From assembly GCA_020054475.1 (NCBI GenBank), contig JAHWGJ010000005.1:1025-65024 (forward strand): a stretch of DNA of 64,000 bases, in the 5' to 3' direction. This document shows, in pieces, positions 1 through 64,000 of the stretch; the first letter of the stretch is position 1; the number at the start of each line of letters is the position of its first letter. Origin of the DNA: Thermoplasmata archaeon (GTDB taxonomy: Archaea > Thermoplasmatota > E2 > DHVEG-1). The notes below the pieces were generated by a model. That model saw nothing but the letters and a program-made list of their open reading frames with translations. It had not been told where the DNA came from and did no database searches. The position numbers were made by a program, and so were the translations under genes.

Positions 1-233
1 CCCGATATTAAATTTATCTCAATATTAATATATAATGTGACTTTATATATATAACTTATTTTATAATATGTGTTATGGAAATATATAATAAGTAAAAATT
101 TTATAATACTTTTAAAATTGAGAATTATAAATTACTAGATATCATAGATTTACTTTAGAAAAAAATTAAATATTGCTGAAGATATTCTTTTATATATTAA
201 CCATGTTATATTAATTATGGGGGGTATAATTAA

Positions 234-1469
234 ATGAAAAAACAAATAATTACCACAATTATTTTATGTATATTAATTGGAGTAACAATCACTCCAACAA
301 CAATAAGTATAAACCAATATCCAAAAAAAATAACAAACTCGTTAGAGAATCAAGATACACTCTCAGATTTCATTTTCGACAACTATATTCAAATTTTAAT
401 GAAAATAGCACATAAACCATCAATTGCTGTAGGAATCATATACGATGATGATATAGTATGGTCAAAAGGATATGGATTATATGATATTGAAAATCAAAAA
501 CAAACTAATGAAGATATATTATACCTACAAGCATCCGTATCAAAAACAGTTACAGCAACAGCATTAATGCAACTATATGAAAAAGGATTATTTGACCTAG
601 ATGATGATGTAAATAACTATCTTCCTTTTAATCTAAGAAATCCAAATCATCCAGATGATCCAATTACAATCAAAATGATTTTATCCCACCGATCAAGTCT
701 AGCAGATGATAACCTATACTGGATAGCATTATCATATCTACCTGGAGACCCAGATGTGGAGGGATTCCCATATCCCTGGCTTGAAGATTATCTAACACCT
801 GAAGGAAATGGATATAGTTCATCAACATGGTCAAATTCAAAACCAGGTGAAAACTTCTATTACGCGAACATAGGATTCTCAATAATTGCATATCTCGTTG
901 AAATATTATCAAATCAAAACTTTAATGAATATTGTATAGAAAATATATTTGAACCATTACAGATGCATAATTCTAGTTTTAGACTAAAAGATCATGACAT
1001 AAACAATATTGCAGTACCATATGAATATAAAAATGGGAACTATTTCAGACATCCTCACTATGGAATTCATATTTTATATCCATCAATAACCTTGAGAACT
1101 TCAATTAATGAATTCTCTCATTTTATTATTGCACATATGAATGGGGGAGTTTGGAACAATGTAAGAATACTAGAAGAAGTAACAGTTGAACTTATGCATA
1201 CCGTACATTTTCCAACAGAAGCAAATTATAATTATGGTCTTGGATGGTTTGTACAATATCAAGAAAATGGTAACAAAGTAGTAAGCCATAGCGGAGGATA
1301 TGTAGGAGTTCTTGATAGAGTTACAATATTCATAGATGATAATATAACAGTTATGTTCTTTTCAAATGAATTAGATTCAGAATTACTTGATACATATATA
1401 GAGCGTAGAGCAGTTAGAGCAATAAATAATGCATTAATAAATAAAGCATATCAAATAACTGGATACTAA
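234..1469 (+). CDS. serine hydrolase / beta-lactamase (class C, PBP-like) family protein, secreted or membrane-anchored
   Basis: SxxK motif (ASVSKT) and a Y-x-N motif (YYANIGF). N-terminal hydrophobic segment. GGGGGT SD-like sequence 8 nt upstream of the ATG. Confidence 0.8.
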   Translation: MKKQIITTIILCILIGVTITPTTISINQYPKKITNSLENQDTLSDFIFDNYIQILMKIAHKPSIAVGIIYDDDIVWSKGYGLYDIENQKQTNEDILYLQASVSKTVTATALMQLYEKGLFDLDDDVNNYLPFNLRNPNHPDDPITIKMILSHRSSLADDNLYWIALSYLPGDPDVEGFPYPWLEDYLTPEGNGYSSSTWSNSKPGENFYYANIGFSIIAYLVEILSNQNFNEYCIENIFEPLQMHNSSFRLKDHDINNIAVPYEYKNGNYFRHPHYGIHILYPSITLRTSINEFSHFIIAHMNGGVWNNVRILEEVTVELMHTVHFPTEANYNYGLGWFVQYQENGNKVVSHSGGYVGVLDRVTIFIDDNITVMFFSNELDSELLDTYIERRAVRAINNALINKAYQITGY

Positions 1470-1544
1470 AAATTTCAATATCACCTTATTTATTAACAAA
1501 ATTTATATATTAATATTAACTAAAATAAATAGCAAGGGAGTTGT

Positions 1545-2834
1545 ATGAATAAAATAAAATTCTTTATAATTTTATCATTATCAATAATTTGCTTAATTAA
1601 TTCAGCTATTGGAAATATAAAATCTGAGGATAAAAATCAGATTGAAATCAACTCATATAATGAAAAACCAATTCCTGATTTTGAATGGACCCCAGAATGG
1701 CCAAATACTTCAACAATAATTCATTTCAATGCTAGTAAAAGCTATGATCCAGATGGATATATAAACATGTATTCTTGGGATTTTACAAATGATGGAGTAG
1801 CAGATAAAACTGGAATGGAAGTCACTTGGTCATGGGATTATGAAGGGACCTACACTATAAGATTATCAATTTGCGATGATTTATTATTATGCAATGGAAC
1901 AACAAAAGAGATTCGAGTGTTAGAATCAACACCTGTATCAGATTTTACATGGTTCCCTGAAAAACCAATAATAAATCAAATAGTAACAATGGATGCTTCC
2001 AATAGTTTTGATAACGATGGCTTTATAATGATTTATTATTGGGATTATGATGGAGATCCAGACTGGGATGTTGTAGGAGGTGATGAAGATCGAATTGTAT
2101 CTTATTCTTGGGATACGATTGGAACATATATAATCACTCTGAAAGTAGTTGATAATAATTCAAATTATGATATAATAAACAAATTAATAACCATAACTGA
2201 TAATAATCCGCCCTATATTCCGCATAATCCATATCCTGGAGATGGAGCCGAAGAATTATCAACTAAAGTTATATTAAGTTGGGATGGTGGAGATCCCGAT
2301 GGAGACATTGTAACTTATGATGTTTATTTTGGATCTATGCCGCCAATTCAAAAAGTAAGCAATAATCAATCAGAAACTGAATATAATCCTGGTGAATTAT
2401 CAAATGATTTAACATATTTCTGGAATATTGTTGCTTGGGATACCAAAGAGGCAAAATCGAATAGCCCCTCCTGGTATTTTACTACATCTTCAGAAGAAGA
2501 TGATATCCCCCCTTATGTAAGTATCATTGATCCAACAAATGGGTTATATTTATTTAATAAAAAAATGATGAATCTAACTGATAAAATATTTGTTATTGGG
2601 CCAATTACTATTATTTTAGAAATATTTGATAATGAATCAGGTATTAACTATGTTGAATTTCTATTAAAAGGATACATTACCAATTCAACAATAAATACAA
2701 CAATTCATGGTATTCCACCAGTAAGTTATAACTTTGGAACTTTCTCATTTGAAAGATGGAAATTTACAGTAACTGCATATGATACTGCTAATAATTCAGC
2801 GTATGATGAGATAGAAATTTGGAAAATATTATAA
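1545..2834 (+). CDS. secreted PKD-domain protein with FN3-like segment
   Basis: Signal peptide. Two tandem PKD-like repeats (F.W.PE.P.....I.F.AS.S.D.DG.I..Y.WDF) followed by a W..GDPDGD..TYDVYFG segment. Confidence 0.75.
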   Translation: MNKIKFFIILSLSIICLINSAIGNIKSEDKNQIEINSYNEKPIPDFEWTPEWPNTSTIIHFNASKSYDPDGYINMYSWDFTNDGVADKTGMEVTWSWDYEGTYTIRLSICDDLLLCNGTTKEIRVLESTPVSDFTWFPEKPIINQIVTMDASNSFDNDGFIMIYYWDYDGDPDWDVVGGDEDRIVSYSWDTIGTYIITLKVVDNNSNYDIINKLITITDNNPPYIPHNPYPGDGAEELSTKVILSWDGGDPDGDIVTYDVYFGSMPPIQKVSNNQSETEYNPGELSNDLTYFWNIVAWDTKEAKSNSPSWYFTTSSEEDDIPPYVSIIDPTNGLYLFNKKMMNLTDKIFVIGPITIILEIFDNESGINYVEFLLKGYITNSTINTTIHGIPPVSYNFGTFSFERWKFTVTAYDTANNSAYDEIEIWKIL

Positions 2835-2854
2835 AAAATAAATTGATTAATAAA

Positions 2855-3790
2855 TTACAAGAGAAGATCAATATTTAATTTTTCAGAAATTTCTTTATAG
2901 CGATTTCTAATAGTAACTTCTGTAACTCCTGCAACGTCTGCCACCTCTCGTTGCGTTCTTCTCTCCCCACATAAAACTGATGCAATATAAAGAGATGCTG
3001 CAGCTAAACCAGTTGGCCCACGTCCACTTGTAAGCTCTTGATTTGAAGCCTCACGCAATATCTCTAATGTCTTTGTTTTTACATCAGAACTCAATTTCAA
3101 TACACTACAAAATCTTGAAATATAATCCTGTGGTGAAGTAGGCATTAATTTTAATTCCAATTCACGTGATATATATCTATAGGTTCTACCGATTTCCTTT
3201 CTAGATATTCGGGCAGTACTACTAATTTCATCCAATGTTCGAGGTACATTACATTGCCTACATGCAGCATAAAGCGAGGCAGCAGTAACACCTTCAATGC
3301 TTCTACCACGAACCAATTTTTTTAATGCTGCTTTCCGATAAATCATTGCTGCAGTTTCTCTAACCGCTCTAGGGAGACTTAAAGTTGAAGATAGTCTATC
3401 AAGTCCCTGAAGAGCAATTGCTAAATTTCTTTCAGTAGCATCACTGATTCTAACTCTTCTTTGCCATTTTCTTAATCTATATAGCTGAGCTCTTGTCCTT
3501 GTAGGTATTGATCTACCATATGAATCACGATTTTTCCAGTCAATTATAGTACTAAGTCCCTTGTCATGAAGTGTATAAGTCATTGGTGCACCAGTTCTAG
3601 ATCTTTTATCACGTTGTTCACTGTCAAATGCACGCCATTCAGGTCCTTGATCAATAATCTCAGCATCAATTACAAGTCCACAACTTTGACAAACTAACTC
3701 TGCTCTAGAATAATCTCTATCTAAATGTGTCCCTCCACATTCAGGACAATGAATCGTTTCTTCAATTTTCTGCTTTTCCTTTTTAATCAA
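2855..3790 (-). CDS. tfb: transcription initiation factor IIB (TFB)
   Basis: N-terminal zinc ribbon CPECGG..(x)..CQSCGLV followed by two cyclin-fold repeats. 311 aa. Confidence 0.95.
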
Positions 3791-3847
3791 AATATATCAA
3801 ACCCATTATCAATTTGATTACTTATTAGATATATAAATAGATAATCT

Positions 3848-4399
3848 TTACTTTTTTAGAAAACCTAATGAAATAAGCTCCTTTGAAACCTTTTCAACTG
3901 CTATCGAAATATCATCCATATTTCTTGCACCTGCACATACAACTTTACCAGATCCAAATAATAACAAAGCAACCTTAGGTTCAGCTAACCTATATACAAG
4001 GCCCGGAAATTGCTCAGGTTCATATTCAACATTTTCTAAACCCAGTGCTACTGCAACTTCGCTTAGATTTAATTCTCCACCTAAATCAGAAGTTGCTACA
4101 ATATTCTGAATGACTATATCATGGTCCTTATATACTTTTACACCAATTTTTTCCAATTTCTCCGATATTATCTTAATATTAGTTTTTACATCACTAATGG
4201 TTTTTGCACCTGTGCAGTTTGCCGCCCCACTTCTAAATAAAAGTGTTGCTGTTTTTGGGTCACTCAAACGATAAACCAAGCCGGGAAATTGCTCAGGTTC
4301 ATATTCTGCTTCTTCTAATGATTGTGCTATCATATCTAGATCTAATTTTTCAGCAAAGGTTGTTGATGCTACAATATTTTGTACTTTAATTTCTATCAT
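3848..4399 (-). CDS. tbp: TATA-box binding protein
   Basis: Two internal repeats, each containing QNIVA...EYEPEQFPGLVYRL...LLF.SGK. 183 aa. Confidence 0.95.
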   Translation of the reverse strand: MIEIKVQNIVASTTFAEKLDLDMIAQSLEEAEYEPEQFPGLVYRLSDPKTATLLFRSGAANCTGAKTISDVKTNIKIISEKLEKIGVKVYKDHDIVIQNIVATSDLGGELNLSEVAVALGLENVEYEPEQFPGLVYRLAEPKVALLLFGSGKVVCAGARNMDDISIAVEKVSKELISLGFLKK

Positions 4400-4673
4400 A
4401 TATTATCCAATCCAAATAATTATTTTTTATATTTTATTGAATAACCAGAAATAACACATGCTTTATAATGTTAAGTATAATCAATTTTTCCGATTTTATT
4501 AATAAATAAACGATAAGAAATCACTTATTTTTAGTATCATACCTTTCTAATTTTTAAAAAATATAGAAAAAATTATTGATGTAATATTTAATATATTTGC
4601 AATAAAATCATTACCGTAAATTTTAAACACTATTTATTTTATTTATATTAATAATAATTATAGGAGAATTTAA

Positions 4674-6590
4674 ATGTTTAATAAATTATCATTAAAAATA
4701 ATATCAATACTAATAACAATTATCTTTATTATAACATGTTTTTCATCTGTTAATGCAAATAACTCCAAATTAAATTATATTGAATTAGAATTAAATTTTT
4801 CGCCTCCTGAGATTATACCTTATAATGAAAATATTATTATTAAAATAAAAGAACAGGATTTTAGCAGAATGGATTTTGGAAAACCAGTAATACCATATTG
4901 TTTATTTGAATATGATCTAATATTTGGCTCAGATATAATAAATATCGAATATGAAAATTCAAATCCAATTATATATAATCTAACACAACAAATTGCCAAA
5001 GCTTCATATCCTAGATTTGACAAATTGGATATTTACAATGATATTAAAAAAATTAATCCTCAAAATTCATACAATTCATATCCCTCAGATTGGGTCTCTT
5101 ATCATAAAGGTGGTGGAATAAAAAAAGGAATTCATAAGACATTTTTTTCATTAAGAGTATATCCCATAATTTATTATGAAAATGTTAATCAAATAAAATT
5201 CATAAGTAACATCACCATTAAAATTACATATCAAGAACCAGAAAAACCTATTCTTAATGATCCAGATGTTTATGATTTATTAATATTAACACCAACAAAA
5301 TATGAAGAATTATTAAATCCATTATCAGATCATAAAAACAATTTTGGGGTATCCACAAAAATTGTAACTTTAGATAAGGTATATGAAGAAATGTATTGGC
5401 ATGGTAGAGATAAACAAGAAAAAATTAAATATTTCATTAAAGAATCAATTGAAAAGTGGGGAATAACTCATGTATTATTGATAGGTGGATTAAATGGTCA
5501 AACAACTACATGGGATTTTCCAATAAGATATAGCCATGTTGTACCGCCGGATGAACAAGAATATGCAGAACAAACCTTCATATCGGATCTATATTATGCT
5601 GATATATATGATAGTAAAGGTGAATTTATAACCTGGGATTCAAATAATAATGATATTTTTTCTCAATGGAATGAAACATATAGAGAAGAAATGGATCTCT
5701 ATCCTGATGTATATCTTGGAAGATTACCATGCCGAAATACAAATGAAGTAAAGATAATGGTCAATAAAATAATTAATTATGAAAAAGAAAAACTAAGTAA
5801 TGAATGGTTTAAAAATTTACTACTAGTAGCTGGAGATTCATATAATGATACCGCACACTTTAATGAAGGCGAACTAATATCAAATAAAGCAATAGAGTTA
5901 ATGCCAGATTTTACCCCAATTAAGGTTTATTCATCGGAACAAGACATCAATCGTAAAACAGTAAATAATGCTATGAATCAAGGATCAGGATTCGCCTACT
6001 TTTGCGGGCATGGAAGCCCCGCATCATGGAGTACCCATTTTCCACCTGATGGAAACAAATGGACAACAGGTTATAATGTTAATGATATGATATTTTTAAG
6101 AAACAAAGAAAAATTACCAATTACCATTGTGGGGGGATGCCATAACGGTGAATTTGATGTTTCAATGATGAATATTATTGAAGGGATAATCGAACACGGA
6201 TTAAGAGAATATTTCTTTCAACCTCCTTTTTGGTTTTATTATAATGAATGGGTCCCCAACTGTTGGGCTTGGTGGCTAACCAGCAAATCAAATGGAGGAG
6301 CAATAGCAACAATTGCAAATACCGGACTTGGAACTCATGGGGAAGATGACTCTGATAATAATTCCATTGCTGATTATCTTGAAATTTTAGATGGATGGTT
6401 AGAATTGAAATTCCTTCAATTATATGGGGAAAACAATTTTGATTGTCTCGGAGAAAATCACGGGGATTCTCTATCTGGTTATTTAAATAGATTCCTTGGA
6501 GATAATGCTAAAATGGATGTAAAAATGGTTCAACAATGGGAATTATTTGGAGATCCAAGCTTAAAAATTGGCGGATATGATACAAAATAA
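4674..6590 (+). CDS. peptidase C25 (gingipain-like) family cysteine protease, secreted
   Basis: Signal peptide. Gingipain-like catalytic His (FCGHGSPASWS) and Cys (VGGCHNGEFD) contexts. YDLLILTP...LLIGG architecture. Paralogue of 50350..52329. Confidence 0.7.
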   Translation: MFNKLSLKIISILITIIFIITCFSSVNANNSKLNYIELELNFSPPEIIPYNENIIIKIKEQDFSRMDFGKPVIPYCLFEYDLIFGSDIINIEYENSNPIIYNLTQQIAKASYPRFDKLDIYNDIKKINPQNSYNSYPSDWVSYHKGGGIKKGIHKTFFSLRVYPIIYYENVNQIKFISNITIKITYQEPEKPILNDPDVYDLLILTPTKYEELLNPLSDHKNNFGVSTKIVTLDKVYEEMYWHGRDKQEKIKYFIKESIEKWGITHVLLIGGLNGQTTTWDFPIRYSHVVPPDEQEYAEQTFISDLYYADIYDSKGEFITWDSNNNDIFSQWNETYREEMDLYPDVYLGRLPCRNTNEVKIMVNKIINYEKEKLSNEWFKNLLLVAGDSYNDTAHFNEGELISNKAIELMPDFTPIKVYSSEQDINRKTVNNAMNQGSGFAYFCGHGSPASWSTHFPPDGNKWTTGYNVNDMIFLRNKEKLPITIVGGCHNGEFDVSMMNIIEGIIEHGLREYFFQPPFWFYYNEWVPNCWAWWLTSKSNGGAIATIANTGLGTHGEDDSDNNSIADYLEILDGWLELKFLQLYGENNFDCLGENHGDSLSGYLNRFLGDNAKMDVKMVQQWELFGDPSLKIGGYDTK

Positions 6591-6632
6591 TAAAAAAAAG
6601 AAAGAAAAAAGAAAAGAGACTAGACTATTGTC

Positions 6633-6818
6633 TTATTTCTTTTTTAGATATGGTAGACCGGTTCTTTTGTTAACACCAACAGTATAGTTGTCGGGTTTAT
6701 CACATGGTGTACCACTCTTTGGGTCTCTCTTACTAAAGAAGTAAATTGTCTGGTTTCTTCCACCCTTAAGTTGCACATCTCGTGTATATAAAGTCCATCC
6801 TTCATATTCGTAGGCCAT
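6633..6818 (-). CDS. small basic conserved hypothetical protein (61 aa)
   Basis: The internal ATG at 6818 is preceded by GGAGGT with 8-nt spacing. The longer 85-aa ORF start has no SD. Confidence 0.5.
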   Translation of the reverse strand: MAYEYEGWTLYTRDVQLKGGRNQTIYFFSKRDPKSGTPCDKPDNYTVGVNKRTGLPYLKKK

Positions 6819-7154
6819 AATTTTAACCTCCGCAACAGGAATACATATCTTATGATTTAAACCTTTCCTTATTTTTACAGATATAAACACTATAAATCTC
6901 TTTTTTTTCAGGAGTTTTTTTTATATAAAAAAAATAAACAATTAAATATAAAAAAACAAGATTTTAGTCATTTGTTATTAAAGAAATAATTTTTCATATT
7001 AATTCGCTAATTTAACTAATTTCTTAGTTTAAACACGATAAAGTAAATCATAACTTGATAATATACTACTCTTGAGATTAGGTGATTTTATTAATCAACA
7101 ACAAATAACTTTATAATATAGTCCAATATAGCGGCTGAAAAAGTTGATGATATT

Positions 7155-7394
7155 ATGATTAATGCATATATCCTTCTATCTATGAAGCCTGGTAAATCTG
7201 ATACGGCTATACTAAAAATGAGAAAAATTGAAAATGTTGAGAAAATATCAATAGTAGCCGGAGATTATGACATTGTAGTCAGAGTTCACGTTAAATCTTT
7301 GGAGAAATTACTTATTGTAACTGATAAACTTCAAATGATAGAAGGCGTTAGAAAAACAACTACCCAAGTAATTGAAAAAGAAATAGCATTATGA
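7155..7394 (+). CDS. stand-alone Lrp/AsnC-type ligand-binding (RAM) domain protein
   Basis: 79 aa with the pattern AYILLSMKPG...VAGDYDIVVRV typical of the AsnC_trans_reg fold. No HTH domain. The stop overlaps the next start (ATGA). Confidence 0.7.
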   Translation: MINAYILLSMKPGKSDTAILKMRKIENVEKISIVAGDYDIVVRVHVKSLEKLLIVTDKLQMIEGVRKTTTQVIEKEIAL

Positions 7395-8635
7395 GAATAA
7401 GAAAAAGATATTTATTCTATGTTCTAGCATTCGCCTCTACAATTATTGCTGCAGGTGTATCATCAATAGATGCTACAATAAACTCTCTTTTTATTCCAAA
7501 TGCTTGGGCTTTTAGTTTTTCATGTTTTTTAATTGGAACAGGAATTACATTTATTATTTTATTAATTTTTTCAATTCCAATCAATAAGACAAAAAGTTTA
7601 GGTGCAAAAATTATTGACCCCTCCTTTAATAAAATTAGATTTATTAGAAAATCTGAAATTAAATATCATACAATAGCAGGTTTAGGTAATTCCATTCTAA
7701 CTATTGGATATATCTCATTAATTTCAATATTAGGTGATCCAGCAGCGGTCCTCCCTTTTACCCAAATTGTGATTTTATATCTTATTATTATAGAATCAAT
7801 TATTGAAAAGGATACCCCTACGTTAATAGAAATCCAATCTGCAATTATTGTAACCTTTGGAGCAATCCTGGGATCAATATCCTTAACAGGGGATATAAAT
7901 CTAATATCATTAGCTATTGTATTCCTAATAGTAAATCCAGCATGGGTCATATTCTCAATTTATCAAAGAAAATTAAAATTATTAAAAATTGATGATAAAC
8001 CAAATGATTCTTTAAATATCAGATTCTGGAATGTGATATTTGCATGTATTTTTACTTCTATTATAATTATAACATATGATTTTTTAATAGGAACAGAATA
8101 TTTACTAGAGGGAATATCCGTATCAATCAAATATTTTAACTGGGTAGCATTAACAATGGTAGTTACTTTCTTCTCATATGTTTTTTATATACGTGCACTA
8201 GGTATAGGTAAAGCCAGTGTAACACAAGCAGTAAGAGCAACAGTAGTTATTTTTGTAATTCCCTTTTCTTTATTGTTATCATATTTTAATATAATTCCAC
8301 CTTTTACAACTGATCCCGTAATGATATTAATAAAAATAATTGGAACAATACTAGTATTACTAGGGATATCAACATTCGCTCTGTCACTATTAAAAGCTTA
8401 CGTTTTCATAAATGTAAAACCAGGATATCCCATAAAAGAAACAATGGATAAACTATGGAATATTCATGGAGTAACAAGAGTAACAGTAATAGCCGGAAAA
8501 TATGATTTCATGATAAAAATTAGAATACGAACCCTAATGAAAGGTTATGAAAAAATAATTAAAAAAATAGAAGAAATCGAATCAATAAAAGAATATAAAT
8601 GGTTTTCAGTTCTAAGAGAATGGGAAGAAATTTAA
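7391..8635 (+). CDS. polytopic membrane protein (DMT/EamA-like) with C-terminal RAM domain
   Basis: About 10 hydrophobic helices. The C-terminal ~80 aa (AYVFINVKPG...IAGKYDFMIKIRI) are homologous to the preceding 79-aa ORF. Confidence 0.65.
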   Translation: MRIRKRYLFYVLAFASTIIAAGVSSIDATINSLFIPNAWAFSFSCFLIGTGITFIILLIFSIPINKTKSLGAKIIDPSFNKIRFIRKSEIKYHTIAGLGNSILTIGYISLISILGDPAAVLPFTQIVILYLIIIESIIEKDTPTLIEIQSAIIVTFGAILGSISLTGDINLISLAIVFLIVNPAWVIFSIYQRKLKLLKIDDKPNDSLNIRFWNVIFACIFTSIIIITYDFLIGTEYLLEGISVSIKYFNWVALTMVVTFFSYVFYIRALGIGKASVTQAVRATVVIFVIPFSLLLSYFNIIPPFTTDPVMILIKIIGTILVLLGISTFALSLLKAYVFINVKPGYPIKETMDKLWNIHGVTRVTVIAGKYDFMIKIRIRTLMKGYEKIIKKIEEIESIKEYKWFSVLREWEEI

Positions 8636-8690
8636 TATAATTTAAAAAACTATTTCACTAAAGAGTATATAACATCAATAAGGTATATTT

Positions 8691-9794
8691 ATGACAGATG
8701 ATAGACTAAAAAAATTAGCAAAAATCTTAATCAACCATTCCCTTAGAATTAAAAAAGATGATTTTTTCATGATTTCAGGAGGAATAAAATCAGCTCCTCT
8801 GATAAAAGAAGTTTTTGAACAATCATTAGAAATTGGAGCAAATCCATTTATTAGAACTGGTTTTGAAGAATTAGCAGAAATATTTTATAAAAAAGCATCC
8901 GAAAAACAACTTAAATTTATATCGCCCTTATCAAAACTTGAAATTCAAAAAATTGATGCTAAACTAGCAATAATAAGTCCAGAAAATACAAGAAATATGA
9001 CTAATATAGATCCAAAAAAACAAGTAATAAGTAGTATTGCACAACAACCGATTCAAGATATCTTCCTAAAAAGAGCAGCATCTAAAGAATTAAGATGGTG
9101 CATAACTCAATATCCAACACATGCATCAGCCCAAGATGCAGAAATGTCACTTAGCGAATATGAAGATTTTATATTTAATGCAGCACATATTAACTCAAAA
9201 AACCCAATTGAATATTGGAAAAAAACCTATAAAAATCAAGAAAAAACCAAAAAACTATTGGAGAAAAAAAGGAAATTACAAATATTTGCAAAAAACACAG
9301 ATTTAACAATAAAAGTTGAAAATAGAAAATGGATAAATTGCTATGGAAAAGAAAATTTTCCAGATGGAGAAATTTTTACAGGACCTATTGAAAACTCAGC
9401 TGAAGGATATATAAACTATTCATTCCCCGCTGTTCATGGTAGCAGATTAATAGATGATATAAACCTTTGGTTCAAAAAAGGAAAAATCGTTAAATCTAAA
9501 GCATCTACTGGTGAAAATTTTCTAAAAACAATGATCAAAATGGATAAAGGATCACAAAGAATCGGAGAATTTGCATTTGGAACAAATTATGGCATAAAAA
9601 AATATACAAAAAATACATTATTTGATGAAAAAATTGGAGGAACAATACATGTTGCAATAGGCTTGGGATTCCCAGAGACGGGAAGTAAAAATAAATCAAG
9701 CTTACATTGGGATATGGTATGTAATCTAAGAAAAAATGGGGAAGTATATGCCGATAACGAATTAATTTATAAAAATGGAAAATTTTTAATTTAA
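8691..9794 (+). CDS. aminopeptidase, M29 (AmpS/PepS) family
   Basis: N-terminal LKKLAKILINHSL...KKDD and C-terminal GEFAFGTN...FDEKIGGTIHVAIG...HWDM motifs typical of M29. Confidence 0.85.
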   Translation: MTDDRLKKLAKILINHSLRIKKDDFFMISGGIKSAPLIKEVFEQSLEIGANPFIRTGFEELAEIFYKKASEKQLKFISPLSKLEIQKIDAKLAIISPENTRNMTNIDPKKQVISSIAQQPIQDIFLKRAASKELRWCITQYPTHASAQDAEMSLSEYEDFIFNAAHINSKNPIEYWKKTYKNQEKTKKLLEKKRKLQIFAKNTDLTIKVENRKWINCYGKENFPDGEIFTGPIENSAEGYINYSFPAVHGSRLIDDINLWFKKGKIVKSKASTGENFLKTMIKMDKGSQRIGEFAFGTNYGIKKYTKNTLFDEKIGGTIHVAIGLGFPETGSKNKSSLHWDMVCNLRKNGEVYADNELIYKNGKFLI

Positions 9795-9841
9795 TAAAAT
9801 AAAAAACCTATAAATATCCTTTTTTCATTAAGAGTTATATA

Positions 9842-11269
9842 ATGTGTGGTATAGTTGGAATTATTGGGGGAAAACCTGTATCTCGTTTAATATATCATAG
9901 TTTATTTGCAATACAACACAGAGGACAATCATCTGCTGGAAGTTTAATCTATGATGGAAATATCCATGTGACAAAAGATGTGGGTTTGGTAAGAGATGTA
10001 TTTAATGAAGAAAAAAAAATTGATATTCCCGGCAATGTTGGCATAGGACATACGAGATATTCAACAGCAGGAATGGATGATATCGAATCATTAAAAAAAA
10101 ATGCTCAACCAGAATACCTCGTCAATCCCTTTTTATCAGCAGTTCATAATGGTAATATATATAATACCTCCGAAATGGCAAAAAAAACAAATAGAATTCC
10201 AAGAACCGATTGTGACATACAATGGCTACTACTAACATTGGCAGATAATCTATTTAAAAAAGAAATAAATGAAAAAAATATTGCAAAATCATGCAGAAAA
10301 ATTATAAAAGAACTTAAAGGAAGTTATTCAGCATTATTCCTAGCAGATTCAGGAGGTAACCCATATCTATTTGCAATAACCGATCCATATAAAATAAGAC
10401 CTTTAGTATTAGGAAAATCTAATGGATTATACTGCCTAACTTCAGAAACAAGAGTATTTAAAAAGATTAATTTTCAATATGTAAAAGATATACCCGGTGG
10501 GTCAATTGTAATCATAGATGAAAAAGGTAATATCTTTGAAAAACAGATAATAAAAAAACCTGAAAAACCATGTATGTTTGAATTTGTTTATTTTGCAAAA
10601 CCTGATTCTCGAATTAATGGCAGATCCGTCCATAATGTTCGAATAGATTTAGGGCGAAACCTTGCAAAAGAATTTCCAGTACATGCAGATATTGTAGTAC
10701 CAGTACCAGAATCTGGTAGAAGATATGCAACAGGATTCTCAAGAGAATCAGGCATTCCTCTAGAAGAAGGACTCATGAAGGATAAAGATGAAAGATCTTT
10801 TATTCATCAAACACAAGAAAACAGAGATAAAGTTGTCAAGGAAGGTCTTTCATTTCTTAGATCTGTATTAAATAATAAACGTGTCGTATTAATTGACGAT
10901 TCAATAGTGCGAGGAACAAATATAAGAAAACTAGTGAAAGGAGTAAAAGATGCTGGAGCTAAAGAAGTTCATATAAGAATTGGATGCCCCCCATTAGTTG
11001 CTCCTTGTTACCTTGGAATTGATATGCGTAGTAGAAAAGAATTCTTAGCTCGAGATGAAAAAGGAAATATAAAAAACTATAATGAAATAGCTAAAGAAAT
11101 TGGTGCAAATACCTTAGCATATATTAGCATGTCTGCCCTAAGGAAAGCTATAGGATTTGATACATGTAGAGGATGTATAGATTTTCCAAATGGATATCCC
11201 CCTGAAATGAAAAAAGATGTATTAGAATTATTTAAAAAAGAAGGAACAAAAATGAGAGCTTATGAATAA
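9842..11269 (+). CDS. purF: amidophosphoribosyltransferase
   Basis: Ntn-type MCGIVGI start. PRPP-binding VVLIDDSIVRGT motif. Confidence 0.95.
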   Translation: MCGIVGIIGGKPVSRLIYHSLFAIQHRGQSSAGSLIYDGNIHVTKDVGLVRDVFNEEKKIDIPGNVGIGHTRYSTAGMDDIESLKKNAQPEYLVNPFLSAVHNGNIYNTSEMAKKTNRIPRTDCDIQWLLLTLADNLFKKEINEKNIAKSCRKIIKELKGSYSALFLADSGGNPYLFAITDPYKIRPLVLGKSNGLYCLTSETRVFKKINFQYVKDIPGGSIVIIDEKGNIFEKQIIKKPEKPCMFEFVYFAKPDSRINGRSVHNVRIDLGRNLAKEFPVHADIVVPVPESGRRYATGFSRESGIPLEEGLMKDKDERSFIHQTQENRDKVVKEGLSFLRSVLNNKRVVLIDDSIVRGTNIRKLVKGVKDAGAKEVHIRIGCPPLVAPCYLGIDMRSRKEFLARDEKGNIKNYNEIAKEIGANTLAYISMSALRKAIGFDTCRGCIDFPNGYPPEMKKDVLELFKKEGTKMRAYE

Positions 11270-11308
11270 ATCATAAAACCTTTTTTTTTCATTAATAATT
11301 AATTAAAT

Positions 11309-11617
11309 ATGATAGAAATAAAATCTGGTACTGATGAGGAACAAATTATTAAAATTTTACAAAAATCTTATCCAATTACAGTATCAGATATTGAAGAAAA
11401 ATTACATATTTCAAGAGATAAAATTTTAAGGATCCTGCAAAAACTTCAAGTTAAAGGTATAATTCAACTTGAGCCTCTACCAAATAAGATATATGTAAGA
11501 CTCAAAAGAAATGATTTTAAATTTATTGGTAAAAAAAGACAAAGAAAATTCGTTAAACATCATTCATCAGGTAAAAATTACAAATCAGATGAATATGATG
11601 GAATTATGTATTCCTAA
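11309..11617 (+). CDS. small winged-helix-like protein with basic tail
   Basis: 102 aa. The ITVSDIEEKLHISRDKILRILQKLQVKGII segment resembles a wHTH. No specific family recognised. Confidence 0.45.
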   Translation: MIEIKSGTDEEQIIKILQKSYPITVSDIEEKLHISRDKILRILQKLQVKGIIQLEPLPNKIYVRLKRNDFKFIGKKRQRKFVKHHSSGKNYKSDEYDGIMYS

Positions 11618-11635
11618 ACAAGTGAAAAATTCATA

Positions 11636-12028
11636 TCATTCAATAATTTCAACAACATGATTATTAACAATTAAAAATTCAACTAATTCTCCAGATTCCT
11701 TTAATTGTTTTAACATATTATAATCTAAAACGTGTTCATAATCCAAAGAAGCTCTACTTCCACTATCAGACCAACTACCAATTGAAATTTTTTTTAAATC
11801 AAAATCTTTTACACCTCCAAGCACTTTAAAAGATTCTGATCTTAACTTAAATGAACAAGAACTACATTCAATTATTGTATCAAAACTGATATAGTTTTCA
11901 TCTGAACTATTTATTGGATCTATTTGAGATATAATCATATCTTTACCACATTTTGGGCAACTCATATATTCATTACTTTCTTTCCAAGCATCTGATAAAA
12001 TATTTGCATCCCTCTTGCTATACTCCAT
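11636..12028 (-). CDS. hypothetical zinc-ribbon protein
   Basis: CPKCG...(x)...CSSCS pair. 130 aa. No family recognised. Confidence 0.45.
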   Translation of the reverse strand: MEYSKRDANILSDAWKESNEYMSCPKCGKDMIISQIDPINSSDENYISFDTIIECSSCSFKLRSESFKVLGGVKDFDLKKISIGSWSDSGSRASLDYEHVLDYNMLKQLKESGELVEFLIVNNHVVEIIE

Positions 12029-12288
12029 TATACTATACCTCCTATCTTCCTATTAGTAAATATAAAATGAAAAAATTAACTAAATAAAAACATGTTAATT
12101 TATTCCATCCATCTTAAATATAATATTATTAATCGTTATCATTAATTAAATTTTTCATTAAAATGTAATATTTAACATAATTATTATTAGAAATATTTGA
12201 TTTTATAATAATAAATTAAATAATTTTCCATTTACAAATCTCCTAAAATTATAAAAAAAATTTAAGGAAATTATACAATTATGATTTT

Positions 12289-12516
12289 TTAAAATTTAAT
12301 AATAGCATCCAAAAGACCATGACCATAATTAATACATCCAAAAGCAGTGAAAAAATCATTTTTATCAAAATAATAAATCGAATCAGTATAATATTGAGTC
12401 GCTAATTCAACAACCTTGCTATCATAAATTAATTTTTTTTTCTTTAATTCCTCAAGATTCACCTTAAACAGCTCTATATCTTTTTGTATCCTTGTTTTTT
12501 CATCCATCAAAATCAC
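12289..12516 (-). CDS. DUF357-like small archaeal protein
   Basis: 75 aa. C-terminal ...AFGCINYGHGLLDA pattern recalled from DUF357. Assignment from memory only. Confidence 0.5.
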   Translation of the reverse strand: MILMDEKTRIQKDIELFKVNLEELKKKKLIYDSKVVELATQYYTDSIYYFDKNDFFTAFGCINYGHGLLDAIIKF

Positions 12517-12578
12517 TAATCAACAAACTACAATATATCATAAATTTTTCTATAATGACATGTGGTATCAATAAATTT

Positions 12579-13238
12579 TCAAACAATAACACTACCACCT
12601 AATAAAATTGAAGTCATGAAACATAAAATTGCAGTTATAAATCCTACTAATAACATTTGCAATCCATATTTAATCATACTTTCATCACTTATTTTGGCAA
12701 GATATACTCCTAATAAAAGTAATGATATCATAGTTAAAATTATAGAAACATAGAACGCTGTAATAGTATTAAATAATCCAAATCTAACTAAAATAAATGG
12801 AGAAACAACTAACATAGCGGCAAGAGCTGGAGAAAAACCATCAACAATTGCAGCAAATATTGAGGCAAATCTATGACTCTTATAATGTAGACCATTGGTT
12901 AAATCAGTTAACATTGCTTTCTCTAATTCCTTTAATTTTTTTGTCCGTTCTGCCTTTTCAGTCATATACGCTCCACTAATACCTGATGCCCCCATTGCTA
13001 TTGATCCTGCAACTCCCGCACTTATTATAGGCATTGGATTAAAAATTCCAGCCATAAATGCGCCAATAATTACCCCTAGCATGGTGAGAGCACCATCAAA
13101 AGCATTCATTACAAAATATCTTCGAGTGATATCACCAACTTCAGAAATTTGATAATATCTTTTCCATCTTTCTAATAAATCTATTATTCTTTTCTTTATC
13201 ATATAGTATATCAACTTCTTCGATTTCCTAATAATCAA
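12579..13238 (-). CDS. VIT1/CCC1-family membrane protein (putative Fe/Mn transporter)
   Basis: ITRRYFVMNAFDGALTMLGVIIGA motif, a cytoplasmic EKAERTKKL..LEKA helix, and 5 hydrophobic helices. Confidence 0.65.
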   Translation of the reverse strand: MIIRKSKKLIYYMIKKRIIDLLERWKRYYQISEVGDITRRYFVMNAFDGALTMLGVIIGAFMAGIFNPMPIISAGVAGSIAMGASGISGAYMTEKAERTKKLKELEKAMLTDLTNGLHYKSHRFASIFAAIVDGFSPALAAMLVVSPFILVRFGLFNTITAFYVSIILTMISLLLLGVYLAKISDESMIKYGLQMLLVGFITAILCFMTSILLGGSVIV

Positions 13239-13308
13239 AATAATTTTTATTCTTTGTTATTTTATCATTATTTTTTATTTTTTTTATCGTTTTTTATCCG
13301 ATAAAATG

Positions 13309-13333
13309 TTTTGTCGTTTCTTTTACGACAAAA
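13309..13333. promoter_or_regulatory. perfect 9-bp inverted repeat TTTTGTCGT-n7-ACGACAAAA just upstream of a TATA-like box
   Basis: Read directly from the sequence. It lies about 70-95 nt upstream of ATG 13403. TTATATAAAT occurs at ~13343. Confidence 0.4.
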
Positions 13334-13402
13334 TAGAAAATTATATAAATACATAAATCAACAATAATATTAAAAATATTAAATAAAAATGGTGTCAATT
13401 TA

Positions 13403-13807
13403 ATGAGGAAAAAAGGATTGATCAAAGATAAAAACATTGAATCTGCAATTAGAGATATATTAAAATCTCCCTCAAGAGCTAGAATATATTTATATCTTCT
13501 AAGAAATAATGGAGCAAAAACTGAAGAAATTATAAAAGGATCAAAATTACACCCAAGTACTGTAAGAGAAACTCTCTCAAAAATGAATGAACAAAAAATA
13601 ATATTTAGGAAAAAACAAAAAAATGACAGTATCGGAAAAAACCCATTTATTTATTATCCAATTTCTCCTCTAAATCTATTAAAGAAATATACAAATGAAA
13701 TAGAAGAGAAACTAACCAAAATTGCAAATTTATCTAACACAAAATATAATGATTATAAAACCAATAGAGTAAAAATAAAAATATTTGAAAAGGAAGAACT
13801 ATCATGA
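13403..13807 (+). CDS. winged-helix transcriptional regulator (TrmB/ArsR-like)
   Basis: SRARIYLYLLRNNGAKTEEIIKGSKLHPSTVRETLSKM. ATGA overlap with the RND gene. Confidence 0.6.
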   Translation: MRKKGLIKDKNIESAIRDILKSPSRARIYLYLLRNNGAKTEEIIKGSKLHPSTVRETLSKMNEQKIIFRKKQKNDSIGKNPFIYYPISPLNLLKKYTNEIEEKLTKIANLSNTKYNDYKTNRVKIKIFEKEELS

Positions 13808-16047
13808 ATGTTAGGCCAATAGCAAAATTTCTTGTTAAACGACCAAGAATTGTTCTATTAATTTTTACAATTATCACTATCATCATTGGAACTCAGGCAA
13901 CAAATATTTACATGGAATCAGATTTAGCAAGCTTCCTACCTTCAGATGAACCAACAATACAACTATGGAATAAAATTGATAAAGAATTTCAGATTGGTTC
14001 CATAATAATCATATACGTTGAAGCTGATGATATCAGAGATCCAGAGGTTTTAAAGGAAATGGATCGTGTAAGTTCAAGCCCTAAACTGAATAAATATGAA
14101 AATGACGAAGGGATAATAGACGGTATTTATTCTGTAAATAGTCTAGCCTCCTATATAAAAAAGGAAAATGCGAAACCTTATATTATTGGAGGATTAGGTG
14201 GAACTGGAAAAAATGAAATTCCAGATGACGAAAACTTGATATCAAACTATATGTCAAGGTATACTATACAAGGTCTGAAGGGAACACTTTTTACTAATAC
14301 TTATGACATTGCAGTTATTTTATTACAACTTGCTGATAATGCAAACTATGATGATATTTTAAATAGAACAAAATCCGCTATTGATCATAGGGGTACTTTC
14401 TATTCTGAAATGACAGTTACTGGAACAACTGCAATGCAAAAAGCAATTCAAAATGCAAGTATGGAATATTTCAGAATAATTTTTATTGTAGCTGTGATTT
14501 TAGTAGCAGCCGTTCTTTTTATTTTTCATAGAAATTTTAAAGGTGTTTTAATCGCATTACTTCCAACAGCATGTGCAATTGCTCTTACTTTTGGTGTTTT
14601 AGGTATAATCCAACCTGAATTAACTATAATCTCTGTTGCTATAGTTGCATTATTATTGGGGCTAGGTGTAGATTATTCTATCCATATAATGAATAGATAT
14701 GCTGAAGAAAATTCTCAAAATAATGAAATTTTAAAAATGGAAAAAATTTTAAAATCAACTGGTAAAGCAATATTACTTTCAACCATTACAACTATGATAG
14801 GTTTCGCATCATTAATGATTTCAAGTATGTCGCCAGTCGTAATATTTGGATTTGGCTGTGCACTTGGAATATTTTTTTGCTTTATATCTTCAATAATTTT
14901 AGCTCCAATATTATCATTATTATTAAAATTTAAAAAGGAAGAAAAAATGATAACTTGGGGAAAAATTACAATAATTATTTTAAATAACAAAAAAAGAATC
15001 ATTGTGATTGCGATTTTTTTTGCATTTATGTCACTTTTAGTATTACCTCAAACCGAAACTGATGTAAATTACTTTAATTTAGCTCCACCAGATATTCCTG
15101 AACTTGAAAAATTACTAGAATATTCAGATAATTTTGGAGGGGCAAATTTTAATGCAATACTAATCGAAACAGAGCCTCAGGGACTTACATATCCTGAAAC
15201 AATTGATGCAATATATAATATGGAAACGGAAATGAGATCTGAAGGTGTTGATTTATTCTCAATTGCAGATGAACTTAAAAAAATTAATGATATACTTAAA
15301 AGAGATGAAATAATTGAACGATTAGGTGATTTAGCAGGTGTTGATACAATAATTTTTGATACCATTGCGGAAGGTGGATTAGTAGATGAATATTTTTCAA
15401 AAACAATTATTCTTGTTTATATACCATTTGGAATTGATATGGTAGAAACTGAAAAAATGATAAACAAAATAAATAAAATTTCATCAAAAACAATTATTCC
15501 ACATAATGGTTATGCTTCACAAATCACAGGTCAAGATGCAATTAATGTTGCAATAAATAAGAAATTAACAGATGAACAAACACGTTCAATGATTATTGCT
15601 TTATTACTTGTATTAGCTGCGTTAATATTAATTTTTAATTCATCCATATATGGTTTTTTAACAATGATTCCCGTTGCATTTGTTTTAATGTGGGAACCTG
15701 GATTTTTAGTAGCATTTAACATTCCGCTATCAGTTTTAACAATTTCAATCGCTTCAATAATGATTGGTATTGGAATTGATTATGGAGTACATATTACTCA
15801 TCGAGTTAAAGAAGAAATGAATAAAGGATTATCAAAATCTGAATCAACAAAAATCGCAATTCAAAAAACTGGTTTTTCCCTTGTTGAAGCAGCATGTACA
15901 ACTATAGCTGGAATTGTTGCAATTTATATAACAAATATTCAAGGTCTTCAACAATTTGCATTACTAATAATATTAATGACAGCATTTTCTTGTATTGCAG
16001 CGGCTCTTATATTACCGGTATTTTATGATTTAAAATTTGTAAAATAA
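13804..16047 (+). CDS. RND superfamily transporter, MMPL/HAE3-type
   Basis: Two 6-TM bundles, each with GxGxDYxxH (GLGVDYSIHIMNRY and GIGIDYGVHITHRV), and two large loops. Confidence 0.8.
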   Translation: MNVRPIAKFLVKRPRIVLLIFTIITIIIGTQATNIYMESDLASFLPSDEPTIQLWNKIDKEFQIGSIIIIYVEADDIRDPEVLKEMDRVSSSPKLNKYENDEGIIDGIYSVNSLASYIKKENAKPYIIGGLGGTGKNEIPDDENLISNYMSRYTIQGLKGTLFTNTYDIAVILLQLADNANYDDILNRTKSAIDHRGTFYSEMTVTGTTAMQKAIQNASMEYFRIIFIVAVILVAAVLFIFHRNFKGVLIALLPTACAIALTFGVLGIIQPELTIISVAIVALLLGLGVDYSIHIMNRYAEENSQNNEILKMEKILKSTGKAILLSTITTMIGFASLMISSMSPVVIFGFGCALGIFFCFISSIILAPILSLLLKFKKEEKMITWGKITIIILNNKKRIIVIAIFFAFMSLLVLPQTETDVNYFNLAPPDIPELEKLLEYSDNFGGANFNAILIETEPQGLTYPETIDAIYNMETEMRSEGVDLFSIADELKKINDILKRDEIIERLGDLAGVDTIIFDTIAEGGLVDEYFSKTIILVYIPFGIDMVETEKMINKINKISSKTIIPHNGYASQITGQDAINVAINKKLTDEQTRSMIIALLLVLAALILIFNSSIYGFLTMIPVAFVLMWEPGFLVAFNIPLSVLTISIASIMIGIGIDYGVHITHRVKEEMNKGLSKSESTKIAIQKTGFSLVEAACTTIAGIVAIYITNIQGLQQFALLIILMTAFSCIAAALILPVFYDLKFVK

Positions 16048-16067
16048 AAAAAATACGAAGTTATATT

Positions 16068-16742
16068 TCAACCTAAGGTTTTAATACCCTGTTTACTACC
16101 GACAATAATTTCATCAGCCAATCCAATAAATAAACCATTTTCTACAACACCTGGGATACTATTAATATCAATTTCAAGTTTTACAGGATCTTTTATTCTA
16201 TCAAACTCACAATCCAAAATATAATTTGAATTATCGGTAATGTATGGATTATTCATGATTTTTCTTAATTCTACATTACAATTGAATTCCTTCAATTTCT
16301 CTTTTGTTGAAGTCCATCCAAATTTAACAACTTCTACTGGTAAGGAAAAATCTATTCCTAACATTTTAACAACTTTTGTTTCATCAATAACAATTATAAC
16401 TTTTTTTGAATAATATGCAATCATTTTCTCCCTGGTGAGCGCTCCTCCTCCTCCTTTTATCAATCTAAGTTCAGAATCAACCTCATCTGCCCCATCAATT
16501 GTTAGATCAATTTCAGGATTCTCTTCTAATGATGTTAAAGGTATTTTTTCTTCCTTTGCAATTTTTTTCGTTCGAAAAGAAGTAGGTATCCCTTTAATTT
16601 TTAAACCCTCATTCACCATTTTTCCAATTTTTCTTAAAGCATAATCAACTGTAGAACCTGTACCAAGACCTAATATCATCTCATCTTCAATATATTCACA
16701 TGCTTTTTCTGCTGCTAATCTCTTCATTTCTTCCTGTTTCAA
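16068..16742 (-). CDS. rpiA: ribose-5-phosphate isomerase A
   Basis: LGLGTGSTV, DGADEVD and KGGGGALTREK motifs. Confidence 0.9.
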   Translation of the reverse strand: MKQEEMKRLAAEKACEYIEDEMILGLGTGSTVDYALRKIGKMVNEGLKIKGIPTSFRTKKIAKEEKIPLTSLEENPEIDLTIDGADEVDSELRLIKGGGGALTREKMIAYYSKKVIIVIDETKVVKMLGIDFSLPVEVVKFGWTSTKEKLKEFNCNVELRKIMNNPYITDNSNYILDCEFDRIKDPVKLEIDINSIPGVVENGLFIGLADEIIVGSKQGIKTLG

Positions 16743-16794
16743 TAATTCACCAATACTGTAATAAATAAATAGTACAAAAATTTATACTTTACAT

Positions 16795-17478
16795 ATGAAT
16801 TACAGTTATGAAAATATGCTATCTGAATGTGATGAACATAAATATTTTAGAGGAAATTCGTGTCCAATATGTAATAATAAAGGAAAATTCCTTATGAGTG
16901 ATAAAGAATTAAGTTCGTTAAGCAGGATAATGGCGGGAGCATTACGTCATTTTCCAGAAAAACTTGGATTAATGATGGATGGGAAAGGTTGGGTTGATAT
17001 TTCTTCATTAATTGATTCAATTGGTTCAGGTAGATCTGGTTTTAATTGGCTTAGAATTCATCATATAAAGGCTGTTGTTGATACTGATGAAAGAGGTAGA
17101 TATCAGATAGATGGTGGAATGATAAGAGCAACATATGGACATTCAATAAACATCAAATTAGATGATTTGCCAATAGCAGATATAGATAAATTTTATTATC
17201 CAGTTACTGAAGAAGAAGCAGATATAATACTTGAAAGAGGATTATATCCAGTCGATAGAATGAAAGTTCATCTAAGCGGAAGTATTGAAAAAGCAATTGA
17301 AGCCGGTAAAGTAAGAACAGATGAACCACAAATACTAATAATTGATGGGAAAAAAGCAAAATCAGAAGGAATAAAAATTTTTAAAGCTGGGAAAGAAGTA
17401 TACATAACAGAAGGTATTAATCCAGAATATTTATCCAAGTTAGATGATTCAAAAATAAAAAAATTATTGAAAAAATAA
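16795..17478 (+). CDS. kptA: RNA 2'-phosphotransferase (Tpt1/KptA) with N-terminal Cys/His extension
   Basis: LSR.MAGALRHFPEKLGL..DGKGWV and ATYGHS motifs. N-terminal C-x4-H...CPIC. Confidence 0.85.
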   Translation: MNYSYENMLSECDEHKYFRGNSCPICNNKGKFLMSDKELSSLSRIMAGALRHFPEKLGLMMDGKGWVDISSLIDSIGSGRSGFNWLRIHHIKAVVDTDERGRYQIDGGMIRATYGHSINIKLDDLPIADIDKFYYPVTEEEADIILERGLYPVDRMKVHLSGSIEKAIEAGKVRTDEPQILIIDGKKAKSEGIKIFKAGKEVYITEGINPEYLSKLDDSKIKKLLKK

Positions 17479-17510
17479 TTATTTTATTTGATTTTAATTA
17501 TTTTTTATTA

Positions 17511-17584
17511 GGGCTTGTAGCTCAGCTAGGCAGAGCAATCGGCTCTTAACCGATTGGCCAGGGGTTCGAATCCCCTCAAGCCCG
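17511..17584 (+). tRNA. tRNA-Lys (anticodon CTT), no encoded CCA
   Basis: Manual cloverleaf: acceptor GGGCTTG/CAAGCCC, D arm GCTC/GAGC, anticodon arm ATCGG-CTCTTAA-CCGAT, T arm AGGGG-TTCGAAT-CCCCT. 74 nt. The only strongly GC-rich island in its neighbourhood. Confidence 0.9.
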
Positions 17585-17591
17585 TACTCCT

Positions 17592-17700
17592 CTCTTGAAG
17601 GAATTTGTTTCAAGAGCATCTAATTTTAAGGCTTCTTGAATTTTTCACATTTTCCCCACATTTAGTTCTGAGGATGCGATTAATACAATCATAGGGTGCA
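17592..17700 (+). repeat. diverged third copy of the ~100-nt repeat family (see 26051 and 26901), immediately 3' of tRNA-Lys
   Basis: Shares TTCAAGAG...CTTCTTGAATTTTT...TTCTGAGGAT.C..TTAATAC..ATCAT with the other copies. Begins with an 8-bp hairpin CTCTTGAA-n9-TTCAAGAG (17592-17616). Confidence 0.45.
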
Positions 17701-17733
17701 AGTTTGAAATATTTTTTAGCATCTTTTAAATAA

Positions 17734-20700
17734 TCAATTATATTCTTGCCAACTTTTTATTTTTAAACCATCAAGTGAAATTTTATGAATCGCCTCAATA
17801 AATCTTTTTGCAAGGTGTAAATCAGTAAATAACGGCACTCCAAAATCAATAGCCTTCCTTCGAATAAGGTAATCATTATCTAGCTCTTCTTTTTCAATAT
17901 TTTTTGGTATATTTATTACCAAATCAATTTTTCCCTTTTCAATAAAACTTAGAGTGTTTGGTTCTTTATTTTCCAAAGGCCAGTATAAAATACCTGCTTT
18001 AATTCCATTTATTTTCATAAAATCAGCGGTTCCTTTTGTAGCATAAAACTTAAATCCCAATTCCTCTAAAATTCTTGTACTTTTAAGAAGTTCTATCTTA
18101 CTATCTATTGGCCCTGTAGATAACAAAATCGTTTTCTTCGGGAAAGAAAATCCAACAGAAATCAGGCTTTTAAGAAAGGCTTCATTAAAATCATCACCTA
18201 AGCAGGCAACCTCACCTGTAGATGCCATCTCTACTCCCAGAATAGGGTCTGATCCTTTTAATCTAGCAAATGAAAACTGTGGAGCTTTTACACCAACATA
18301 ATCTAAATCAAAGGAGGAACGATCTATGGGGGGAACATGCTTACCCATTATAATCTTAGTAGCTAAATCCACAAAATTTATTTTGAAGACTTTAGAAACA
18401 AAAGGAAAACTTCTTGAGGTTCTTAAGTTGCATTCAATAACTTTAACATCATTATCTTTAGCGATATATTGTATATTGAAAGGTCCTGTTATATTCAAAG
18501 ATTTCGCAATCTTCTTAGATATTATTTTAATCCTTCTCATTGTTTCTAAGTAAGTTCTTTGAGGAGGTAATACTAAAGTCGCATCACCTGAATGTACTCC
18601 CGCATTCTCAATATGTTCAGAGATAGCATAACAGATAAGATCACCTTTATTTGCAACTGCATCGATTTCAATTTCTTTAGCACCAGTAATAAATTTACTT
18701 ATCACTACAGGATGTTCCTTATTAACTTCAGAGGCTTTCTTAAGATATTTTCTAAGTTCATATTTACTTAATGCAATACTCATAGCGGCTCCGCTTAGAA
18801 CATAGCTTGGTCTTACAAGTATTGGATATCCAACCTTATCAGCAAATACCTCAGCATCTTTTGAACTAGTTAATTCATTCCATTCAGGTTGATCTATTCC
18901 TAATTTATCTAACAATTGAGAAAACTTATGTCTATCTTCAGCTTTATCAATATCTAGAGGAGAAGTTCCAAGTACTGAAACATCAGCATTATTTAAAGAT
19001 AAAGCTAGATTATTAGGAATTTGACCTCCCATTGAAACGATAACTCCAAAAGGATTTTCTTTCTCATAAATGTCCATGACTCTTTCAAAAGTAATTTCGT
19101 CAAAATATAGCTTATCACAAATATCGTAATCTGTGCTAACAGTTTCAGGGTTACAATTTATCATTATAGTACGCTTTTTCAAATTCCTCAAGGTTATAAC
19201 GGAATTAACGCAACACCAATCAAATTCAACTGAGGAACCGATTCTGTATGCTCCCCCACCTAAAACAATAACCTGGTTTTTTTCCTTGAAATCTATATCA
19301 TCGACACAACCATTATATGTTAAATATAAGTAGTTAGTTTTCGTGGGATATTCAGCTGCAAGTGTATCAATTTGTTTTACATAAGGTATAATGCCAAGTT
19401 GCTTTCTTTTCTTTCTCACTTCTTCTGGTTTGTCATTAGTTAGTAAAGCTATTTGTATATCTGAGAATCCTTTTTGTTTCGCTTCTTTTAATAAATCAGA
19501 CGATAGATTACTAAGTTTATGATTTCTTAATTTTTCCTTAATTTCAACAATATTTTTTATTTTATAAAGAAACCAAGGATTTACTTTTGTTAGTTTATAG
19601 ATTTGATCAATTGAATAGCCTCTTTCAATAGCTTCAGCAATAGCAAACATTCTCTTGTCAGTTGGTTTTTTAAGTTCCTTTTCGAGATTATTAAATCTAA
19701 AATCATTGCATACGAGACCATTCATTCCCATATCCAACATTCTAATTGCTTTTTGGAGTGATTCTTCATAAGTTCTTCCAATCGCCATTACTTCTCCAAC
19801 AGATTTCATCTCAGAATCAATTTTAAGGTTGACTTTACTGAATTTTTGTAAATCCCATCGGGGGTACTTTAATACAATATAATCTAAAGCAGGTTCAAAA
19901 CAAGCGGATGTTTCTTTTGTTATCATGTTTTCCAATTCAGTCAAACTATGGCCTAAGACGAGTTTAGTAGCAATAAAAGCTAATGGGTAACCTGTTGCTT
20001 TTGATGCAAGAGCAGAACTCCTGCTAAGTCTAGCGTTAACCTCAATTATTCTATAATCCTCTGAATTCGGATCTAAAGCGAATTGTATGTTACATTCACC
20101 AACTATTCCAAGATGTCGAATCACTTTAATAGCAATTGATCTTAATTTAAAATTTTCAGAGGCAGTTAAAGTTTGCACTGGAGAAACAACAATACTTTCA
20201 CCAGTATGAATCCCCATTGGATCAATGTTCTCCATGGAGCAAACAACAATACAATTATTGTAACTATCTCTAACAACTTCATATTCAAGTTCCTTCCAAC
20301 CATCACAGTATTCTTCTATCAATATTTGCTTTGTAAATGAAAAAGCCTTACGAGTTATTTTAATCAACTGTTCTTCATTATCAGCCACGCCTGATCCTAA
20401 TCCACCTAATGCATAGGCTATTCTACACATAACCGGATAACCTATTTTTTCTGCTACCTTTACTGCTTCATCTGTACTTCTTACAGCTCTACCTACAGGA
20501 ACTTTGAGGTTAATTTCTCTTATTTTCTTAACAAAGAGATCTCTATCTTCCGTATTTAAAACGGATTCAATAGGCGTTCCAAGAATTTTAGTATTATATT
20601 TTGTTAAAATTCCTTTTTCAGCGAGTTCAACACCAACATTTAACGCTGTTTGCCCGCCAAAACCAAGTAGTATTCCATCAGGTTTTTCCTTAGAAATAAC

Positions 20701-20934
20701 TTCTTCAATAAAATGGACATCAAGGGGTAAAAAATACACTTTATCTGCTAAATAATCAGATGTTTGAATAGTTGCAATATTTGGATTAACTAATACTGTT
20801 TCAACTTTCTCCTCCTTCAATGCCTTAATAGCCTGACTGCCCGAATAGTCAAACTCTCCAGCTTGACCTATTTTTATCGCTCCTGAACCTAAGAGAAGAA
20901 CCTTCTTTACCCTAACTTTTTTACTATTTATCAT
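17734..20934 (-). CDS. carB: carbamoyl-phosphate synthase large subunit
   Basis: 1066 aa. Duplicated ATP-grasp halves. Typical KKVLLLGSGAIKIGQAGEFDYSG start. Confidence 0.97.
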   Translation of the reverse strand: MINSKKVRVKKVLLLGSGAIKIGQAGEFDYSGSQAIKALKEEKVETVLVNPNIATIQTSDYLADKVYFLPLDVHFIEEVISKEKPDGILLGFGGQTALNVGVELAEKGILTKYNTKILGTPIESVLNTEDRDLFVKKIREINLKVPVGRAVRSTDEAVKVAEKIGYPVMCRIAYALGGLGSGVADNEEQLIKITRKAFSFTKQILIEEYCDGWKELEYEVVRDSYNNCIVVCSMENIDPMGIHTGESIVVSPVQTLTASENFKLRSIAIKVIRHLGIVGECNIQFALDPNSEDYRIIEVNARLSRSSALASKATGYPLAFIATKLVLGHSLTELENMITKETSACFEPALDYIVLKYPRWDLQKFSKVNLKIDSEMKSVGEVMAIGRTYEESLQKAIRMLDMGMNGLVCNDFRFNNLEKELKKPTDKRMFAIAEAIERGYSIDQIYKLTKVNPWFLYKIKNIVEIKEKLRNHKLSNLSSDLLKEAKQKGFSDIQIALLTNDKPEEVRKKRKQLGIIPYVKQIDTLAAEYPTKTNYLYLTYNGCVDDIDFKEKNQVIVLGGGAYRIGSSVEFDWCCVNSVITLRNLKKRTIMINCNPETVSTDYDICDKLYFDEITFERVMDIYEKENPFGVIVSMGGQIPNNLALSLNNADVSVLGTSPLDIDKAEDRHKFSQLLDKLGIDQPEWNELTSSKDAEVFADKVGYPILVRPSYVLSGAAMSIALSKYELRKYLKKASEVNKEHPVVISKFITGAKEIEIDAVANKGDLICYAISEHIENAGVHSGDATLVLPPQRTYLETMRRIKIISKKIAKSLNITGPFNIQYIAKDNDVKVIECNLRTSRSFPFVSKVFKINFVDLATKIIMGKHVPPIDRSSFDLDYVGVKAPQFSFARLKGSDPILGVEMASTGEVACLGDDFNEAFLKSLISVGFSFPKKTILLSTGPIDSKIELLKSTRILEELGFKFYATKGTADFMKINGIKAGILYWPLENKEPNTLSFIEKGKIDLVINIPKNIEKEELDNDYLIRRKAIDFGVPLFTDLHLAKRFIEAIHKISLDGLKIKSWQEYN

Positions 20935-22004
20935 TTCATCGACCTGATAAACATATCAAATAAAAACTTAGTATCATCTGGTCCTGGAGACGCTTCTGGA
21001 TGAAATTGCGTTCCAAAAAATGGTTTAGAAATGTGTATAATCCCTTCATTTGTTTCATCATTACTATTATAAAACCATTCTCGCCAATCCTCGGGCAATG
21101 TAGTAGAATCAACAGCGTAACCATGATTCTGTGAAGTAATATAACACCTATTAGTACCAGCCTCAATGCAAGGCTGATTTTGACTTCTGTGCCCATATTT
21201 TAATTTATATGTATTTGCACCAGCAGCAAGAGCCAGAATCTGAGAACCAAGGCATATACCAAGAATTGGAATATTTTTTGAAAGAGCGATTCTTGCATAC
21301 TCAATTGTTTCAATACATTTTTTCGGATCCCCCGGTCCATTTGAAAATATTATTCCATCTACCTTTTCATTTAAAAAATTATAATTCCATGGAACACGTA
21401 TTACAGTGAAATTTCTACTAAGAAAAGCCCTGATAATATTATTTTTTACACCACAATCAACAATTAAAATCCTTTTTTTACCTTTTTTATAAACAATTGG
21501 TTTCTCTATACTTACTTCTCCCGCTAAGTTTCGTTTATTAGGATCTTTAAATGGAGTATTATCTTTATTATAAATGATTTTTCCCAAGAGAGTTCCCTTC
21601 TTTCTTAGTTTTTTAGTGAGTTCCCTTGTATCTAAATTGTTCATGCCTGGAATGTTATATTCTTTCATCCACTCTGACAAAGATTTTTTAGCGTTCCAAT
21701 GAAAATATGATTCAGAATAATTAGATACTATTAAACCCTGAACTTGTATCTTATCAGATTCAAAATTTTTTAACAATTTGTTATTTCGCTCATTATCTGG
21801 AATTCCATAATTACCAATTAGCGGATATGTTAAAACTAATATTTGTCCATGATATGAAGGATCAGTCATACTCTCCGGATAACCTACCATACCTGTATTG
21901 AATACAACTTCTCCTGTAACCTCTTTTTTAGAACCGAAATTATACCCATAAAAGATTGAACCATCTTCAAGGACTAGTTTCACTGGTTGTTTCTTAGAAT
22001 CCAT
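20931..22004 (-). CDS. carA: carbamoyl-phosphate synthase small (glutaminase) subunit
   Basis: LVLEDGS..G N-terminus and GICLGSQ / HGYAV / FHPE triad motifs. Start moved to the internal ATG (22004) downstream of GGAGG. ATGA overlap with carB. Confidence 0.93.
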   Translation of the reverse strand: MDSKKQPVKLVLEDGSIFYGYNFGSKKEVTGEVVFNTGMVGYPESMTDPSYHGQILVLTYPLIGNYGIPDNERNNKLLKNFESDKIQVQGLIVSNYSESYFHWNAKKSLSEWMKEYNIPGMNNLDTRELTKKLRKKGTLLGKIIYNKDNTPFKDPNKRNLAGEVSIEKPIVYKKGKKRILIVDCGVKNNIIRAFLSRNFTVIRVPWNYNFLNEKVDGIIFSNGPGDPKKCIETIEYARIALSKNIPILGICLGSQILALAAGANTYKLKYGHRSQNQPCIEAGTNRCYITSQNHGYAVDSTTLPEDWREWFYNSNDETNEGIIHISKPFFGTQFHPEASPGPDDTKFLFDMFIRSMK

Positions 22005-22223
22005 ATAATTAAATTCCCTCCTTTTATTTAAATAAGGAATCATTTTTAAAAAAAAATGAATAGTGATATTACTTAATATAACTTTTTTAATAATCTGATT
22101 TTATTCATCTTAATTTTTTTTGAAATAAATTTTGTCTTTCATTAGGCTTCAAAATATGATGTTTGTCAACATCATAATCAGCAAGTAATAATTAAATAAA
22201 TTTTATTCGCTTTTCTTCAAATT

Positions 22224-22254
22224 ATTCGATAAATTTCCAAGAATGTATTTATAA
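22224..22254 (+). promoter_or_regulatory. conserved promoter-proximal motif ATTCGATAAATTTCCAAGAATGTATTTATAA (copy 1)
   Basis: Near-identical to 23749..23780. Ends in a TTTATA TATA-like box ~30 nt before ATG 22285. Confidence 0.6.
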
Positions 22255-22284
22255 TAATAATGCCTAAAATAGGCTAGTGGTACA

Positions 22285-22488
22285 ATGAACGGAAAAATCA
22301 TTACAATATTAGTGAGTTTGCTAGTTTTATTAGTTGTATTTACTGGAAACTCAATTGCAGGTGGCGACAACAACTGTAATACAAATGGTGAAGATGGAAA
22401 CTATGATGAGAATAATAATACTTCTTCAGAAAATGATCCATTTCCTGGAGAAGATGATCAGCATAGAAGCGGAGTAGTCTGGGATTAA
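22285..22488 (+). CDS. small secreted acidic protein
   Basis: Signal-peptide-like N-terminus followed by a D/E/N-rich tail. 67 aa. Confidence 0.4.
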   Translation: MNGKIITILVSLLVLLVVFTGNSIAGGDNNCNTNGEDGNYDENNNTSSENDPFPGEDDQHRSGVVWD

Positions 22489-22506
22489 ATAATTGGAGAG
22501 TTATAT

Positions 22507-23148
22507 ATGAAAAATAAGTTAATAATGGCTACATCAATTTTTATAATAATTATTCTTGGTTTATCAAGTATCAACGTTGTTACTGGATATAAGGGTGGAA
22601 AAAATCAAACAAATTCTCTGAGTGTTGAAGAAATTGAAGGGATTTTGTTTATAAGGGAAGAAGAAAAAATGGCTAGGGATGTATATCTGACCTTCTCTTT
22701 AATATATGATGAAGTATCAATTTTTGAGAATATTGCTGCTAGTGAGCAGAGACATATGGATGCTATTAAAAATCTGATTGATAAATACAATCTTGTTGAT
22801 CCAGTTGGTGATAACCCTATAGGCATATTTGAAAATAGTGTCATACAAGATTTATATAATATACTGATTTCTCGTGGAGAAATATCATTAATAAATGCTT
22901 TATCTGTAGGTAGATATATTGAAGAATATGATATATTTGATATTAGACAGCATCTCGAAGAAACTGATAAAGCTGATTTGATCCGTGTTTATCAGAATCT
23001 GCTTGAGGACTCATACAATCATCTTAGATCATTTGTTTCTGTTTTAGAACAACAAGGTGGAACCTATAATCAAGATCCAATACTTTCACCTGATGATCTT
23101 AATGAGATATTAAATGGGGAAAAAATTAATAGGAAAGGTAGAAATTGA
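22507..23148 (+). CDS. DUF2202 (ferritin-like superfamily) secreted protein
   Basis: EEEKMARDVYL...IFENIAASEQRHMDAIKNLIDKY pattern recalled from DUF2202, plus a second E..H-type helix pair. Signal/anchor at the N-terminus. Confidence 0.7.
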   Translation: MKNKLIMATSIFIIIILGLSSINVVTGYKGGKNQTNSLSVEEIEGILFIREEEKMARDVYLTFSLIYDEVSIFENIAASEQRHMDAIKNLIDKYNLVDPVGDNPIGIFENSVIQDLYNILISRGEISLINALSVGRYIEEYDIFDIRQHLEETDKADLIRVYQNLLEDSYNHLRSFVSVLEQQGGTYNQDPILSPDDLNEILNGEKINRKGRN

Positions 23149-23168
23149 ATAATAAATGGAGGTGTAAT

Positions 23169-23687
23169 ATGAAAAAAATAATGTTATTAATAGCAGTATC
23201 AGCAATTTTATTATTAGGAGTTGTTGAAGTAAATGCAAAAGGATTTCAAGATAATGGTGAGAAAAACATTGATTATAAGCCATTACCTAATGGTGATGGG
23301 TTGATGCAAAGATTACGAAATCGAATATGTGATACTCTTGGAATCTGCCAAGGGGGTGTTGATCTAACCACCATTACAGGATTGCTTACTTATGATGGTA
23401 CAAATTTCTATATAGATGATGTTGAACTACATTTTGGACCAACTTGGTTTATTGTATCTGCTGAATCAAGTGTTGATTATGATAATGATGGGGAATTAGA
23501 ACTTGTATATGATGAAATACAGGGACTTGTTGGAACAGAAATAACTGTTGAAGGACATTTGCAATCAAGTGGTTGGATGAGTGTATTCACTATAAATGGA
23601 GAAATCTATAGGGAACCTGGGCAACCTATTTGGGCGTCTCAACATCAATGGCGTTGGCGAAATAAAAATGGCCCAAATAAGCCATAA
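23169..23687 (+). CDS. secreted hypothetical protein
   Basis: Start set to ATG 23169, 5-6 nt after GGAGGTG. Signal peptide MKKIMLLIAVSAILLLGVVEVNA. Trp/Arg-rich C-terminus. Confidence 0.5.
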   Translation: MKKIMLLIAVSAILLLGVVEVNAKGFQDNGEKNIDYKPLPNGDGLMQRLRNRICDTLGICQGGVDLTTITGLLTYDGTNFYIDDVELHFGPTWFIVSAESSVDYDNDGELELVYDEIQGLVGTEITVEGHLQSSGWMSVFTINGEIYREPGQPIWASQHQWRWRNKNGPNKP

Positions 23688-23697
23688 GTTATTTATT

Positions 23698-23720
23698 AGG
23701 AGGTTTTAATCCTCCTTTTA
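23698..23720 (+). terminator. stem-loop AGGAGG-TTTTAAT-CCTCCT followed by TTTTA
   Basis: Read directly from the sequence, 11 nt after the stop at 23687. Confidence 0.4.
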
Positions 23721-23748
23721 TAATTTTATTGGAGGGATTTTGATAAAT

Positions 23749-23780
23749 ATTCGAAAAATTTCCAAGAATGCTTTTATAGG
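23749..23780 (+). promoter_or_regulatory. conserved promoter-proximal motif ATTCGAAAAATTTCCAAGAATGCTTTTATAGG (copy 2)
   Basis: Matches 22224..22254 at almost every position. TTTTATA box ~35 nt before ATG 23814. Confidence 0.6.
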
Positions 23781-23813
23781 TTTGAAAATAAAGTTAGATT
23801 TGAGTGTATTAAT

Positions 23814-25091
23814 ATGAATAGAAGAAAGATTAGTTCAATAATGGTTTTTTTTATTGTTTCATTATTTTTTATTTCAATATCATTATTGCCAGCTATAGCT
23901 GATCCAGGGGATGGCAAAGGAGATGGTAACGGTGATAAGGATCCTCCAACTCCACCAAAAGGTCCAGATGATGATAAAGGAGGAGATGATGATGGCAGTG
24001 GAGAGCAGAATCAAGAAGGGAATAATAGTGAAGATAATGATCATAATAATGAACAGAATCAAAATGGGGGGAATAATGGAGAGCAAAATCAGGAACGTAA
24101 TCAAAGCCGTGAAGGTGATGATGATAATGATGATATAGATGATGATCAAGAGAGATATCAACAAAGAAAGATGAAAATCGAATTGGAGCGAAATCGTACT
24201 AGAATTAGATCCGAGTGGGGGCAAGATGATTATGAGGATGAGCTTGAAATATTATTTGAAATTGACCATGGACCTAGATTAAGACTTGATTATGAAAATA
24301 ATTTGCATTCATCTGAAAATGAACTAAGTTTTGATGTGAAAATTAGAGAACTAATCGAATATAGAGACACAAATAGGAATGGTAGATATGATGAAGATGA
24401 TATAATTATAGATACTTATTCTTTTGAGAAATCAAATTTTAAAAATTTTACTTATCAAAACCAATTATCAGATGATGGGGAGAATATCAATTTTGTGTCA
24501 ACTCAAACTGAAGACGAAGTTTTTAAAATGAATCTATATTTTTCTGGTAATTTTTCTCAGATAAATAATCAAATACTTTCACCTTCTGAAGTTAAGATTG
24601 ATTTTATTATTAACAATTATCCTTATGAAGAAGAAGATACGCAGTTAGCTTTGAGAACAATGTTGAATACAAAACATGAAACTGAGTTAGAAACTGAATC
24701 TTTTGATGAAGTGCAAGGTTTTTCAGAGGACGAAAGTGTATTAGATATTAATTCATTAAATAATGGTGGATTTTTCTCTTGGGCTGAAAATGTTATAGTA
24801 GATGGAATTGTAAAACCAATTAATTCAACAATCAACTCTCAAATAGAAGAAACAATTAGAGAAAATGAAAAAATTTCTAATAAAATCATCAACATATATT
24901 TTTCATATCCTAGAGGGACCAATATTGTTCATGATCCAAAACTTGGTATTGTCAGTATCTCATTTGAAACATTTGCACTTCAATCAATTAGTAATTTAAT
25001 AAATATTGATAACATTGTATCTTATGTGGGAATCTGCATATTAGCATCTATTATGTTTTTAGGTGTTATTTTTATTAGAAAAAGGATTTAA
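23814..25091 (+). CDS. secreted protein with long acidic low-complexity region and C-terminal TM anchor
   Basis: Signal peptide, a ~100-aa D/E/N/Q/G-rich tract, a globular part, and a C-terminal hydrophobic helix plus RKRI. Confidence 0.55.
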   Translation: MNRRKISSIMVFFIVSLFFISISLLPAIADPGDGKGDGNGDKDPPTPPKGPDDDKGGDDDGSGEQNQEGNNSEDNDHNNEQNQNGGNNGEQNQERNQSREGDDDNDDIDDDQERYQQRKMKIELERNRTRIRSEWGQDDYEDELEILFEIDHGPRLRLDYENNLHSSENELSFDVKIRELIEYRDTNRNGRYDEDDIIIDTYSFEKSNFKNFTYQNQLSDDGENINFVSTQTEDEVFKMNLYFSGNFSQINNQILSPSEVKIDFIINNYPYEEEDTQLALRTMLNTKHETELETESFDEVQGFSEDESVLDINSLNNGGFFSWAENVIVDGIVKPINSTINSQIEETIRENEKISNKIINIYFSYPRGTNIVHDPKLGIVSISFETFALQSISNLINIDNIVSYVGICILASIMFLGVIFIRKRI

Positions 25092-25134
25092 ACTATTATA
25101 TTTTTATCATATTATTTATATTATGATTTATTAG

Positions 25135-25422
25135 ATGGTGGTTGAAATGGATATTGGAACGATGTATAGTATCATTATATACGCTTTTATTACAATTTTT
25201 TCTATTGGTTTATTTAGTGTTTCTATTCTAAGTTATAATAAATCAAAAAATAAAAAATTACTTTTTGTTTCAACTGTTTTTCTTTTATTCTTTATCAAAG
25301 GTATTATTCTTAGCCTGAGTTTATTTTTACCAGATTTAAATTTAACTGTTACCATCCCCGTATTAGCAGTTTTTGATTTGCTGGTTTTATTCTTACTTTT
25401 TATTGCTACATTAAAGAAATAG
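25135..25422 (+). CDS. small 3-TM membrane protein
   Basis: Three hydrophobic helices. 95 aa. 10 nt upstream of the regulator gene. Confidence 0.4.
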   Translation: MVVEMDIGTMYSIIIYAFITIFSIGLFSVSILSYNKSKNKKLLFVSTVFLLFFIKGIILSLSLFLPDLNLTVTIPVLAVFDLLVLFLLFIATLKK

Positions 25423-25432
25423 TGGTAACCTT

Positions 25433-25948
25433 ATGCAAGATGTTCTTGAACTTGAAACTCGGAGAAAAATCTATGATTTAATCCATCAAAATCCTGGTAT
25501 TCATTTAAGTAAAATTTCACAGATATTAAAAATGAGAACCTCTCTTGTTGAATATCATCTTCTTTTTCTTGAAAAACATGAAATTATATCGCCTGACAAA
25601 GAAACTGGATATAAAAGATATTATTTAAAAGGTCAAATTGGTGTAAAAGATAAAAGATATTTATTCATCCTCAGACAAAAAACTGTATTGGAAATCATTT
25701 TATTTTTATTGAAAAATGACGTTTCACTTCACAAAGTAATTTTAGAAAATGTTAATGTATCACCATCTACCCTTTCTTATCACCTTAATAAACTTATAAA
25801 AAATGATATAATTGAATTAAATAGATATGGTGAAAACAAAGGCTATAGAGTAAAAAATAGGGATGAAATTGTTTCGATATTGATACAATATAAACCATTC
25901 AGAATTTTAGATGGTTTTGAGGATATATGGAATGATTTAACAATTTAA
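25433..25948 (+). CDS. double winged-helix (ArsR-like) transcriptional regulator
   Basis: Two wHTH units (IYDLIHQNPGIHLSKISQILKMRTSLVEYHLLFLEKHEII and a second one with STLSYHLNKLIKNDII). Confidence 0.6.
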   Translation: MQDVLELETRRKIYDLIHQNPGIHLSKISQILKMRTSLVEYHLLFLEKHEIISPDKETGYKRYYLKGQIGVKDKRYLFILRQKTVLEIILFLLKNDVSLHKVILENVNVSPSTLSYHLNKLIKNDIIELNRYGENKGYRVKNRDEIVSILIQYKPFRILDGFEDIWNDLTI

Positions 25949-26050
25949 TTTTTTTTGTCTCTCAAGAGGCATCATAACAAAGTTTTTTGTATTGAATAGA
26001 TTTTAATATAAGGAAAAAAGAAGTGTTGTAGTGAGATAGAAATGAACTTC

Positions 26051-26150
26051 CAAATCGTCAAAATTCAATAAGGGAATTTTTTGTATTTTCTTGAATTTTT
26101 TTTCTCCGAGAATCCTGTATTAATACCCTCAACCCCGTAATTATTATCAT
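26051..26150 (+). repeat. ~100-nt repeat, copy A
   Basis: Aligns with 26901..27000 in direct orientation, roughly three-quarters identical by eye: TCGTCAAAATTCAA...TTCTTGAATTTTTTTTCTCCGAGAATCCTGTATTAATACCCTCAA...TTATCAT. Confidence 0.6.
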
Positions 26151-26219
26151 GAGAAATCTTGCACAACATTTTACAATTTATTTTTTGTTTGTTGTGTTAG
26201 ACTGTTGATAAATAAATCA

Positions 26220-26573
26220 TTATAATATTTTATTTATTTTCTCTTTTACATTTTTAATTGTAAAAGGTTTTTCAATATAATCATCTGCATAAAAATTTCC
26301 TGCTTTTTTAGCGATTTTATCAGTTCTTGCGGATATTATTATTACAGGAATATTTTTCAATCTTTCACTTTCTTTTAATCTTTTTATAACTTGCCATCCA
26401 TTCATTTCTGGCATCATTATATCTAATAAAATTATGTCAGGGATATTTGATTCTAAGGTTTGAAAAAAATGTTTTCCACTGTTTACTCCAATTATTTCAA
26501 AATCATTTTTAAGTCCTTCCTTTATCGAGTAAATAACATCAGGTTCATCATCTACAATAATAATTTTTTTCAT
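26220..26573 (-). CDS. stand-alone response-regulator receiver (CheY-like) protein
   Basis: MKKIIIVDDEPD...DIILLDIMMPEMNG...PVIIISA...K motif set. Start moved to the internal ATG 26573. Confidence 0.85.
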   Translation of the reverse strand: MKKIIIVDDEPDVIYSIKEGLKNDFEIIGVNSGKHFFQTLESNIPDIILLDIMMPEMNGWQVIKRLKESERLKNIPVIIISARTDKIAKKAGNFYADDYIEKPFTIKNVKEKINKIL

Positions 26574-26900
26574 TTCCCATCTAACCAATTTATACATAAT
26601 CATAATATTTAAATATATACCCATTGTTAAAAAAAAATATATTATTTAATATGATTTTGAAGATATTTTTTTATTTTATGTTTTAAATGTTAAAAAAAAT
26701 GATATCTTCAATCAGATAATTATTTTCAAATTTAATAATTTTAATTTCTAATAAGAATAATTTGTTATAATATCATTAAGTTTTAATCTATTTCCGTAAT
26801 AAATCATTAAGAATCTTATCTCTGTTCTTTATCTTTTTTAATCTTGCATATACATCTCTATCAAAAAAATTAAGGTTTTAGTAAGATAGGTATAAGTTAC

Positions 26901-27000
26901 CATTTTGTCAAAAATTCAAGAGAATAATATTTTACTTTTTCTTGAATTTTTTTCTCAGGGAATCCTTTATAAATTCCCTCAAACCAGCAAATTTTATCAT
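26901..27000 (+). repeat. ~100-nt repeat, copy B
   Basis: See copy A. Contains a TTCAAGA/TCTTGAA hairpin (26915-26946) and GGGAAT-n11-ATTCCC. Confidence 0.6.
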
Positions 27001-27102
27001 TTTGATAATAAATAAAATAGAAGATTACATGAAAAAGTAATTAATTTTTTTTTTAGATAAACTTATATTCTCGTTTTCAATAACGAAAAACAAGCTTGGA
27101 GG

Positions 27103-27501
27103 TTGCTAGTGAGGAGTAACATAGAAAAATTTGGTACTAGTGCGGGAGAGATTTGGAATGTACTATATAACAAGGGATCTCTAAATAAGAAAAAAATCAT
27201 TGAGACTACTAAACTTAATAATAAAAATTTCTATATAGGCCTAGGCTGGCTCGCTAGGGAGAATAAAATCTTCAAAGAGAAAAAAAGCTATTATAGATTA
27301 GATAATACAAACCTTACCGGCGAAATTGGAAAAGTTGCTGGAAGAATCTGGAAAATAATTGATATCTGGGATGAGGTTGACATTACTTCAATAAAAAAAT
27401 TATCAGGAGTTGATGATAATCAGATATTTTCAGGTTTAGGGTGGCTTGCTAGGGAAGATAAAATAGAATTAGATGAAAAACAAAAATTTAGATTAAAATA
27501 A
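27103..27501 (+). CDS. tandem DUF2582-like winged-helix protein
   Basis: Two repeats, each ending in GLGWLARE(N/D)KI. TTG start at 27103 (a GTG at 27109 is possible) after GGAGG. DUF2582 assignment from memory. Confidence 0.55.
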   Translation: MLVRSNIEKFGTSAGEIWNVLYNKGSLNKKKIIETTKLNNKNFYIGLGWLARENKIFKEKKSYYRLDNTNLTGEIGKVAGRIWKIIDIWDEVDITSIKKLSGVDDNQIFSGLGWLAREDKIELDEKQKFRLK

Positions 27502-27584
27502 TAAAAAAAAATTATATTTAAATAAGAAAAAATTCAAAAATCAACATGAATGTTAAATAAATCAATAAATATGAGGCTGAGATT

Positions 27585-28697
27585 ATGAAAATAGCAATGA
27601 TTGGATGGGAATATCCGCCATTTAAAGCTGGCGGACTGGCAACTCACTGTTATGGTCTTACTCGAAGTCTAGCTGATAAAAATATAAATATTGATTTTTA
27701 TATGCCAAAAACAAAACAAAAAGTATCAAGTGACAAAAAAAATTTAATAATAAAAGAAATAGGGGAAACCGAAGTTTTTCCATATGATAGACCTGAAGAT
27801 AAAGAATTAGAAGGACATTTTTTTGAAAGTGTTTATCGCTATAATGATCTTATAGTAGAAAAAGTTGAAGGAAATTATGATTTAATACACTGCCATGATT
27901 GGCTAACAATGAAAGCAGGTATAAGATTAAAAGATAAATTGGGAATTCCCTTGATATTAAGTGTGCATTCAACAGAGTATGATAGATCAGGATGGATTTA
28001 TCCAAATCAATGGTTCATTGATATTGAGAAGGAGGGAATGGAAAAAGCTGATAAAATTATTGCAGTAAGTCATTTCACAAAAAGAGTAATAGTTGAAAAA
28101 TATGGAATAAATCCGAATAAAATATCCGTCGTTCATAATGCAGTCTATCCCCTTGGAAAAGATAAGAAAAAAAATATTGTATTATTTTTAGGAAGATTGA
28201 CAATACAAAAAGGACCAGAATTTTTTTTAAGAGCTGCAAGAAAAGTATTAGATTATTTAGAAGATACTCAATTTGTAGTTGCCGGTACAGGTGAAATGTT
28301 ACCTGCTTTAATAGATAAAGCTGTTGATCTAGGTATATCAAATAAAGTAATATTTACTGGTTTATTAACAGAAGATGAGGTTAAACATATTTATAGAATT
28401 TCAAGTGTTTATATAATGCCTTCAGTAAGTGAACCTTTTGGAATTACGGCATTAGAAGCAATTTCAGCAGGGACTCCTACAATAGTTTCAAAAACAGCAG
28501 GAGTTGCAGAAGCATTTAATAATTGTTTAAAAGTAGATTTTTGGGATATAGATGAAATGGCAAATAAAATAATATCACTGATAAAATATGACCCATTGCA
28601 TAAAACCATAACCAAAGAAGGAATGCAAGAAATAAATCTATTTACATGGAAAAGAGTAGCAGAAAAAACAATCGACGTCTATAGAGGAGTCTCTTGA
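27585..28697 (+). CDS. glgA: glycogen(starch) synthase-like GT-B glycosyltransferase
   Basis: N-terminal MKIAMIGWEYPPFKAGGLATH (K-x-GGL). C-terminal EPFGITALEAISAGTP. Context with GH57, debranching enzyme and phosphorylase. Confidence 0.75.
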   Translation: MKIAMIGWEYPPFKAGGLATHCYGLTRSLADKNINIDFYMPKTKQKVSSDKKNLIIKEIGETEVFPYDRPEDKELEGHFFESVYRYNDLIVEKVEGNYDLIHCHDWLTMKAGIRLKDKLGIPLILSVHSTEYDRSGWIYPNQWFIDIEKEGMEKADKIIAVSHFTKRVIVEKYGINPNKISVVHNAVYPLGKDKKKNIVLFLGRLTIQKGPEFFLRAARKVLDYLEDTQFVVAGTGEMLPALIDKAVDLGISNKVIFTGLLTEDEVKHIYRISSVYIMPSVSEPFGITALEAISAGTPTIVSKTAGVAEAFNNCLKVDFWDIDEMANKIISLIKYDPLHKTITKEGMQEINLFTWKRVAEKTIDVYRGVS

Positions 28698-28698
28698 T

Positions 28699-29883
28699 AT
28701 GACTTCCATATGTCTATATTTTGAAGTACATCAACCATTCAGATTAAATCGCTTTTCAGTTTTTAATATAGGAGAAAATAATAAAAGTTATTCAAATTAT
28801 TTTAATAAAAAGTTAAATCAAGAAATATTTGAAAAAGTTGCAAGGAAATGCTATATACCAACAAATCAACTTTTACTAGATTTAATTAATAAAAATGAAG
28901 GAAAATTTAGAATATCTTTCAGTATAACAGGAACATTTTTTGAATATTGTGAACAACACATACCATCTGTTATTGACAGCTTTAAAGAGTTATTTAAAAC
29001 AGGTGCAGTAGATCTAATAGAAGAAACCTATTTCCATTCACTATCAAGTCTTTATGATGATCTCGATGAATTTGAAGATCAAGTAAAAATGCATCGACAA
29101 CTGATAAGAAATTTATTTAACTACTCACCAAAAGTATTTCGTAACACTGAAGCCATTTATGATAATAGAATCGCTAAAAAAGTAGAAGAAATGGGCTATA
29201 AAGGAATTATAACTGAAGGAACAGAAAAAATTTTACATTGGAGATCACCAAATTATATCTATAAAGCAATTAATTCCAATTTAAAAGTATTATTAAGGAA
29301 CTATAATCTAAGTGATGATGTAGGGTTTAGATTTTCTTCACAAAATTGGAATGGATTTCCATTAACAGCAGATAAATATGCAAATTGGATGGCAAAAACA
29401 GATGGAAATTTAATTAATTTATTTATGGATTATGAAACCTTTGGTGAACATCAATGGACTGAAACAGGTATTTTTAATTTCCTTGAACATTTACCTGGAG
29501 AAATTTTAAAACATAACCATCTTGATTTTGTAACTGTTAGTGAAGCAATTGATAGATATGACATAATGGGGGAAATAGATGTTCCCTGGGCAATTTCATG
29601 GGCCGATGAAGATAGAAACGTTTCAACTTGGCTCGGAAATGATATGCAAATAGCATGCTTTAATGAATTAAAAAATATAGGAAAAAAAATAAAAAATACT
29701 GGAAATCAAGATTTAATCAATACCTGGAGAAAATTACAAACTTCTGATCACCTATATTATGTTTCAACAAAAGGATTCAAAGATGGAGCAGTACATTCAT
29801 ATTTTAGTCATTACGACAGCCCATATGAGGGATTCATTAATTATATGAATATACTTCAAGATTTAAAACAAAAAATCATATAA
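28699..29883 (+). CDS. glycoside hydrolase family 57 (alpha-amylase/branching-type)
   Basis: ICLYFEVHQPFRL start, ...DYETFGEH..., W..DED motifs typical of GH57. Confidence 0.85.
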   Translation: MTSICLYFEVHQPFRLNRFSVFNIGENNKSYSNYFNKKLNQEIFEKVARKCYIPTNQLLLDLINKNEGKFRISFSITGTFFEYCEQHIPSVIDSFKELFKTGAVDLIEETYFHSLSSLYDDLDEFEDQVKMHRQLIRNLFNYSPKVFRNTEAIYDNRIAKKVEEMGYKGIITEGTEKILHWRSPNYIYKAINSNLKVLLRNYNLSDDVGFRFSSQNWNGFPLTADKYANWMAKTDGNLINLFMDYETFGEHQWTETGIFNFLEHLPGEILKHNHLDFVTVSEAIDRYDIMGEIDVPWAISWADEDRNVSTWLGNDMQIACFNELKNIGKKIKNTGNQDLINTWRKLQTSDHLYYVSTKGFKDGAVHSYFSHYDSPYEGFINYMNILQDLKQKII

Positions 29884-29999
29884 ATTTAATTATGGGTGGA
29901 GCAAAAAAAATATACTTATAAGCCTAATATCAGGAAAAAATGATATTCAAATTAATTCTAATTAAAAGAATATTTTAATAAAAACGGATAAAGAGAATT

Positions 30000-31865
30000 A
30001 TGAGAGAGTGGATAGTCACAAATGGACTTGGCGGTTATGCATCACTAACAAATTGTAATAATAATACAAGAAAATTTCATGGATTATTAATATCAAGCTT
30101 AAAACCACCCGTTTCCAGATGGGTTTTTGTTAGCAATATTGAGGACATTATAATCCACAAAAATCAAAAATATAATCTTAATAACTTAAAACCAAAATTT
30201 AGTTTTGATTTTTTACCATCTTTTAATTATGATTTACCAGATATTAAGATCAATAAAAAAATATTTATGCCAAACAACCAAAACACTACAATTATTAAAT
30301 ATAAAATCAAAACAAAAGACCCAATAGTAATTAAACATTTTCCAATAATAAACTCAAGACATTTTTATAACTTAAATCAAAAAAATTCATTTTCAATAAA
30401 ACAAGAAATATTGAAAAATCAAACCAATATATATCCAAATAATACAGATCAAATAATCAAAATTAAAGTGGAAAAATCAAAGTATTATCAAAATGAAATA
30501 TGGAAAGAAATACATTATCAAAAAGATAAGGAGAGAAAAGATTCCTATATAGATAATAATTTATTAATTGGAAATTTTGAAAAAAGAATTAAAAATGGAG
30601 AGGAATATTTTTTAGTACTTTCAACTGAGAAAAAAACAAATAAAAATATCAAATCTGTTTATAAAGAAGAAATTAATAAAAAAAGAGAATTAATTTTAAA
30701 AACAAGTCTAAGTGATTCTTTTAATAAACTTATATTATCTTCAAATAATTTTATTGTAAAAAAAGGAGATGGTAAATCAATAATAGCAGGATATCATTGG
30801 TTTAGTGATTGGGGGAGAGATACATTAATATCGATACCTGGTCTTACACTAGTAACAAGCAGATTTAATATAGCTAAACAAATTTTAATCGAATTAAGTA
30901 AATATTGTAAAAATGGACTAATTCCAAATGTTTTTACTGATAGAAATTCAGAAGCGTCTTACAATTCAGTTGATGCATCTTTATGGTTTATTGATCGAAT
31001 ATTTCAGTATTTAAAATATACAAATGATCAAAAATTATTATTAGAATTATGGCCAACATTAGTAGAGATTATAGATTATTACAGATATGGTACTAATTAT
31101 AACATTTTTATGGATGATGATTTTCTTATAAGTCATGATCCAGGACTAACTTGGATGGATGTAAAAATTAATGATTTTTATTCAACACCAAGATCAAGAA
31201 AAGCAGTAGAAATACAAGCATTATGGTATAATGCATTAAGAATAATGAGTATTCTTTCAGAAAAATTAGGTGTGAAAGATGAATATTTTTCATTATCTGA
31301 AAAAGTAAAAAATAGTTTTAATTTACATTACACAAAAGAATTTGATGTCATCGATAAAAAAGATTTATCATTAAGACCAAATAAAATATTTCTAGTATCA
31401 CTTGATTTTTCCTTAATTGAACATGATCTTCAATTAAAAATCGTTGAAAATATCGATAAGAATTTACACACAATTTTTGGATTACGAACTCTCTCAATGG
31501 ATGATCGAGAATTTAAAGGCATATATTTAGATAATCATAATCGAGATCTCTCATATCATAATGGAATTGTATGGCCTTGGCTATTAGGCCCCTTTATCAG
31601 ATCTTTTATCAAAATTAAAGATAATGAAAAAAAATGGAGAAAATATGCATTTAAAACATATCTAAAGCCAATGCTTGATGTTTTTGGAGACAATTGGGAT
31701 GGATCAATTAATGAGATATATGATAGTATACCACCATATACTCCAAGAGGATGTATAACCCAAGCATGGAGTGTTGCTGAAATTTTAAGAACATTGGTTG
31801 AAGATATTGAATATATTAGACCATTATATGAAAAAAATTATCTATTAAATAAAATAAGCATTTAA
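30000..31865 (+). CDS. amylo-alpha-1,6-glucosidase / archaeal glycogen debranching enzyme
   Basis: MREWIVTNGLGGYAS start, GYHWFSDWGRDT, YHNG.VWPW and CITQAWS motifs. Confidence 0.85.
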   Translation: MREWIVTNGLGGYASLTNCNNNTRKFHGLLISSLKPPVSRWVFVSNIEDIIIHKNQKYNLNNLKPKFSFDFLPSFNYDLPDIKINKKIFMPNNQNTTIIKYKIKTKDPIVIKHFPIINSRHFYNLNQKNSFSIKQEILKNQTNIYPNNTDQIIKIKVEKSKYYQNEIWKEIHYQKDKERKDSYIDNNLLIGNFEKRIKNGEEYFLVLSTEKKTNKNIKSVYKEEINKKRELILKTSLSDSFNKLILSSNNFIVKKGDGKSIIAGYHWFSDWGRDTLISIPGLTLVTSRFNIAKQILIELSKYCKNGLIPNVFTDRNSEASYNSVDASLWFIDRIFQYLKYTNDQKLLLELWPTLVEIIDYYRYGTNYNIFMDDDFLISHDPGLTWMDVKINDFYSTPRSRKAVEIQALWYNALRIMSILSEKLGVKDEYFSLSEKVKNSFNLHYTKEFDVIDKKDLSLRPNKIFLVSLDFSLIEHDLQLKIVENIDKNLHTIFGLRTLSMDDREFKGIYLDNHNRDLSYHNGIVWPWLLGPFIRSFIKIKDNEKKWRKYAFKTYLKPMLDVFGDNWDGSINEIYDSIPPYTPRGCITQAWSVAEILRTLVEDIEYIRPLYEKNYLLNKISI

Positions 31866-33554
31866 AACATATTGTTGGACCATTCTATTTGTGTTAAAAA
31901 ATGATGCATTTATAGCAATACAACTTCTCATTGTCCTTATCCAATTATCTCTATCATTATAGAATTTTGGTATGATCCATGTTTCTAATTTATTATATAA
32001 ATCATTTTTATCTATTTCATCATCTGATTTATCGTCCTCTGTTTTTTCAGGACCAATTGACCAACCAGTTATATTTTCTATGCACCCTTCTATCCACCAT
32101 CCATCTAAAGTTCCAAACTGTGGAACTCCATTATGAGCTGCTTTCATTCCTGAAGTTCCAGATGCCTCCATTGGACGTCTAGGAGTATTTAACCATAAAT
32201 CTACTCCTGCAGTTATAATTTTACCTATCGTCATATTATAGTTATGTATAAAGGTAATTTTTATTGAATCATTTATTGATTTCATAGTATCAAATATTTT
32301 TTTTATTGATTTTTTACCTGTTTCATCATTTGGATGTGCTTTTCCAGAATAGATAATTTGTATCGGTCCTACATTTTTTGCAATTTCTTTTAATCTCTCA
32401 GGATCAGATATCAACAATTCTGGTCTCTTATATTCAGTCTGTCTTCGTGCAAATCCAATTGTAAAATCATTATAATTCATACCAACATTATATCTATCAT
32501 TAACAAAATCAATTAGAATTTTTTTCGCATCAAGATGTTTTTTCCATATCTCATTTTTATTAATACTAAAGGCAGATCTTAACATATAGGGATCTGAATG
32601 CCAGCCAGAAATATGTTCATCAAATAAATTTTGAAAAGGTTTTGACACCCATGTTGAAGCATGGACACCATTAGTAATTGATTGTATCGAATAACCCGGA
32701 AACATTTGCTGAGAAATTTCTTTATGTTTTTTTGCAACTCCATTAATATAATGACTAAAAAATAAAGCAAGTCTTGTCATATTCAATTTATCTTCAAATT
32801 TAATTTCTTCTATGATACTTTCAGGTAATAAATCTCCTATCATATGTTTAGCTTCTAAAATATCAAATTGATCATGACCTGCAGCAACTGGAGTATGAGT
32901 TGTAAATACACATTGTTCCCGAACTTTTTCAACATTATTAAATTCTTTATATAATTCCAGTGTTCCTAAAGCAGCATGTCCTTCATTCATATGATATTTA
33001 TCTATAGTTGTATAACCTAGATTTTTTAGCATCCGCACTCCACCAATACCAAGTATTATCTCTTGAGCTAGTCGATATTTATTATCACCACCATAAAGAT
33101 ATTTAGTAAGATTTCTATCCCTTGAATCATTTTCATTAATGTTTGAATCCAGGAAAAAAACTGGAATTAAATATCCATTTATACCTCTATATTGATAAAG
33201 CCATGACCTTAGAAAAACATCTCTATCCTCAATTTTTATAATTGTTCTGGTTGGTAGAAGTTTTAGAAAATTTGAAACTGAAAAATTTATTGGCAGCTCT
33301 CTTTGATTACCTTCTTTATCTAATTTTTGATAAAAATAACCTTTTTCAGATAGCAAGGTAATTCCAACCAATGGTACATTTAAATCTGCACAAGATTTGA
33401 TTGTATCGCCCGCTAATATACCAAGACCACCACTATAAGTTGGTATATGTTCATCAATTCCAATTTCCATTGAAAAATAGGCAATTTTTGGTTTACCTTG
33501 AAGTTTAGAAATTGGATTTTTTACTTTATCATAATTTTTACAAACCTCGTTCAT
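31845..33554 (-). CDS. glgP: alpha-glucan phosphorylase (GT35, short archaeal type)
   Basis: YSGGLGILAGD and PLP-lysine context PMEASGTSGMKAAHNG. Confidence 0.9.
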   Translation of the reverse strand: MNEVCKNYDKVKNPISKLQGKPKIAYFSMEIGIDEHIPTYSGGLGILAGDTIKSCADLNVPLVGITLLSEKGYFYQKLDKEGNQRELPINFSVSNFLKLLPTRTIIKIEDRDVFLRSWLYQYRGINGYLIPVFFLDSNINENDSRDRNLTKYLYGGDNKYRLAQEIILGIGGVRMLKNLGYTTIDKYHMNEGHAALGTLELYKEFNNVEKVREQCVFTTHTPVAAGHDQFDILEAKHMIGDLLPESIIEEIKFEDKLNMTRLALFFSHYINGVAKKHKEISQQMFPGYSIQSITNGVHASTWVSKPFQNLFDEHISGWHSDPYMLRSAFSINKNEIWKKHLDAKKILIDFVNDRYNVGMNYNDFTIGFARRQTEYKRPELLISDPERLKEIAKNVGPIQIIYSGKAHPNDETGKKSIKKIFDTMKSINDSIKITFIHNYNMTIGKIITAGVDLWLNTPRRPMEASGTSGMKAAHNGVPQFGTLDGWWIEGCIENITGWSIGPEKTEDDKSDDEIDKNDLYNKLETWIIPKFYNDRDNWIRTMRSCIAINASFFNTNRMVQQYVLNAYFI

Positions 33555-33800
33555 TATGAATTCTCACCACATCAAATAATATCCAAATTTAGTTAATAGA
33601 CGTAAAGGCGTAATAACAATATATTACTTATTTATTATTGTAATTTTCTTAATATTTATTTAAAACAAAAATCTATTTAATTATTATTGCATTAATCAAA
33701 TTTGAGATTAGATGCATTTATAAACTTATTTAGTTATTATAATATTAATATTAACTGACATAAATTAAAAAAATAAAGATTGAAAGGTGGGTTTTGATTA

Positions 33801-34055
33801 ATGGAAAAAAGATGTGATTTATGTAATCGCCACATTACTTTAAAAACAAATTTATCTGGTTTAGTTTTTGAGGATAAGTATTTCGTATGTGAGGAATGTC
33901 ATGAAACTCATTCTAATGATGAGTTAGATGAATGGATTAAAACAATAATGAAAAATCCAGCTTCTGGAATGCCAATTTCACTTTGGCTAATTCATGAACA
34001 AAATAAAGATAAAACATTTATGACAAAATCATCAATAAAAAATAATAGCTTATAA
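33801..34055 (+). CDS. small zinc-finger protein
   Basis: CDLC...(x)...CEECH pair. 84 aa. GGTGGG SD-like sequence upstream. Confidence 0.4.
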   Translation: MEKRCDLCNRHITLKTNLSGLVFEDKYFVCEECHETHSNDELDEWIKTIMKNPASGMPISLWLIHEQNKDKTFMTKSSIKNNSL

Positions 34056-34132
34056 ACAAAAAATATTTTTGATATTATTTTTCATCGTTAAAAAAGAAAA
34101 TACTTTTTAGAAGATAACATATATGAAAATTT

Positions 34133-34924
34133 ATGTATATAATAAAACTTGGCGGCAGTGTTATAACTGATAAATCAAAGGAATACTTCTTTAAAAAAGA
34201 AATTATGAACAATCTATCTAAAGAAATAAAAAAAGCCAATAAAAGATGTATTATTATACATGGTGCAGGATCTTTTGGACATATTTTAGCTAAAAAGTAT
34301 AAATTAAATAATGGATTTACACATAATAATCAACTTAAAGGATTTTCAGAAACAATCCAAATGGTTCAAGTTTTAAACAATCATGTTTTAAAATCGCTAA
34401 ATTTATATGATAATCATGCAGTTTCAATAGCTCCCCATAATATTTTAAAATTAATAAATCATAAAGTGTATAAAATGAATTTTGAAATTTTTTCAGATTA
34501 CATTAGTAAAAACATTATGCCTTTGACATTTGGTGATGTTGTATTAGATAATAATTTAGGTTTTTCAATTTGTTCTGGAGATTTATTAGCATTTGAACTA
34601 GCAAAATATTTCAAACCTGAAAAAGTAATTTTTGTAATAGATGAAGATGGCCTATATACTACAAATCCTAAAGAAAATAATAATGCAGAATTAATAAATA
34701 ATATTAGTTTTACAGAGTTAAATAAATTATCAACACCTTTAAATAATTATGCTGATGTTACAAAAGGAATGGGGGGAAAAATTCACATGATCAGTAAAAT
34801 TGCAAAATTAGGGATTGATACAATTTTACTAAATGGTAATAAACCTGAAAGATTATACGCAACTCTTGCAGAAAATAAAATAATTGGAACAACCGTTCTA
34901 GGTGCTAAAAATGAATCAAACTGA
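34133..34924 (+). CDS. isopentenyl phosphate kinase
   Basis: Amino-acid-kinase fold: IIKLGGSVITDK, IIHGAGSFGH. Sits in a cluster with IDI2 and GGPP synthase. Confidence 0.85.
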   Translation: MYIIKLGGSVITDKSKEYFFKKEIMNNLSKEIKKANKRCIIIHGAGSFGHILAKKYKLNNGFTHNNQLKGFSETIQMVQVLNNHVLKSLNLYDNHAVSIAPHNILKLINHKVYKMNFEIFSDYISKNIMPLTFGDVVLDNNLGFSICSGDLLAFELAKYFKPEKVIFVIDEDGLYTTNPKENNNAELINNISFTELNKLSTPLNNYADVTKGMGGKIHMISKIAKLGIDTILLNGNKPERLYATLAENKIIGTTVLGAKNESN

Positions 34925-35951
34925 AAGTAGAAAAGATGAACATGTACGAATATGTATTGAAGAAAATGTGAAAGGTAGCCATAATTATTGGGATGATGTT
35001 ACCCTTAAACACAATGCACTACCGGATATTAATAAATATGAAATTAATCTTTCAATAAACTTATTTAATAAAAAACTAAACGCACCAATTATAATTTCTG
35101 GTATGACTGGCGGTTATTTAAAAGCAAAAAAAATAAATGAAAATCTTGCAGTAGCAGCTGAAAAATTCCAAATTGGGATGGGTGTAGGATCGCAAAGAGC
35201 CGCTCTAGAAAAAACTGAATTAAAGGAAACATATGGAATAATAAAAGAATATGACATTCCTCTTAGATTCGCAAACATTGGCGCATCTCAAATTGTAATA
35301 TGGGGACATAAAAAAACACTTGAAAATGCTCAAAAAATGATCGATATGATCGATGCAAATGTTTTTATTATATGTTTAAATTTTTTGCAAGAAGCAGTAA
35401 TGTTTGAGGGCGAATCAAATGCAAAGGGATGTTTTGAAGAAATAAGAAAATTTTCAGAAAAAATTGAAATACCTGTTGTTGTAAAGGAATCAGGAGCGGG
35501 AATTTCATACGAAGTTGCAAAAAAATTATACAAAACAAATATTTCTGGTATTGATGTTGGAGGTGCTGGAGGAACTTCTTTTTCAGCAATAGAACATTAT
35601 AGATCAAAACTAAAATTTGATAGTTTACATGAAAGAGGTGCAAAAACCTTCTGGGACTGGGGAATACCAACTCCGATATCAATATTAGAAGTTGGAGATG
35701 CAACTAATTGGAAGTTACCTATAATATCTACAGGGGGAATAAGAAATGGACTCGATGCTGCAAAATCATTAGCCCTAGGTGCAAACTGTGCGGGAGTTGC
35801 CCATACGTTTCTTAAACCAGCGACTAAAAGTCAAAATTCAATAATATTTGAGGTAGAGACACTTGTTAAAGAATTAAGAACCGCAATGTTTTTAGTTGGA
35901 GTTGATAGGGTTTCCAAAATGAAAGATATTGGAGCGGAATTATGGATTTGA
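34911..35951 (+). CDS. fni: type 2 isopentenyl-diphosphate delta-isomerase
   Basis: RKDEHV start region and FMN TIM-barrel motifs (ISGMTGG, GGTSF, TGGIRNG). ATG 34911 preferred over the GTG at 34902. Overlaps the IPK 3' end. Confidence 0.9.
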   Translation: MNQTESRKDEHVRICIEENVKGSHNYWDDVTLKHNALPDINKYEINLSINLFNKKLNAPIIISGMTGGYLKAKKINENLAVAAEKFQIGMGVGSQRAALEKTELKETYGIIKEYDIPLRFANIGASQIVIWGHKKTLENAQKMIDMIDANVFIICLNFLQEAVMFEGESNAKGCFEEIRKFSEKIEIPVVVKESGAGISYEVAKKLYKTNISGIDVGGAGGTSFSAIEHYRSKLKFDSLHERGAKTFWDWGIPTPISILEVGDATNWKLPIISTGGIRNGLDAAKSLALGANCAGVAHTFLKPATKSQNSIIFEVETLVKELRTAMFLVGVDRVSKMKDIGAELWI

Positions 35952-36925
35952 AAAATGAATTAAAAAAAAGAACTGATATTTTTAATATTGAATTAAAGCA
36001 TTATTTAGAAGGCGGTTATCCTAAAATATTATATGATGCTGCAAGACATCTCCCATTGGCTGGTGGAAAAAGACTTAGACCTGCAATTTCAATTTTATCA
36101 TGTGAATCAGTATCAGGAAATATAGAAAACGTTATGCCTTTAGCTATATCTACAGAATTAATACATAATTTTACTCTCGTCCATGATGACATTATGGACA
36201 AATCAAAATTAAGAAGAAATACGCCAACGGTACATAATCAATATGGGGAACCAACAGCAATACTTGCGGGAGATTTATTATTTGCAAAATCATTTGAAGT
36301 TATTCATAATTTTACAGGACATTCATCGATATTTAAAAAAATTAATTATAACATTGTAGAAAGCATTAGGGAAGTTTGTGAAGGCCAACAACTTGATATG
36401 GAATTTGAAAAAAGAAATAATGTTACTGAAGAAGAATATTTAGAGATGATTCAAAAAAAGACTTCTGCATTATTTATGCTAGCTGCAGAAGGAGGATCGA
36501 TTGCTGGTGGTGGAACAGATAATCAGAATATTTGTTTAAGAAATTATGGCAAATATCTAGGTTTAGCTTTTCAGATAAGAGATGATTATCTAGATATGAG
36601 CAGTGATGTAAATACTCTTGGAAAAGATATTGGAAATGATATAAGAAATGGTAAAAAAACACTAATAGCTGTTCATTCGATAAATAATGCATCTGGTAAT
36701 AATAAAAATCTTATTGATAAAATATTTGGGAATAATAATGCATCTGAAGAAGAGATTAATAAAGTATACAATTTATTTAATGAAATTGGATCTCTCGAAT
36801 ATGCAAAAAATACTGCTTATAAATTTTGTGATGAGGCAAAAAAATCAATTAATATTTTAAAGGATACAGATGCAAAAAAAATTCTTAGTGATCTTGCTGA
36901 ATATTCAATTAATCGAGAGAAATAG
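35942..36925 (+). CDS. idsA: geranylgeranyl diphosphate synthase (short-chain trans-prenyltransferase)
   Basis: FARM LVHDDIMD and SARM FQIRDDYLD motifs. Confidence 0.9.
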   Translation: MDLKNELKKRTDIFNIELKHYLEGGYPKILYDAARHLPLAGGKRLRPAISILSCESVSGNIENVMPLAISTELIHNFTLVHDDIMDKSKLRRNTPTVHNQYGEPTAILAGDLLFAKSFEVIHNFTGHSSIFKKINYNIVESIREVCEGQQLDMEFEKRNNVTEEEYLEMIQKKTSALFMLAAEGGSIAGGGTDNQNICLRNYGKYLGLAFQIRDDYLDMSSDVNTLGKDIGNDIRNGKKTLIAVHSINNASGNNKNLIDKIFGNNNASEEEINKVYNLFNEIGSLEYAKNTAYKFCDEAKKSINILKDTDAKKILSDLAEYSINREK

Positions 36926-36929
36926 AAAA

Positions 36930-38642
36930 ATGAAAACTAATGATATCAAGAAAATCGCTAAAAAATATGCATTACAAAATGCTATAAACTTTAATGGAAA
37001 AGCAAATTCCAAAGCTGTTGCAGGTAAGATAATTGCTGAATTAAAAAATAGTGATATCACGCCACAAGAAATTTTTAAAATTGCTAATACTGTCTGTATC
37101 AAAATAAGCAATATCGCTAGAGAAGATCAAATAAAAGAACTTGAAAAAATTGCACCGAAGCTTCTTATAAAAGAAAAAAAGAAGAGAGATTTTTCTTTAC
37201 CTAATCTACCAAATGCTAAGCAAGGGCAGGTTATTACAAGATTTCCACCAGAACCAAATGGATATCTACATATAGGTCATGCAAAAGCAGCTATCGTTGA
37301 TTATGAATATTCAAAAATGTATGATGGAAAATTTATCTTACGATTTGATGATACAAATCCCGAAAATGCACAATTTGAATTTTATGAATCACAAAAAAAA
37401 GATTTAAAATGGCTAGGAATTGAATGGGACATTGAATATAATACTTCTGATAATCTTAAAACACATTATAAACTTGCTGAACAATTGATAAATCAAGGTG
37501 ATGCATATCTTTGTAAATGCTCACCCGATCAAATAAAAAAAGGACGTTATAGTGGAATAAATTGCAATTGCAGAGACAATACATCTGAAGTAAATTTTAA
37601 AATATGGAAAAATATGTTAGATTCTTCCTTACAAAATTATGTGATGAGAATGAAGGGGGACATGAAATCAATTAATACTGCAATGCGAGATCCAACACTT
37701 TTTAGGATCATTAATAAACTGCATCCTCTTCACAAAGATAAATATCATGTATGGCCAACATATGATTTTGCAGGAGCAATTGAAGATAGTATTAGTGGTG
37801 TAACACATCCCTTCAGAACGAAAGAATATGAATTAAGAGATGAATGTTACTACTATCTATTAAACAAACTTAATCTTAGAAAACCTTGTTTATTAGAATT
37901 TGCAAGATTATCAATAGAAGGTATGCCAGTATCAAAACGTAATATAAAACCTCTTATTGATAATAAATTAGTTTATGGATATGATGATATTCGACTGCCA
38001 ACGCTTAGAGGTTTGGAAAAAAGAGGAATTCTACCAGAGTCAATTAAAAATTTTATTTTTTCACAAGGAATATCAAAGGTTGAATCACAAGTATCATTTA
38101 GTATGCTAGAAGCAGAAAATCGAAAAATATTAGATCCAAAAACAAAACGATATTTTTTTGTTAAAGATCCAATAAAATTAGTAGTAGAAAATGCTCCAAA
38201 AATAAAAAAATCAATTAAATTGCATCCAAAGAATCAAAAACTTGGAAAAAGAATTATTCAAACAGGTAATATTTTTTACATTCCAAAAGAAGACATCAAA
38301 CAAATGAATGTGGGGGATATATTCAGATTAAAAGATCTTTTTAATGTAAAAATAAAAAAAATAAATAGAGAAATTGAAGCTGATTATATTGGAGATGAAC
38401 TAATATCAAATTCTGCTAAAATCCAATGGACAACAGACACATATATTAAAATGAATATCTTAATCCCAAAAATTCTTTTTATAAATGATAAATTCAATAA
38501 TAATAGTATAGAAAATATTGAAGGATTTGCTGAGTATGACGTCTCCAAATTAAATAATGAAATTATTCAATTTGAAAGATTTGGATTTGTAAGAATTGAA
38601 CGAAATAATAATAAAATAATCGGATATTTTACGCATAAGTAA
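36930..38642 (+). CDS. gltX: glutamate--tRNA ligase, archaeal/eukaryotic type
   Basis: FPPEPNGYLHIGHAKAA (HIGH) and MPVSKRN (KMSKS-like). Start set to ATG 36930 to avoid overlap with idsA. Confidence 0.92.
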   Translation: MKTNDIKKIAKKYALQNAINFNGKANSKAVAGKIIAELKNSDITPQEIFKIANTVCIKISNIAREDQIKELEKIAPKLLIKEKKKRDFSLPNLPNAKQGQVITRFPPEPNGYLHIGHAKAAIVDYEYSKMYDGKFILRFDDTNPENAQFEFYESQKKDLKWLGIEWDIEYNTSDNLKTHYKLAEQLINQGDAYLCKCSPDQIKKGRYSGINCNCRDNTSEVNFKIWKNMLDSSLQNYVMRMKGDMKSINTAMRDPTLFRIINKLHPLHKDKYHVWPTYDFAGAIEDSISGVTHPFRTKEYELRDECYYYLLNKLNLRKPCLLEFARLSIEGMPVSKRNIKPLIDNKLVYGYDDIRLPTLRGLEKRGILPESIKNFIFSQGISKVESQVSFSMLEAENRKILDPKTKRYFFVKDPIKLVVENAPKIKKSIKLHPKNQKLGKRIIQTGNIFYIPKEDIKQMNVGDIFRLKDLFNVKIKKINREIEADYIGDELISNSAKIQWTTDTYIKMNILIPKILFINDKFNNNSIENIEGFAEYDVSKLNNEIIQFERFGFVRIERNNNKIIGYFTHK

Positions 38643-38711
38643 ACTATTTAAATTAATCACTATTTTAGAATAATTGTTATTAAAATAATAACAGGATGGA
38701 ATTGAATAAAA

Positions 38712-39449
38712 ATGCACTCTAAAAAAAGAGTATTTATAATTTTAGCTTTTTGTATCTATATATTAATATTTATCGAACCTGTATTATCAGAAAAAAATAA
38801 TTTTTCAAACTTATTATCAGAACCAGTATCATCAGAATTTAGTGAGATATCTAATATAATTTCTGATATTTCTCCATATGGAATACTAGCAGCAATTATC
38901 ACAATTATAGCTATTATAACATTTGGCGGTATAAAATATGTAACACCGGATAATGTATTAAATACAGAAGTTAGAAAAAATTTATACGAATTTATTGATG
39001 AATACCCTGGATCACATCTTAGAGAAATCGCGAGAGAATTAAATCTAAAACCAAGTAATGCTGCATGGCATTTAAGAAAATTAGAACAAACCAATTTAAT
39101 ACGAAGCAGAGCAATAGGTGGTAAAAAAGTTTTTTATCTTGTTGAAGGGGGAATAGAAACAAGAAGAGAAGCAGTCGCAGAATCAATTTTGAGAAATAAG
39201 AATGCCTATGATATAATGTACTATTTAAGTAATAATTCTGGTAAACATCTCTTGGAAATAGCACATGCCCTTGATCTAAATCATCATACTGTTAAATGGC
39301 ATATTAAAAAGATGTATATTGCAGAACTAATTGAAGGAGATACCTCAAATTCAGCATATCCTGTTTATTACGCAACAGAAATTGGAGTTCATGCTATTAA
39401 TAATATAAATCAGCAATCAAAAAAAATTAGTATTGGTAGAGCATCATAA
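38712..39449 (+). CDS. membrane-anchored double winged-helix regulator
   Basis: N-terminal signal/TM plus a second TM, then two ArsR-like wHTH units (HLREIARELNLKPSNAAWHLRKLEQTNLI and HLLEIAHALDLNHHTVKWHIKKM). Confidence 0.55.
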   Translation: MHSKKRVFIILAFCIYILIFIEPVLSEKNNFSNLLSEPVSSEFSEISNIISDISPYGILAAIITIIAIITFGGIKYVTPDNVLNTEVRKNLYEFIDEYPGSHLREIARELNLKPSNAAWHLRKLEQTNLIRSRAIGGKKVFYLVEGGIETRREAVAESILRNKNAYDIMYYLSNNSGKHLLEIAHALDLNHHTVKWHIKKMYIAELIEGDTSNSAYPVYYATEIGVHAINNINQQSKKISIGRAS

Positions 39450-39452
39450 AAT

Positions 39453-39725
39453 TCAAATTCTACCAACATCTACTACTTCAACACTATCAACATTTTCAAT
39501 TTTTGATAAGGTTTCCACTATAGGATCGAGACCACCTTCAGAATCGGGTACCGCTAAATGAACATCTAATCCTTTTAAACCAAATGCAACATTTTTAATA
39601 TCAATTCTTCCAAGTCGAATTGGAGCTAAAATCACTCTTTTTATATTATCAATTATATTTTCTAATTTATCATCGCCTATTACTTCACCGGGCATTAAAC
39701 GAATTAATGCAATTACTTCCCCCAT
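39453..39725 (-). CDS. translation elongation factor aEF-1 beta
   Basis: MGEVIALIRLMPGE...VAFGLKGLDVHLAVPDSEGG...VENVDSVEVV pattern. ATG 39725 lies 6 nt after GGAGG. Confidence 0.85.
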   Translation of the reverse strand: MGEVIALIRLMPGEVIGDDKLENIIDNIKRVILAPIRLGRIDIKNVAFGLKGLDVHLAVPDSEGGLDPIVETLSKIENVDSVEVVDVGRI

Positions 39726-39735
39726 AATCATCCTC

Positions 39736-39900
39736 CTATGATCCAATAAATCCACATTCAAGACAGTTGTATTTCACATTTTGTTCTCTGCAACTATTGC
39801 ATCTTCCAATTATTGTATCACAAGTTGGACAAATAAAAGTAGTTGAACCTTTTTCAATTAAACCTTTTCCACATGAAATACACTTATCCGCCTTTTTCAT
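39736..39900 (-). CDS. zinc-ribbon protein (54 aa, four CxxC pairs), the usual neighbour of aEF-1beta
   Basis: Not in the supplied ORF track (<60 aa). Manual translation: MKKADKCISCGKGLIEKGSTTFICPTCDTIIGRCNSCREQNVKYNCLECGFIGS. The stop overlaps the SD of the aEF-1beta gene. Confidence 0.75.
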   Translation of the reverse strand: MKKADKCISCGKGLIEKGSTTFICPTCDTIIGRCNSCREQNVKYNCLECGFIGS

Positions 39901-39976
39901 AGGATTTGCTGAAATACATATCTATTATTAAAATGTGACGCCTTAGAGATAATTGATGAAATATATACTTATTCGA

Positions 39977-41038
39977 TTATTGGTTTTTTACTTCCTCTAA
40001 AGAAAATGATGAAACAGATTTAAATATTTTATACTGAAATATTGCTCCAATAATAAGATTAAAATGAAAAGTAATAAATCTAAAAATTAAAATAAAAATG
40101 CCAATTAGTGAAGAACCAATAATAACACTATACAATCCAGCAAGAAAACCTTCTGTTATACCTGAACTACCTGGAGTGGTTGGTAGCATAATTACAACTA
40201 TTAAGAGAATTTGTGCTGAGTAGGATAAAATATAGTAAGGCTTTAATCCAAGACCTAAAAATATCATTGAAGGAATCATAAAAATTGTTAACCAGTATAG
40301 AATCGTAAGACTTCCAGCAATAATAAATATTTTTTTCCCTTCAGTTATAAAATAAATCATGCATTTATGAAAATTATCTACTTCTGAATTTATTCTATCC
40401 AATATTTTATCTTTACTTTTTATTTTTCTAATTTTATCTATTTTTTTACTAATTGTAATCAAAAATGATTTAGTTTTACTTGGATAATTCATTGTTAAAA
40501 TAAATAAAAAAATAATTAACACAAATAATAAAATACCAACAGATAAACCAATTTGAATATATCCAATCTCAATTTTATTTCTAAATACAAAAAAACCAAT
40601 TGGTACACAAAATATAATAAAAACTGCATCTAGAAGTCTTTCACCAAGAACTGATGCTGTAGCTGCACCAACACTTAATCCATCCTTTTTCAATAAATAA
40701 ATCCTTACAGGTTCTCCTCCCGCCATTGAAGGTGTTATTGCAGCAAGAAATAAATTTGCAATAACAATTTTTGTAGATTCCCATATACTTATTTTAAAAT
40801 TCTTTTCAATCTCATGGCTTAACACTTTCAATCTAGCACCCCAAATAAACCATGATATTATCTGTAAAAAAAATGCAATAATAAAAAACTCATATCTTAT
40901 TTTTGCTTGAGAAAAATATTCAAATGTACTAACGTCGATTGTGAAGTATAAGATGATTATAATGATTAAAATACTTATTATTATACTGAGAATAATTGGA
41001 AATTTAATTGTTTTTGATTTTTTCCCCTGATTAATCAC
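39977..41038 (-). CDS. UPF0104 / lysylphosphatidylglycerol-synthase-TM-like (flippase-like) membrane protein
   Basis: 8 or more TM helices. PSMAGGEPVRIYLLKK motif typical of the family. Confidence 0.65.
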   Translation of the reverse strand: MINQGKKSKTIKFPIILSIIISILIIIIILYFTIDVSTFEYFSQAKIRYEFFIIAFFLQIISWFIWGARLKVLSHEIEKNFKISIWESTKIVIANLFLAAITPSMAGGEPVRIYLLKKDGLSVGAATASVLGERLLDAVFIIFCVPIGFFVFRNKIEIGYIQIGLSVGILLFVLIIFLFILTMNYPSKTKSFLITISKKIDKIRKIKSKDKILDRINSEVDNFHKCMIYFITEGKKIFIIAGSLTILYWLTIFMIPSMIFLGLGLKPYYILSYSAQILLIVVIMLPTTPGSSGITEGFLAGLYSVIIGSSLIGIFILIFRFITFHFNLIIGAIFQYKIFKSVSSFSLEEVKNQ

Positions 41039-41099
41039 AAAATAGATATTTTTTCCTTCATATATCTTAGTTTTGGTTTTATAAGATCATCAATAAAAT

Positions 41100-43589
41100 T
41101 TATTTTTTATTTAAAATAATTTCAAAATTATCTTTAAAGATCCCACCATGAGTCCAATTTGTAACTAATGTTTGATCAACACCAGAGAATTCATTAGTTA
41201 AAATATATTTTCTGAAATTTCCTTTTATTGTAAATCCAGAAAATTGCATCTCATTTTTATTTTGTTTTATAATCTTATCTCCAATTAAAGGAAAAATAAC
41301 ATTTTGGCAATGAACATCATGGGCTAATATTTTTATAATTAAAGGATAAAATATTATATGTATTTTATTATCTATAATTCTAAAATTTATATTGTACTCA
41401 ATTTTATGAATATCTGTTTCACAAAAGCCTTCAATATTATTTTTATTAATTTTAATATCATATCTCCTTTTTTTTGTTTTTTCAAAGAGATAAAGATCAA
41501 TTTTATTAGATTTATTTGAATTATTTACACCATATATAAAATATTTAATCATTGAAAATCCTAAAATAATTTTTCCAGTGTCACCTCTAATATATTTTTT
41601 TAATTTTTGAAATACAATATTTCGCCTTAAATATGGACCAAAAAATGATATAGTAATCCCCATTTTATTTAATTTTATATCTTTAAGATAAATAATTTTA
41701 AAATTTTTATAGTTAAAAGATAAAATTTTTTCTTTATCAAAAAAAACATTAATTAATTCATTATCTTGTTCAATTTGAAATTCATTATCTTGGAAAATAT
41801 TATTATATTCTTTGAAATTAATTTTATTAAAAAAATTTGTTGAAGCATTCATTAATTCAATCGTTGCAAAAGTTTGTTCCATAGGCAATAGATTTAATTC
41901 ATTTTTTAAATTTGGAAAAACACCTTCACAAATTCCACCATTTTCTGTAATCCAATTAGTGCCTGAATTATAACTTTGTATAGCTATTTTTTTCCATATT
42001 ATTTCCTTTGTAATATTATACAATCTAATATATCTGGTAACAATCCAAAAATTTTCATATGGTGAAATTCTTGGATTTATTGAATATGAAATAGGATGGA
42101 AATTAAAGTTAAATGGATCTTGTTCTAAATTATTTATATAAAACCAGGTTAGTGTATAATATGCATAATTTATTGCGTTTTCTAAATATTTTTTATCATT
42201 TGTAATTTCATAACCATCAAGAAATGCATCTATTATAATAATTGCAGAGAAAGCTTCAGGTTCATTAATTCCAATGTCTCTTAATCCATTATAACAAATT
42301 GGATTTGAGGATATTAAAAAATCAAGACCTTTTTGAGCAGCTTTTTTCATTTTAATGTCCTTAAATTTCTTATAGCCTAAAAAAAGACTACGAACACATT
42401 CTGCTGTGCCCCCATATGTTTCATATAAATGTAATTTTTCAGGGCGAAATTTCAAAAACCCTTTTTGATGAATAGCCATTGGCCAAGCACCATTTTTTTT
42501 TTGAGTTGACATAATATATTCTATTGATTTTTCAACAATTTTTTTCACCTCAAAATCTTCTTTATCTCGATATTCTAAATATCTTAGAAGATTATAAGCT
42601 ATTGATGCTTGTCCCCCGGGATAACCTGCATAACCACAATCCATGTAGAAATAACCAATTAAACCTAAACGGGTTAAATTCGTCATATTATACCATATGA
42701 TCCCTTTACCAAACCTTGGATTTTCAATCATTAGATTTTTATTAATAAAATGATCTCGTAATTTCAATCCCCAGTCTAAATATTGATGATCATTAAATTT
42801 TTTGTACCATTTATAAAAATAATTTAATCTTACAGATTCATAACTCATAAGGGAATAACTTGAGTTCACTAAAGCAAAATTTGTTGTTTCCCTCCATGGT
42901 AACTGCAAAAAAGATCCTGTTATATTATCATAGGATCTCCATAAAGCTTTTCTCGCATCTTTAAAAATTTTAGTCGGATTTTTTATTATTTTTTCATCTT
43001 TTATATTATTAATTATAATTTCCTTTACTGATTTCTTCCAGTTATTATTTAATGATGTTTCTATTGAAAAATTAAAGATATCCCCTGATTTCAAATTTAA
43101 TTCAATTTTTTTCTTTTTACCAAAACCTAACCAAGCATTTTTCTTTTCTTTAACCTCAAAATTTTTAAATAAATAAAATGTAACAATATAATTATCTTTA
43201 TCTTCATCTAAGGAGATAAACGGATATATTTTTTGTTTATTTAATTCAATTACTGGATCAAATTTTATTGATATACATTCATTGTCAAATTGGAGGGACA
43301 ATAGTGGAAGTTTAACGTAAATAAGTGATCTGCATAAATTTTTATTAATATTTTTATCAATTATTTTCAATGTATAGTACGAAGTAAAAGGATAGGGGAG
43401 TGATATCTCATTCTCTAAAGTAAACTGATTATTTGAATAACACATTCCACCAATATAAAAATAGGATATAGGTTTTTTTTTGATAAAAATTTTTTTTAAT
43501 ACCATTATTTCTTTTGGTTTTATAATAGTATACTTTTTTTTATCAATAGAAAAACAATCATCTTCTTTTTCAATTATCATAATTCCCAA
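41100..43589 (-). CDS. large hypothetical protein (829 aa), central region possibly alpha/alpha-toroid-like
   Basis: No signal peptide and no recognisable catalytic motif. The central ~350 aa are rich in W/Y/G helix-pair-like repeats (QKKNGAWP..., GGTAECV...). Family not recognised. Confidence 0.45.
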   Translation of the reverse strand: MGIMIIEKEDDCFSIDKKKYTIIKPKEIMVLKKIFIKKKPISYFYIGGMCYSNNQFTLENEISLPYPFTSYYTLKIIDKNINKNLCRSLIYVKLPLLSLQFDNECISIKFDPVIELNKQKIYPFISLDEDKDNYIVTFYLFKNFEVKEKKNAWLGFGKKKKIELNLKSGDIFNFSIETSLNNNWKKSVKEIIINNIKDEKIIKNPTKIFKDARKALWRSYDNITGSFLQLPWRETTNFALVNSSYSLMSYESVRLNYFYKWYKKFNDHQYLDWGLKLRDHFINKNLMIENPRFGKGIIWYNMTNLTRLGLIGYFYMDCGYAGYPGGQASIAYNLLRYLEYRDKEDFEVKKIVEKSIEYIMSTQKKNGAWPMAIHQKGFLKFRPEKLHLYETYGGTAECVRSLFLGYKKFKDIKMKKAAQKGLDFLISSNPICYNGLRDIGINEPEAFSAIIIIDAFLDGYEITNDKKYLENAINYAYYTLTWFYINNLEQDPFNFNFHPISYSINPRISPYENFWIVTRYIRLYNITKEIIWKKIAIQSYNSGTNWITENGGICEGVFPNLKNELNLLPMEQTFATIELMNASTNFFNKINFKEYNNIFQDNEFQIEQDNELINVFFDKEKILSFNYKNFKIIYLKDIKLNKMGITISFFGPYLRRNIVFQKLKKYIRGDTGKIILGFSMIKYFIYGVNNSNKSNKIDLYLFEKTKKRRYDIKINKNNIEGFCETDIHKIEYNINFRIIDNKIHIIFYPLIIKILAHDVHCQNVIFPLIGDKIIKQNKNEMQFSGFTIKGNFRKYILTNEFSGVDQTLVTNWTHGGIFKDNFEIILNKK

Positions 43590-43610
43590 TATTTTTGAAA
43601 TTTAAATATG

Positions 43611-44606
43611 TTAAACAACAATTTTTTCATAAAAACTATATAATTTATCCGCAATTAATTTAACATCAAATTTTTCAGAGATCGAAAACGAGTTTTCACC
43701 CCTTCTTTTTCTAAAGTTATCATCTTGAAATTTTTTTATCAAATTTGAAAAATCTTCATTATTCTCACCATAATCAATATTATTTCCAAATAAATCTTCA
43801 AAAACTTCTAATTTTCGTGCAATAATGGGTAAATTACAAGAACCAGCTTCAATAATTGTTAAACCGAAAGTTTCTGCATATGAAGGTGTAAATAAAACAT
43901 CAGAGCCTGAGTATGCTCCAACAATATCTTTTACAAAACCAACAAATTTAAGATTCTTTAATCCAGCGTTTTTTTTATAAATTTTTTTTAATTTGAAATA
44001 ATCTGAAGAAGCATATTTATATGGAAAACCTCCCACCCATAAAAATTTTATATCAGGATTATTTTGTGCAACTTTAATAAAATCATAAACGCCTTTTCTA
44101 GGGGTAATTTGGGCAACATTTAATATTAATAAATCATCATTTTTTATTCCGAAATCTTTTCTGAATTGCTCCCCCTTTTTTTTATTAAAAATAAATTTTT
44201 TTTTATCTACCCCATTCTCAACAACAAATATCTCCTTTTTCACTCCAATATTTATCAATTCTTTTACAGAGAAATCAGAAACAGCAATAACATAATCAAA
44301 TTTGTTATATATATATCTATATATCCAATTCCAAAATTTACATCCACCAGTTATAATATTTTTTCGATTTATTGAAGGTGTAGAATGAGCTGTAATAATT
44401 TTGATAGCATTCTTATTTTTTCTTGATTGATTCATTGCAAAAGGTCCAAATGTATGAGCATGAATAATATCAAAATCTCTATCCCTTGAATTTATATTTA
44501 TTTCAATTCCCTTATTTATTAAATAATCAACAAATTGTTGAGCCGCCGTAGAGCATCCTATATATTTTAATAATCCACTACCTTCAATAATAAAATTAAC
44601 TTTCAT
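43611..44606 (-). CDS. GT4-family glycosyltransferase
   Basis: C-terminal ETFGLTIIEAGSCNLPIIA (E-x7-E region). GT-B layout. Confidence 0.85.
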   Translation of the reverse strand: MKVNFIIEGSGLLKYIGCSTAAQQFVDYLINKGIEININSRDRDFDIIHAHTFGPFAMNQSRKNKNAIKIITAHSTPSINRKNIITGGCKFWNWIYRYIYNKFDYVIAVSDFSVKELINIGVKKEIFVVENGVDKKKFIFNKKKGEQFRKDFGIKNDDLLILNVAQITPRKGVYDFIKVAQNNPDIKFLWVGGFPYKYASSDYFKLKKIYKKNAGLKNLKFVGFVKDIVGAYSGSDVLFTPSYAETFGLTIIEAGSCNLPIIARKLEVFEDLFGNNIDYGENNEDFSNLIKKFQDDNFRKRRGENSFSISEKFDVKLIADKLYSFYEKIVV

Positions 44607-44634
44607 ATTTTAATTCATCCATTTTTATAGGTTA

Positions 44635-46428
44635 TTAATTGACATCTATGTAATTATAGTTTATTTGATATAATTCAACCCAATGTAACTCGATATCGTT
44701 GTTCCCCATTGTTACATTCCTATATATTAAATCAAATGGCTTCTTAGTAAATTTCTCATAAGATTCATTTGTCATATAATAATAATTTCCAACATCAACA
44801 TTTATTACTGAATTTTTCATTATATCATCAATTAAAATATAACTTATATTAAATTGTTTTAACTCTAATAGACAATTTATTGTATTATTTGAAGACCAAG
44901 TATGATTTGTTTTTCCAAAGGTGATATTGAAGCCATTAGCCCATAACATCATTTCCAATCTATGGTCTGAGGCAACAACACTATTATTTGAAATATTACC
45001 GCTCATCCAATCAAAAACATTAATACAAGGTGTAGTAACTCTTTCATCAATATGATTTAAGGAATCAATTGTAGGATACGCTGCAATCATATTAGAAATA
45101 CACATAACAGAAATAAAAATTAAAATAATTGTTTTAATATGACTATTTTTTATCAAAGATCTAAAAAATGGAGAAAAAGTTGGTTTCATATTCAATTGTT
45201 TTTTATTGATGGATAAAATATTATTGATTAAAATCGCAGCAGGTACACAAAGAGGAATAATTAGATATTCTAAATGACGATCAGGATATAAATTTGAAGA
45301 CATTAAAGAGTATAAAAACGAAAGAGATATAGCAAACGTCCATCCCCAAAAAATCATACCCCCCCGTGTTTTTTTAAGTTCAGAAAAGCCAGTGAAAGAT
45401 AAACTAATTAAAAATATCATTGGTAAGGAATAAAAAATTGCAAGAGGCGTTATTTTCACATAAACTCCAGGGATATATACATTTATTGCGTAAATAGAAA
45501 TCAATAATAAAATAAATGAAAAAATTAAAAATTTCTTCATATTTGAAAATCCTTTAAAATAAGAAATTGTTGGAATTTTAATATTATAACTTTTAATTTT
45601 TTTAATTAATAAAAATCCACCTAATACTAATATGTAAAATAAAATAATAATTAGAAATGGTGAAAAAAACATTTTACTTTGCATAAAATTATAAAAAACA
45701 GGTTGAGCAAATAAAGCCCAATATGTAAAAGTAAATAATGAAGTTAATAACACATATAATAATAAAAATATATCTTTTTTATTTTTTAAATTATCAGATA
45801 CAATTGCGAATAAAATAAAAGTTATGCTAATAATATAAAAATATGTTGTAAAATGATGAGATAAGATCAATAAAAAAGTAGAAATTAATAACGGAAAAAT
45901 ATATTTTTTATTATTAATAAATCTAATAAAAAAATATAAAGATAACATCATAAAGAAATGTCCAATTGTAAGTGGAGCTGCATGACTAGTTTGATAAACA
46001 TGGAAAGTTGCTACAGAAAGAAGAGCTGCTGAAATTATTGCTATTCGTTTATTTTTAATAATTTCATATACAATGAAATAAAAAATTGGTATTGTTAATC
46101 CACCAAAAATTGGAGCTATTTTTGGCATTATTTCCATTAATTCAATTCCTGTTATCCAGTGTGAGATTCCACTTATTGCATATAACACTGGAAAATATTG
46201 ATAAGAATTTCCCCACCCATCATATGTGCCAAATAATTCTTTACTTTCAATAAAATAATTTGTAAGACCATAATAAATTCCAAAATCAGCACCCCAAGCT
46301 GGATTAAAATAAGCAGGTAGTAATCTAATAAAAATAGCAATAGATGTAATTAAAATTAACCAAAAAATCCAATTGGTCAAAATTAATTGTAATCTTGAAA
46401 TAATTTTTTGCCTCATCCATTCACACAT
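44635..46428 (-). CDS. polytopic membrane protein, GT-C-like glycosyltransferase candidate
   Basis: 12 or more TM helices plus a ~170-aa C-terminal soluble domain. Acidic residue in the first loop (WGADFG). No WWDxG motif, so not called AglB. Confidence 0.45.
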   Translation of the reverse strand: MCEWMRQKIISRLQLILTNWIFWLILITSIAIFIRLLPAYFNPAWGADFGIYYGLTNYFIESKELFGTYDGWGNSYQYFPVLYAISGISHWITGIELMEIMPKIAPIFGGLTIPIFYFIVYEIIKNKRIAIISAALLSVATFHVYQTSHAAPLTIGHFFMMLSLYFFIRFINNKKYIFPLLISTFLLILSHHFTTYFYIISITFILFAIVSDNLKNKKDIFLLLYVLLTSLFTFTYWALFAQPVFYNFMQSKMFFSPFLIIILFYILVLGGFLLIKKIKSYNIKIPTISYFKGFSNMKKFLIFSFILLLISIYAINVYIPGVYVKITPLAIFYSLPMIFLISLSFTGFSELKKTRGGMIFWGWTFAISLSFLYSLMSSNLYPDRHLEYLIIPLCVPAAILINNILSINKKQLNMKPTFSPFFRSLIKNSHIKTIILIFISVMCISNMIAAYPTIDSLNHIDERVTTPCINVFDWMSGNISNNSVVASDHRLEMMLWANGFNITFGKTNHTWSSNNTINCLLELKQFNISYILIDDIMKNSVINVDVGNYYYMTNESYEKFTKKPFDLIYRNVTMGNNDIELHWVELYQINYNYIDVN

Positions 46429-46480
46429 CTTATTTTTGTGAAATTATATTTAATTTTATAAATAATTTAATATATTATTC

Positions 46481-47551
46481 TTAATTTGAATTTATAATAG
46501 TCATAATTTTTTCTACAGATTTCTTCACATTGCATTTTCTTTTAATTCCTGTAGTATTATTTACCTTTATAATATCTTTTCTTAAATCGATATTTTTTTG
46601 ATCAACTGAATAAAATGTTCCTTTTTCATTATGATATTCTGATAAATATTCTTGTTCTATCTGTCCAGGAGTTGGCGTAAATAAAGCTTTTGTACCTGTT
46701 ACAGCTAGATCTAATAGTGTAGAGTATCCACTTCTGGATATCACAATTTTTGCTCTATTTAAAAAATCCTCTCTTTTATCTTTATTTAAAAAGGAGTATA
46801 TCTTTATCGATTCTTTGTTAATTTCTTTTTTTTCATCAGATTTTCCTAAGGTAATTATTATATTTCCATTTAAATATCTAAGTTGTGAAAGTATTTTTTT
46901 TTCAAAAATAGTTCTTTGAGGTTCTGGACCGGATATTGATATTAAATAATCAATATCTTTTTTTGTATTTCTATTTTTAAAATCAGATAATACTCCAACA
47001 TAATTAAGTTTCTCAGTATCAATTTTTTTTAAATTATGCGAAAGATCCCCTGAAAGATCATCTTCTTTATAATCTGGTACTATAACTCCTTTAAATCTCT
47101 TAAAGAAAAACTTGTTAAATATTTCACTTCCTGTTTCTAAGAATTTGATACGAAGAGGATTCATTATCCTCATTTGATGAGAAATAAAAAAAGATGGTAT
47201 TTCTTTATTATAAATGTCATATCTTCCGTCAGATATAATAATGTCATAATGATTTTTTTTTACAATTTTCGTAAGTTTTTGTAAACCTGATTCCATTTTT
47301 TTAATGAACAAAGGCCAATAAATAATACTTTTTGCTATAAATTGTCTTGAATTGTCAGATATTAACATTGGATAATCTGGGATATCAATATATTGAACTT
47401 TATCAGCTAATTCTTTTTTCAATAATTCTAATGCTCGCCCATTTGAAATTATTGTGATTTTATTATTTTCATCAATTAACTTTCTTATAACTGGTAATGA
47501 TCTTGTTGAATGTCCAAGTCCCCACGAACAGATACCATAAATTATCTTCAT
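46481..47551 (-). CDS. GT-B glycosyltransferase (MJ1255/TIGR00661-like)
   Basis: MKIIYGICSWGLGHSTRSLPV N-terminus. Start set to the internal ATG. Confidence 0.65.
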   Translation of the reverse strand: MKIIYGICSWGLGHSTRSLPVIRKLIDENNKITIISNGRALELLKKELADKVQYIDIPDYPMLISDNSRQFIAKSIIYWPLFIKKMESGLQKLTKIVKKNHYDIIISDGRYDIYNKEIPSFFISHQMRIMNPLRIKFLETGSEIFNKFFFKRFKGVIVPDYKEDDLSGDLSHNLKKIDTEKLNYVGVLSDFKNRNTKKDIDYLISISGPEPQRTIFEKKILSQLRYLNGNIIITLGKSDEKKEINKESIKIYSFLNKDKREDFLNRAKIVISRSGYSTLLDLAVTGTKALFTPTPGQIEQEYLSEYHNEKGTFYSVDQKNIDLRKDIIKVNNTTGIKRKCNVKKSVEKIMTIINSN

Positions 47552-47640
47552 TTCAATTTTTGGTATTCTAAATGATATTAAAAATCTATCTCGAAAAATC
47601 AATTATTTATATGTATCAACATATTCTCCAATGATATATT

Positions 47641-48453
47641 ATGAATTTCAAAGAAAAATATTCAAAGATTGTTAATGATAATAACAGCTTATTATGTGTT
47701 GGTTTAGATGTCGATAAAGATAAAATCCCCAAATTTCTTTTCGAGACCAGTGACTCACCTTATATAGATTTTAATAGGTCAATTATTGAGTCCACAAAAG
47801 ATGTTGTTTGTTCATATAAATTGAATATGGCATTTTATGAATCTATTGGTATAAATGGTCATGAAATACTAAAAAAAACATTAGATTATATTCCAAAAAA
47901 TATTATTACTATTATTGATGGTAAAAGAAATGATATTGGAAATAGCGCTCGGATGTATGCAAAATCTATATTTGAAATATTTAATGTGGATTCTACAACA
48001 ATAAACCCCTATCTCGGTGTTGATGGTATTGATCCTTTTTTAGAATATAAGAAAAAATGTAGTTTTATCTTATGTAGGACTTCAAATCCTTCAGCTATTG
48101 ATTTACAAGATCTAATTGTATCAAATATTCCATTATATCAAAAAGTATCATTGAAAATTAGAGAATGGAATTATAATGATAATTGTGGAGCTGTTATCGG
48201 AGCAACTTACCCAAATGAATTAAAGATAATTAGAAAGATATTAGGTGAAGATATTCCTTTTTTGATACCAGGAATAGGAAAACAAGGCGGAGATATTAAA
48301 AAAACAATAAAAAATGGAACAAACAAAAAAGGGGGGATGGCATTAATAAATTCATCTCGAAGTATTATTTATGCGGGAAATGATGAAAATTTTGCGGAAC
48401 ATTCTAGAGATTTAGCGATAGATACCAGAGATTTGATTAATAAATTTAGATGA
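47641..48453 (+). CDS. pyrF: orotidine 5'-phosphate decarboxylase (type 2)
   Basis: LCVGLDVDKDKIP, DGKRNDIGNS and PGIGKQGG motifs. Confidence 0.9.
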   Translation: MNFKEKYSKIVNDNNSLLCVGLDVDKDKIPKFLFETSDSPYIDFNRSIIESTKDVVCSYKLNMAFYESIGINGHEILKKTLDYIPKNIITIIDGKRNDIGNSARMYAKSIFEIFNVDSTTINPYLGVDGIDPFLEYKKKCSFILCRTSNPSAIDLQDLIVSNIPLYQKVSLKIREWNYNDNCGAVIGATYPNELKIIRKILGEDIPFLIPGIGKQGGDIKKTIKNGTNKKGGMALINSSRSIIYAGNDENFAEHSRDLAIDTRDLINKFR

Positions 48454-48881
48454 TAGTAGTTCCACTACCGAAATTACTATTAATATTAGTTTTATTAAAT
48501 ATCATGCCTTGATTCGAAGATCTCATTGAATAAATGATTTGAGAAGCAAGTTCAAGGCAAAAATTGATATCAATTTAAAGTCCCTCTTTGATCGATCAGA
48601 CGTATTGTCAAGAAATGAAAAAGAGGATAACCGTGGTATCAAAAATATGTCGTGATATCTGTTGCATTTATATTCCACTGCTGCTAATGGCATATGATTG
48701 TAACTACACCCAACATCTACTTTTCATTGTATTTGTTGGGTGACAGCGACAATTAATTTTTTTTTTTTAATACATTTAATCAACCCCTAAAAAAAATTTA
48801 TCGATAATTTTTGTATAATAAGCCTTATAAATAATAATGTTCAATATTAAATATATACATTATGAATATTGGGGTATTGAA

Positions 48882-49250
48882 ATGAAAAATAAGATAATAT
48901 CAATTTTTTGCTTGCTAATATTATTGACAATAATTCCTATTACCTCTGGAGTTTCAATTGATTTAGAGCCTAATTTTGAAATAGAAGAAAACCCAACCGC
49001 AATTTTTGGGGTAGCTTTTGTAGCAGGTTTTATTTTGAATCCAACTGAGTCAATAACAGGTAGAATAAATGCAAACGCAGTTGCTCTAATTTATTATGAT
49101 CGAGGAATTATTAAAAATGATGCAGGAATCCTAACTGGATTAAAAAAGGTAAGTTTTAGAAAAACATCATTACTATCAATTTATGAACAAGATAGCTTTG
49201 GTTCAGCAAGAGTTTTTGGTTTATGCTCAAATTTTCGAATAGGATTCTGA
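48882..49250 (+). CDS. small secreted hypothetical protein
   Basis: ATG 48882 lies 6 nt after GGGGT. Signal peptide MKNKIISIFCLLILLTIIPITSG. Confidence 0.4.
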   Translation: MKNKIISIFCLLILLTIIPITSGVSIDLEPNFEIEENPTAIFGVAFVAGFILNPTESITGRINANAVALIYYDRGIIKNDAGILTGLKKVSFRKTSLLSIYEQDSFGSARVFGLCSNFRIGF

Positions 49251-49291
49251 AATAAAAATAATATAAAATCTTGGAATTATATAATTTTAAT

Positions 49292-50200
49292 TTAAAATGT
49301 TATTGGAAACTCTCCAGGAAAATTATCAAGAATTGTTGGATGTTGCCAACCTAGTAAATCAATTTTATTTTGAGCGTAATAAAATGATTCTTCAGCAGAA
49401 TTTATGCCATCATTATTTCCAAGATAATCAGCTATTCCATTAAAGCCATCAATAAGATGAAATGAAAAATATGAGCCGTATGAGACTGTACTTTCTTCAC
49501 TTGACATTAAAATAACTCTATTTTGTTGTAATAATTCATTTCCAAATTCTTCATTAAAAGATTTATAACTAATATCTTCAATTGAATCTACAATATAATC
49601 ATCATTAAATCCACCACTATAACAACTTTCAACAATTAGACAGATACCTTTAGATTGAAGCATCCCTAAGAAAAAATTTAATAAATCATCCCAAATAAAT
49701 GAATACCAATTTTCAAATCCATCATACATAACTAATATTTCATCAGAACCATCTGCTTCATCTTTTGGTGGAATATCAATAATATCTCCATTTTGATTCT
49801 TTAAAGGACTACCATGAGTAGTTAAATAAATCAAAGAATAATCATTGTTATCTTCATTTTGAATAAGCCACATTAATTCTCTAATTAAATTTGTACCCGT
49901 TGCTTGTTCACCTTTAACAAGATGAATATTTTCTTCATTCCAATTAGAATGTATTAATAAAGAATTATACAAATCATCGGCAGCTTCTAACATTGAAAGC
50001 CTGTTCTGATTTGAATGATTTTTATAAATTCCTACAGCAAAAATTAATCCCCAATATTCCGCAGAGTCATTATTTTTTTCTAGATAATTTTCAGGTATTT
50101 TTTTACAAATAACCAAATCAGTATTTAAAAATGGAATTAGAATAATACAAATTAATATTGTAAACATTAATTTTCTTTGTGAATCTTTTATTATTTTCAA
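49292..50200 (-). CDS. clan CD cysteine peptidase (legumain C13 / caspase-like)
   Basis: YWGLIFAVG...IYLTTHGSP (His) and CLIVESCYSGGF (Cys) dyad contexts. Signal/anchor at the N-terminus. Confidence 0.6.
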   Translation of the reverse strand: MKIIKDSQRKLMFTILICIILIPFLNTDLVICKKIPENYLEKNNDSAEYWGLIFAVGIYKNHSNQNRLSMLEAADDLYNSLLIHSNWNEENIHLVKGEQATGTNLIRELMWLIQNEDNNDYSLIYLTTHGSPLKNQNGDIIDIPPKDEADGSDEILVMYDGFENWYSFIWDDLLNFFLGMLQSKGICLIVESCYSGGFNDDYIVDSIEDISYKSFNEEFGNELLQQNRVILMSSEESTVSYGSYFSFHLIDGFNGIADYLGNNDGINSAEESFYYAQNKIDLLGWQHPTILDNFPGEFPITF

Positions 50201-50349
50201 GAATATATCCTCAAATAAATTTAATTAATTATATAAATAAAAATCATTCATTATATAATTTATTATTATTTTAATATTATTATTGAGGAAAATATTTAAA
50301 TAGATTATAATGTATGGTTTAAATAGAATAATTTAGGGGGAAATAAATA

Positions 50350-52329
50350 ATGAAAAGTATAACCTGTTTTGTAGTTGGATTACTATTAATTAGTAGTTTT
50401 GCTGCATTAAGTATCGGTAAAGAAGCTATTAAATCTGAACATGTAACAATAAATTTTAATGACTATATAATTAAACAAGGAATATTTGAAAAAGAAACAT
50501 ATTTGGAAATAATTGTTGATGGTGCAAACGCAATATCAAACCATGAATCAAAACCTTTACTACCTGTAAATACCAACAAAATAACACTGCCTTTTGGAAC
50601 AAAAATTATTGGTATTGAATGTAAAATTGGAGAAATTCAGAGTCAAGTTCTAAATAATAAAATTTTACCTGCACCAAAAAAAGTTGTTTTAGGTTCCGAT
50701 GAAGTTAATCCAAATTATGAAATGAATGAAGATATCTATTTTAAAAATGAGTTTTACCCAAATAATTGGTTCAACTATTATTTAGGAGGTGGACTTGATG
50801 AAAATAATGAACATAAGACATTTCTAAATATTCGGTCATATCCAATAAGATATAATCCGGTTACAGACACAATTAATTTTGTATCTAAAATTGAATTAAA
50901 AGTAAATTATATTGAACCATTGGAACCAATGTTAACTGGTAATGGAGAATATGATATGGTAATTATTACCCCTGATAAATTATTAGATAATAATCTGGAG
51001 GATTTAAAAGATCATAAAAATAATTATGGAGTTCAAACAATTATTAAGACTCTTGAAGACATTTATAATGAATATAATGGTGTTGATAAACCAGAACAAA
51101 TTAAGTATTTCATAAAAGATGCAATTGAAACTTGGGATATTAAATATGTAATGCTTGTCGGAGGTTTAACATCTCTTTTATGGGCAAACCCAAGAGATGA
51201 TGTAGCTAAAGGAGTTGATGGCTGGCATCTTCCTGTAAGATATACACGTCTTCAAGAAACAGGAGGAACACATGATCCAGGATATATTAGTGATCTTTAT
51301 TATGCAGATATTTATGATAGTGAAGGTAATTTTACAACTTGGGATTTAGATAGAAATGGTGAAAGTGATGGGATATTTGCAAATTGGAAATTTGGGGCTC
51401 AAAGAGACATTCTAGATCTTTATCCAGATGTATATGTTGGAAGACTGGCATGTAGAAATTTAAAAGAAGTGGAGATAGTAGTTAACAAAATAATTGATTA
51501 TGAAACAAATACATATGATCAAGATTGGTTTAATAGAATTATTGGAGTTGGAGGAGATTCACATGATGACGCAGGAACAGATTTTTTAGAAGGTGAAGTT
51601 GCATGTGACCTTGTTTTTGAGACCTATATGAATTCCTTTACACCTGTAAAACTTTATTCTTCATATAGAACATCTGATCCTGATAATATACCAAGTTCTG
51701 AAAACATTATTAGAGAAGTATCAGAAGGTGCAGGATTCCTATTATTTGAAGGACATGGATCTCCAGGATCTTGGAATACTCACTGGCCCGGAGAATTTAC
51801 TTGGGCGGATACGCCTGGTGGAATTACATGTTACGATTTTCCATCAACTTCAAATGAAGGGAAATATCCAATTATGGTAGTTGGAGGTTGTCATAATAGT
51901 CAATTCAACATATCATACCTTGGTACAATCCTATTTTATTATCTTAAAGATTCACCATATATGTGGACTCATGGAATTGCATATGCTGAATGTTTTGGAT
52001 GGCATATGGCTAGAAAAATTGATGGAGGTTCAATTGCAAGTTTTGGTAATACGGGTCTTGGATATGGATCAACTGGTGATCATGGAGATTTGGATGGAGA
52101 CGGAATTGATCTACCAGATACTGTTGAGGGAGTTGGAGGATATCAAATTGTTCAATTCTTTAAAACATATCATTCTGGAGTAGATATTCTTGGAGAAGTA
52201 TGGGGTGGTGCTGAAGCAAAATATTTAGATACTTTCCCACCTATGGATGATCAGATAGATTGTAAAACAGTTGAACAATGGCCACTACTTGGAGATCCAA
52301 GTTTGAAAATTGGGGGATATTCCTCCTAA
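50350..52329 (+). CDS. peptidase C25 (gingipain-like) family cysteine protease, secreted (paralogue 2)
   Basis: FEGHGSPGSW and VVGGCHNSQFN. Long collinear similarity to 4674..6590, including ISDLYYADIYDS and the C-terminal LGDPSLKIGGY. Confidence 0.7.
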   Translation: MKSITCFVVGLLLISSFAALSIGKEAIKSEHVTINFNDYIIKQGIFEKETYLEIIVDGANAISNHESKPLLPVNTNKITLPFGTKIIGIECKIGEIQSQVLNNKILPAPKKVVLGSDEVNPNYEMNEDIYFKNEFYPNNWFNYYLGGGLDENNEHKTFLNIRSYPIRYNPVTDTINFVSKIELKVNYIEPLEPMLTGNGEYDMVIITPDKLLDNNLEDLKDHKNNYGVQTIIKTLEDIYNEYNGVDKPEQIKYFIKDAIETWDIKYVMLVGGLTSLLWANPRDDVAKGVDGWHLPVRYTRLQETGGTHDPGYISDLYYADIYDSEGNFTTWDLDRNGESDGIFANWKFGAQRDILDLYPDVYVGRLACRNLKEVEIVVNKIIDYETNTYDQDWFNRIIGVGGDSHDDAGTDFLEGEVACDLVFETYMNSFTPVKLYSSYRTSDPDNIPSSENIIREVSEGAGFLLFEGHGSPGSWNTHWPGEFTWADTPGGITCYDFPSTSNEGKYPIMVVGGCHNSQFNISYLGTILFYYLKDSPYMWTHGIAYAECFGWHMARKIDGGSIASFGNTGLGYGSTGDHGDLDGDGIDLPDTVEGVGGYQIVQFFKTYHSGVDILGEVWGGAEAKYLDTFPPMDDQIDCKTVEQWPLLGDPSLKIGGYSS

Positions 52330-52392
52330 TTTTTTTTTTTATTTTAAACTATTGAAATATTTTTTAATATAATATAGTAATACATCTACCAC

Positions 52393-53070
52393 ATGTTTGG
52401 AACCCTACTTAACGCAAGCACCGTTATCATAGGTAGCATAATCGGTTTAATTGTTAGATCTAGACTCCCAAAACGTATTACAAATACTGCATTTCAGGGA
52501 GTTGGGTTATTCACTATTGTTCTTGGCATTATGATGGCAATAAAAACAAATAATCTATTAATAATGATTTTTAGCATTGTTTTAGGATCAATAATTGGTG
52601 AACTTATTGATATTGATAAATGGATTAATGTCTTTGGAGAATGGCTAAAAAAGAAATTCAAATCGAAAAACCAGAGATTTTCCGAAGGTCTAACCACTGC
52701 ATTTTTACTATATTGTATGGGCTCAATGACAATACTAGGTGCTATAGAGGAAGGACTTGGTGGACTACCAAATTTGTTAGTTGCCAAATCTATACTAGAT
52801 GGTTTTTCTTCAATTGTATTAGCTGCAACTCTTGGAATAGGTGTTTTATTTTCATTTATCCCATTATTAATTTATCAAGGAGGTTTAACATTATTAGCAT
52901 CAAATATTCAGAATTTCTTAACTGAAATAATAATAAATGAAATTACTGCTGTAGGAGGAATACTCCTTCTTGGACTTGGTATTACATTATTAAATATTAA
53001 AAAAATAAAAGTGATAAATATGATACCAAGTATGATAATAGTCGGTATTTTATCATATCTTTTTTTATAA
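52393..53070 (+). CDS. DUF554 family membrane protein
   Basis: MFGTLLNASTVIIGSIIGL...RLP start and 6-7 TM helices, as recalled for YdfK/YqgA-type DUF554. Confidence 0.7.
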   Translation: MFGTLLNASTVIIGSIIGLIVRSRLPKRITNTAFQGVGLFTIVLGIMMAIKTNNLLIMIFSIVLGSIIGELIDIDKWINVFGEWLKKKFKSKNQRFSEGLTTAFLLYCMGSMTILGAIEEGLGGLPNLLVAKSILDGFSSIVLAATLGIGVLFSFIPLLIYQGGLTLLASNIQNFLTEIIINEITAVGGILLLGLGITLLNIKKIKVINMIPSMIIVGILSYLFL

Positions 53071-53126
53071 ACAAATTTTTTATAATTAAATATTCAAAAT
53101 ATTTTCAATATTGATTATTTACAAAA

Positions 53127-53948
53127 TCAAGTCAATATATCTAAACCATACGCATCTTCAATCAATTCATTAAGCCTATCAACAAATCTTGCTAAAGGCC
53201 CTCCATCAACAATATCATGATCTACATTTATAGTTAAATGAAGATATTCTCGTATTTCAATTCTATTGTTTATTACACCCGGTTTTTTATTTATACCTCC
53301 AACCACAATAATTGAAGAAGTTGCTCCACCAAGCGGAATTGCCCAACCCGGAAATCTTCCTTTCATTCCAATTGCAGTTACTCCGACTGTACCTATATGT
53401 TTTTTTCTAAATAATGCGTTTTTTCTCGTTAAAATAATTGCAATTTTTTTTATAAATAAGGGGGAATCAAGAATTATTTTTTCAAATAATGTTAGATTTT
53501 GACCAAGAATTTGCGAGTCATTATCAATTTTCTCTTCTTGAACATCTCTAATTTCTTTAGTAATCTCTAACACATTTTTTGTATTAGTTTTTCTAATTAT
53601 GTATGCCATTGTTATCTGCTTATCATTAAATGTTCGTTCAATAGGAATGGGGATATCAACATCATCAAAAGAAATGGTTTTTCTTCTACCATGTCTAGAT
53701 GTATTGATTATTTTATTTTCACTTACAGCTTGACTTATACATTTAATTAGCCATCCAGTAAAAGAGATACTTTTGTTATGATTAATTTTATATTTACGAA
53801 TAATATCTCTACCTTTTGTAACATCTACCTCAATAATACCATGAACACTATGTTTTCTTTTACCTTCTTCAACAATCAATACAACATTCTGTCGATTTTT
53901 TGCAAATGGTTTTGTCTCGTAATGTCCAATTTTATCCATAATTTTCAA
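53127..53948 (-). CDS. 2-oxoacid dehydrogenase acyltransferase catalytic-domain protein (no lipoyl domain)
   Basis: C-terminal catalytic motif VDHDIVDGGPLARF (DHxxxDG). 273 aa. Confidence 0.75.
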   Translation of the reverse strand: MKIMDKIGHYETKPFAKNRQNVVLIVEEGKRKHSVHGIIEVDVTKGRDIIRKYKINHNKSISFTGWLIKCISQAVSENKIINTSRHGRRKTISFDDVDIPIPIERTFNDKQITMAYIIRKTNTKNVLEITKEIRDVQEEKIDNDSQILGQNLTLFEKIILDSPLFIKKIAIILTRKNALFRKKHIGTVGVTAIGMKGRFPGWAIPLGGATSSIIVVGGINKKPGVINNRIEIREYLHLTINVDHDIVDGGPLARFVDRLNELIEDAYGLDILT

Positions 53949-54081
53949 ACAAATAAAAATTCCTTATATAATGGTTAGTATAAAGATAATAATAACCAAC
54001 TAAATTATAAATAGAAAACCTTAATAATAAAAAAATATCTGTAATTACATATTTATCAATTACATTAAAAATGGTGTTTAA

Positions 54082-55447
54082 ATGGAAATTACATGCTATG
54101 GCGGAGCAGGAGAAATTGGGGGAAACAAAATTCTAATATCTGATAAAGATACTAATTTATTTTTAGATTTTGGAAAAAATTATTCCAAAGAGAAAAAATA
54201 CTATGATCCACCATTTCTTCAAGCAAGATGTACAGAACACTTATTAGAATTAGGTATTCTCCCAAATTTATCTGGAATTTACAAACTTAAAGAAAAGTCT
54301 GGGTTAAAATTTGAACATGGAATTAATGGAGTTTTAATTTCTCATCCTCATGGAGATCATTATGATTATACTCGTTTTCTTAAAGATGATATTACTATTC
54401 ATTGTGGTGAAGCATCTAAAGAGATTATTATGGCTAGAGAATGTTCAGGTACAAAGGGTCCAACTTCAGAATATTATATGTGTAATTTAACAAAATCAAA
54501 GGGATATGAATATTATAAAAAATATCAGACTTTTAGATCAGGGGATAAATTAAAAATTGGAGATATAAACTATAAACCAATTCATGTTGATCACTCTGTT
54601 TATGGGGCATTTGGATATCTACTAGAAACTAATCAGGGGATATTAAGTTATAGTGGAGATTTTAGATTACATGGGCCAAGATCTTCAATGACAATGGACT
54701 TTATTAAAGAAATGAAAAAAGAAGATATTGAAATATTAATAATAGAAGGAACAAATATTGATTCATCAAAAATTTCCTCTGAAAAAGAAGTAGAAAATAA
54801 ATCAAAAAAAATTGTTGAACAAACAAATGGATTAGTATTAGTTGGTTTTTCGGCTGTTGACTTTGATCGTTTTATTACATTTTATAATATTTCAAATGAA
54901 ACAAAAAGAAAATATGTTATAACAATGAAACAAGCATATATTTTAAACAAAATTAAAAAAAGTAGTACGATTCCCAAAATAACAGATGATAACATTTTTA
55001 TTTTTGTAAAGGAAAAAAAAACATATAATGAATTTGAAAATGAAATAATGCGTATTGATGGACTTAAAACTATAAATTCAGATGAATTAAATAAAATTCA
55101 AAAAAATGTATTGATGGTATCTGGCTTTTATGATTTTAATGAATTAATTAAAATTAAACCTATTCCGGGCAGTATATATATTTTATCTCAAAGTGAACCA
55201 TTTAATGAAGAAATGGAAATTGATCATGAAAAATTAAAAAATTGGTTGGAACTCTATGGACTTCCACTTTATAATGTTCATACATCCGGTCATGCGACAG
55301 CTGATGAATTAAAGTATGTTATTAATGAAGTAAATCCAAAAATTAATACTTATTCATACAGAAAGACCTTATTTATATAAGAGGTATATATCTGATTTAG
55401 ATATTGAAACAATCGTTCCAAAAGAAAATGAAACAATAATAATTTAA
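54082..55447 (+). pseudogene. MBL-fold (beta-CASP-like) metallo-hydrolase interrupted by a frameshift in an A5 run
   Basis: HPHGDHYD zinc motif and HTSGHA motif. The frame-0 ORF ends at 55380 with an unconvincing tail. Skipping one A at 55338-55342 gives ...VNPK LILIHTERPYLYKRYISDLDIETIVPKENETIII, the expected conserved C-terminus. Confidence 0.7.
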
Positions 55448-55572
55448 TCCCAAATTATAGTGCCTTTGTTGGAAAGTTTATATAACTCATCTACCAATAT
55501 TTTTTTTATTGTTCATTTTATCTTAGGCTAATTCATCAAATATTTTTTTCCCCTCAGCGTAATTACACATAT

Positions 55573-55710
55573 TTAAAATCTTTCATGAAGCTTTTGTTCA
55601 GATTCAATTTCTAAATATATTAAATCAATAATTTCTTCTTAATTTGTTTCAAAAAATCTTTCTCTTTCAGATTTTATTTAAATTTTTTTTTGAGATATCG
55701 TTATTCTCAA
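55573..55710 (-). pseudogene. ribbon-helix-helix (CopG-like) gene remnant with two in-frame TAA codons
   Basis: GGAAGGAGTGAG SD, then TTG. Conceptual translation: (M)RITISQKKI*IKSERERFFETN*EEIIDLIYLEIESEQKLHERF*. The size (45 codons) and the RITIS beta-strand start fit an RHH protein. Confidence 0.35.
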
Positions 55711-55855
55711 TTCTCACTCCTTCCTTTCTTAATTGAATAATTTTTTTTTTAAAAAAAATACTAAGCTCGCTTAATATTATCTGAAATCTATCATTGTTTC
55801 CTTTTATTAATCATAATATTTTTATTCAAAAATTAATTACAAGGTGAATGATAAA

Positions 55856-57016
55856 ATGAAAGCAGTTGTATTTGGAGGAGCCGGCGTTATAGGTAGTTGT
55901 TCGGTTGAATATCTCTCTAATTTAGATGCATTTTCAGAAATTGTTATTGCAGATATTAATGAAAAAGGAGCAAAAGAATTAATTAAAAAAAATCAAAAAT
56001 TAAGCTTCATAAAAATTAACGCAAGAGATGATAAAAGTTTATTAAAAAGTTTGAACGATGCCGATGTTGCAATAAATTGTATCGGCCCTTTTTACAAATT
56101 TGCACCATTTATAATTGAGGCAGCTATAAATAAAGGAGTAAATTATGTTGATGTTTGTGATGATTATGATACTACAGAAATTCTTCTAAATCAATATTAT
56201 AATGCTGCTGTAGATGCCGATGTTACTTGTGTTATTGGATTGGGGGCTAGCCCTGGATTAACAAATATGATAGCTGCATATGGGTCAAATCAACTCACAA
56301 AAGTTGAAGAAATAAAAATTTATGTTACAAGGAGTATTAATGAAAAAGCAGGTGCTGCAATACCATATCATATGCTTCATTGTTGGATTGGAGAAATTCC
56401 AATATATATTAACGGTCATTTTGAAAAAGCAAGAGGGTTAATCGATGGAAAGGAATATGTTAATTTCCCTAAACCATTTGGTCAAATCCCAGTATATTAC
56501 TTTGGACACCCTGAGACTGTAACAATTCCTAGATATATAAAAGATGTAAGAAACGTTTGTTGTAAAGGATCATTCTTGCCTGTTGAATTTAGAGATGCAT
56601 TACTTGATTTAGAATCACTAGGATTGATATCTGAAGATAAGATACAAGTTCAAGATCATAGTTTAAAAATAATTGATTTCACTGCAGCGTACATAGAAAA
56701 ATTAAGAAATAAAATAAGTAATAATTACCAGAATAATCCTGAAGGTGGTTCAATAATGGTAAAAATTTTAGGTTTAGATGATTCAGAACAAAAAATTATT
56801 AAATATTCAGGAACAGCGAACATGCAACAAGGTACAGGAACACCTGCAGCAATTGGCGCGAAAATGATAATAGATGGAGATGTAAAATTAAAAGGAGTTT
56901 ATGCTCCAGAAGGCTGTATGCCCCCAGAAAAATTCATTATGAATTTCTTTGGTGCTGAAGGATTTGGTGATATTTGGATTTCATTCACTCAAAAAATGTC
57001 AGTCGGAACAATATAA
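55856..57016 (+). CDS. saccharopine dehydrogenase family NAD(P)-binding protein
   Basis: MKAVVFGGAGVIGS Rossmann start and GASPGLTN motif. ATG 55856 lies 8 nt after AGGTGA. Confidence 0.8.
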   Translation: MKAVVFGGAGVIGSCSVEYLSNLDAFSEIVIADINEKGAKELIKKNQKLSFIKINARDDKSLLKSLNDADVAINCIGPFYKFAPFIIEAAINKGVNYVDVCDDYDTTEILLNQYYNAAVDADVTCVIGLGASPGLTNMIAAYGSNQLTKVEEIKIYVTRSINEKAGAAIPYHMLHCWIGEIPIYINGHFEKARGLIDGKEYVNFPKPFGQIPVYYFGHPETVTIPRYIKDVRNVCCKGSFLPVEFRDALLDLESLGLISEDKIQVQDHSLKIIDFTAAYIEKLRNKISNNYQNNPEGGSIMVKILGLDDSEQKIIKYSGTANMQQGTGTPAAIGAKMIIDGDVKLKGVYAPEGCMPPEKFIMNFFGAEGFGDIWISFTQKMSVGTI

Positions 57017-57094
57017 ATTTATTATTTAAAAAAGAGATAAACTAATTTTTCAATTAAGAAAATATATTAGATATTCATTAAAAGTTGATATTTT

Positions 57095-58213
57095 ATGAAT
57101 AATAAAAAAAAAAATAATGGATCAGTAAAATATGAGGAGCATTTAACTAAACCCAATGAAGATGGTTGGGAATTAAATCTTATTAGATACTATTCTAAAA
57201 AAACCTTTAAAAACCCAATAATTCTATGTCACGGGCTTGCATCAAATAAAAATAGCGTTGATTTTGGTCAGTATAATACAACAAATTGGTTAAAATATAG
57301 TTTAGCATCCTACCTATCAATAATAAAAAAAAATGAAAAAAAATCCTTCGATTGTTGGGTAGCACAGCTAAGAGGTAGAGGTAAAAAAATTAGTTTCACA
57401 CCAGATAAATACCCAGATAAATATAAATGGTGTGTTGATGACTATATTGAGAAGGATATACCAGCTATTGTAAATTATATAAAAAAATGGTATTTAATGA
57501 ATAAAAAATATAATCCAAAAATATTTTGGGTTGGAAAAAGTATGGGTGGTATGATAGGTTATGCCTACGCTCAAACTAATAAAGGAAAAGAGAACTTAAA
57601 AGGATTAATTACAATTGGATCCCCAATGGCTTTTGAATATAACTCCTTACTTTTAGAACCAATAGCAAGATTAGCTCCAAGAAATATTTCGTTTCCTATC
57701 AATGTTTCAAAAATTTTAAGAAAAAACCAAATTTATATGAATACTTTTAAAAAAGCTGCAGCAAATCAAGAAAATATAGATTTAAAAATATTGGATAAAT
57801 ATATAGAAATTGGAATGGATAATACAATATCATCAAAAGTTCTAAATCAATTTTTATTATTTTATAGACATAATACATTCTGCAAATATCCAAAAAATCC
57901 ATGGCTTTTTGACATAATTGGAAAAATACCATTATTTAAAAAAATAACATCAACATATAGTTATAAAAAAAATATGTATAAAATCGAAACACCACTATTA
58001 GCAATCGCAGGTAATGATGATAAAGCAGCTGAACCTAGAGAGGTAAAATTTTCCACAAATAATGTAAATAGCCAAGATGTTACATACGTAAATTATAGTA
58101 AAAAAAATGGTTATAGTGAAAATTACGGTCATCTTGATTTAAATCTAGGATTAAATGTAAAAAAAGAAATCTATAATACAATATTTAGATGGTTGAAACA
58201 AAGAAGTCAATAA
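57095..58213 (+). CDS. alpha/beta hydrolase (lipase/esterase-like)
   Basis: HGLASN oxyanion region, nucleophile elbow GKSMGG, C-terminal YGHLD. Confidence 0.75.
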   Translation: MNNKKKNNGSVKYEEHLTKPNEDGWELNLIRYYSKKTFKNPIILCHGLASNKNSVDFGQYNTTNWLKYSLASYLSIIKKNEKKSFDCWVAQLRGRGKKISFTPDKYPDKYKWCVDDYIEKDIPAIVNYIKKWYLMNKKYNPKIFWVGKSMGGMIGYAYAQTNKGKENLKGLITIGSPMAFEYNSLLLEPIARLAPRNISFPINVSKILRKNQIYMNTFKKAAANQENIDLKILDKYIEIGMDNTISSKVLNQFLLFYRHNTFCKYPKNPWLFDIIGKIPLFKKITSTYSYKKNMYKIETPLLAIAGNDDKAAEPREVKFSTNNVNSQDVTYVNYSKKNGYSENYGHLDLNLGLNVKKEIYNTIFRWLKQRSQ

Positions 58214-58235
58214 ATTTAAAATAATAATTTAAAGT

Positions 58236-59120
58236 TTACATCTTTTTGTATATAAATAATATAAGAATACCTGAAAAAGCAAAAATAAATATTAAAAATT
58301 CAAAGCCAGGTGTTAAAATTTCTTTATCAATATCTTTATCATTATTAAAAAAATAATTATCAATAACAAAATTTTCAAATGATGGAACATGAATTCCAAT
58401 ATTATTATTTGAAATATTATTTCCCATAATCGTATTTTGAGATGAAGTCCTAATATTTATAGCACAATATCCATTATCTGAAAAAGAGTTATTTTTTATA
58501 GTATTATTATTAGACATAGAATAAATACCGATTCCATTAAATGTATTATTATGAATAGAATTATTTAAAAATAAATTATTTGAAGAATTTGTTATATAAA
58601 TACCACAATTATTTGATTCTTTAATTAAATTGAATTGAATCATATTATAATTTGAAAAATAAAGTGTTATACCATAGAAACAATTTTTTATTATATTATT
58701 TTCAATTATATTATTATTGGATGAACAGTTTATTCCTGAATTTGGAAAATAAATACCACTACTTTGAATTGAAAAATTATTTATTTCCACATTATCAGAA
58801 TTAATTTTAATAACATTACCTGCCCCTCTTCCATTAATAATTGTTTTTTTATTATTTAAACCAATTAAAGAAATTGATTTATCAATAACAATATTTTCAT
58901 AATACAGACCAATATTAACTAAGATAATATCACCCGATTTTGCGATATCAATAGCATCTTGAATTGAAGTAAAATTTCCATTTCCAGAAATATCAACTAA
59001 ATAATATGATTCAGAATTTTCTTCAGCTAATCCAAATTTAGATAAGTAAAATTGCAAAAAAAATAAAATTATTAAAAATAAAAAAATATATTTAAAAAAA
59101 GGAAAATTAATATTTTTCAT
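58236..59120 (-). CDS. right-handed beta-helix (NosD/PbH1-repeat) surface protein with PGF-CTERM-like anchor
   Basis: Signal peptide. Repeated N.I..N.I..N......GI units. C-terminus TPGFEFLIFIFAFSGILILFIYKKM. Confidence 0.7.
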   Translation of the reverse strand: MKNINFPFFKYIFLFLIILFFLQFYLSKFGLAEENSESYYLVDISGNGNFTSIQDAIDIAKSGDIILVNIGLYYENIVIDKSISLIGLNNKKTIINGRGAGNVIKINSDNVEINNFSIQSSGIYFPNSGINCSSNNNIIENNIIKNCFYGITLYFSNYNMIQFNLIKESNNCGIYITNSSNNLFLNNSIHNNTFNGIGIYSMSNNNTIKNNSFSDNGYCAINIRTSSQNTIMGNNISNNNIGIHVPSFENFVIDNYFFNNDKDIDKEILTPGFEFLIFIFAFSGILILFIYKKM

Positions 59121-59200
59121 TATTTGATATGATATCTTTTATTATTAATTAATTTTTTTAACAAAATGTTTATATACAACCTTAATTGGATTTGATTATT

Positions 59201-60259
59201 ATGAATAAAAAATTATTTAGCATTTTTACAGGGATTTTATTTATTTCAGTGGTTTTTTTAGGATGCATTGAAAATACTCAATTTAATATCAAATATGCCT
59301 CAATGGAGAATTTTATTCCAAAAGAAAAACAAGGTAAAATGATTTTTAATGTTACAATTAGAACAAATGAAAAAACCGAAACCGCGAGATTATGGATTCC
59401 ATATCCCGTATCTAATGAATATCAAAAAATCACAAATTATTCAATTGAAGGTAATTATGATTATACTGGCATATTTCGCGAATCAAATTTTGGAAATATA
59501 ATATTATATGCTGAATGGAAAAATCCAGAATTTTTTCCAAAATTAAATTTATCATTTGATATTATTAGAGGTCAAAGAATAAGAAAGAATTTTTCAATAA
59601 AAAATGATTTTATACCGATTGATGTTGAGAAATATTTACTTCCGACAGAGTTGGGTCCAACAGATGGGGAAGTCAAGAAAATTGCAGATGATATTACAAA
59701 AGAAAATAAAACTCTTTTGGAAAAAGCAATTGCAATATATGACTATCTGATTGAATATGGAGAAAGAGATGGAAATTTGACTTTTTGCGGGGATGGAGAT
59801 GTCTGTAAGCTATTAAAGAATTTGAGAGGAAAATGCGCTGATTTTTCATCTGTTTTTGTTGCACTAACCAGAAGTGTCGGGGTGCCATCTAGAGAAATCT
59901 TTGGTACTAGAATCTCAAAAAACGGTGATATAACAGGCGCTTATCATTGCCATGCTGAATTCTATTTACCAGATTATGGGTGGATACCTGTTGATCCATC
60001 TGATGTTGCAAAAATTATGTTAAATGAAAATATGGATCTAGATGATGAAAAAATTAAGAAAGCTCGAGATTACTATTTTGGAAATCAAAGTGAAACTTAT
60101 GTTGATCTTTCTACAGGTAGAGATATCATTCTAAATCCTCCACAGGAAGGAGGCCCATTAAATTATTTCATGTATCCCTATGCAGAAATTAACGGAGAAT
60201 CAATAGATTTTGTATCTCAAGAATCTCTTAAATATATTGTATCCTTTATCGAAAATTAA
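59201..60259 (+). CDS. transglutaminase-like cysteine protease-fold lipoprotein
   Basis: GKCADFSSVFVAL (Cys), YHCHAEFYL (His) and WIPVDPSD (Asp) triad. Lipobox-like VFLGC. ATG 59201 preferred over the TTG at 59186. Confidence 0.8.
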   Translation: MNKKLFSIFTGILFISVVFLGCIENTQFNIKYASMENFIPKEKQGKMIFNVTIRTNEKTETARLWIPYPVSNEYQKITNYSIEGNYDYTGIFRESNFGNIILYAEWKNPEFFPKLNLSFDIIRGQRIRKNFSIKNDFIPIDVEKYLLPTELGPTDGEVKKIADDITKENKTLLEKAIAIYDYLIEYGERDGNLTFCGDGDVCKLLKNLRGKCADFSSVFVALTRSVGVPSREIFGTRISKNGDITGAYHCHAEFYLPDYGWIPVDPSDVAKIMLNENMDLDDEKIKKARDYYFGNQSETYVDLSTGRDIILNPPQEGGPLNYFMYPYAEINGESIDFVSQESLKYIVSFIEN

Positions 60260-60400
60260 GAATTTTTTTTTATAAAGATTTAATTTATATTTGACAAATT
60301 TTATCCGAAGATTTATTAGAGGATATCTACATTCCTTATGTTATAAGGGCGATATAAAAGATACTTAAAAAAATTTAAAAAATAAAAATGGTGAGGAACT

Positions 60401-60502
60401 ATGTCGGAGGATTTTTCAAAACATTTGGAAAAAAGAATAAAGGAAATGCGGGAAAGAATGGCAAAATCTAAGCTACATGGAACAAAGAAAGGAAAATATT
60501 GA
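60401..60502 (+). CDS. possible 33-aa basic peptide
   Basis: GGTGAGG SD 4-5 nt before the ATG. Translation: MSEDFSKHLEKRIKEMRERMAKSKLHGTKKGKY. No homology recognised. Confidence 0.3.
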   Translation: MSEDFSKHLEKRIKEMRERMAKSKLHGTKKGKY

Positions 60503-60663
60503 ATTATTAATATAATAGATATAATTTTAAATATAATTAAAATATTTAATATTTATCTTCTTTTGTTAATAAATTATACATGTTTTCATAAAAAATAATT
60601 ATCCATATCTGTTGAACAAAATTAGATTACATTGAAAATTTAACAAAACCCGACTAATTTTAA

Positions 60664-60780
60664 ATGGGCTTATCCGAGCTCGAGTTGCCTTACAGTAGAG
60701 ATTACTCTGGATTGTCCCCAATTTTTGGGGTCAACTCAAAGCCCGGTCCTTTTTCACTTTAAATCCTTTTTTTCTTTTTA
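60664..60780 (+). repeat. conserved ~115-nt element, copy C (candidate structured RNA or recombination site)
   Basis: Aligns with 62874..62994. Contains AGAG-ATTA-CTCT and CCCCAA-TTT-TTGGGG hairpins, possible closing helices GGGCTT/AAGCCC and GAGTTG/CAACTC, then T5/T7/T5 runs. Confidence 0.6.
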
Positions 60781-60869
60781 AAAATTAAATTTTTTAGTAA
60801 TACTTTTGAACAATATTTACATATAATTAATGATTATTAGATGATGACAGATGTTGGGGGAGACATTCA

Positions 60870-62102
60870 TTGGATTATTCTTTATGGTTAATAATCGGTG
60901 GATCTAGTGCTATTGCCTTTTACATGGCTTGGAGCATTGGTGCAAATGATGTTGCAAATTCAATGGCTACTGCTGTTGGTTCAAAAGCTATTACATTTAA
61001 ACAAGCTGTGGTTATTGCAGGTGTTCTTAATTTTATTGGAGCTGTTTTTGTGGGCCCTCATGTCGCTGAAACTATTAAAGGTAAAATCATTAATGTTGAT
61101 ATTATTGCACCCGAGATTTTATTACTTGGTTTCATTTCTTCTATTCTTGCTGCTGCAATTTGGGTTACATTATCAACATGGAAAGAGATGCCGATTTCAA
61201 CGACTCATTCAATTATTGGAGCTATGATGGGTTTTGGATTAATTGCAGGTGGAATTTCACTTGTAAATTGGATGAAAGTTGGATCAGTCGCTGCAAGTTG
61301 GGTATTGTCTCCACTTGCTGGATGTGTATTAGCATTCATTATTTTTAAAATTATAATTAAACTAATTTTTGCAAAAGAAAATCCAGTTGAATCTGCTAAA
61401 ATAATAGGTCCTTTAATTATTGGTGTAACAGCTTTTTTAATAACTTCATCTTTATTATTAAAAACATCTTTAGGGGATAGACTAAAAGTTTCTGATTTTG
61501 AAGTATTGTCAATTTCATTAGTTATAGCAGTTATTATTTCATTAATTGGTATAATTCTACTTAGAAAGATAAAATCAAAATCAGTTGAGGATTATAAAAC
61601 AGTAGAAGGAATCTTTAGAAAACTGCAGGTAATAACATGTTGTTATGTTGCTTTTTCACATGGTGCAAATGATGTAGCAAATGCAATTGGACCTGTTGCA
61701 GGAATTATCCCTCTTGCAAGTACAGGAGAATTGAATCCCACTGCTCAAATCCCAACTGCCCTTTTAGCCCTCGGTGGTTTTGGAATTGCATTTGGTTGTA
61801 TGACTTGGGGAAGAAAGGTTATGGAAACTGTGGGTAAGAAAATAACAAGTTTAAATCACACGAGAGGTTTTTCTGTTGAATTTGCAGCTGCAACTACTGT
61901 TCTCGTAGCTTCAAAACTGGGTTTACCAATATCAACATCGCATACTGTTGTTGGGGCAGTTATAGGTGTTGGACTTGCTAGGGGTTTGGAAGCTGTTGAT
62001 ATCGCAATTATAAAGAAAATTGTTGTTTCATGGCTTCTTACCTTACCTGTTGCTGCTTTAACCTCAGTGGTAATTTTTATATGTTTGAGATTTATATTAT
62101 AA
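60870..62102 (+). CDS. pitA: inorganic phosphate transporter, PiT family
   Basis: Duplicated GANDVAN signature (aa ~24 and ~266). 10-12 TM helices. TTG start 8 nt after GGGGGAG. Confidence 0.9.
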   Translation: MDYSLWLIIGGSSAIAFYMAWSIGANDVANSMATAVGSKAITFKQAVVIAGVLNFIGAVFVGPHVAETIKGKIINVDIIAPEILLLGFISSILAAAIWVTLSTWKEMPISTTHSIIGAMMGFGLIAGGISLVNWMKVGSVAASWVLSPLAGCVLAFIIFKIIIKLIFAKENPVESAKIIGPLIIGVTAFLITSSLLLKTSLGDRLKVSDFEVLSISLVIAVIISLIGIILLRKIKSKSVEDYKTVEGIFRKLQVITCCYVAFSHGANDVANAIGPVAGIIPLASTGELNPTAQIPTALLALGGFGIAFGCMTWGRKVMETVGKKITSLNHTRGFSVEFAAATTVLVASKLGLPISTSHTVVGAVIGVGLARGLEAVDIAIIKKIVVSWLLTLPVAALTSVVIFICLRFIL

Positions 62103-62125
62103 AATTATAGGATTGTGTGAAATTG

Positions 62126-62824
62126 ATGGTTAAAAAAAGAGATCATTTTAGAGCCCCTGTTTCAGATACTTTTAGAAGAAAATCCCCTTTTAGACAATTA
62201 CTTCTACATATGAAAAAAGTCAGAAAATGTATTGATATCCTTGGAGAGGGTTTAGTTATATATTACAAGGGGGATTATAAATCGTTTTCAAAATTATCTA
62301 AAGATGTATCAAAAATTGAACATGAAGCCGATTTAATAAAACGAAACATTAGAAATCATCTTCCCAAAACACTTTTTATGCCTGTTGATAAAGGTAAATT
62401 TTTATGGGCATTGAGAGAAGAAGATAAAATCCTTGATCATGCTGAAAATCTTGTTAAAATGCTTGAAATGAGACATACAAAGATACCAAAAGAATTACAA
62501 GATATGTTCATTAATCATTTGGAATTAGTTGTAAAAACAGTAAGTACTGTTGAAGATGCTGTAAAACATATAATGAATTTACTTGAAGCAAGTTTTATTC
62601 AGAGGGAAAGGGAACATGTTAAGCAATATATCTATCAAGTTCATCAACATGAGTGGGAAGCAGATCAGATTAAAATGAACATAAATAAAAAAATCTATGA
62701 GATTGAAAAAAAATTAGCCCCCATGGATGTTTATCATTTATTAAAAATCGCTGATTGGGTGGATGATATTGCTGATCATTCAGAGAATGTTGCAGATTGG
62801 TTAAGATCAATGATTGCAAAATAA
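62126..62824 (+). CDS. DUF47 / PhoU-like phosphate-transport regulator (Pit accessory protein)
   Basis: Helical protein with E.EAD..KR and W.DDIADHSE motifs, adjacent to pitA as in the known pit-DUF47 pairs. ATG 62126 preferred over the GTG at 62117. Confidence 0.85.
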   Translation: MVKKRDHFRAPVSDTFRRKSPFRQLLLHMKKVRKCIDILGEGLVIYYKGDYKSFSKLSKDVSKIEHEADLIKRNIRNHLPKTLFMPVDKGKFLWALREEDKILDHAENLVKMLEMRHTKIPKELQDMFINHLELVVKTVSTVEDAVKHIMNLLEASFIQREREHVKQYIYQVHQHEWEADQIKMNINKKIYEIEKKLAPMDVYHLLKIADWVDDIADHSENVADWLRSMIAK

Positions 62825-62873
62825 TTAATTATAACTGTTAAAAGTATATAAAAAGATATTTAAATATATATAT

Positions 62874-62994
62874 ATGAGCTTAGCCGAGAGTGCTATGTCT
62901 TAAAGGAGAGATTACTCTGGGTAGCCCCCCCCATTTTTGGGGTCAACTCAAAATCTAGTCCTTTTCACTTTAAAATCCTTCTTTTTTACTTTTT
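62874..62994 (+). repeat. conserved ~115-nt element, copy D
   Basis: ATGAGCTTAGCCGAG...GAGAGATTACTCTGG...CCCCATTTTTGGGGTCAACTCAAA...GTCCTTTTCACTTTAAAATCC. Same orientation as copy C, 2210 nt downstream of it. Confidence 0.6.
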
Positions 62995-63214
62995 AATATT
63001 TTTTATTATATATTTTCCATTAGAAATTAAGGGAATGTTGAGTTTTATCATAATTTTTAAGTACATAACTATTTAACCTAATATATCGTATATAGTTATA
63101 GAAAAGAGTAAAGATAATAACTTAACTATTTCGTTTTTTCAAAATTTTTAAGATATTTTATTTTTGATTCTTTAATACATTCCAGACCTAAATGATTTGA
63201 GGAGGTGATATACA

Positions 63215-63511
63215 ATGAACAATAATGCTAAAAAAATTCAAAAAATAATAAAATCAAGAAATACCCATAAAATAATCTATCAACAGTCAAAAATAATGAA
63301 AGGAAACTCATTTGTAAATTAGGTATTTCAACAAGCAAATAAATCTAAAATTAGGATAAACATGTTAAAAAATTGCAGATATGTATATTGTAGACAAAAA
63401 TTTCTAACTTAAGAATCTTTAAAAAATTACTTGATAAAAGTTGGAACATACATATAAAATCTTCTTGATAATATACAAAAATTATCAGAATTGATATTTT
63501 TACTATTATGA
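63215..63511 (+). pseudogene. mini-ORF 1: 98 codons to TGA, interrupted by in-frame TAG (63320), TAA (63410) and TAA (63455)
   Basis: Strong SD GAGGAGGTGA (63199-63208) 6 nt before the ATG. Contains CRYVYCRQKFLT*ESLKNYL. The terminal TGA overlaps the next ATG. Confidence 0.4.
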
Positions 63512-63654
63512 AAAAATATGTAGAAAATAAGATGGTTTATATGAAAATAAAATGTTAATATTGTGGAAATATTTTAGATTATCAAGGTAAATCTAAATGG
63601 TATTTAGCTTGTCCAAAATGTTAAAATACAATAAACATTAAAGAATTAAAATGA
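63508..63654 (+). pseudogene. mini-ORF 2: zinc-ribbon protein interrupted by in-frame TAA (63556, 63622)
   Basis: MKKYVENKMVYMKIKC*YCGNILDYQGKSKWYLACPKC*NTINIKELK. ATGA overlaps at both ends. Confidence 0.5.
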
Positions 63655-63676
63655 AATGCTAGGAAAAGATGAAATA

Positions 63677-63787
63677 ATGAAATGTCCATTGATTTTAAAA
63701 ACTATAGAGTCGCAGGATTGCATTGAAGATAAATGTTATTTTTATAAATTAGATAACAGTAATTGCAAATGGATGGTGACTAAATGA
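63677..63787 (+). CDS. mini-ORF 4: 36-aa Cys-rich protein (intact under the standard code)
   Basis: MKCPLILKTIESQDCIEDKCYFYKLDNSNCKWMVTK. ATGA overlaps at both ends. Confidence 0.4.
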   Translation: MKCPLILKTIESQDCIEDKCYFYKLDNSNCKWMVTK

Positions 63788-63912
63788 AAATAATGATTTG
63801 CATAGAATGCGGTTATAAGATGAAACAACATGGAAAATTTGAATTCATATATTACTGCAACAATATTCTATGCAAATATAACAAGTCATTTGTTACAAGA
63901 AAGGGATTATAA
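63784..63912 (+). CDS. mini-ORF 5: 42-aa zinc-ribbon-like protein
   Basis: MKIMICIECGYKMKQHGKFEFIYYCNNILCKYNKSFVTRKGL, then TAA. The next ATG is 2 nt downstream. Confidence 0.45.
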   Translation: MKIMICIECGYKMKQHGKFEFIYYCNNILCKYNKSFVTRKGL

Positions 63913-63913
63913 A

Positions 63914-64000
63914 ATGAATGGTGATAAAAAATTTAAGGAAATCTATGATAAATTTGGTGGGAGTTATAGCAAGATTATTGAAGAACAGCTTAGGATACTA
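63914..64000 (+). CDS. 5' part of a further ORF running off the window
   Basis: MNGDKKFKEIYDKFGGSYSKIIEEQLRIL... 29 stop-free codons to the window edge. Confidence 0.4.
   Translation, partial: MNGDKKFKEIYDKFGGSYSKIIEEQLRIL

Follow-up and report, generated by a model that had tools for sequence, protein, structure and literature searches.

Fragments of tRNA genes that have been displaced to the far side of an insertion mark the ends of genomic islands, which is the principle behind Islander and TIGER (PMC4383910), and short att direct repeats, tandem integration and loss of the integrase have been reported in archaea (PMC6563490, PMC8371274). The family of elements described here shares with tRNA-gene islands and archaeal iMGEs a displaced tRNA 3' end at the distal boundary, an integrase at one end, att repeats of 13-17 bp, the use of many tRNA species, tandem integration and integrase loss. 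It differs from them in possessing a ~95-bp arm built of two boxes and an inverted repeat, in residing in a family of uncultured Thermoplasmatota, and in that most of its copies, including those of the window (the whole 64,000-nt stretch of DNA that was analysed), lack an integrase. CIMEs and tandem accretion at tRNA and other att sites are known from the ICE/IME systems of Streptococcus (reviewed in PMC5704250). CIMEs resemble the present locus in that integrase-less cargo lies between direct att sites, arises by accretion and deletion, and can be mobilised by an incoming integrase. They are bacterial, however, and linked to conjugative elements, whereas the relics described here are archaeal and only putatively mobilisable, and the cassette boundaries do not correspond to one att crossover. 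CIMEs and tandem accretion in Streptococcus reportedly go back to the original work on ICESt1.

SSV-type ('suicidal') integration, in which attP lies inside the archaeal integrase gene and divides it in two (PMC7253208), has in common with the present family an archaeal host, tRNA 3'-end targets and relics trapped in the chromosome. Split int(N)/int(C) genes are absent here, and the integrase is whole beside the tRNA in the related genomes G002 and G029; at the loci that have one, the integrase is either whole or C-terminally truncated and reads toward the tRNA, as in the pNOB8/intact type. Integron attC sites likewise keep structure above sequence and separate cassettes in direct arrays, but they possess R/L core sites, which are absent here, and lack the tRNA-derived identity segment that is present here. 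Integrons use an IntI-type integrase, whereas the integrases of this family are assigned to PF00589 only, and integron cassettes carry their own attC, whereas the pitA cassette shared between the genome of the window (G000) and a genome of another genus (G107) carries neither flanking element.

The two copies of the element considered here, C and D, are read as old attR-type junctions of tyrosine-integrase elements that inserted at the 3' end of tRNA-Val(CAC), a reading to which we assign a probability of about 0.82, because the tRNA-end repeat at the start of the element changes with the partner tRNA and because integrases lie beside the tRNA in relatives. An attachment-site scar is a common kind of genome scar; the element family with its ~95-bp arm, from sediment archaea, is undescribed as far as we could find.

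Two repeats around a second phosphate-transporter module

The sequence-only reading had proposed that two direct copies of a hairpin-containing element bracket a pitA-DUF47 phosphate module, and both parts of this proposal hold: BLASTN and alignments agree on the positions of C and D and give 78% identity over ~100 nt, and gene coordinates and Pfam calls place pitA and its partner between them (Table 1). The copies are GC-rich as had been claimed, with 42-43% G+C against 28% for the genome, and the T-runs and the promoter-like ATATTTACATATAAT box reported upstream of pitA are both found. A copy count that had been recommended, made with nhmmer over the 1.68-Mb assembly, returned C and D as the only strong copies; two divergent copies were recovered in addition with the structural model R2, namely the third copy of the window and one at contig C29:5369-5486(-). 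Copy C is 84% identical to copy E of the same-genus genome G001, and copy D has a near-identical ortholog on metagenome contig L082. An 18-mer scan matched G001 only among species-representative genomes, two real contigs in metagenomes, and no real copy among viral contigs. The idea that copy E stands upstream of pitA in G001 was rejected, as the pitA contig of that genome (G001:C96) is the ortholog of G000:C21 and not of the window locus; nothing resembling copy D lies 3' of DUF47 at this orthologous-type locus.

Table 1. Features of the element copies, their tRNA partners and the enclosed genes (window coordinates)
Feature	Position	Strand	Evidence or remark
Copy C, probable distal (attR-type) junction of a tRNA-Val-type integrative-element relic	60664..60774	+	R2 82.9 bits, E=1.4e-13
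Displaced tRNA-Val 3'-end repeat of copy C	60664..60676	-	CGGATAAGCCCAT; 12/13 match to tRNA-Val(CAC), G000:C42:3-15
Degenerate CAACAGGAGA box of copy C (TTACAGTAGAGA)	60690..60701	+	Most conserved motif of the family alignment
Inverted repeat/hairpin, copy C	60704..60742	+	ACTCTGGATTG, inner CCCCAA-TTT-TTGGGG, CAACTCAAAGC
Tail box (TCCTTTTTCACTTTAAATCC) and T-run, copy C	60747..60780	+	G000-G107 cassette homology starts here (alignment)
pitA (PHO4 family), second copy in genome	60870..62102	+	PF01384, E=1e-114
DUF47/PhoU-like partner gene	62117..62824	+	PF01865, E=9e-46
Copy D, probable second tRNA-Val-type junction	62874..62985	+	R2 83.9 bits
Displaced tRNA-Val 3'-end repeat of copy D	62874..62886	-	CGGCTAAGCTCAT; 12/13 match to tRNA-Val 3' end
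Inverted repeat/hairpin, copy D	62914..62954	+	ACTCTGGGTAG, CCCCCCCC-ATTTTT-GGGGT, CAACTCAAAAT; helix as in C
Third, divergent copy, tRNA-Lys type	26016..26138	-	R2 34.1 bits, E=5e-4
tRNA-Lys(CTT), convergent partner of the third copy	17511..17584	+	ARAGORN and Rfam

The 13-mer CGGCTAAGCCCAT, searched on both strands of the 1.68-Mb assembly with at most one mismatch, occurs at three sites, which are the 3' end of tRNA-Val(CAC), the start of C and the start of D; the 5' end of copy E matches it at 13/13. Both C and D thus begin with a directly repeated 3' portion of a tRNA gene, as is characteristic of the distal boundary at an attR site. The partner tRNA-Val(CAC) occupies the first bases of a separate contig, C42, and on the att reading it would lie downstream of C33, the contig of the window; no synteny links the two contigs, and the tRNA-distal flank varies between genera. 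C33 has no integrase, no tRNA-Val and no inverted partner arm, and no integrase occurs between C and D or onward to the end of the contig, which together with the location of the partner tRNA on another contig counts against the att reading. The att reading would account for the breaks of MAG assemblies at tRNA-Val; they break at copy E as well. C and D are therefore counted here as integrase-less relics and not as complete elements. Neither is a tRNA or tRNA-like gene, since ARAGORN and the Rfam tRNA model were negative on both strands and a manual cloverleaf failed.

The 5' end of the third copy, CCCTCAACCCCGTA, matches the tRNA-Lys 3' end at 13/14 positions, and these are the sole two such sites in the assembly, so that the third copy and tRNA-Lys form a degenerate pair. 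Since the housekeeping genes carAB lie between the two, not all DNA inside an att pair is mobile, which weighs against the att reading.

The window pitA is 73% identical to the other copy in the same genome (C21) and 91% identical to that on G107:C10. At the nucleotide level the pitA-DUF47 pair is 88% identical to G107:C10, of another genus, versus 73% to the same-genus pitA locus, and in G107 the pair has different neighbours and lies between two elements with att types other than those of C and D. These comparisons indicate that the window pair is a horizontally shared second copy, and this cargo looks mobile; no empty site, excision product or circular form was observed, a point against the att reading. 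Sequence homology of the cassette in G000 with that in G107 begins inside the left element, within its tail, and ends just short of the right element.

Distribution, tRNA partners and integrases

The sequence model R1 matches 28 of the 108 genomes of the same Thermoplasmatota family, and the structural model R2 finds 1-6 copies in each of 58 of the 108, in 29 of 40 genera, with a single weak partial match outside the family. An intact convergent partner tRNA is present on the same replicon, with direct repeats, at 19 loci of relatives. At 15 loci the element begins with an exact repeat of 9-17 nt (13-17 nt in 12 of the 15) from the 3' end of a tRNA (Val, Arg, Met, Pro or Ile) that lies 0.5-11 kb away in convergent orientation, and four further loci have degenerate tRNA-end matches. 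The tRNA-Val set comprises seven genomes of different genera with an exact direct repeat of 9-14 nt and the tRNA 1-11.3 kb away; the 9-nt exact case is that of G018, which matches at 12/13 positions overall. Where the acceptor stem is altered (GGCCTGGCCCA, in G018 and G029), the repeat in the element is altered likewise. Seventeen further loci were fetched as a second sample; 12 of them had, 0.5-11 kb away, a convergent tRNA of a different kind, and eight of these 12 showed exact repeats of 13-17 nt (Arg-TCG, Met, Arg-CCT, Pro, Ile, Arg-TCT twice, and Val-TAC) while two more were degenerate.

Tyrosine integrases (PF00589) adjoin the partner tRNA and read toward it at four loci, where they fall inside the segment that the repeats enclose. 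Those of G002 (350 aa) and G029 (315 aa) belong to complete integrase-bearing elements of 4.2 kb and 11 kb, respectively, and those of G071 and G018 are C-terminal fragments. Direct arrays include three copies distal to tRNA-Arg(CCT) in G018:C48 and further ones in G032, G107, G088, G109, G031 and G070. A transposon with terminal inverted repeats was considered, given an inverted, shorter hairpin that follows tRNA-Val in five genomes, and was set aside since this hairpin is absent where the integrase is intact (G002, G029).

In the mechanism that we propose, the displaced 13-nt duplicate of the tRNA end would be the identity or crossover segment, and the ~95 bp remainder would be the element's own attP arm with its hairpin-forming inverted repeat (11-bp stem). 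The circular element would have the order int, att, arm, so that recombination with the tRNA 3' end would place the integrase beside a regenerated tRNA, while the opposite end of the insertion would receive the arm together with the displaced piece of the tRNA. Repeated integration at one tRNA followed by deletions could produce direct arrays of junctions around integrase-less cargo, and C and D would be relics left in tandem by such events. A model with one whole element per junction needs deletions, because there is no integrase between C and D and the gap between DUF47 and D is only 50 nt. The suggestion of att or recombination sites delimiting a cassette in the sequence-only reading is supported by the tRNA-end repeat and by the pairing of tRNA and integrase across the family, but not by any integrase inside the C-D interval. 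Two other observations stand against the att reading. A single att crossover fails to predict both boundaries of the G000/G107 cassette, and copies E and C are 84% identical versus 73% for the neighbouring pitA loci, with flanking spacers that cannot be aligned. The latter hints at function or gene conversion beyond a dead scar.

Structure of the arm and alternative readings

The element consists of the 13-nt tRNA-end repeat followed by the ~95-nt conserved arm, in which a CAACAGGAGA box is followed by an inverted repeat that covaries, then by a box of the TCTATCTCACTAAAAC type and finally by a T-run; the tail consensus of the family is TCTATCTCACTAAAAC-YTTTCTTTT, and in intact relatives the arm runs straight into the first gene of the element. 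A conserved helix, ACUYUGGRUUG/CAACUCAAAGY, surrounds a CCCC...GGGG hairpin, and across the family this helix (H1) shows 85-90% pairing together with compensatory changes. The test for covariation called for by the sequence-only reading came out in favour of the hairpin: in a 51-sequence alignment 80.5% of cells are paired versus 58% with the partner slid, and 148 double-change cells were observed versus 61 expected, a value reached by none of 500 shuffles. H1 has three mismatches in copy C and three in copy D, and among 17 modelled pairs the non-standard ones number five in C, four in D and none in copy E, and the conserved helix is partly broken, or decaying, in both window copies. Of the fold first claimed, the inner CCCC...GGGG hairpin stands, but GGGCTT/AAGCCC, GAGTTG/CAACTC and AGAG-ATTA-CTCT show no family-wide conservation. 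An outer helix GGGCUU/AAGYYC, which G.U pairs seemed to keep in E and F2, was dropped because its 5' strand is the tRNA-derived repeat and varies with the target tRNA, and a 5' microhelix mimicking an acceptor (GGGCUU-AGCC-GAGCCC) failed to generalise across att types.

The arm may serve as a binding site for a recombinase, act as a terminator/promoter module or be transcribed into an RNA. We prefer a predicted binding site for the integrase or accessory proteins combined with a terminator/promoter module; if this is so, transcription would start ~25 nt past the CACTAAAA box and terminate at the T-run. A free-standing family of small non-coding RNA genes, running on the plus strand from an ATGGGC start to an oligo-T end and perhaps using its tRNA-like 5' end, for example as an antisense to the tRNA 3' end or as a mimic of the acceptor stem that serves in processing, is unlikely as the primary identity. 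It would account for the conserved, covarying hairpin and the 84% conservation of copy E, and the same hairpin module occurs in the sense strand 3' of tRNA-Val, tRNA-Met and tRNA-Thr genes and would there form a 3' trailer of the tRNA transcript. TATA-like boxes 20-29 nt upstream and T-runs downstream accompany all copies, but such motifs are frequent at 28% G+C. In 27 of 35 copies the plus strand is the better-folding one (96 G.T versus 33 A.C cells), yet this strand bias rests on one conserved column of H1, without which the count is 40 G.T versus 38 A.C and the bias is gone. The helix decays in both window copies, and the 5' 13-17 nt track a partner tRNA 0.5-11 kb away, with integrases at the opposite end, neither of which suits an RNA gene. 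Rfam covariance models gave no hit to either copy at the gathering threshold or at E up to 10, in agreement with the earlier statement that no described RNA family matches. Under the att-junction reading the hairpin arm may still be transcribed.

Structured recombination sites of an integron-like platform, in which a resident integrase by the tRNA captures small integrase-less circular cassettes, each with a folded site at its boundary, would explain why direct arrays bracket 1-7-kb segments without integrase genes, why in two genera one pitA-DUF47 cassette is flanked by elements that differ in att type, and why the hairpin keeps its structure while its sequence varies. The pitA cassette travels without either flanking element, however, at least one array, that of G032, looks as if paralogous genes had been duplicated in tandem, complete elements that carry an integrase exist in G002 and G029, and tandem accretion followed by deletion suffices for the arrays, all of which makes such a platform rather improbable as the identity of the elements. 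It is doubtful, too, that the arm is no passive scar but a recombination and expression module common to the whole family of elements, whose covarying hairpin, beside the tRNA-derived crossover segment, is recognised as folded DNA or acts as an RNA and lets a resident integrase shuffle cassettes such as pitA-DUF47 among tRNA-anchored arrays; if it did, this would be an archaeal cassette platform analogous yet unrelated to integrons. The phosphate-responsive leader or riboswitch that the sequence-only reading had offered for pitA-DUF47 fits the position of copy C, which lies ~95 nt upstream of pitA, and the presence of a preceding element at the same pitA copy in G107, but it is highly improbable. 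In none of the 19 other genomes that possess PitA as well as the element do the two share a contig. Elsewhere, what lies after an element is arsR-arsP, an endonuclease-like gene, genes for surface proteins or convergent genes, and no element accompanies the primary pitA loci of G000 (C21) and G001 (C96). A conserved promoter and a Shine-Dalgarno sequence of pitA itself, moreover, lie past the element's T-run. That the element encodes a leaderless micro-protein, which would have ~32 aa in copy C (MGLSELELPYSRDYSGLSPIFGVNSKPGPFSL), deserves equally little credence: conservation begins at the ATG, and C, E and F2 have an open frame, but in copy D the frame is interrupted by two stops and shifted by a +2 indel, D2 carries a +1 indel, the copies differ in frame, the invariant 20-nt core shows no synonymous variation, and the ATG is replaced by ACG or GTG, as complement of the tRNA end, in Arg-type and some other copies.

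A possible boundary marker for integrated elements

Read as att junctions, what appeared to be a new RNA family becomes a usable boundary marker: the ~110-nt arm with its displaced tRNA end would mark where integrated elements, or what is left of them, end in this little-studied family of sediment Thermoplasmatota, and it is present in more than half of the family genomes sampled. The second phosphate-transporter module, pitA-DUF47, would then be cargo shared between such junctions in two genera, and the covarying arm would provide a defined substrate for studies of site recognition by archaeal tyrosine integrases.

Probable junction repeats C and D and their tRNA-like ends

The two direct repeats C and D that the sequence-only reading had placed around the phosphate module are present at 78% identity across ~100 nt, with pitA (PF01384) and a DUF47/PhoU-like gene (PF01865) between them as claimed. 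Their G+C content is 42-43% versus 28% genome-wide. Among the roles proposed for them, that of att or recombination sites is supported by repeats of tRNA 3' ends and by integrases located next to the partner tRNA in relatives. We consider it about 80% probable that C and D are attR-type (tRNA-distal) relics of junctions made by integrative elements that target tRNA genes and form a group specific to the family.

The source assembly, G000 (window, C33:1025-65024), is a metagenome-assembled genome, 72% complete and in 46 contigs, in which neither BLASTN nor nhmmer found further strong copies. An ARAGORN search of the window returned only tRNA-Lys(CTT). A tRNA-Val(CAC) gene begins two bases into contig C42 of G000, and its 3' end is CGGCTAAGCCCAT. 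With up to one mismatch allowed, the only matches to this 13-mer anywhere in the assembly are that tRNA-Val end and the starts of C and D, the latter two oriented as direct repeats of the former. Seven genomes from different genera have tRNA-Val on the opposite strand, 1-11.3 kb downstream of the element, and there the 5'-terminal 9-14 nt of the element exactly repeat the tRNA-Val 3' end (direct on one strand); the shortest, 9 nt in G018, matches at 12/13 positions. G018 and G029 have the acceptor stem GGCCTGGCCCA instead of GGCTAAGCCCA, and the element's repeat changes likewise. In a second sample, a convergent tRNA of other identity lies within 0.5-11 kb at 12 of 17 fetched loci, with exact 13-17-nt repeats at eight of the 12 (Arg-TCG, 15 nt; Met, 14; Arg-CCT, 16; Pro, 13; Ile, 14; Arg-TCT, 17 and 13; Val-TAC, 13) and degenerate tRNA-end matches at two more.

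G001, from the same genus, has one copy, E, which is 84% identical to C and sits behind an ortholog (80% amino acid identity) of the transglutaminase-like gene preceding C, so that E and C are positional orthologs. The G001 contig terminates on the final base of E, and G001 has no counterpart of the mini-gene cluster downstream of D. A scan of metagenomes with an invariant 18-mer yielded two real contigs: L082, which holds the ortholog of D plus its mini-gene cluster, and L053, where a complete copy (F2) precedes arsR-arsP and another copy (F1) is split. Reverse-complementing the 5' part of F1, ATGGACTTAGCCGGGTTCGAACC, gives exactly the 3' end of a tRNA, comprising T-loop, T-stem and acceptor strand. 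F1 consists of this 23-nt fragment, ~130 nt of unrelated sequence and the element's 3' half.

In four genomes the partner tRNA is adjoined by a tyrosine integrase (PF00589) oriented toward it. That of G002 (350 aa) lies 25 nt from tRNA-Val and bounds a 4.2-kb element, that of G029 (315 aa) bounds an 11-kb element, and those of G071 and G018 are C-terminal fragments. Repeats of tRNA ends with adjoining integrases are a textbook sign that an element has integrated site-specifically into a tRNA gene. The far end of a genomic island is recognised by a displaced piece of the tRNA (PMC4383910), and archaeal examples of short att repeats, of integration in tandem and of subsequent integrase loss are on record (PMC6563490, PMC8371274). 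An SSV-type element (PMC7253208) is ruled out since the integrase of that type is split by its own att site, whereas the integrases here are unsplit.

Assembly breaks occur in G000 at the tRNA-Val 3' end and in G001 at the end of E (L009/C159) and inside tRNA-Val (C37 end); those at tRNA-Val and E are as expected for a strain-variable integration hot spot. Between G071:C55 (L147) and G066:C3 (L146), from two genera, the segment from tRNA-Val to the distal junction seems inverted relative to the flanking genes, an inversion that may be integrase-mediated.

A divergent third copy in the window, found by the broader structural model, matches the 3' end of the convergent tRNA-Lys(CTT), 8.4 kb away, at 13/14 positions of its 5' end, and G000 has no other such site. 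The interval holds carAB, a DUF2202 gene, hypothetical genes, a 171-aa wHTH gene and a block syntenic with the F1-F2 interval of L053. Because of carAB and this block, the pair is not a clean island.

Coordinates of the elements, tRNA genes and associated genes (window positions unless a contig or locus is named)
Feature	Position	Strand
Copy C	60664-60774	+
Copy D	62874-62985	+
Divergent third copy	26016-26138	-
tRNA-Lys(CTT)	17511-17584	+
Block syntenic with L053	23145-26138	
pitA-DUF47, window	60870-62824	
pitA-DUF47, other G000 locus	C21:3688-4914	
Weak fourth copy, G000	C29:5369-5486	-
Assembly break at tRNA-Val, G000	C42:1-80	
Split copy F1	L053 7433-7215	-
119-123-aa gene	L150 4238-4606; L151 3779-4150; L161 1984-2355; L164 4797-5156	
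Second pitA-DUF47, G107	L167 (G107:C10) 5128-7218	
Elements flanking it	L167 5026-5142; 7230-7353	
Third G107 element	L186 2418-2541	
Apparent partial tRNA, G001:C96	L040 1-35	-
Cyanophycin genes (G000:C33, beyond the window)	L010 10311-13905	

Family distribution and the conserved arm

A covariance model based on sequence alone, with five copies as its source, matches 28 of the 108 genomes of the GTDB family, and the broader structural model (26 seed sequences) matches 58 of them, in 29 of 40 genera, with 1-6 copies per genome. Elsewhere in the class, the genomes give a single weak partial match. The weak fourth copy in G000 has a 5' end of tRNA-Met type (GTGGGTCCGGCAGG). The order is constant: 13-17 nt that vary from copy to copy, then a variable stretch of ~12 nt, the CAACAGGAGA box, an inverted repeat whose spacer measures 14-20 nt, a TCTATCTCACTAAAAC-type box and finally a T-run. 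In several genomes the T-run is directly followed by a Shine-Dalgarno sequence and a conserved gene of ~122 aa with weak Pfam similarity to phage endonuclease I (E ~0.002-0.003). A shorter version of the module directly follows tRNA-Val, tRNA-Met and tRNA-Thr genes on the sense strand in several genomes, and is absent from both elements with intact integrases (G002, G029).

The helix conserved across the family is ACUYUGGRUUG/CAACUCAAAGY, and in a weaker outer helix the purine-rich box pairs with the pyrimidine-rich tail. In a 28-copy MAFFT alignment 82% of cells are paired, versus 54-58% after a one-column shift of the partner. Structure conservation, which the sequence-only reading had left unproven, gains compensatory double changes: in a 51-sequence alignment, which leans toward the structure since it was fitted to the model, 80.5% of cells are paired (58% slid), 15 of 17 pairs have double changes, and there are 148 double-change cells versus 61 expected, a value reached by 0 of 500 shuffles. 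Of the two strands, the plus strand gives the better fold in 27 of 35 copies, and G.T cells are more numerous than A.C cells. Without one conserved column the main helix has 40 G.T and 38 A.C cells, so these counts do not separate the two readings: the arm may be an RNA or single-strand structure, or a double-stranded inverted repeat co-evolving with a binding protein. Non-standard pairs among the 17 modelled number five in C, four in D and none in E; C and D are both eroding. Rfam gave no match for C or D at gathering score or at E up to 10. A tRNA-targeted integration junction is a well-known kind of feature; for the element family and its structured arm, the literature and Rfam have yielded no earlier description.

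The pitA-DUF47 cassette

A phosphate-responsive leader had also been proposed. It was not borne out, and the element is rejected as a pitA leader: PitA and the element share a contig in 0 of the 19 other genomes that have both. The other pitA-DUF47 locus of G000, on C21, is the ortholog of that in G001 (92% amino acid, 83% nucleotide identity). The window copy has just 73% identity to either of them, and it is 91% (amino acid) and 88% (nucleotide) identical to a second copy in G107, from another genus. Since it is more similar to the copy from another genus than to the same-genus ortholog, the window cassette is probably a second, horizontally transferred copy.

Just upstream of the primary pitA locus in G001 is an apparent 5' part of a tRNA gene with D-arm-like CTCTCAGATGGTTAGAG. 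Cyanophycin synthetase and cyanophycinase genes, which are unusual in archaea, lie downstream of the mini-gene cluster and may belong to the same variable region.

The G107 cassette likewise has an element on each side; these are of other att types (one Lys-type), their hairpin sequences are unrelated, and the neighbourhood differs. Another element, the third, lies 6.5 kb upstream. Homology between G000 and G107 sets in within the left element's tail box and ends just before the right element, so neither flanking element travels with the cassette; these boundaries suggest that the cargo is shared horizontally and the junction modules are replaced. Repeated att integration followed by deletion between the conserved tail boxes could have left the same cargo between swapped junctions.

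Follow-up and report, generated by a model that had tools for sequence, protein, structure and literature searches.

Comparison with homologous loci suggests that positions 63215–64000, at the end of the window (the whole stretch of 64,000 nt analysed here), very probably make up the upstream section of a single copy of a modular mini-gene cluster that uses the standard genetic code and whose two proximal genes have died. In particular, the proximal C2H2 finger and Zn ribbon are dead, and the distal genes f4, f5 and f6 are intact and belong to families under purifying selection. The original prediction had offered two explanations for the in-frame TAA and TAG codons of this segment. The first, a decaying remnant of a mobile or integrated element that had accumulated nonsense mutations, is essentially right, with the three corrections that two of the five stops are native terminators, that the nonsense codons did not arise from CAA, and that the chain of ATGA junctions is not remarkable. 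The second, in which TAA and TAG are read through or reassigned and TGA acts as the effective stop, is refuted.

Modular composition of the cluster

The mini-genes of the cluster comprise 30–65 codons and code for small proteins of the Zn-ribbon, C2H2 zinc-finger and RHH-like types; the window takes in 786 nt of the cluster, up to position 64000 (Table 1). On re-reading, the ATG at 63215, the overlaps of TGA and ATG at 63508, 63651, 63677 and 63784, and the in-frame stops TAG 63320 and TAA 63410, 63455, 63556 and 63622 were all found where they had been placed, as were the Shine-Dalgarno-like sequence ahead of the first ATG, which is unchanged in the orthologous contig L092 (see below), and the CxxC...CxxC peptide of f2. 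The first frame of 98 codons is indeed open if only TGA is taken as a stop, but really consists of two mini-ORFs plus spacers that share their phase by chance, and the lack of frameshifts attributed to it is therefore partly illusory. Likewise, the ATGA overlaps of the presumed 9-codon bridge between f2 and f4 are real, but the bridge contains a TAG and a TAA and is not a gene, and the homologue alignments revealed no homology for it.

Table 1. Features of the mini-gene cluster and its upstream region (positions refer to the window)
Feature	Positions	Strand	Remarks
Conserved non-coding stretch, possibly promoter or leader	63052..63175	+	124 nt align with L104 2579-2698 at 80.6% nt identity
Shine-Dalgarno-like sequence GAGGAGGTGA	63199..63208	+	6 nt ahead of ATG 63215; identical in L092
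f1N mini-ORF, 35 codons, apparently intact	63215..63322	+	TAG 63320 is the probable native stop
C2H2 zinc-finger mini-ORF, putative pseudogene, 31 codons	63362..63457	+	TAA 63410 nonsense; TAA 63455 native stop
Spacer ('tail' of the first frame)	63458..63507	+	no coding sign; 8% divergence and one indel vs L092
f2, Zn-ribbon mini-ORF, putative pseudogene, ~50 codons	63508..63654	+	two nonsense stops, TAA 63556 and TAA 63622
Short spacer ('bridge')	63655..63676	+	TAG and TAA inside; not a gene
f4, intact 36-codon Cys-rich mini-gene (MKCP...C....C......C)	63677..63787	+	71 ORFs in 51 loci
f5, Zn-ribbon mini-gene of 42 codons, intact (CxxC...CxxxxC)	63784..63912	+	67 ORFs in 67 loci
f6, initial 29 of ~46-50 codons (MNGDKKFKEIYDKFGGSY...)	63914..64000	+	cut by the window end

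At the proximal end, f1N remains open in L092 (four substitutions, 3.7%). Its single and weak homologue, at positions 3066-3173 of the related locus L104 (42% identity in an alignment of 43 positions, E 3e-4 by tblastn), terminates with TAG at the codon aligned to TAG 63320, and since both end at the same aligned codon this TAG is considered to be the native stop of f1N. The non-coding stretch further upstream is also conserved in L092, and its counterpart in L104 sits 5' of the f1N homologue.

C2H2 zinc-finger DNA-binding proteins are known from archaea and their viruses (PMC3541406). Homologues of the second mini-ORF were found in L086, L087, L083, L144, L104, L073 and L102 (M.K.(C)RCIYCG.KF.TEE.LKDHMIKFGTHV followed by the stop; tblastn E down to 4e-9). 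The intact relatives share with archaeal C2H2 proteins the pattern C-X2-C-X12-H-X6-H and weak matches to Pfam zf-C2H2, but they have only 31 residues and score under the Pfam gathering cut-offs, an intact homologue reaching 23.7 bits (E 6.5e-5) against zf-C2H2_4 with its cut-off of 27. In the window copy three of the four zinc ligands are gone (one Cys to Tyr and two His to Tyr changes), and with these losses and a nonsense codon it is not a functional member. Intact homologues of equal length exist for both dead ORFs, namely in the first six of the above loci for the finger and in L119, L126 and L127 for f2.

In-frame stop codons and the genetic code

Alignment to these homologues divides the five in-frame stops into two native terminators (TAG 63320 and TAA 63455), the latter coinciding with the C2H2 family's own stop, and three nonsense mutations (TAA 63410, 63556 and 63622). 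TAA 63410 aligns with Glu (GAA) in the intact C2H2 homologues. In the intact f2 homologues, which read MKNKVVYIKVKCEKCGHSWNYDGKSKWYLACPKCKNTININELTEKDRIK up to the stop (tblastn E down to 1e-14), TAA 63556 corresponds to Glu (GAA), the codon that is also present in L092, and TAA 63622 corresponds to Lys (AAA). Every internal nonsense stop is one base away from the sense codon of the homologues, and the observed changes are GAA to TAA (twice) and AAA to TAA, not CAA to TAA as had been supposed. A weak match of L051 to f2 was dismissed as generic C-terminal zinc-ribbon similarity.

Reassignment of TAG or TGA is reportedly found in phages and uncultured bacteria, and superficially the segment resembles such recoded phages in having conserved-looking ORFs with in-frame stops and no frameshifts. 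Translation of TAA and TAG with termination at TGA, be it by reassignment or by programmed readthrough, would make f1 and f2 full-length functional genes, and it would be in keeping with the TGA-only frames of 98 and 48 codons, which are chained by ATGA behind a strong Shine-Dalgarno-like sequence, and with a Zn-ribbon geometry that survives across the stops. However, no single consistent residue is found at the stops, which match Glu, Glu, Lys and two native terminators; the orthologue has GAA at one of them, together with frameshifts and a lost start; zinc ligands are missing from the finger; and an ATGA chain of this length is also obtained by shuffling (see below). The suppressor tRNA (anticodon UUA or CUA) for which a search had been proposed was found neither in the 64-kb window, where ARAGORN finds only tRNA-Lys(CTT), nor in 23 long related loci, which carry ordinary tRNAs only. 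In turn, the relatives terminate at TAA, TAG and TGA alike (TAA in 49/86 for f6, TAG in 20/31 for F7 and TAG in 13/17 for ZR14), f5 of the window itself terminates at TAA, and the long ORFs of the host, as already noted in the original prediction, stop mostly at TAA (33, next to 10 at TGA and one at TAG).

Because the stops align to different residues or to native stops, L092 keeps a sense codon at one of them, the window and the 23 loci yielded no suppressor tRNA and the relatives use TAA and TAG as terminators, recoding is refuted and retains next to no probability; in contrast to recoded phages, the stops terminate members of the same families and the host uses the standard code. Sense codons at the stop positions in homologues, together with the lack of a suppressor tRNA, had been named beforehand as the marks of plain pseudogenes. 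The main value of this result is negative, in that an apparent archaeal recoding comes down to ordinary pseudogenisation plus a coincident phase of neighbouring mini-ORFs.

A search of 60550-64000 against Rfam, at gathering thresholds as well as at a relaxed E-value, returned nothing, the one tRNA-Lys lying elsewhere. A large recoded gene was also considered for a portion of 1.3 kb, poor in ORFs, within the 3.48 kb unit of locus L100, but was rejected as all three stop types are scattered over every frame; TAA-, TAG- and TGA-sense readings were tried.

Decay of the proximal genes and constraint on f4, f5 and f6

When compared to L092, an independently assembled metagenome contig with 95% nt identity to the window stretch, the dead ORFs diverge 2-4-fold faster than the intact genes: divergence amounts to 9.4% for the C2H2 pseudogene, which also has one indel, 8.0% for the tail, into which no homologue alignment reaches, and 6.8% for f2, as opposed to 1.8, 3.2 and 2.5% for f4, f5 and f6, respectively. 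L092 carries lesions of its own, as the f2 start is lost (ATG to AAG), further Cys residues are lost and there are two indels in the f1 region. Compared to the family consensus, the C2H2 pseudogene shows 10 changes from G/C to A/T and three in the reverse direction, as read from the homologue alignment. The signs of relaxed constraint, i.e., faster divergence, loss of key residues and independent lesions in the orthologue, are all seen, and together with the single-base changes from sense to TAA they resemble what is found in ordinary AT-biased nonsense pseudogenes of bacteria and archaea. Unlike in these, the genes are so small that one or two nonsense mutations mimic a change of the code, and adjacent mini-ORFs sharing a phase pass for a single long frame, which calls for caution in scans of AT-rich genomes. 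Relaxed selection on dispensable genes and AT-biased mutation pressure in a genome of ~27% G+C may account for the decay, and the phase would still be kept only through the scarcity of indels in this lineage.

Assembly or sequencing errors might conceivably have put the stops into genes that are intact apart from them, given a region rich in A/T homopolymers from an uncultured organism, and one of the differences to L092 within f6 consists of a 1-nt change in a run of A. However, the stops are substitutions and not homopolymer indels, the independent contig carries TAG 63320, TAA 63455 and TAA 63622 as well as a nonsense codon of its own one position from 63410, and the ligands lost alongside by missense changes speak for real decay; an origin by error is hardly credible at all.

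Alternatively, f1N might truly be a leader gene, and the decayed ORFs might now form a long 5' leader or uORF region, or give truncated peptides, by which expression of the f4-f6 operon is tuned. The strong Shine-Dalgarno-like sequence and f1N are kept between the window and L092, the non-coding block upstream is conserved with L104, and coupling through ATGA is a typical trait of the family. In addition, TAA 63622 is present in both orthologues and leaves all four Cys intact, and a truncated product of 30 residues with four Cys is still possible in L092. Such a role is nevertheless very unlikely: there is no positive sign of function in a region that diverges 2-4 times as much as f4-f6, the two orthologues carry different disruptive changes, and in the window one f2 stop falls inside the first CxxC knuckle.

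As to the intact genes, the families of f4, f5 and f6 appear to be under purifying selection, with dN/dS values of 0.25, 0.23 and 0.22, respectively, which are biased downwards as the ORFs had been preselected as intact. In f5, variation is in excess at third codon positions, and f6, the most conserved member (86 ORFs in 72 loci) with the invariant motif KEIYDKFGGSY, has an entropy of 0.24, 0.13 and 0.63 at the three codon positions if the frame is set to 63914. The overlap of f5 with f4 by ATGA is recurrent in the family. The TAA at 63910 had rightly been taken for a genuine stop, that of f5, but the ATG following it lies at 63914 and not at 63915.

These comparisons also bear on the assumption that the segment is AT-rich intergenic DNA without gene ancestry, in which ORFs, CxxC motifs and ATGA junctions are accidental. 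A chain of at least four ATGA junctions with TGA as the only stop arose in 363 of 2000 (18%) dinucleotide shuffles of 63215-64000, and the chain of four junctions, one part of what had been taken for a non-random combination, is thus not more than chance. The host-codon coding potential of every segment lies within ~1.7 SD of the shuffles, and the spacers 63458-63507 and 63655-63676 are without homology. However, the coding-potential comparison, which the original prediction had put forward as a check, does not separate short ORFs from shuffles even for the demonstrably conserved f4-f6, and host-codon coding potential is uninformative at these ORF lengths. The comparative signal is clearly non-random, as the Zn ribbon, the C2H2 finger, f4, f5 and f6 have homologues at other loci; dozens of these match f4-f6 at ~80% nt identity, and there are tblastn E-values of 1e-14 (f2) and 4e-9 (finger). 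Since specific homologues exist for f1N, the finger, f2, f4, f5 and f6, pure chance is refuted for these ORFs and is extremely improbable as an explanation.

Distribution and relation to mobile elements

A metagenome scan yielded 80 related loci with the f4-f5-f6 arrangement, from sediment, at nucleotide identities of ~78-83% with a sharp onset at ~63667-63676. With the closest genome (L001), only 60760-62850 are shared, homology ending just after phoU, and the cluster is absent 3' of phoU in L001; none of 71 Thermoplasmatota phoU loci contained cluster proteins. Whether the cluster is present differs among close relatives as well as among genomic contexts: its neighbours differ by locus (GH57, TBP, TFB, radical-SAM and others), and the glgA-GH57 operon of the window is without the clusters that flank glgA-GH57 in relatives. 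A comparison of empty and filled glgA-GH57 sites gave no clean insertion ends, as the relatives also show a rearranged gene order. Judged by its patchy distribution and gene content, the cluster behaves like mobile-element-derived DNA that would have been inserted 3' of the host phoU gene, and the intact mini-proteins may act as nucleic-acid-binding regulators of the element.

Phage_integrase proteins occur in only two related loci, L087 (adjoining tRNA-Met) and L118, at a distance of 5-9 kb from the cluster; most related loci show no integrase, and among them the cluster has no consistent linkage to an integrase or replication gene. In L102, a 16-nt stretch from the 3' end of tRNA-Ser is repeated 12.7 kb away, bracketing the clusters, and L087 has a 14-nt repeat only. 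No att-type repeat was found in the window, and there is no tRNA near 63000.

Clusters of tiny Zn-binding and RHH genes have been described in archaeal viruses, plasmids and integrated elements and as 'dark matter islands' (Makarova et al. 2014, PMC4158269). Like these islands, the present cluster forms packed operons of 30-90-codon ORFs with Zn-ribbon, C2H2 and CopG/RHH-like content, is patchy among close relatives, lacks database homologues and is occasionally linked to a tRNA or tyrosine integrase. Unlike them, it comes with neither a capsid nor a replication gene, nor with a consistently linked integrase, at the loci found, and it lies between housekeeping genes, sometimes as tandem 3.4-3.5 kb units. 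It also has no match in IMG/VR (exact 40-mer search and peptide-pattern scan) or in phage and plasmid collections (tblastn). It may be speculated, albeit with considerable doubt, that the f4-f5-f6/RHH/Zn-finger cluster is an undescribed small multicopy element of sediment Thermoplasmatota, that is, a unit of ~3.4-3.5 kb built solely of ORFs of at most 90 codons on two divergent strands and itself lacking genes for integrase, Rep and capsid, which would spread between intergenic sites and in tandem arrays, presumably via host or helper machinery, and would have gone unseen in protein databases as its genes are so small.

The intact part represents a widespread, strongly conserved set of tiny Zn-binding genes in uncultured sediment Thermoplasmatota, and the failure to find it in the libraries of proteins, viruses and plasmids that were searched shows unannotated small-protein or mobile 'dark matter' in these archaea. 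Exact-protein look-up of PhoU (two alternative starts) and f5 gave no record. In the protein collection searched, the cluster genes are essentially absent: a word-indexed search with the concatenated mini-ORFs of the window gave no match, and one with concatenated family representatives returned a single chimeric 207-aa JGI protein.

Stop codons in the chained frames and their counterparts in relatives

The sequence contains the motif GAGGAGGTGA (63199-63208) with the ATG at 63215 located 6 nt downstream, the TGA/ATG overlaps at 63508, 63651, 63677 and 63784, the in-frame TAG 63320 and TAA 63410, 63455, 63556 and 63622, and the peptide MKIKC*YCGNILDYQGKSKWYLACPKC*NTINIKELK, all as originally described. 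An ATG does follow TAA 63910, but at position 63914, and the nine-codon bridge between f2 and f4 has the expected overlaps at both ends but carries a TAG and a TAA of its own. The original prediction was accurate as an observation, yet what it described is non-random only in part. In particular, the chain of four ATGA junctions does not exceed chance: when 63215-64000 was dinucleotide-shuffled and read with TGA as the sole stop, chains of at least four junctions arose in 363 of 2000 cases. G + C content is about 27% in the window and 22% over its final kilobase, and with host-trained codon log-likelihoods the short segments could not be told apart from shuffles (z between -0.2 and 1.7), which holds likewise for the demonstrably conserved f4 to f6. 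Composition-based tests are therefore powerless here, and a decision is possible only by comparing relatives.

A scan of metagenome contigs by peptide pattern for f4, f5 and f6 together gave 80 loci, which the record names suggest to stem mostly from marine and estuarine sediment samples. The order f4-f5-f6 is the same in most of them, and their DNA identity to the window of about 78-83% sets in sharply at about 63667-63676, i.e., at the start of f4.

Mini-ORFs at the 3' end of the window (+ strand)
Feature	Position	Family or homologues	Pooled dN/dS
f1N	63215-63322	35-codon mini-ORF; TAG 63320 is the native stop, by the L104 homologue	
C2H2 finger	63362-63457	aligns codon for codon to a 31-codon family ORF	
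f2 Zn ribbon	63508-63654	intact MKNKVVYIKVKCEKCGHSWNYDGKSKWYLACPKCKNTININELTEKDRIK* encoded in L119, L126 and L127	
f4	63677-63787	family of 71 ORFs	0.25
f5	63784-63912	family of 67 ORFs	0.23
f6	63914 onward	family of 86 ORFs	0.22

The 98-codon frame from ATG 63215, which had been read as a single gene, consists of two separate mini-ORFs, f1N and the C2H2 finger, plus spacers in a common phase, because the homologues show their own ORF ends. The f1N homologue in the related locus L104 (MEDATEKLKKMMKSRKNQKIIYKQSNIILKNSIVD*) has a TAG terminator at the codon aligned to TAG 63320, and TAA 63455 corresponds to the native stop of the finger family, whose ORF (M.K.(C)RCIYCG.KF.TEE.LKDHMIKFGTHV*, with the pattern C-X2-C-X12-H-X6-H) is present in seven loci. 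TAA 63410, on the other hand, stands against GAA (Glu) in the homologues, and three of the four ligands of the window finger are replaced (TGT to TAT, CAC to TAC, CAT to TAC). In f2, TAA 63556 and TAA 63622 stand against GAA (Glu) and AAA (Lys), respectively, in the intact homologues. Of the five stops, only three are nonsense mutations; a single base separates each of them from a sense codon, and together they replace two different amino acids.

With 95% DNA identity over 62827-63994, locus L092 is an orthologous locus of a close relative. It retains GAA at 63556 and has AAG in place of the f2 start codon, two single-nucleotide indels within the f1 region, and a finger with further Cys residues lost and the nonsense codon shifted one codon later. 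Divergence from the window amounts to 9.4% in the finger, 8.0% in the spacer after it and 6.8% in f2, versus 1.8%, 3.2% and 2.5% in f4, f5 and f6, respectively. Decay of the dead ORFs of the cluster is ongoing. The 10 changes from G/C to A/T against three in the reverse direction, read from the alignment of the window finger with its family consensus, are compatible with AT-biased neutral drift. The C2H2 mini-ORF is also decayed at L100 1283-1384 and 4766-4867 and at L102 8447-8548 (Gly GGA to TGA, Cys to Phe), and the mini-gene has been lost repeatedly within the cluster family.

Recoding versus pseudogenisation

Recoding or readthrough of TAA and TAG, with TGA as the effective stop, is refuted. 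No suppressor tRNA was found among 23 long related loci or in the window, where tRNA-Lys(CTT) is the sole tRNA found. Moreover, the cluster gene families use all three stop codons as terminators (f6: TAA 49, TGA 34, TAG 3; F7: TAG 20, TAA 10; ZR14: TAG in 13), and a search of the ORF-poor part of the 3.48-kb unit of L100 for a large gene under an alternative code revealed none. The long ORFs of the window end at TAA in 33, TGA in 10 and TAG in one case. The alternative, a mobile-element remnant with nonsense mutations, is supported, subject to the corrections that two of the five stops are native and the ATGA chain is unremarkable. The window case is ordinary pseudogenisation in a conventional-looking mini-gene island.

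In the intact f5 and f6, third positions hold most of the variation, and MNGDKKFKEIYDKFGGSY of f6 is nearly invariant, which is partly an effect of the search patterns that retrieved the loci. ATGA overlaps recur between f5 and f6 in 23 loci and between f4 and f5 in 13, with spacers of 4-5 nt elsewhere. Pfam and PHROGs gave only generic Zn-ribbon, C2H2 and RHH matches, mostly below threshold.

Organisation of the mini-gene island

The longer loci are modular, with F10 on the minus strand followed by RHH, ZR14, an acidic protein, K-rich ORFs, C2H2, f4, f5 and f6, then ZR8, a second f4-like ORF and F7, while F22, ZR16 and ZR25 are optional. The clusters adjoin varied host genes (GH57 and glycogen synthase, TBP, TFB, Alba, proteasome alpha, radical-SAM, tRNA-Ser); in the window the glgA-GH57 operon (27585-29883) is uninterrupted and has no clusters, whereas in relatives clusters surround these genes. 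L102 harbours two tandem units, each 3.4-3.6 kb long, that have diverged (7259-12700, 81-96% identity) and L100 1.6 near-identical ones (1-5701, period 3483 bp, 99% identity), which could reflect tandem integration or, in L100, a circular form.

A 16-nt G + C-rich copy of the tRNA-Ser(GGA) 3' end in L102, 12.7 kb from the tRNA gene (295-310, 13025-13040), looks like an att site; the pair encloses the clusters together with TBP, Alba, aIF-1A-like and cold-shock-like genes, and no integrase was seen inside it. Among the related loci, tyrosine integrases were found only in L087 and L118, at a distance of 5-9 kb from the cluster. That of L087 (14334-15682) adjoins tRNA-Met, a 14-nt copy of whose 3' end lies 8.6 kb off, immediately next to the mini-gene cluster (7013-7026); the cluster there may border on a separate integrated element. 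Searches of the IMG/VR, phage, plasmid and protein collections gave no match to the cluster. Overall, the cluster is probably best described as a patchily distributed, mobile-element-like mini-gene island. Gene content of the same kind has been reported for archaeal integrated elements and 'dark matter islands' (PMC4158269), and similar C2H2 fingers for archaeal viruses (PMC3541406). As an uncharacterised family, the mini-gene cluster offers a modest lead.

The pit-phoU neighbourhood

Relatives of the PhoU-like gene that ends at 62824 were found in 71 genome loci, every one of them from uncultured Thermoplasmatota. In L001, the nearest of these, a DNA identity of 88% covers only the pit-phoU operon (window 60760-62850, L001 8644-10734), the similarity ending right after the phoU stop codon, and window 62851-64000 has no DNA or peptide match in any of the 71. 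Both flanks of the operon are unrelated between the window and L001, and the L001 MAG contains a second pit-phoU copy at 74% (L041); the operon may lie within a variable or exchanged segment. Just downstream of phoU, L001 11021-16457 encodes a beta-lactamase-like hydrolase and a repeat-rich secreted protein, distant homologues of which (about 70% nt identity in short stretches) are found at window 234-2834, which may reflect paralogy or a rearrangement relative to L001.

Pit-phoU is flanked on both sides by a direct repeat some 140 nt long (60661-60796 and 62871-63008, 73-75% identity) with a hairpin CCCC-ATTTTT-GGGG followed by GTCAACTCAAA; the repeat matches no Rfam family, also when the threshold is relaxed, and, among the related loci, occurs only in the orthologue L092. 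A 33-codon ORF at 60401-60502 on the plus strand (MSEDFSKHLEKRIKEMRERMAKSKLHGTKKGKY) resembles the cluster family F21 (46% across 28 aa, with a tblastn E of 1.6e-4 when the window alone is the database) and may be a second mini-gene remnant across pit-phoU. Upstream of the cluster, the non-coding block 63052-63175 is 80.6% identical to L104 2579-2698, which precedes the f1N homologue of that locus, and the two may represent a common promoter or leader.
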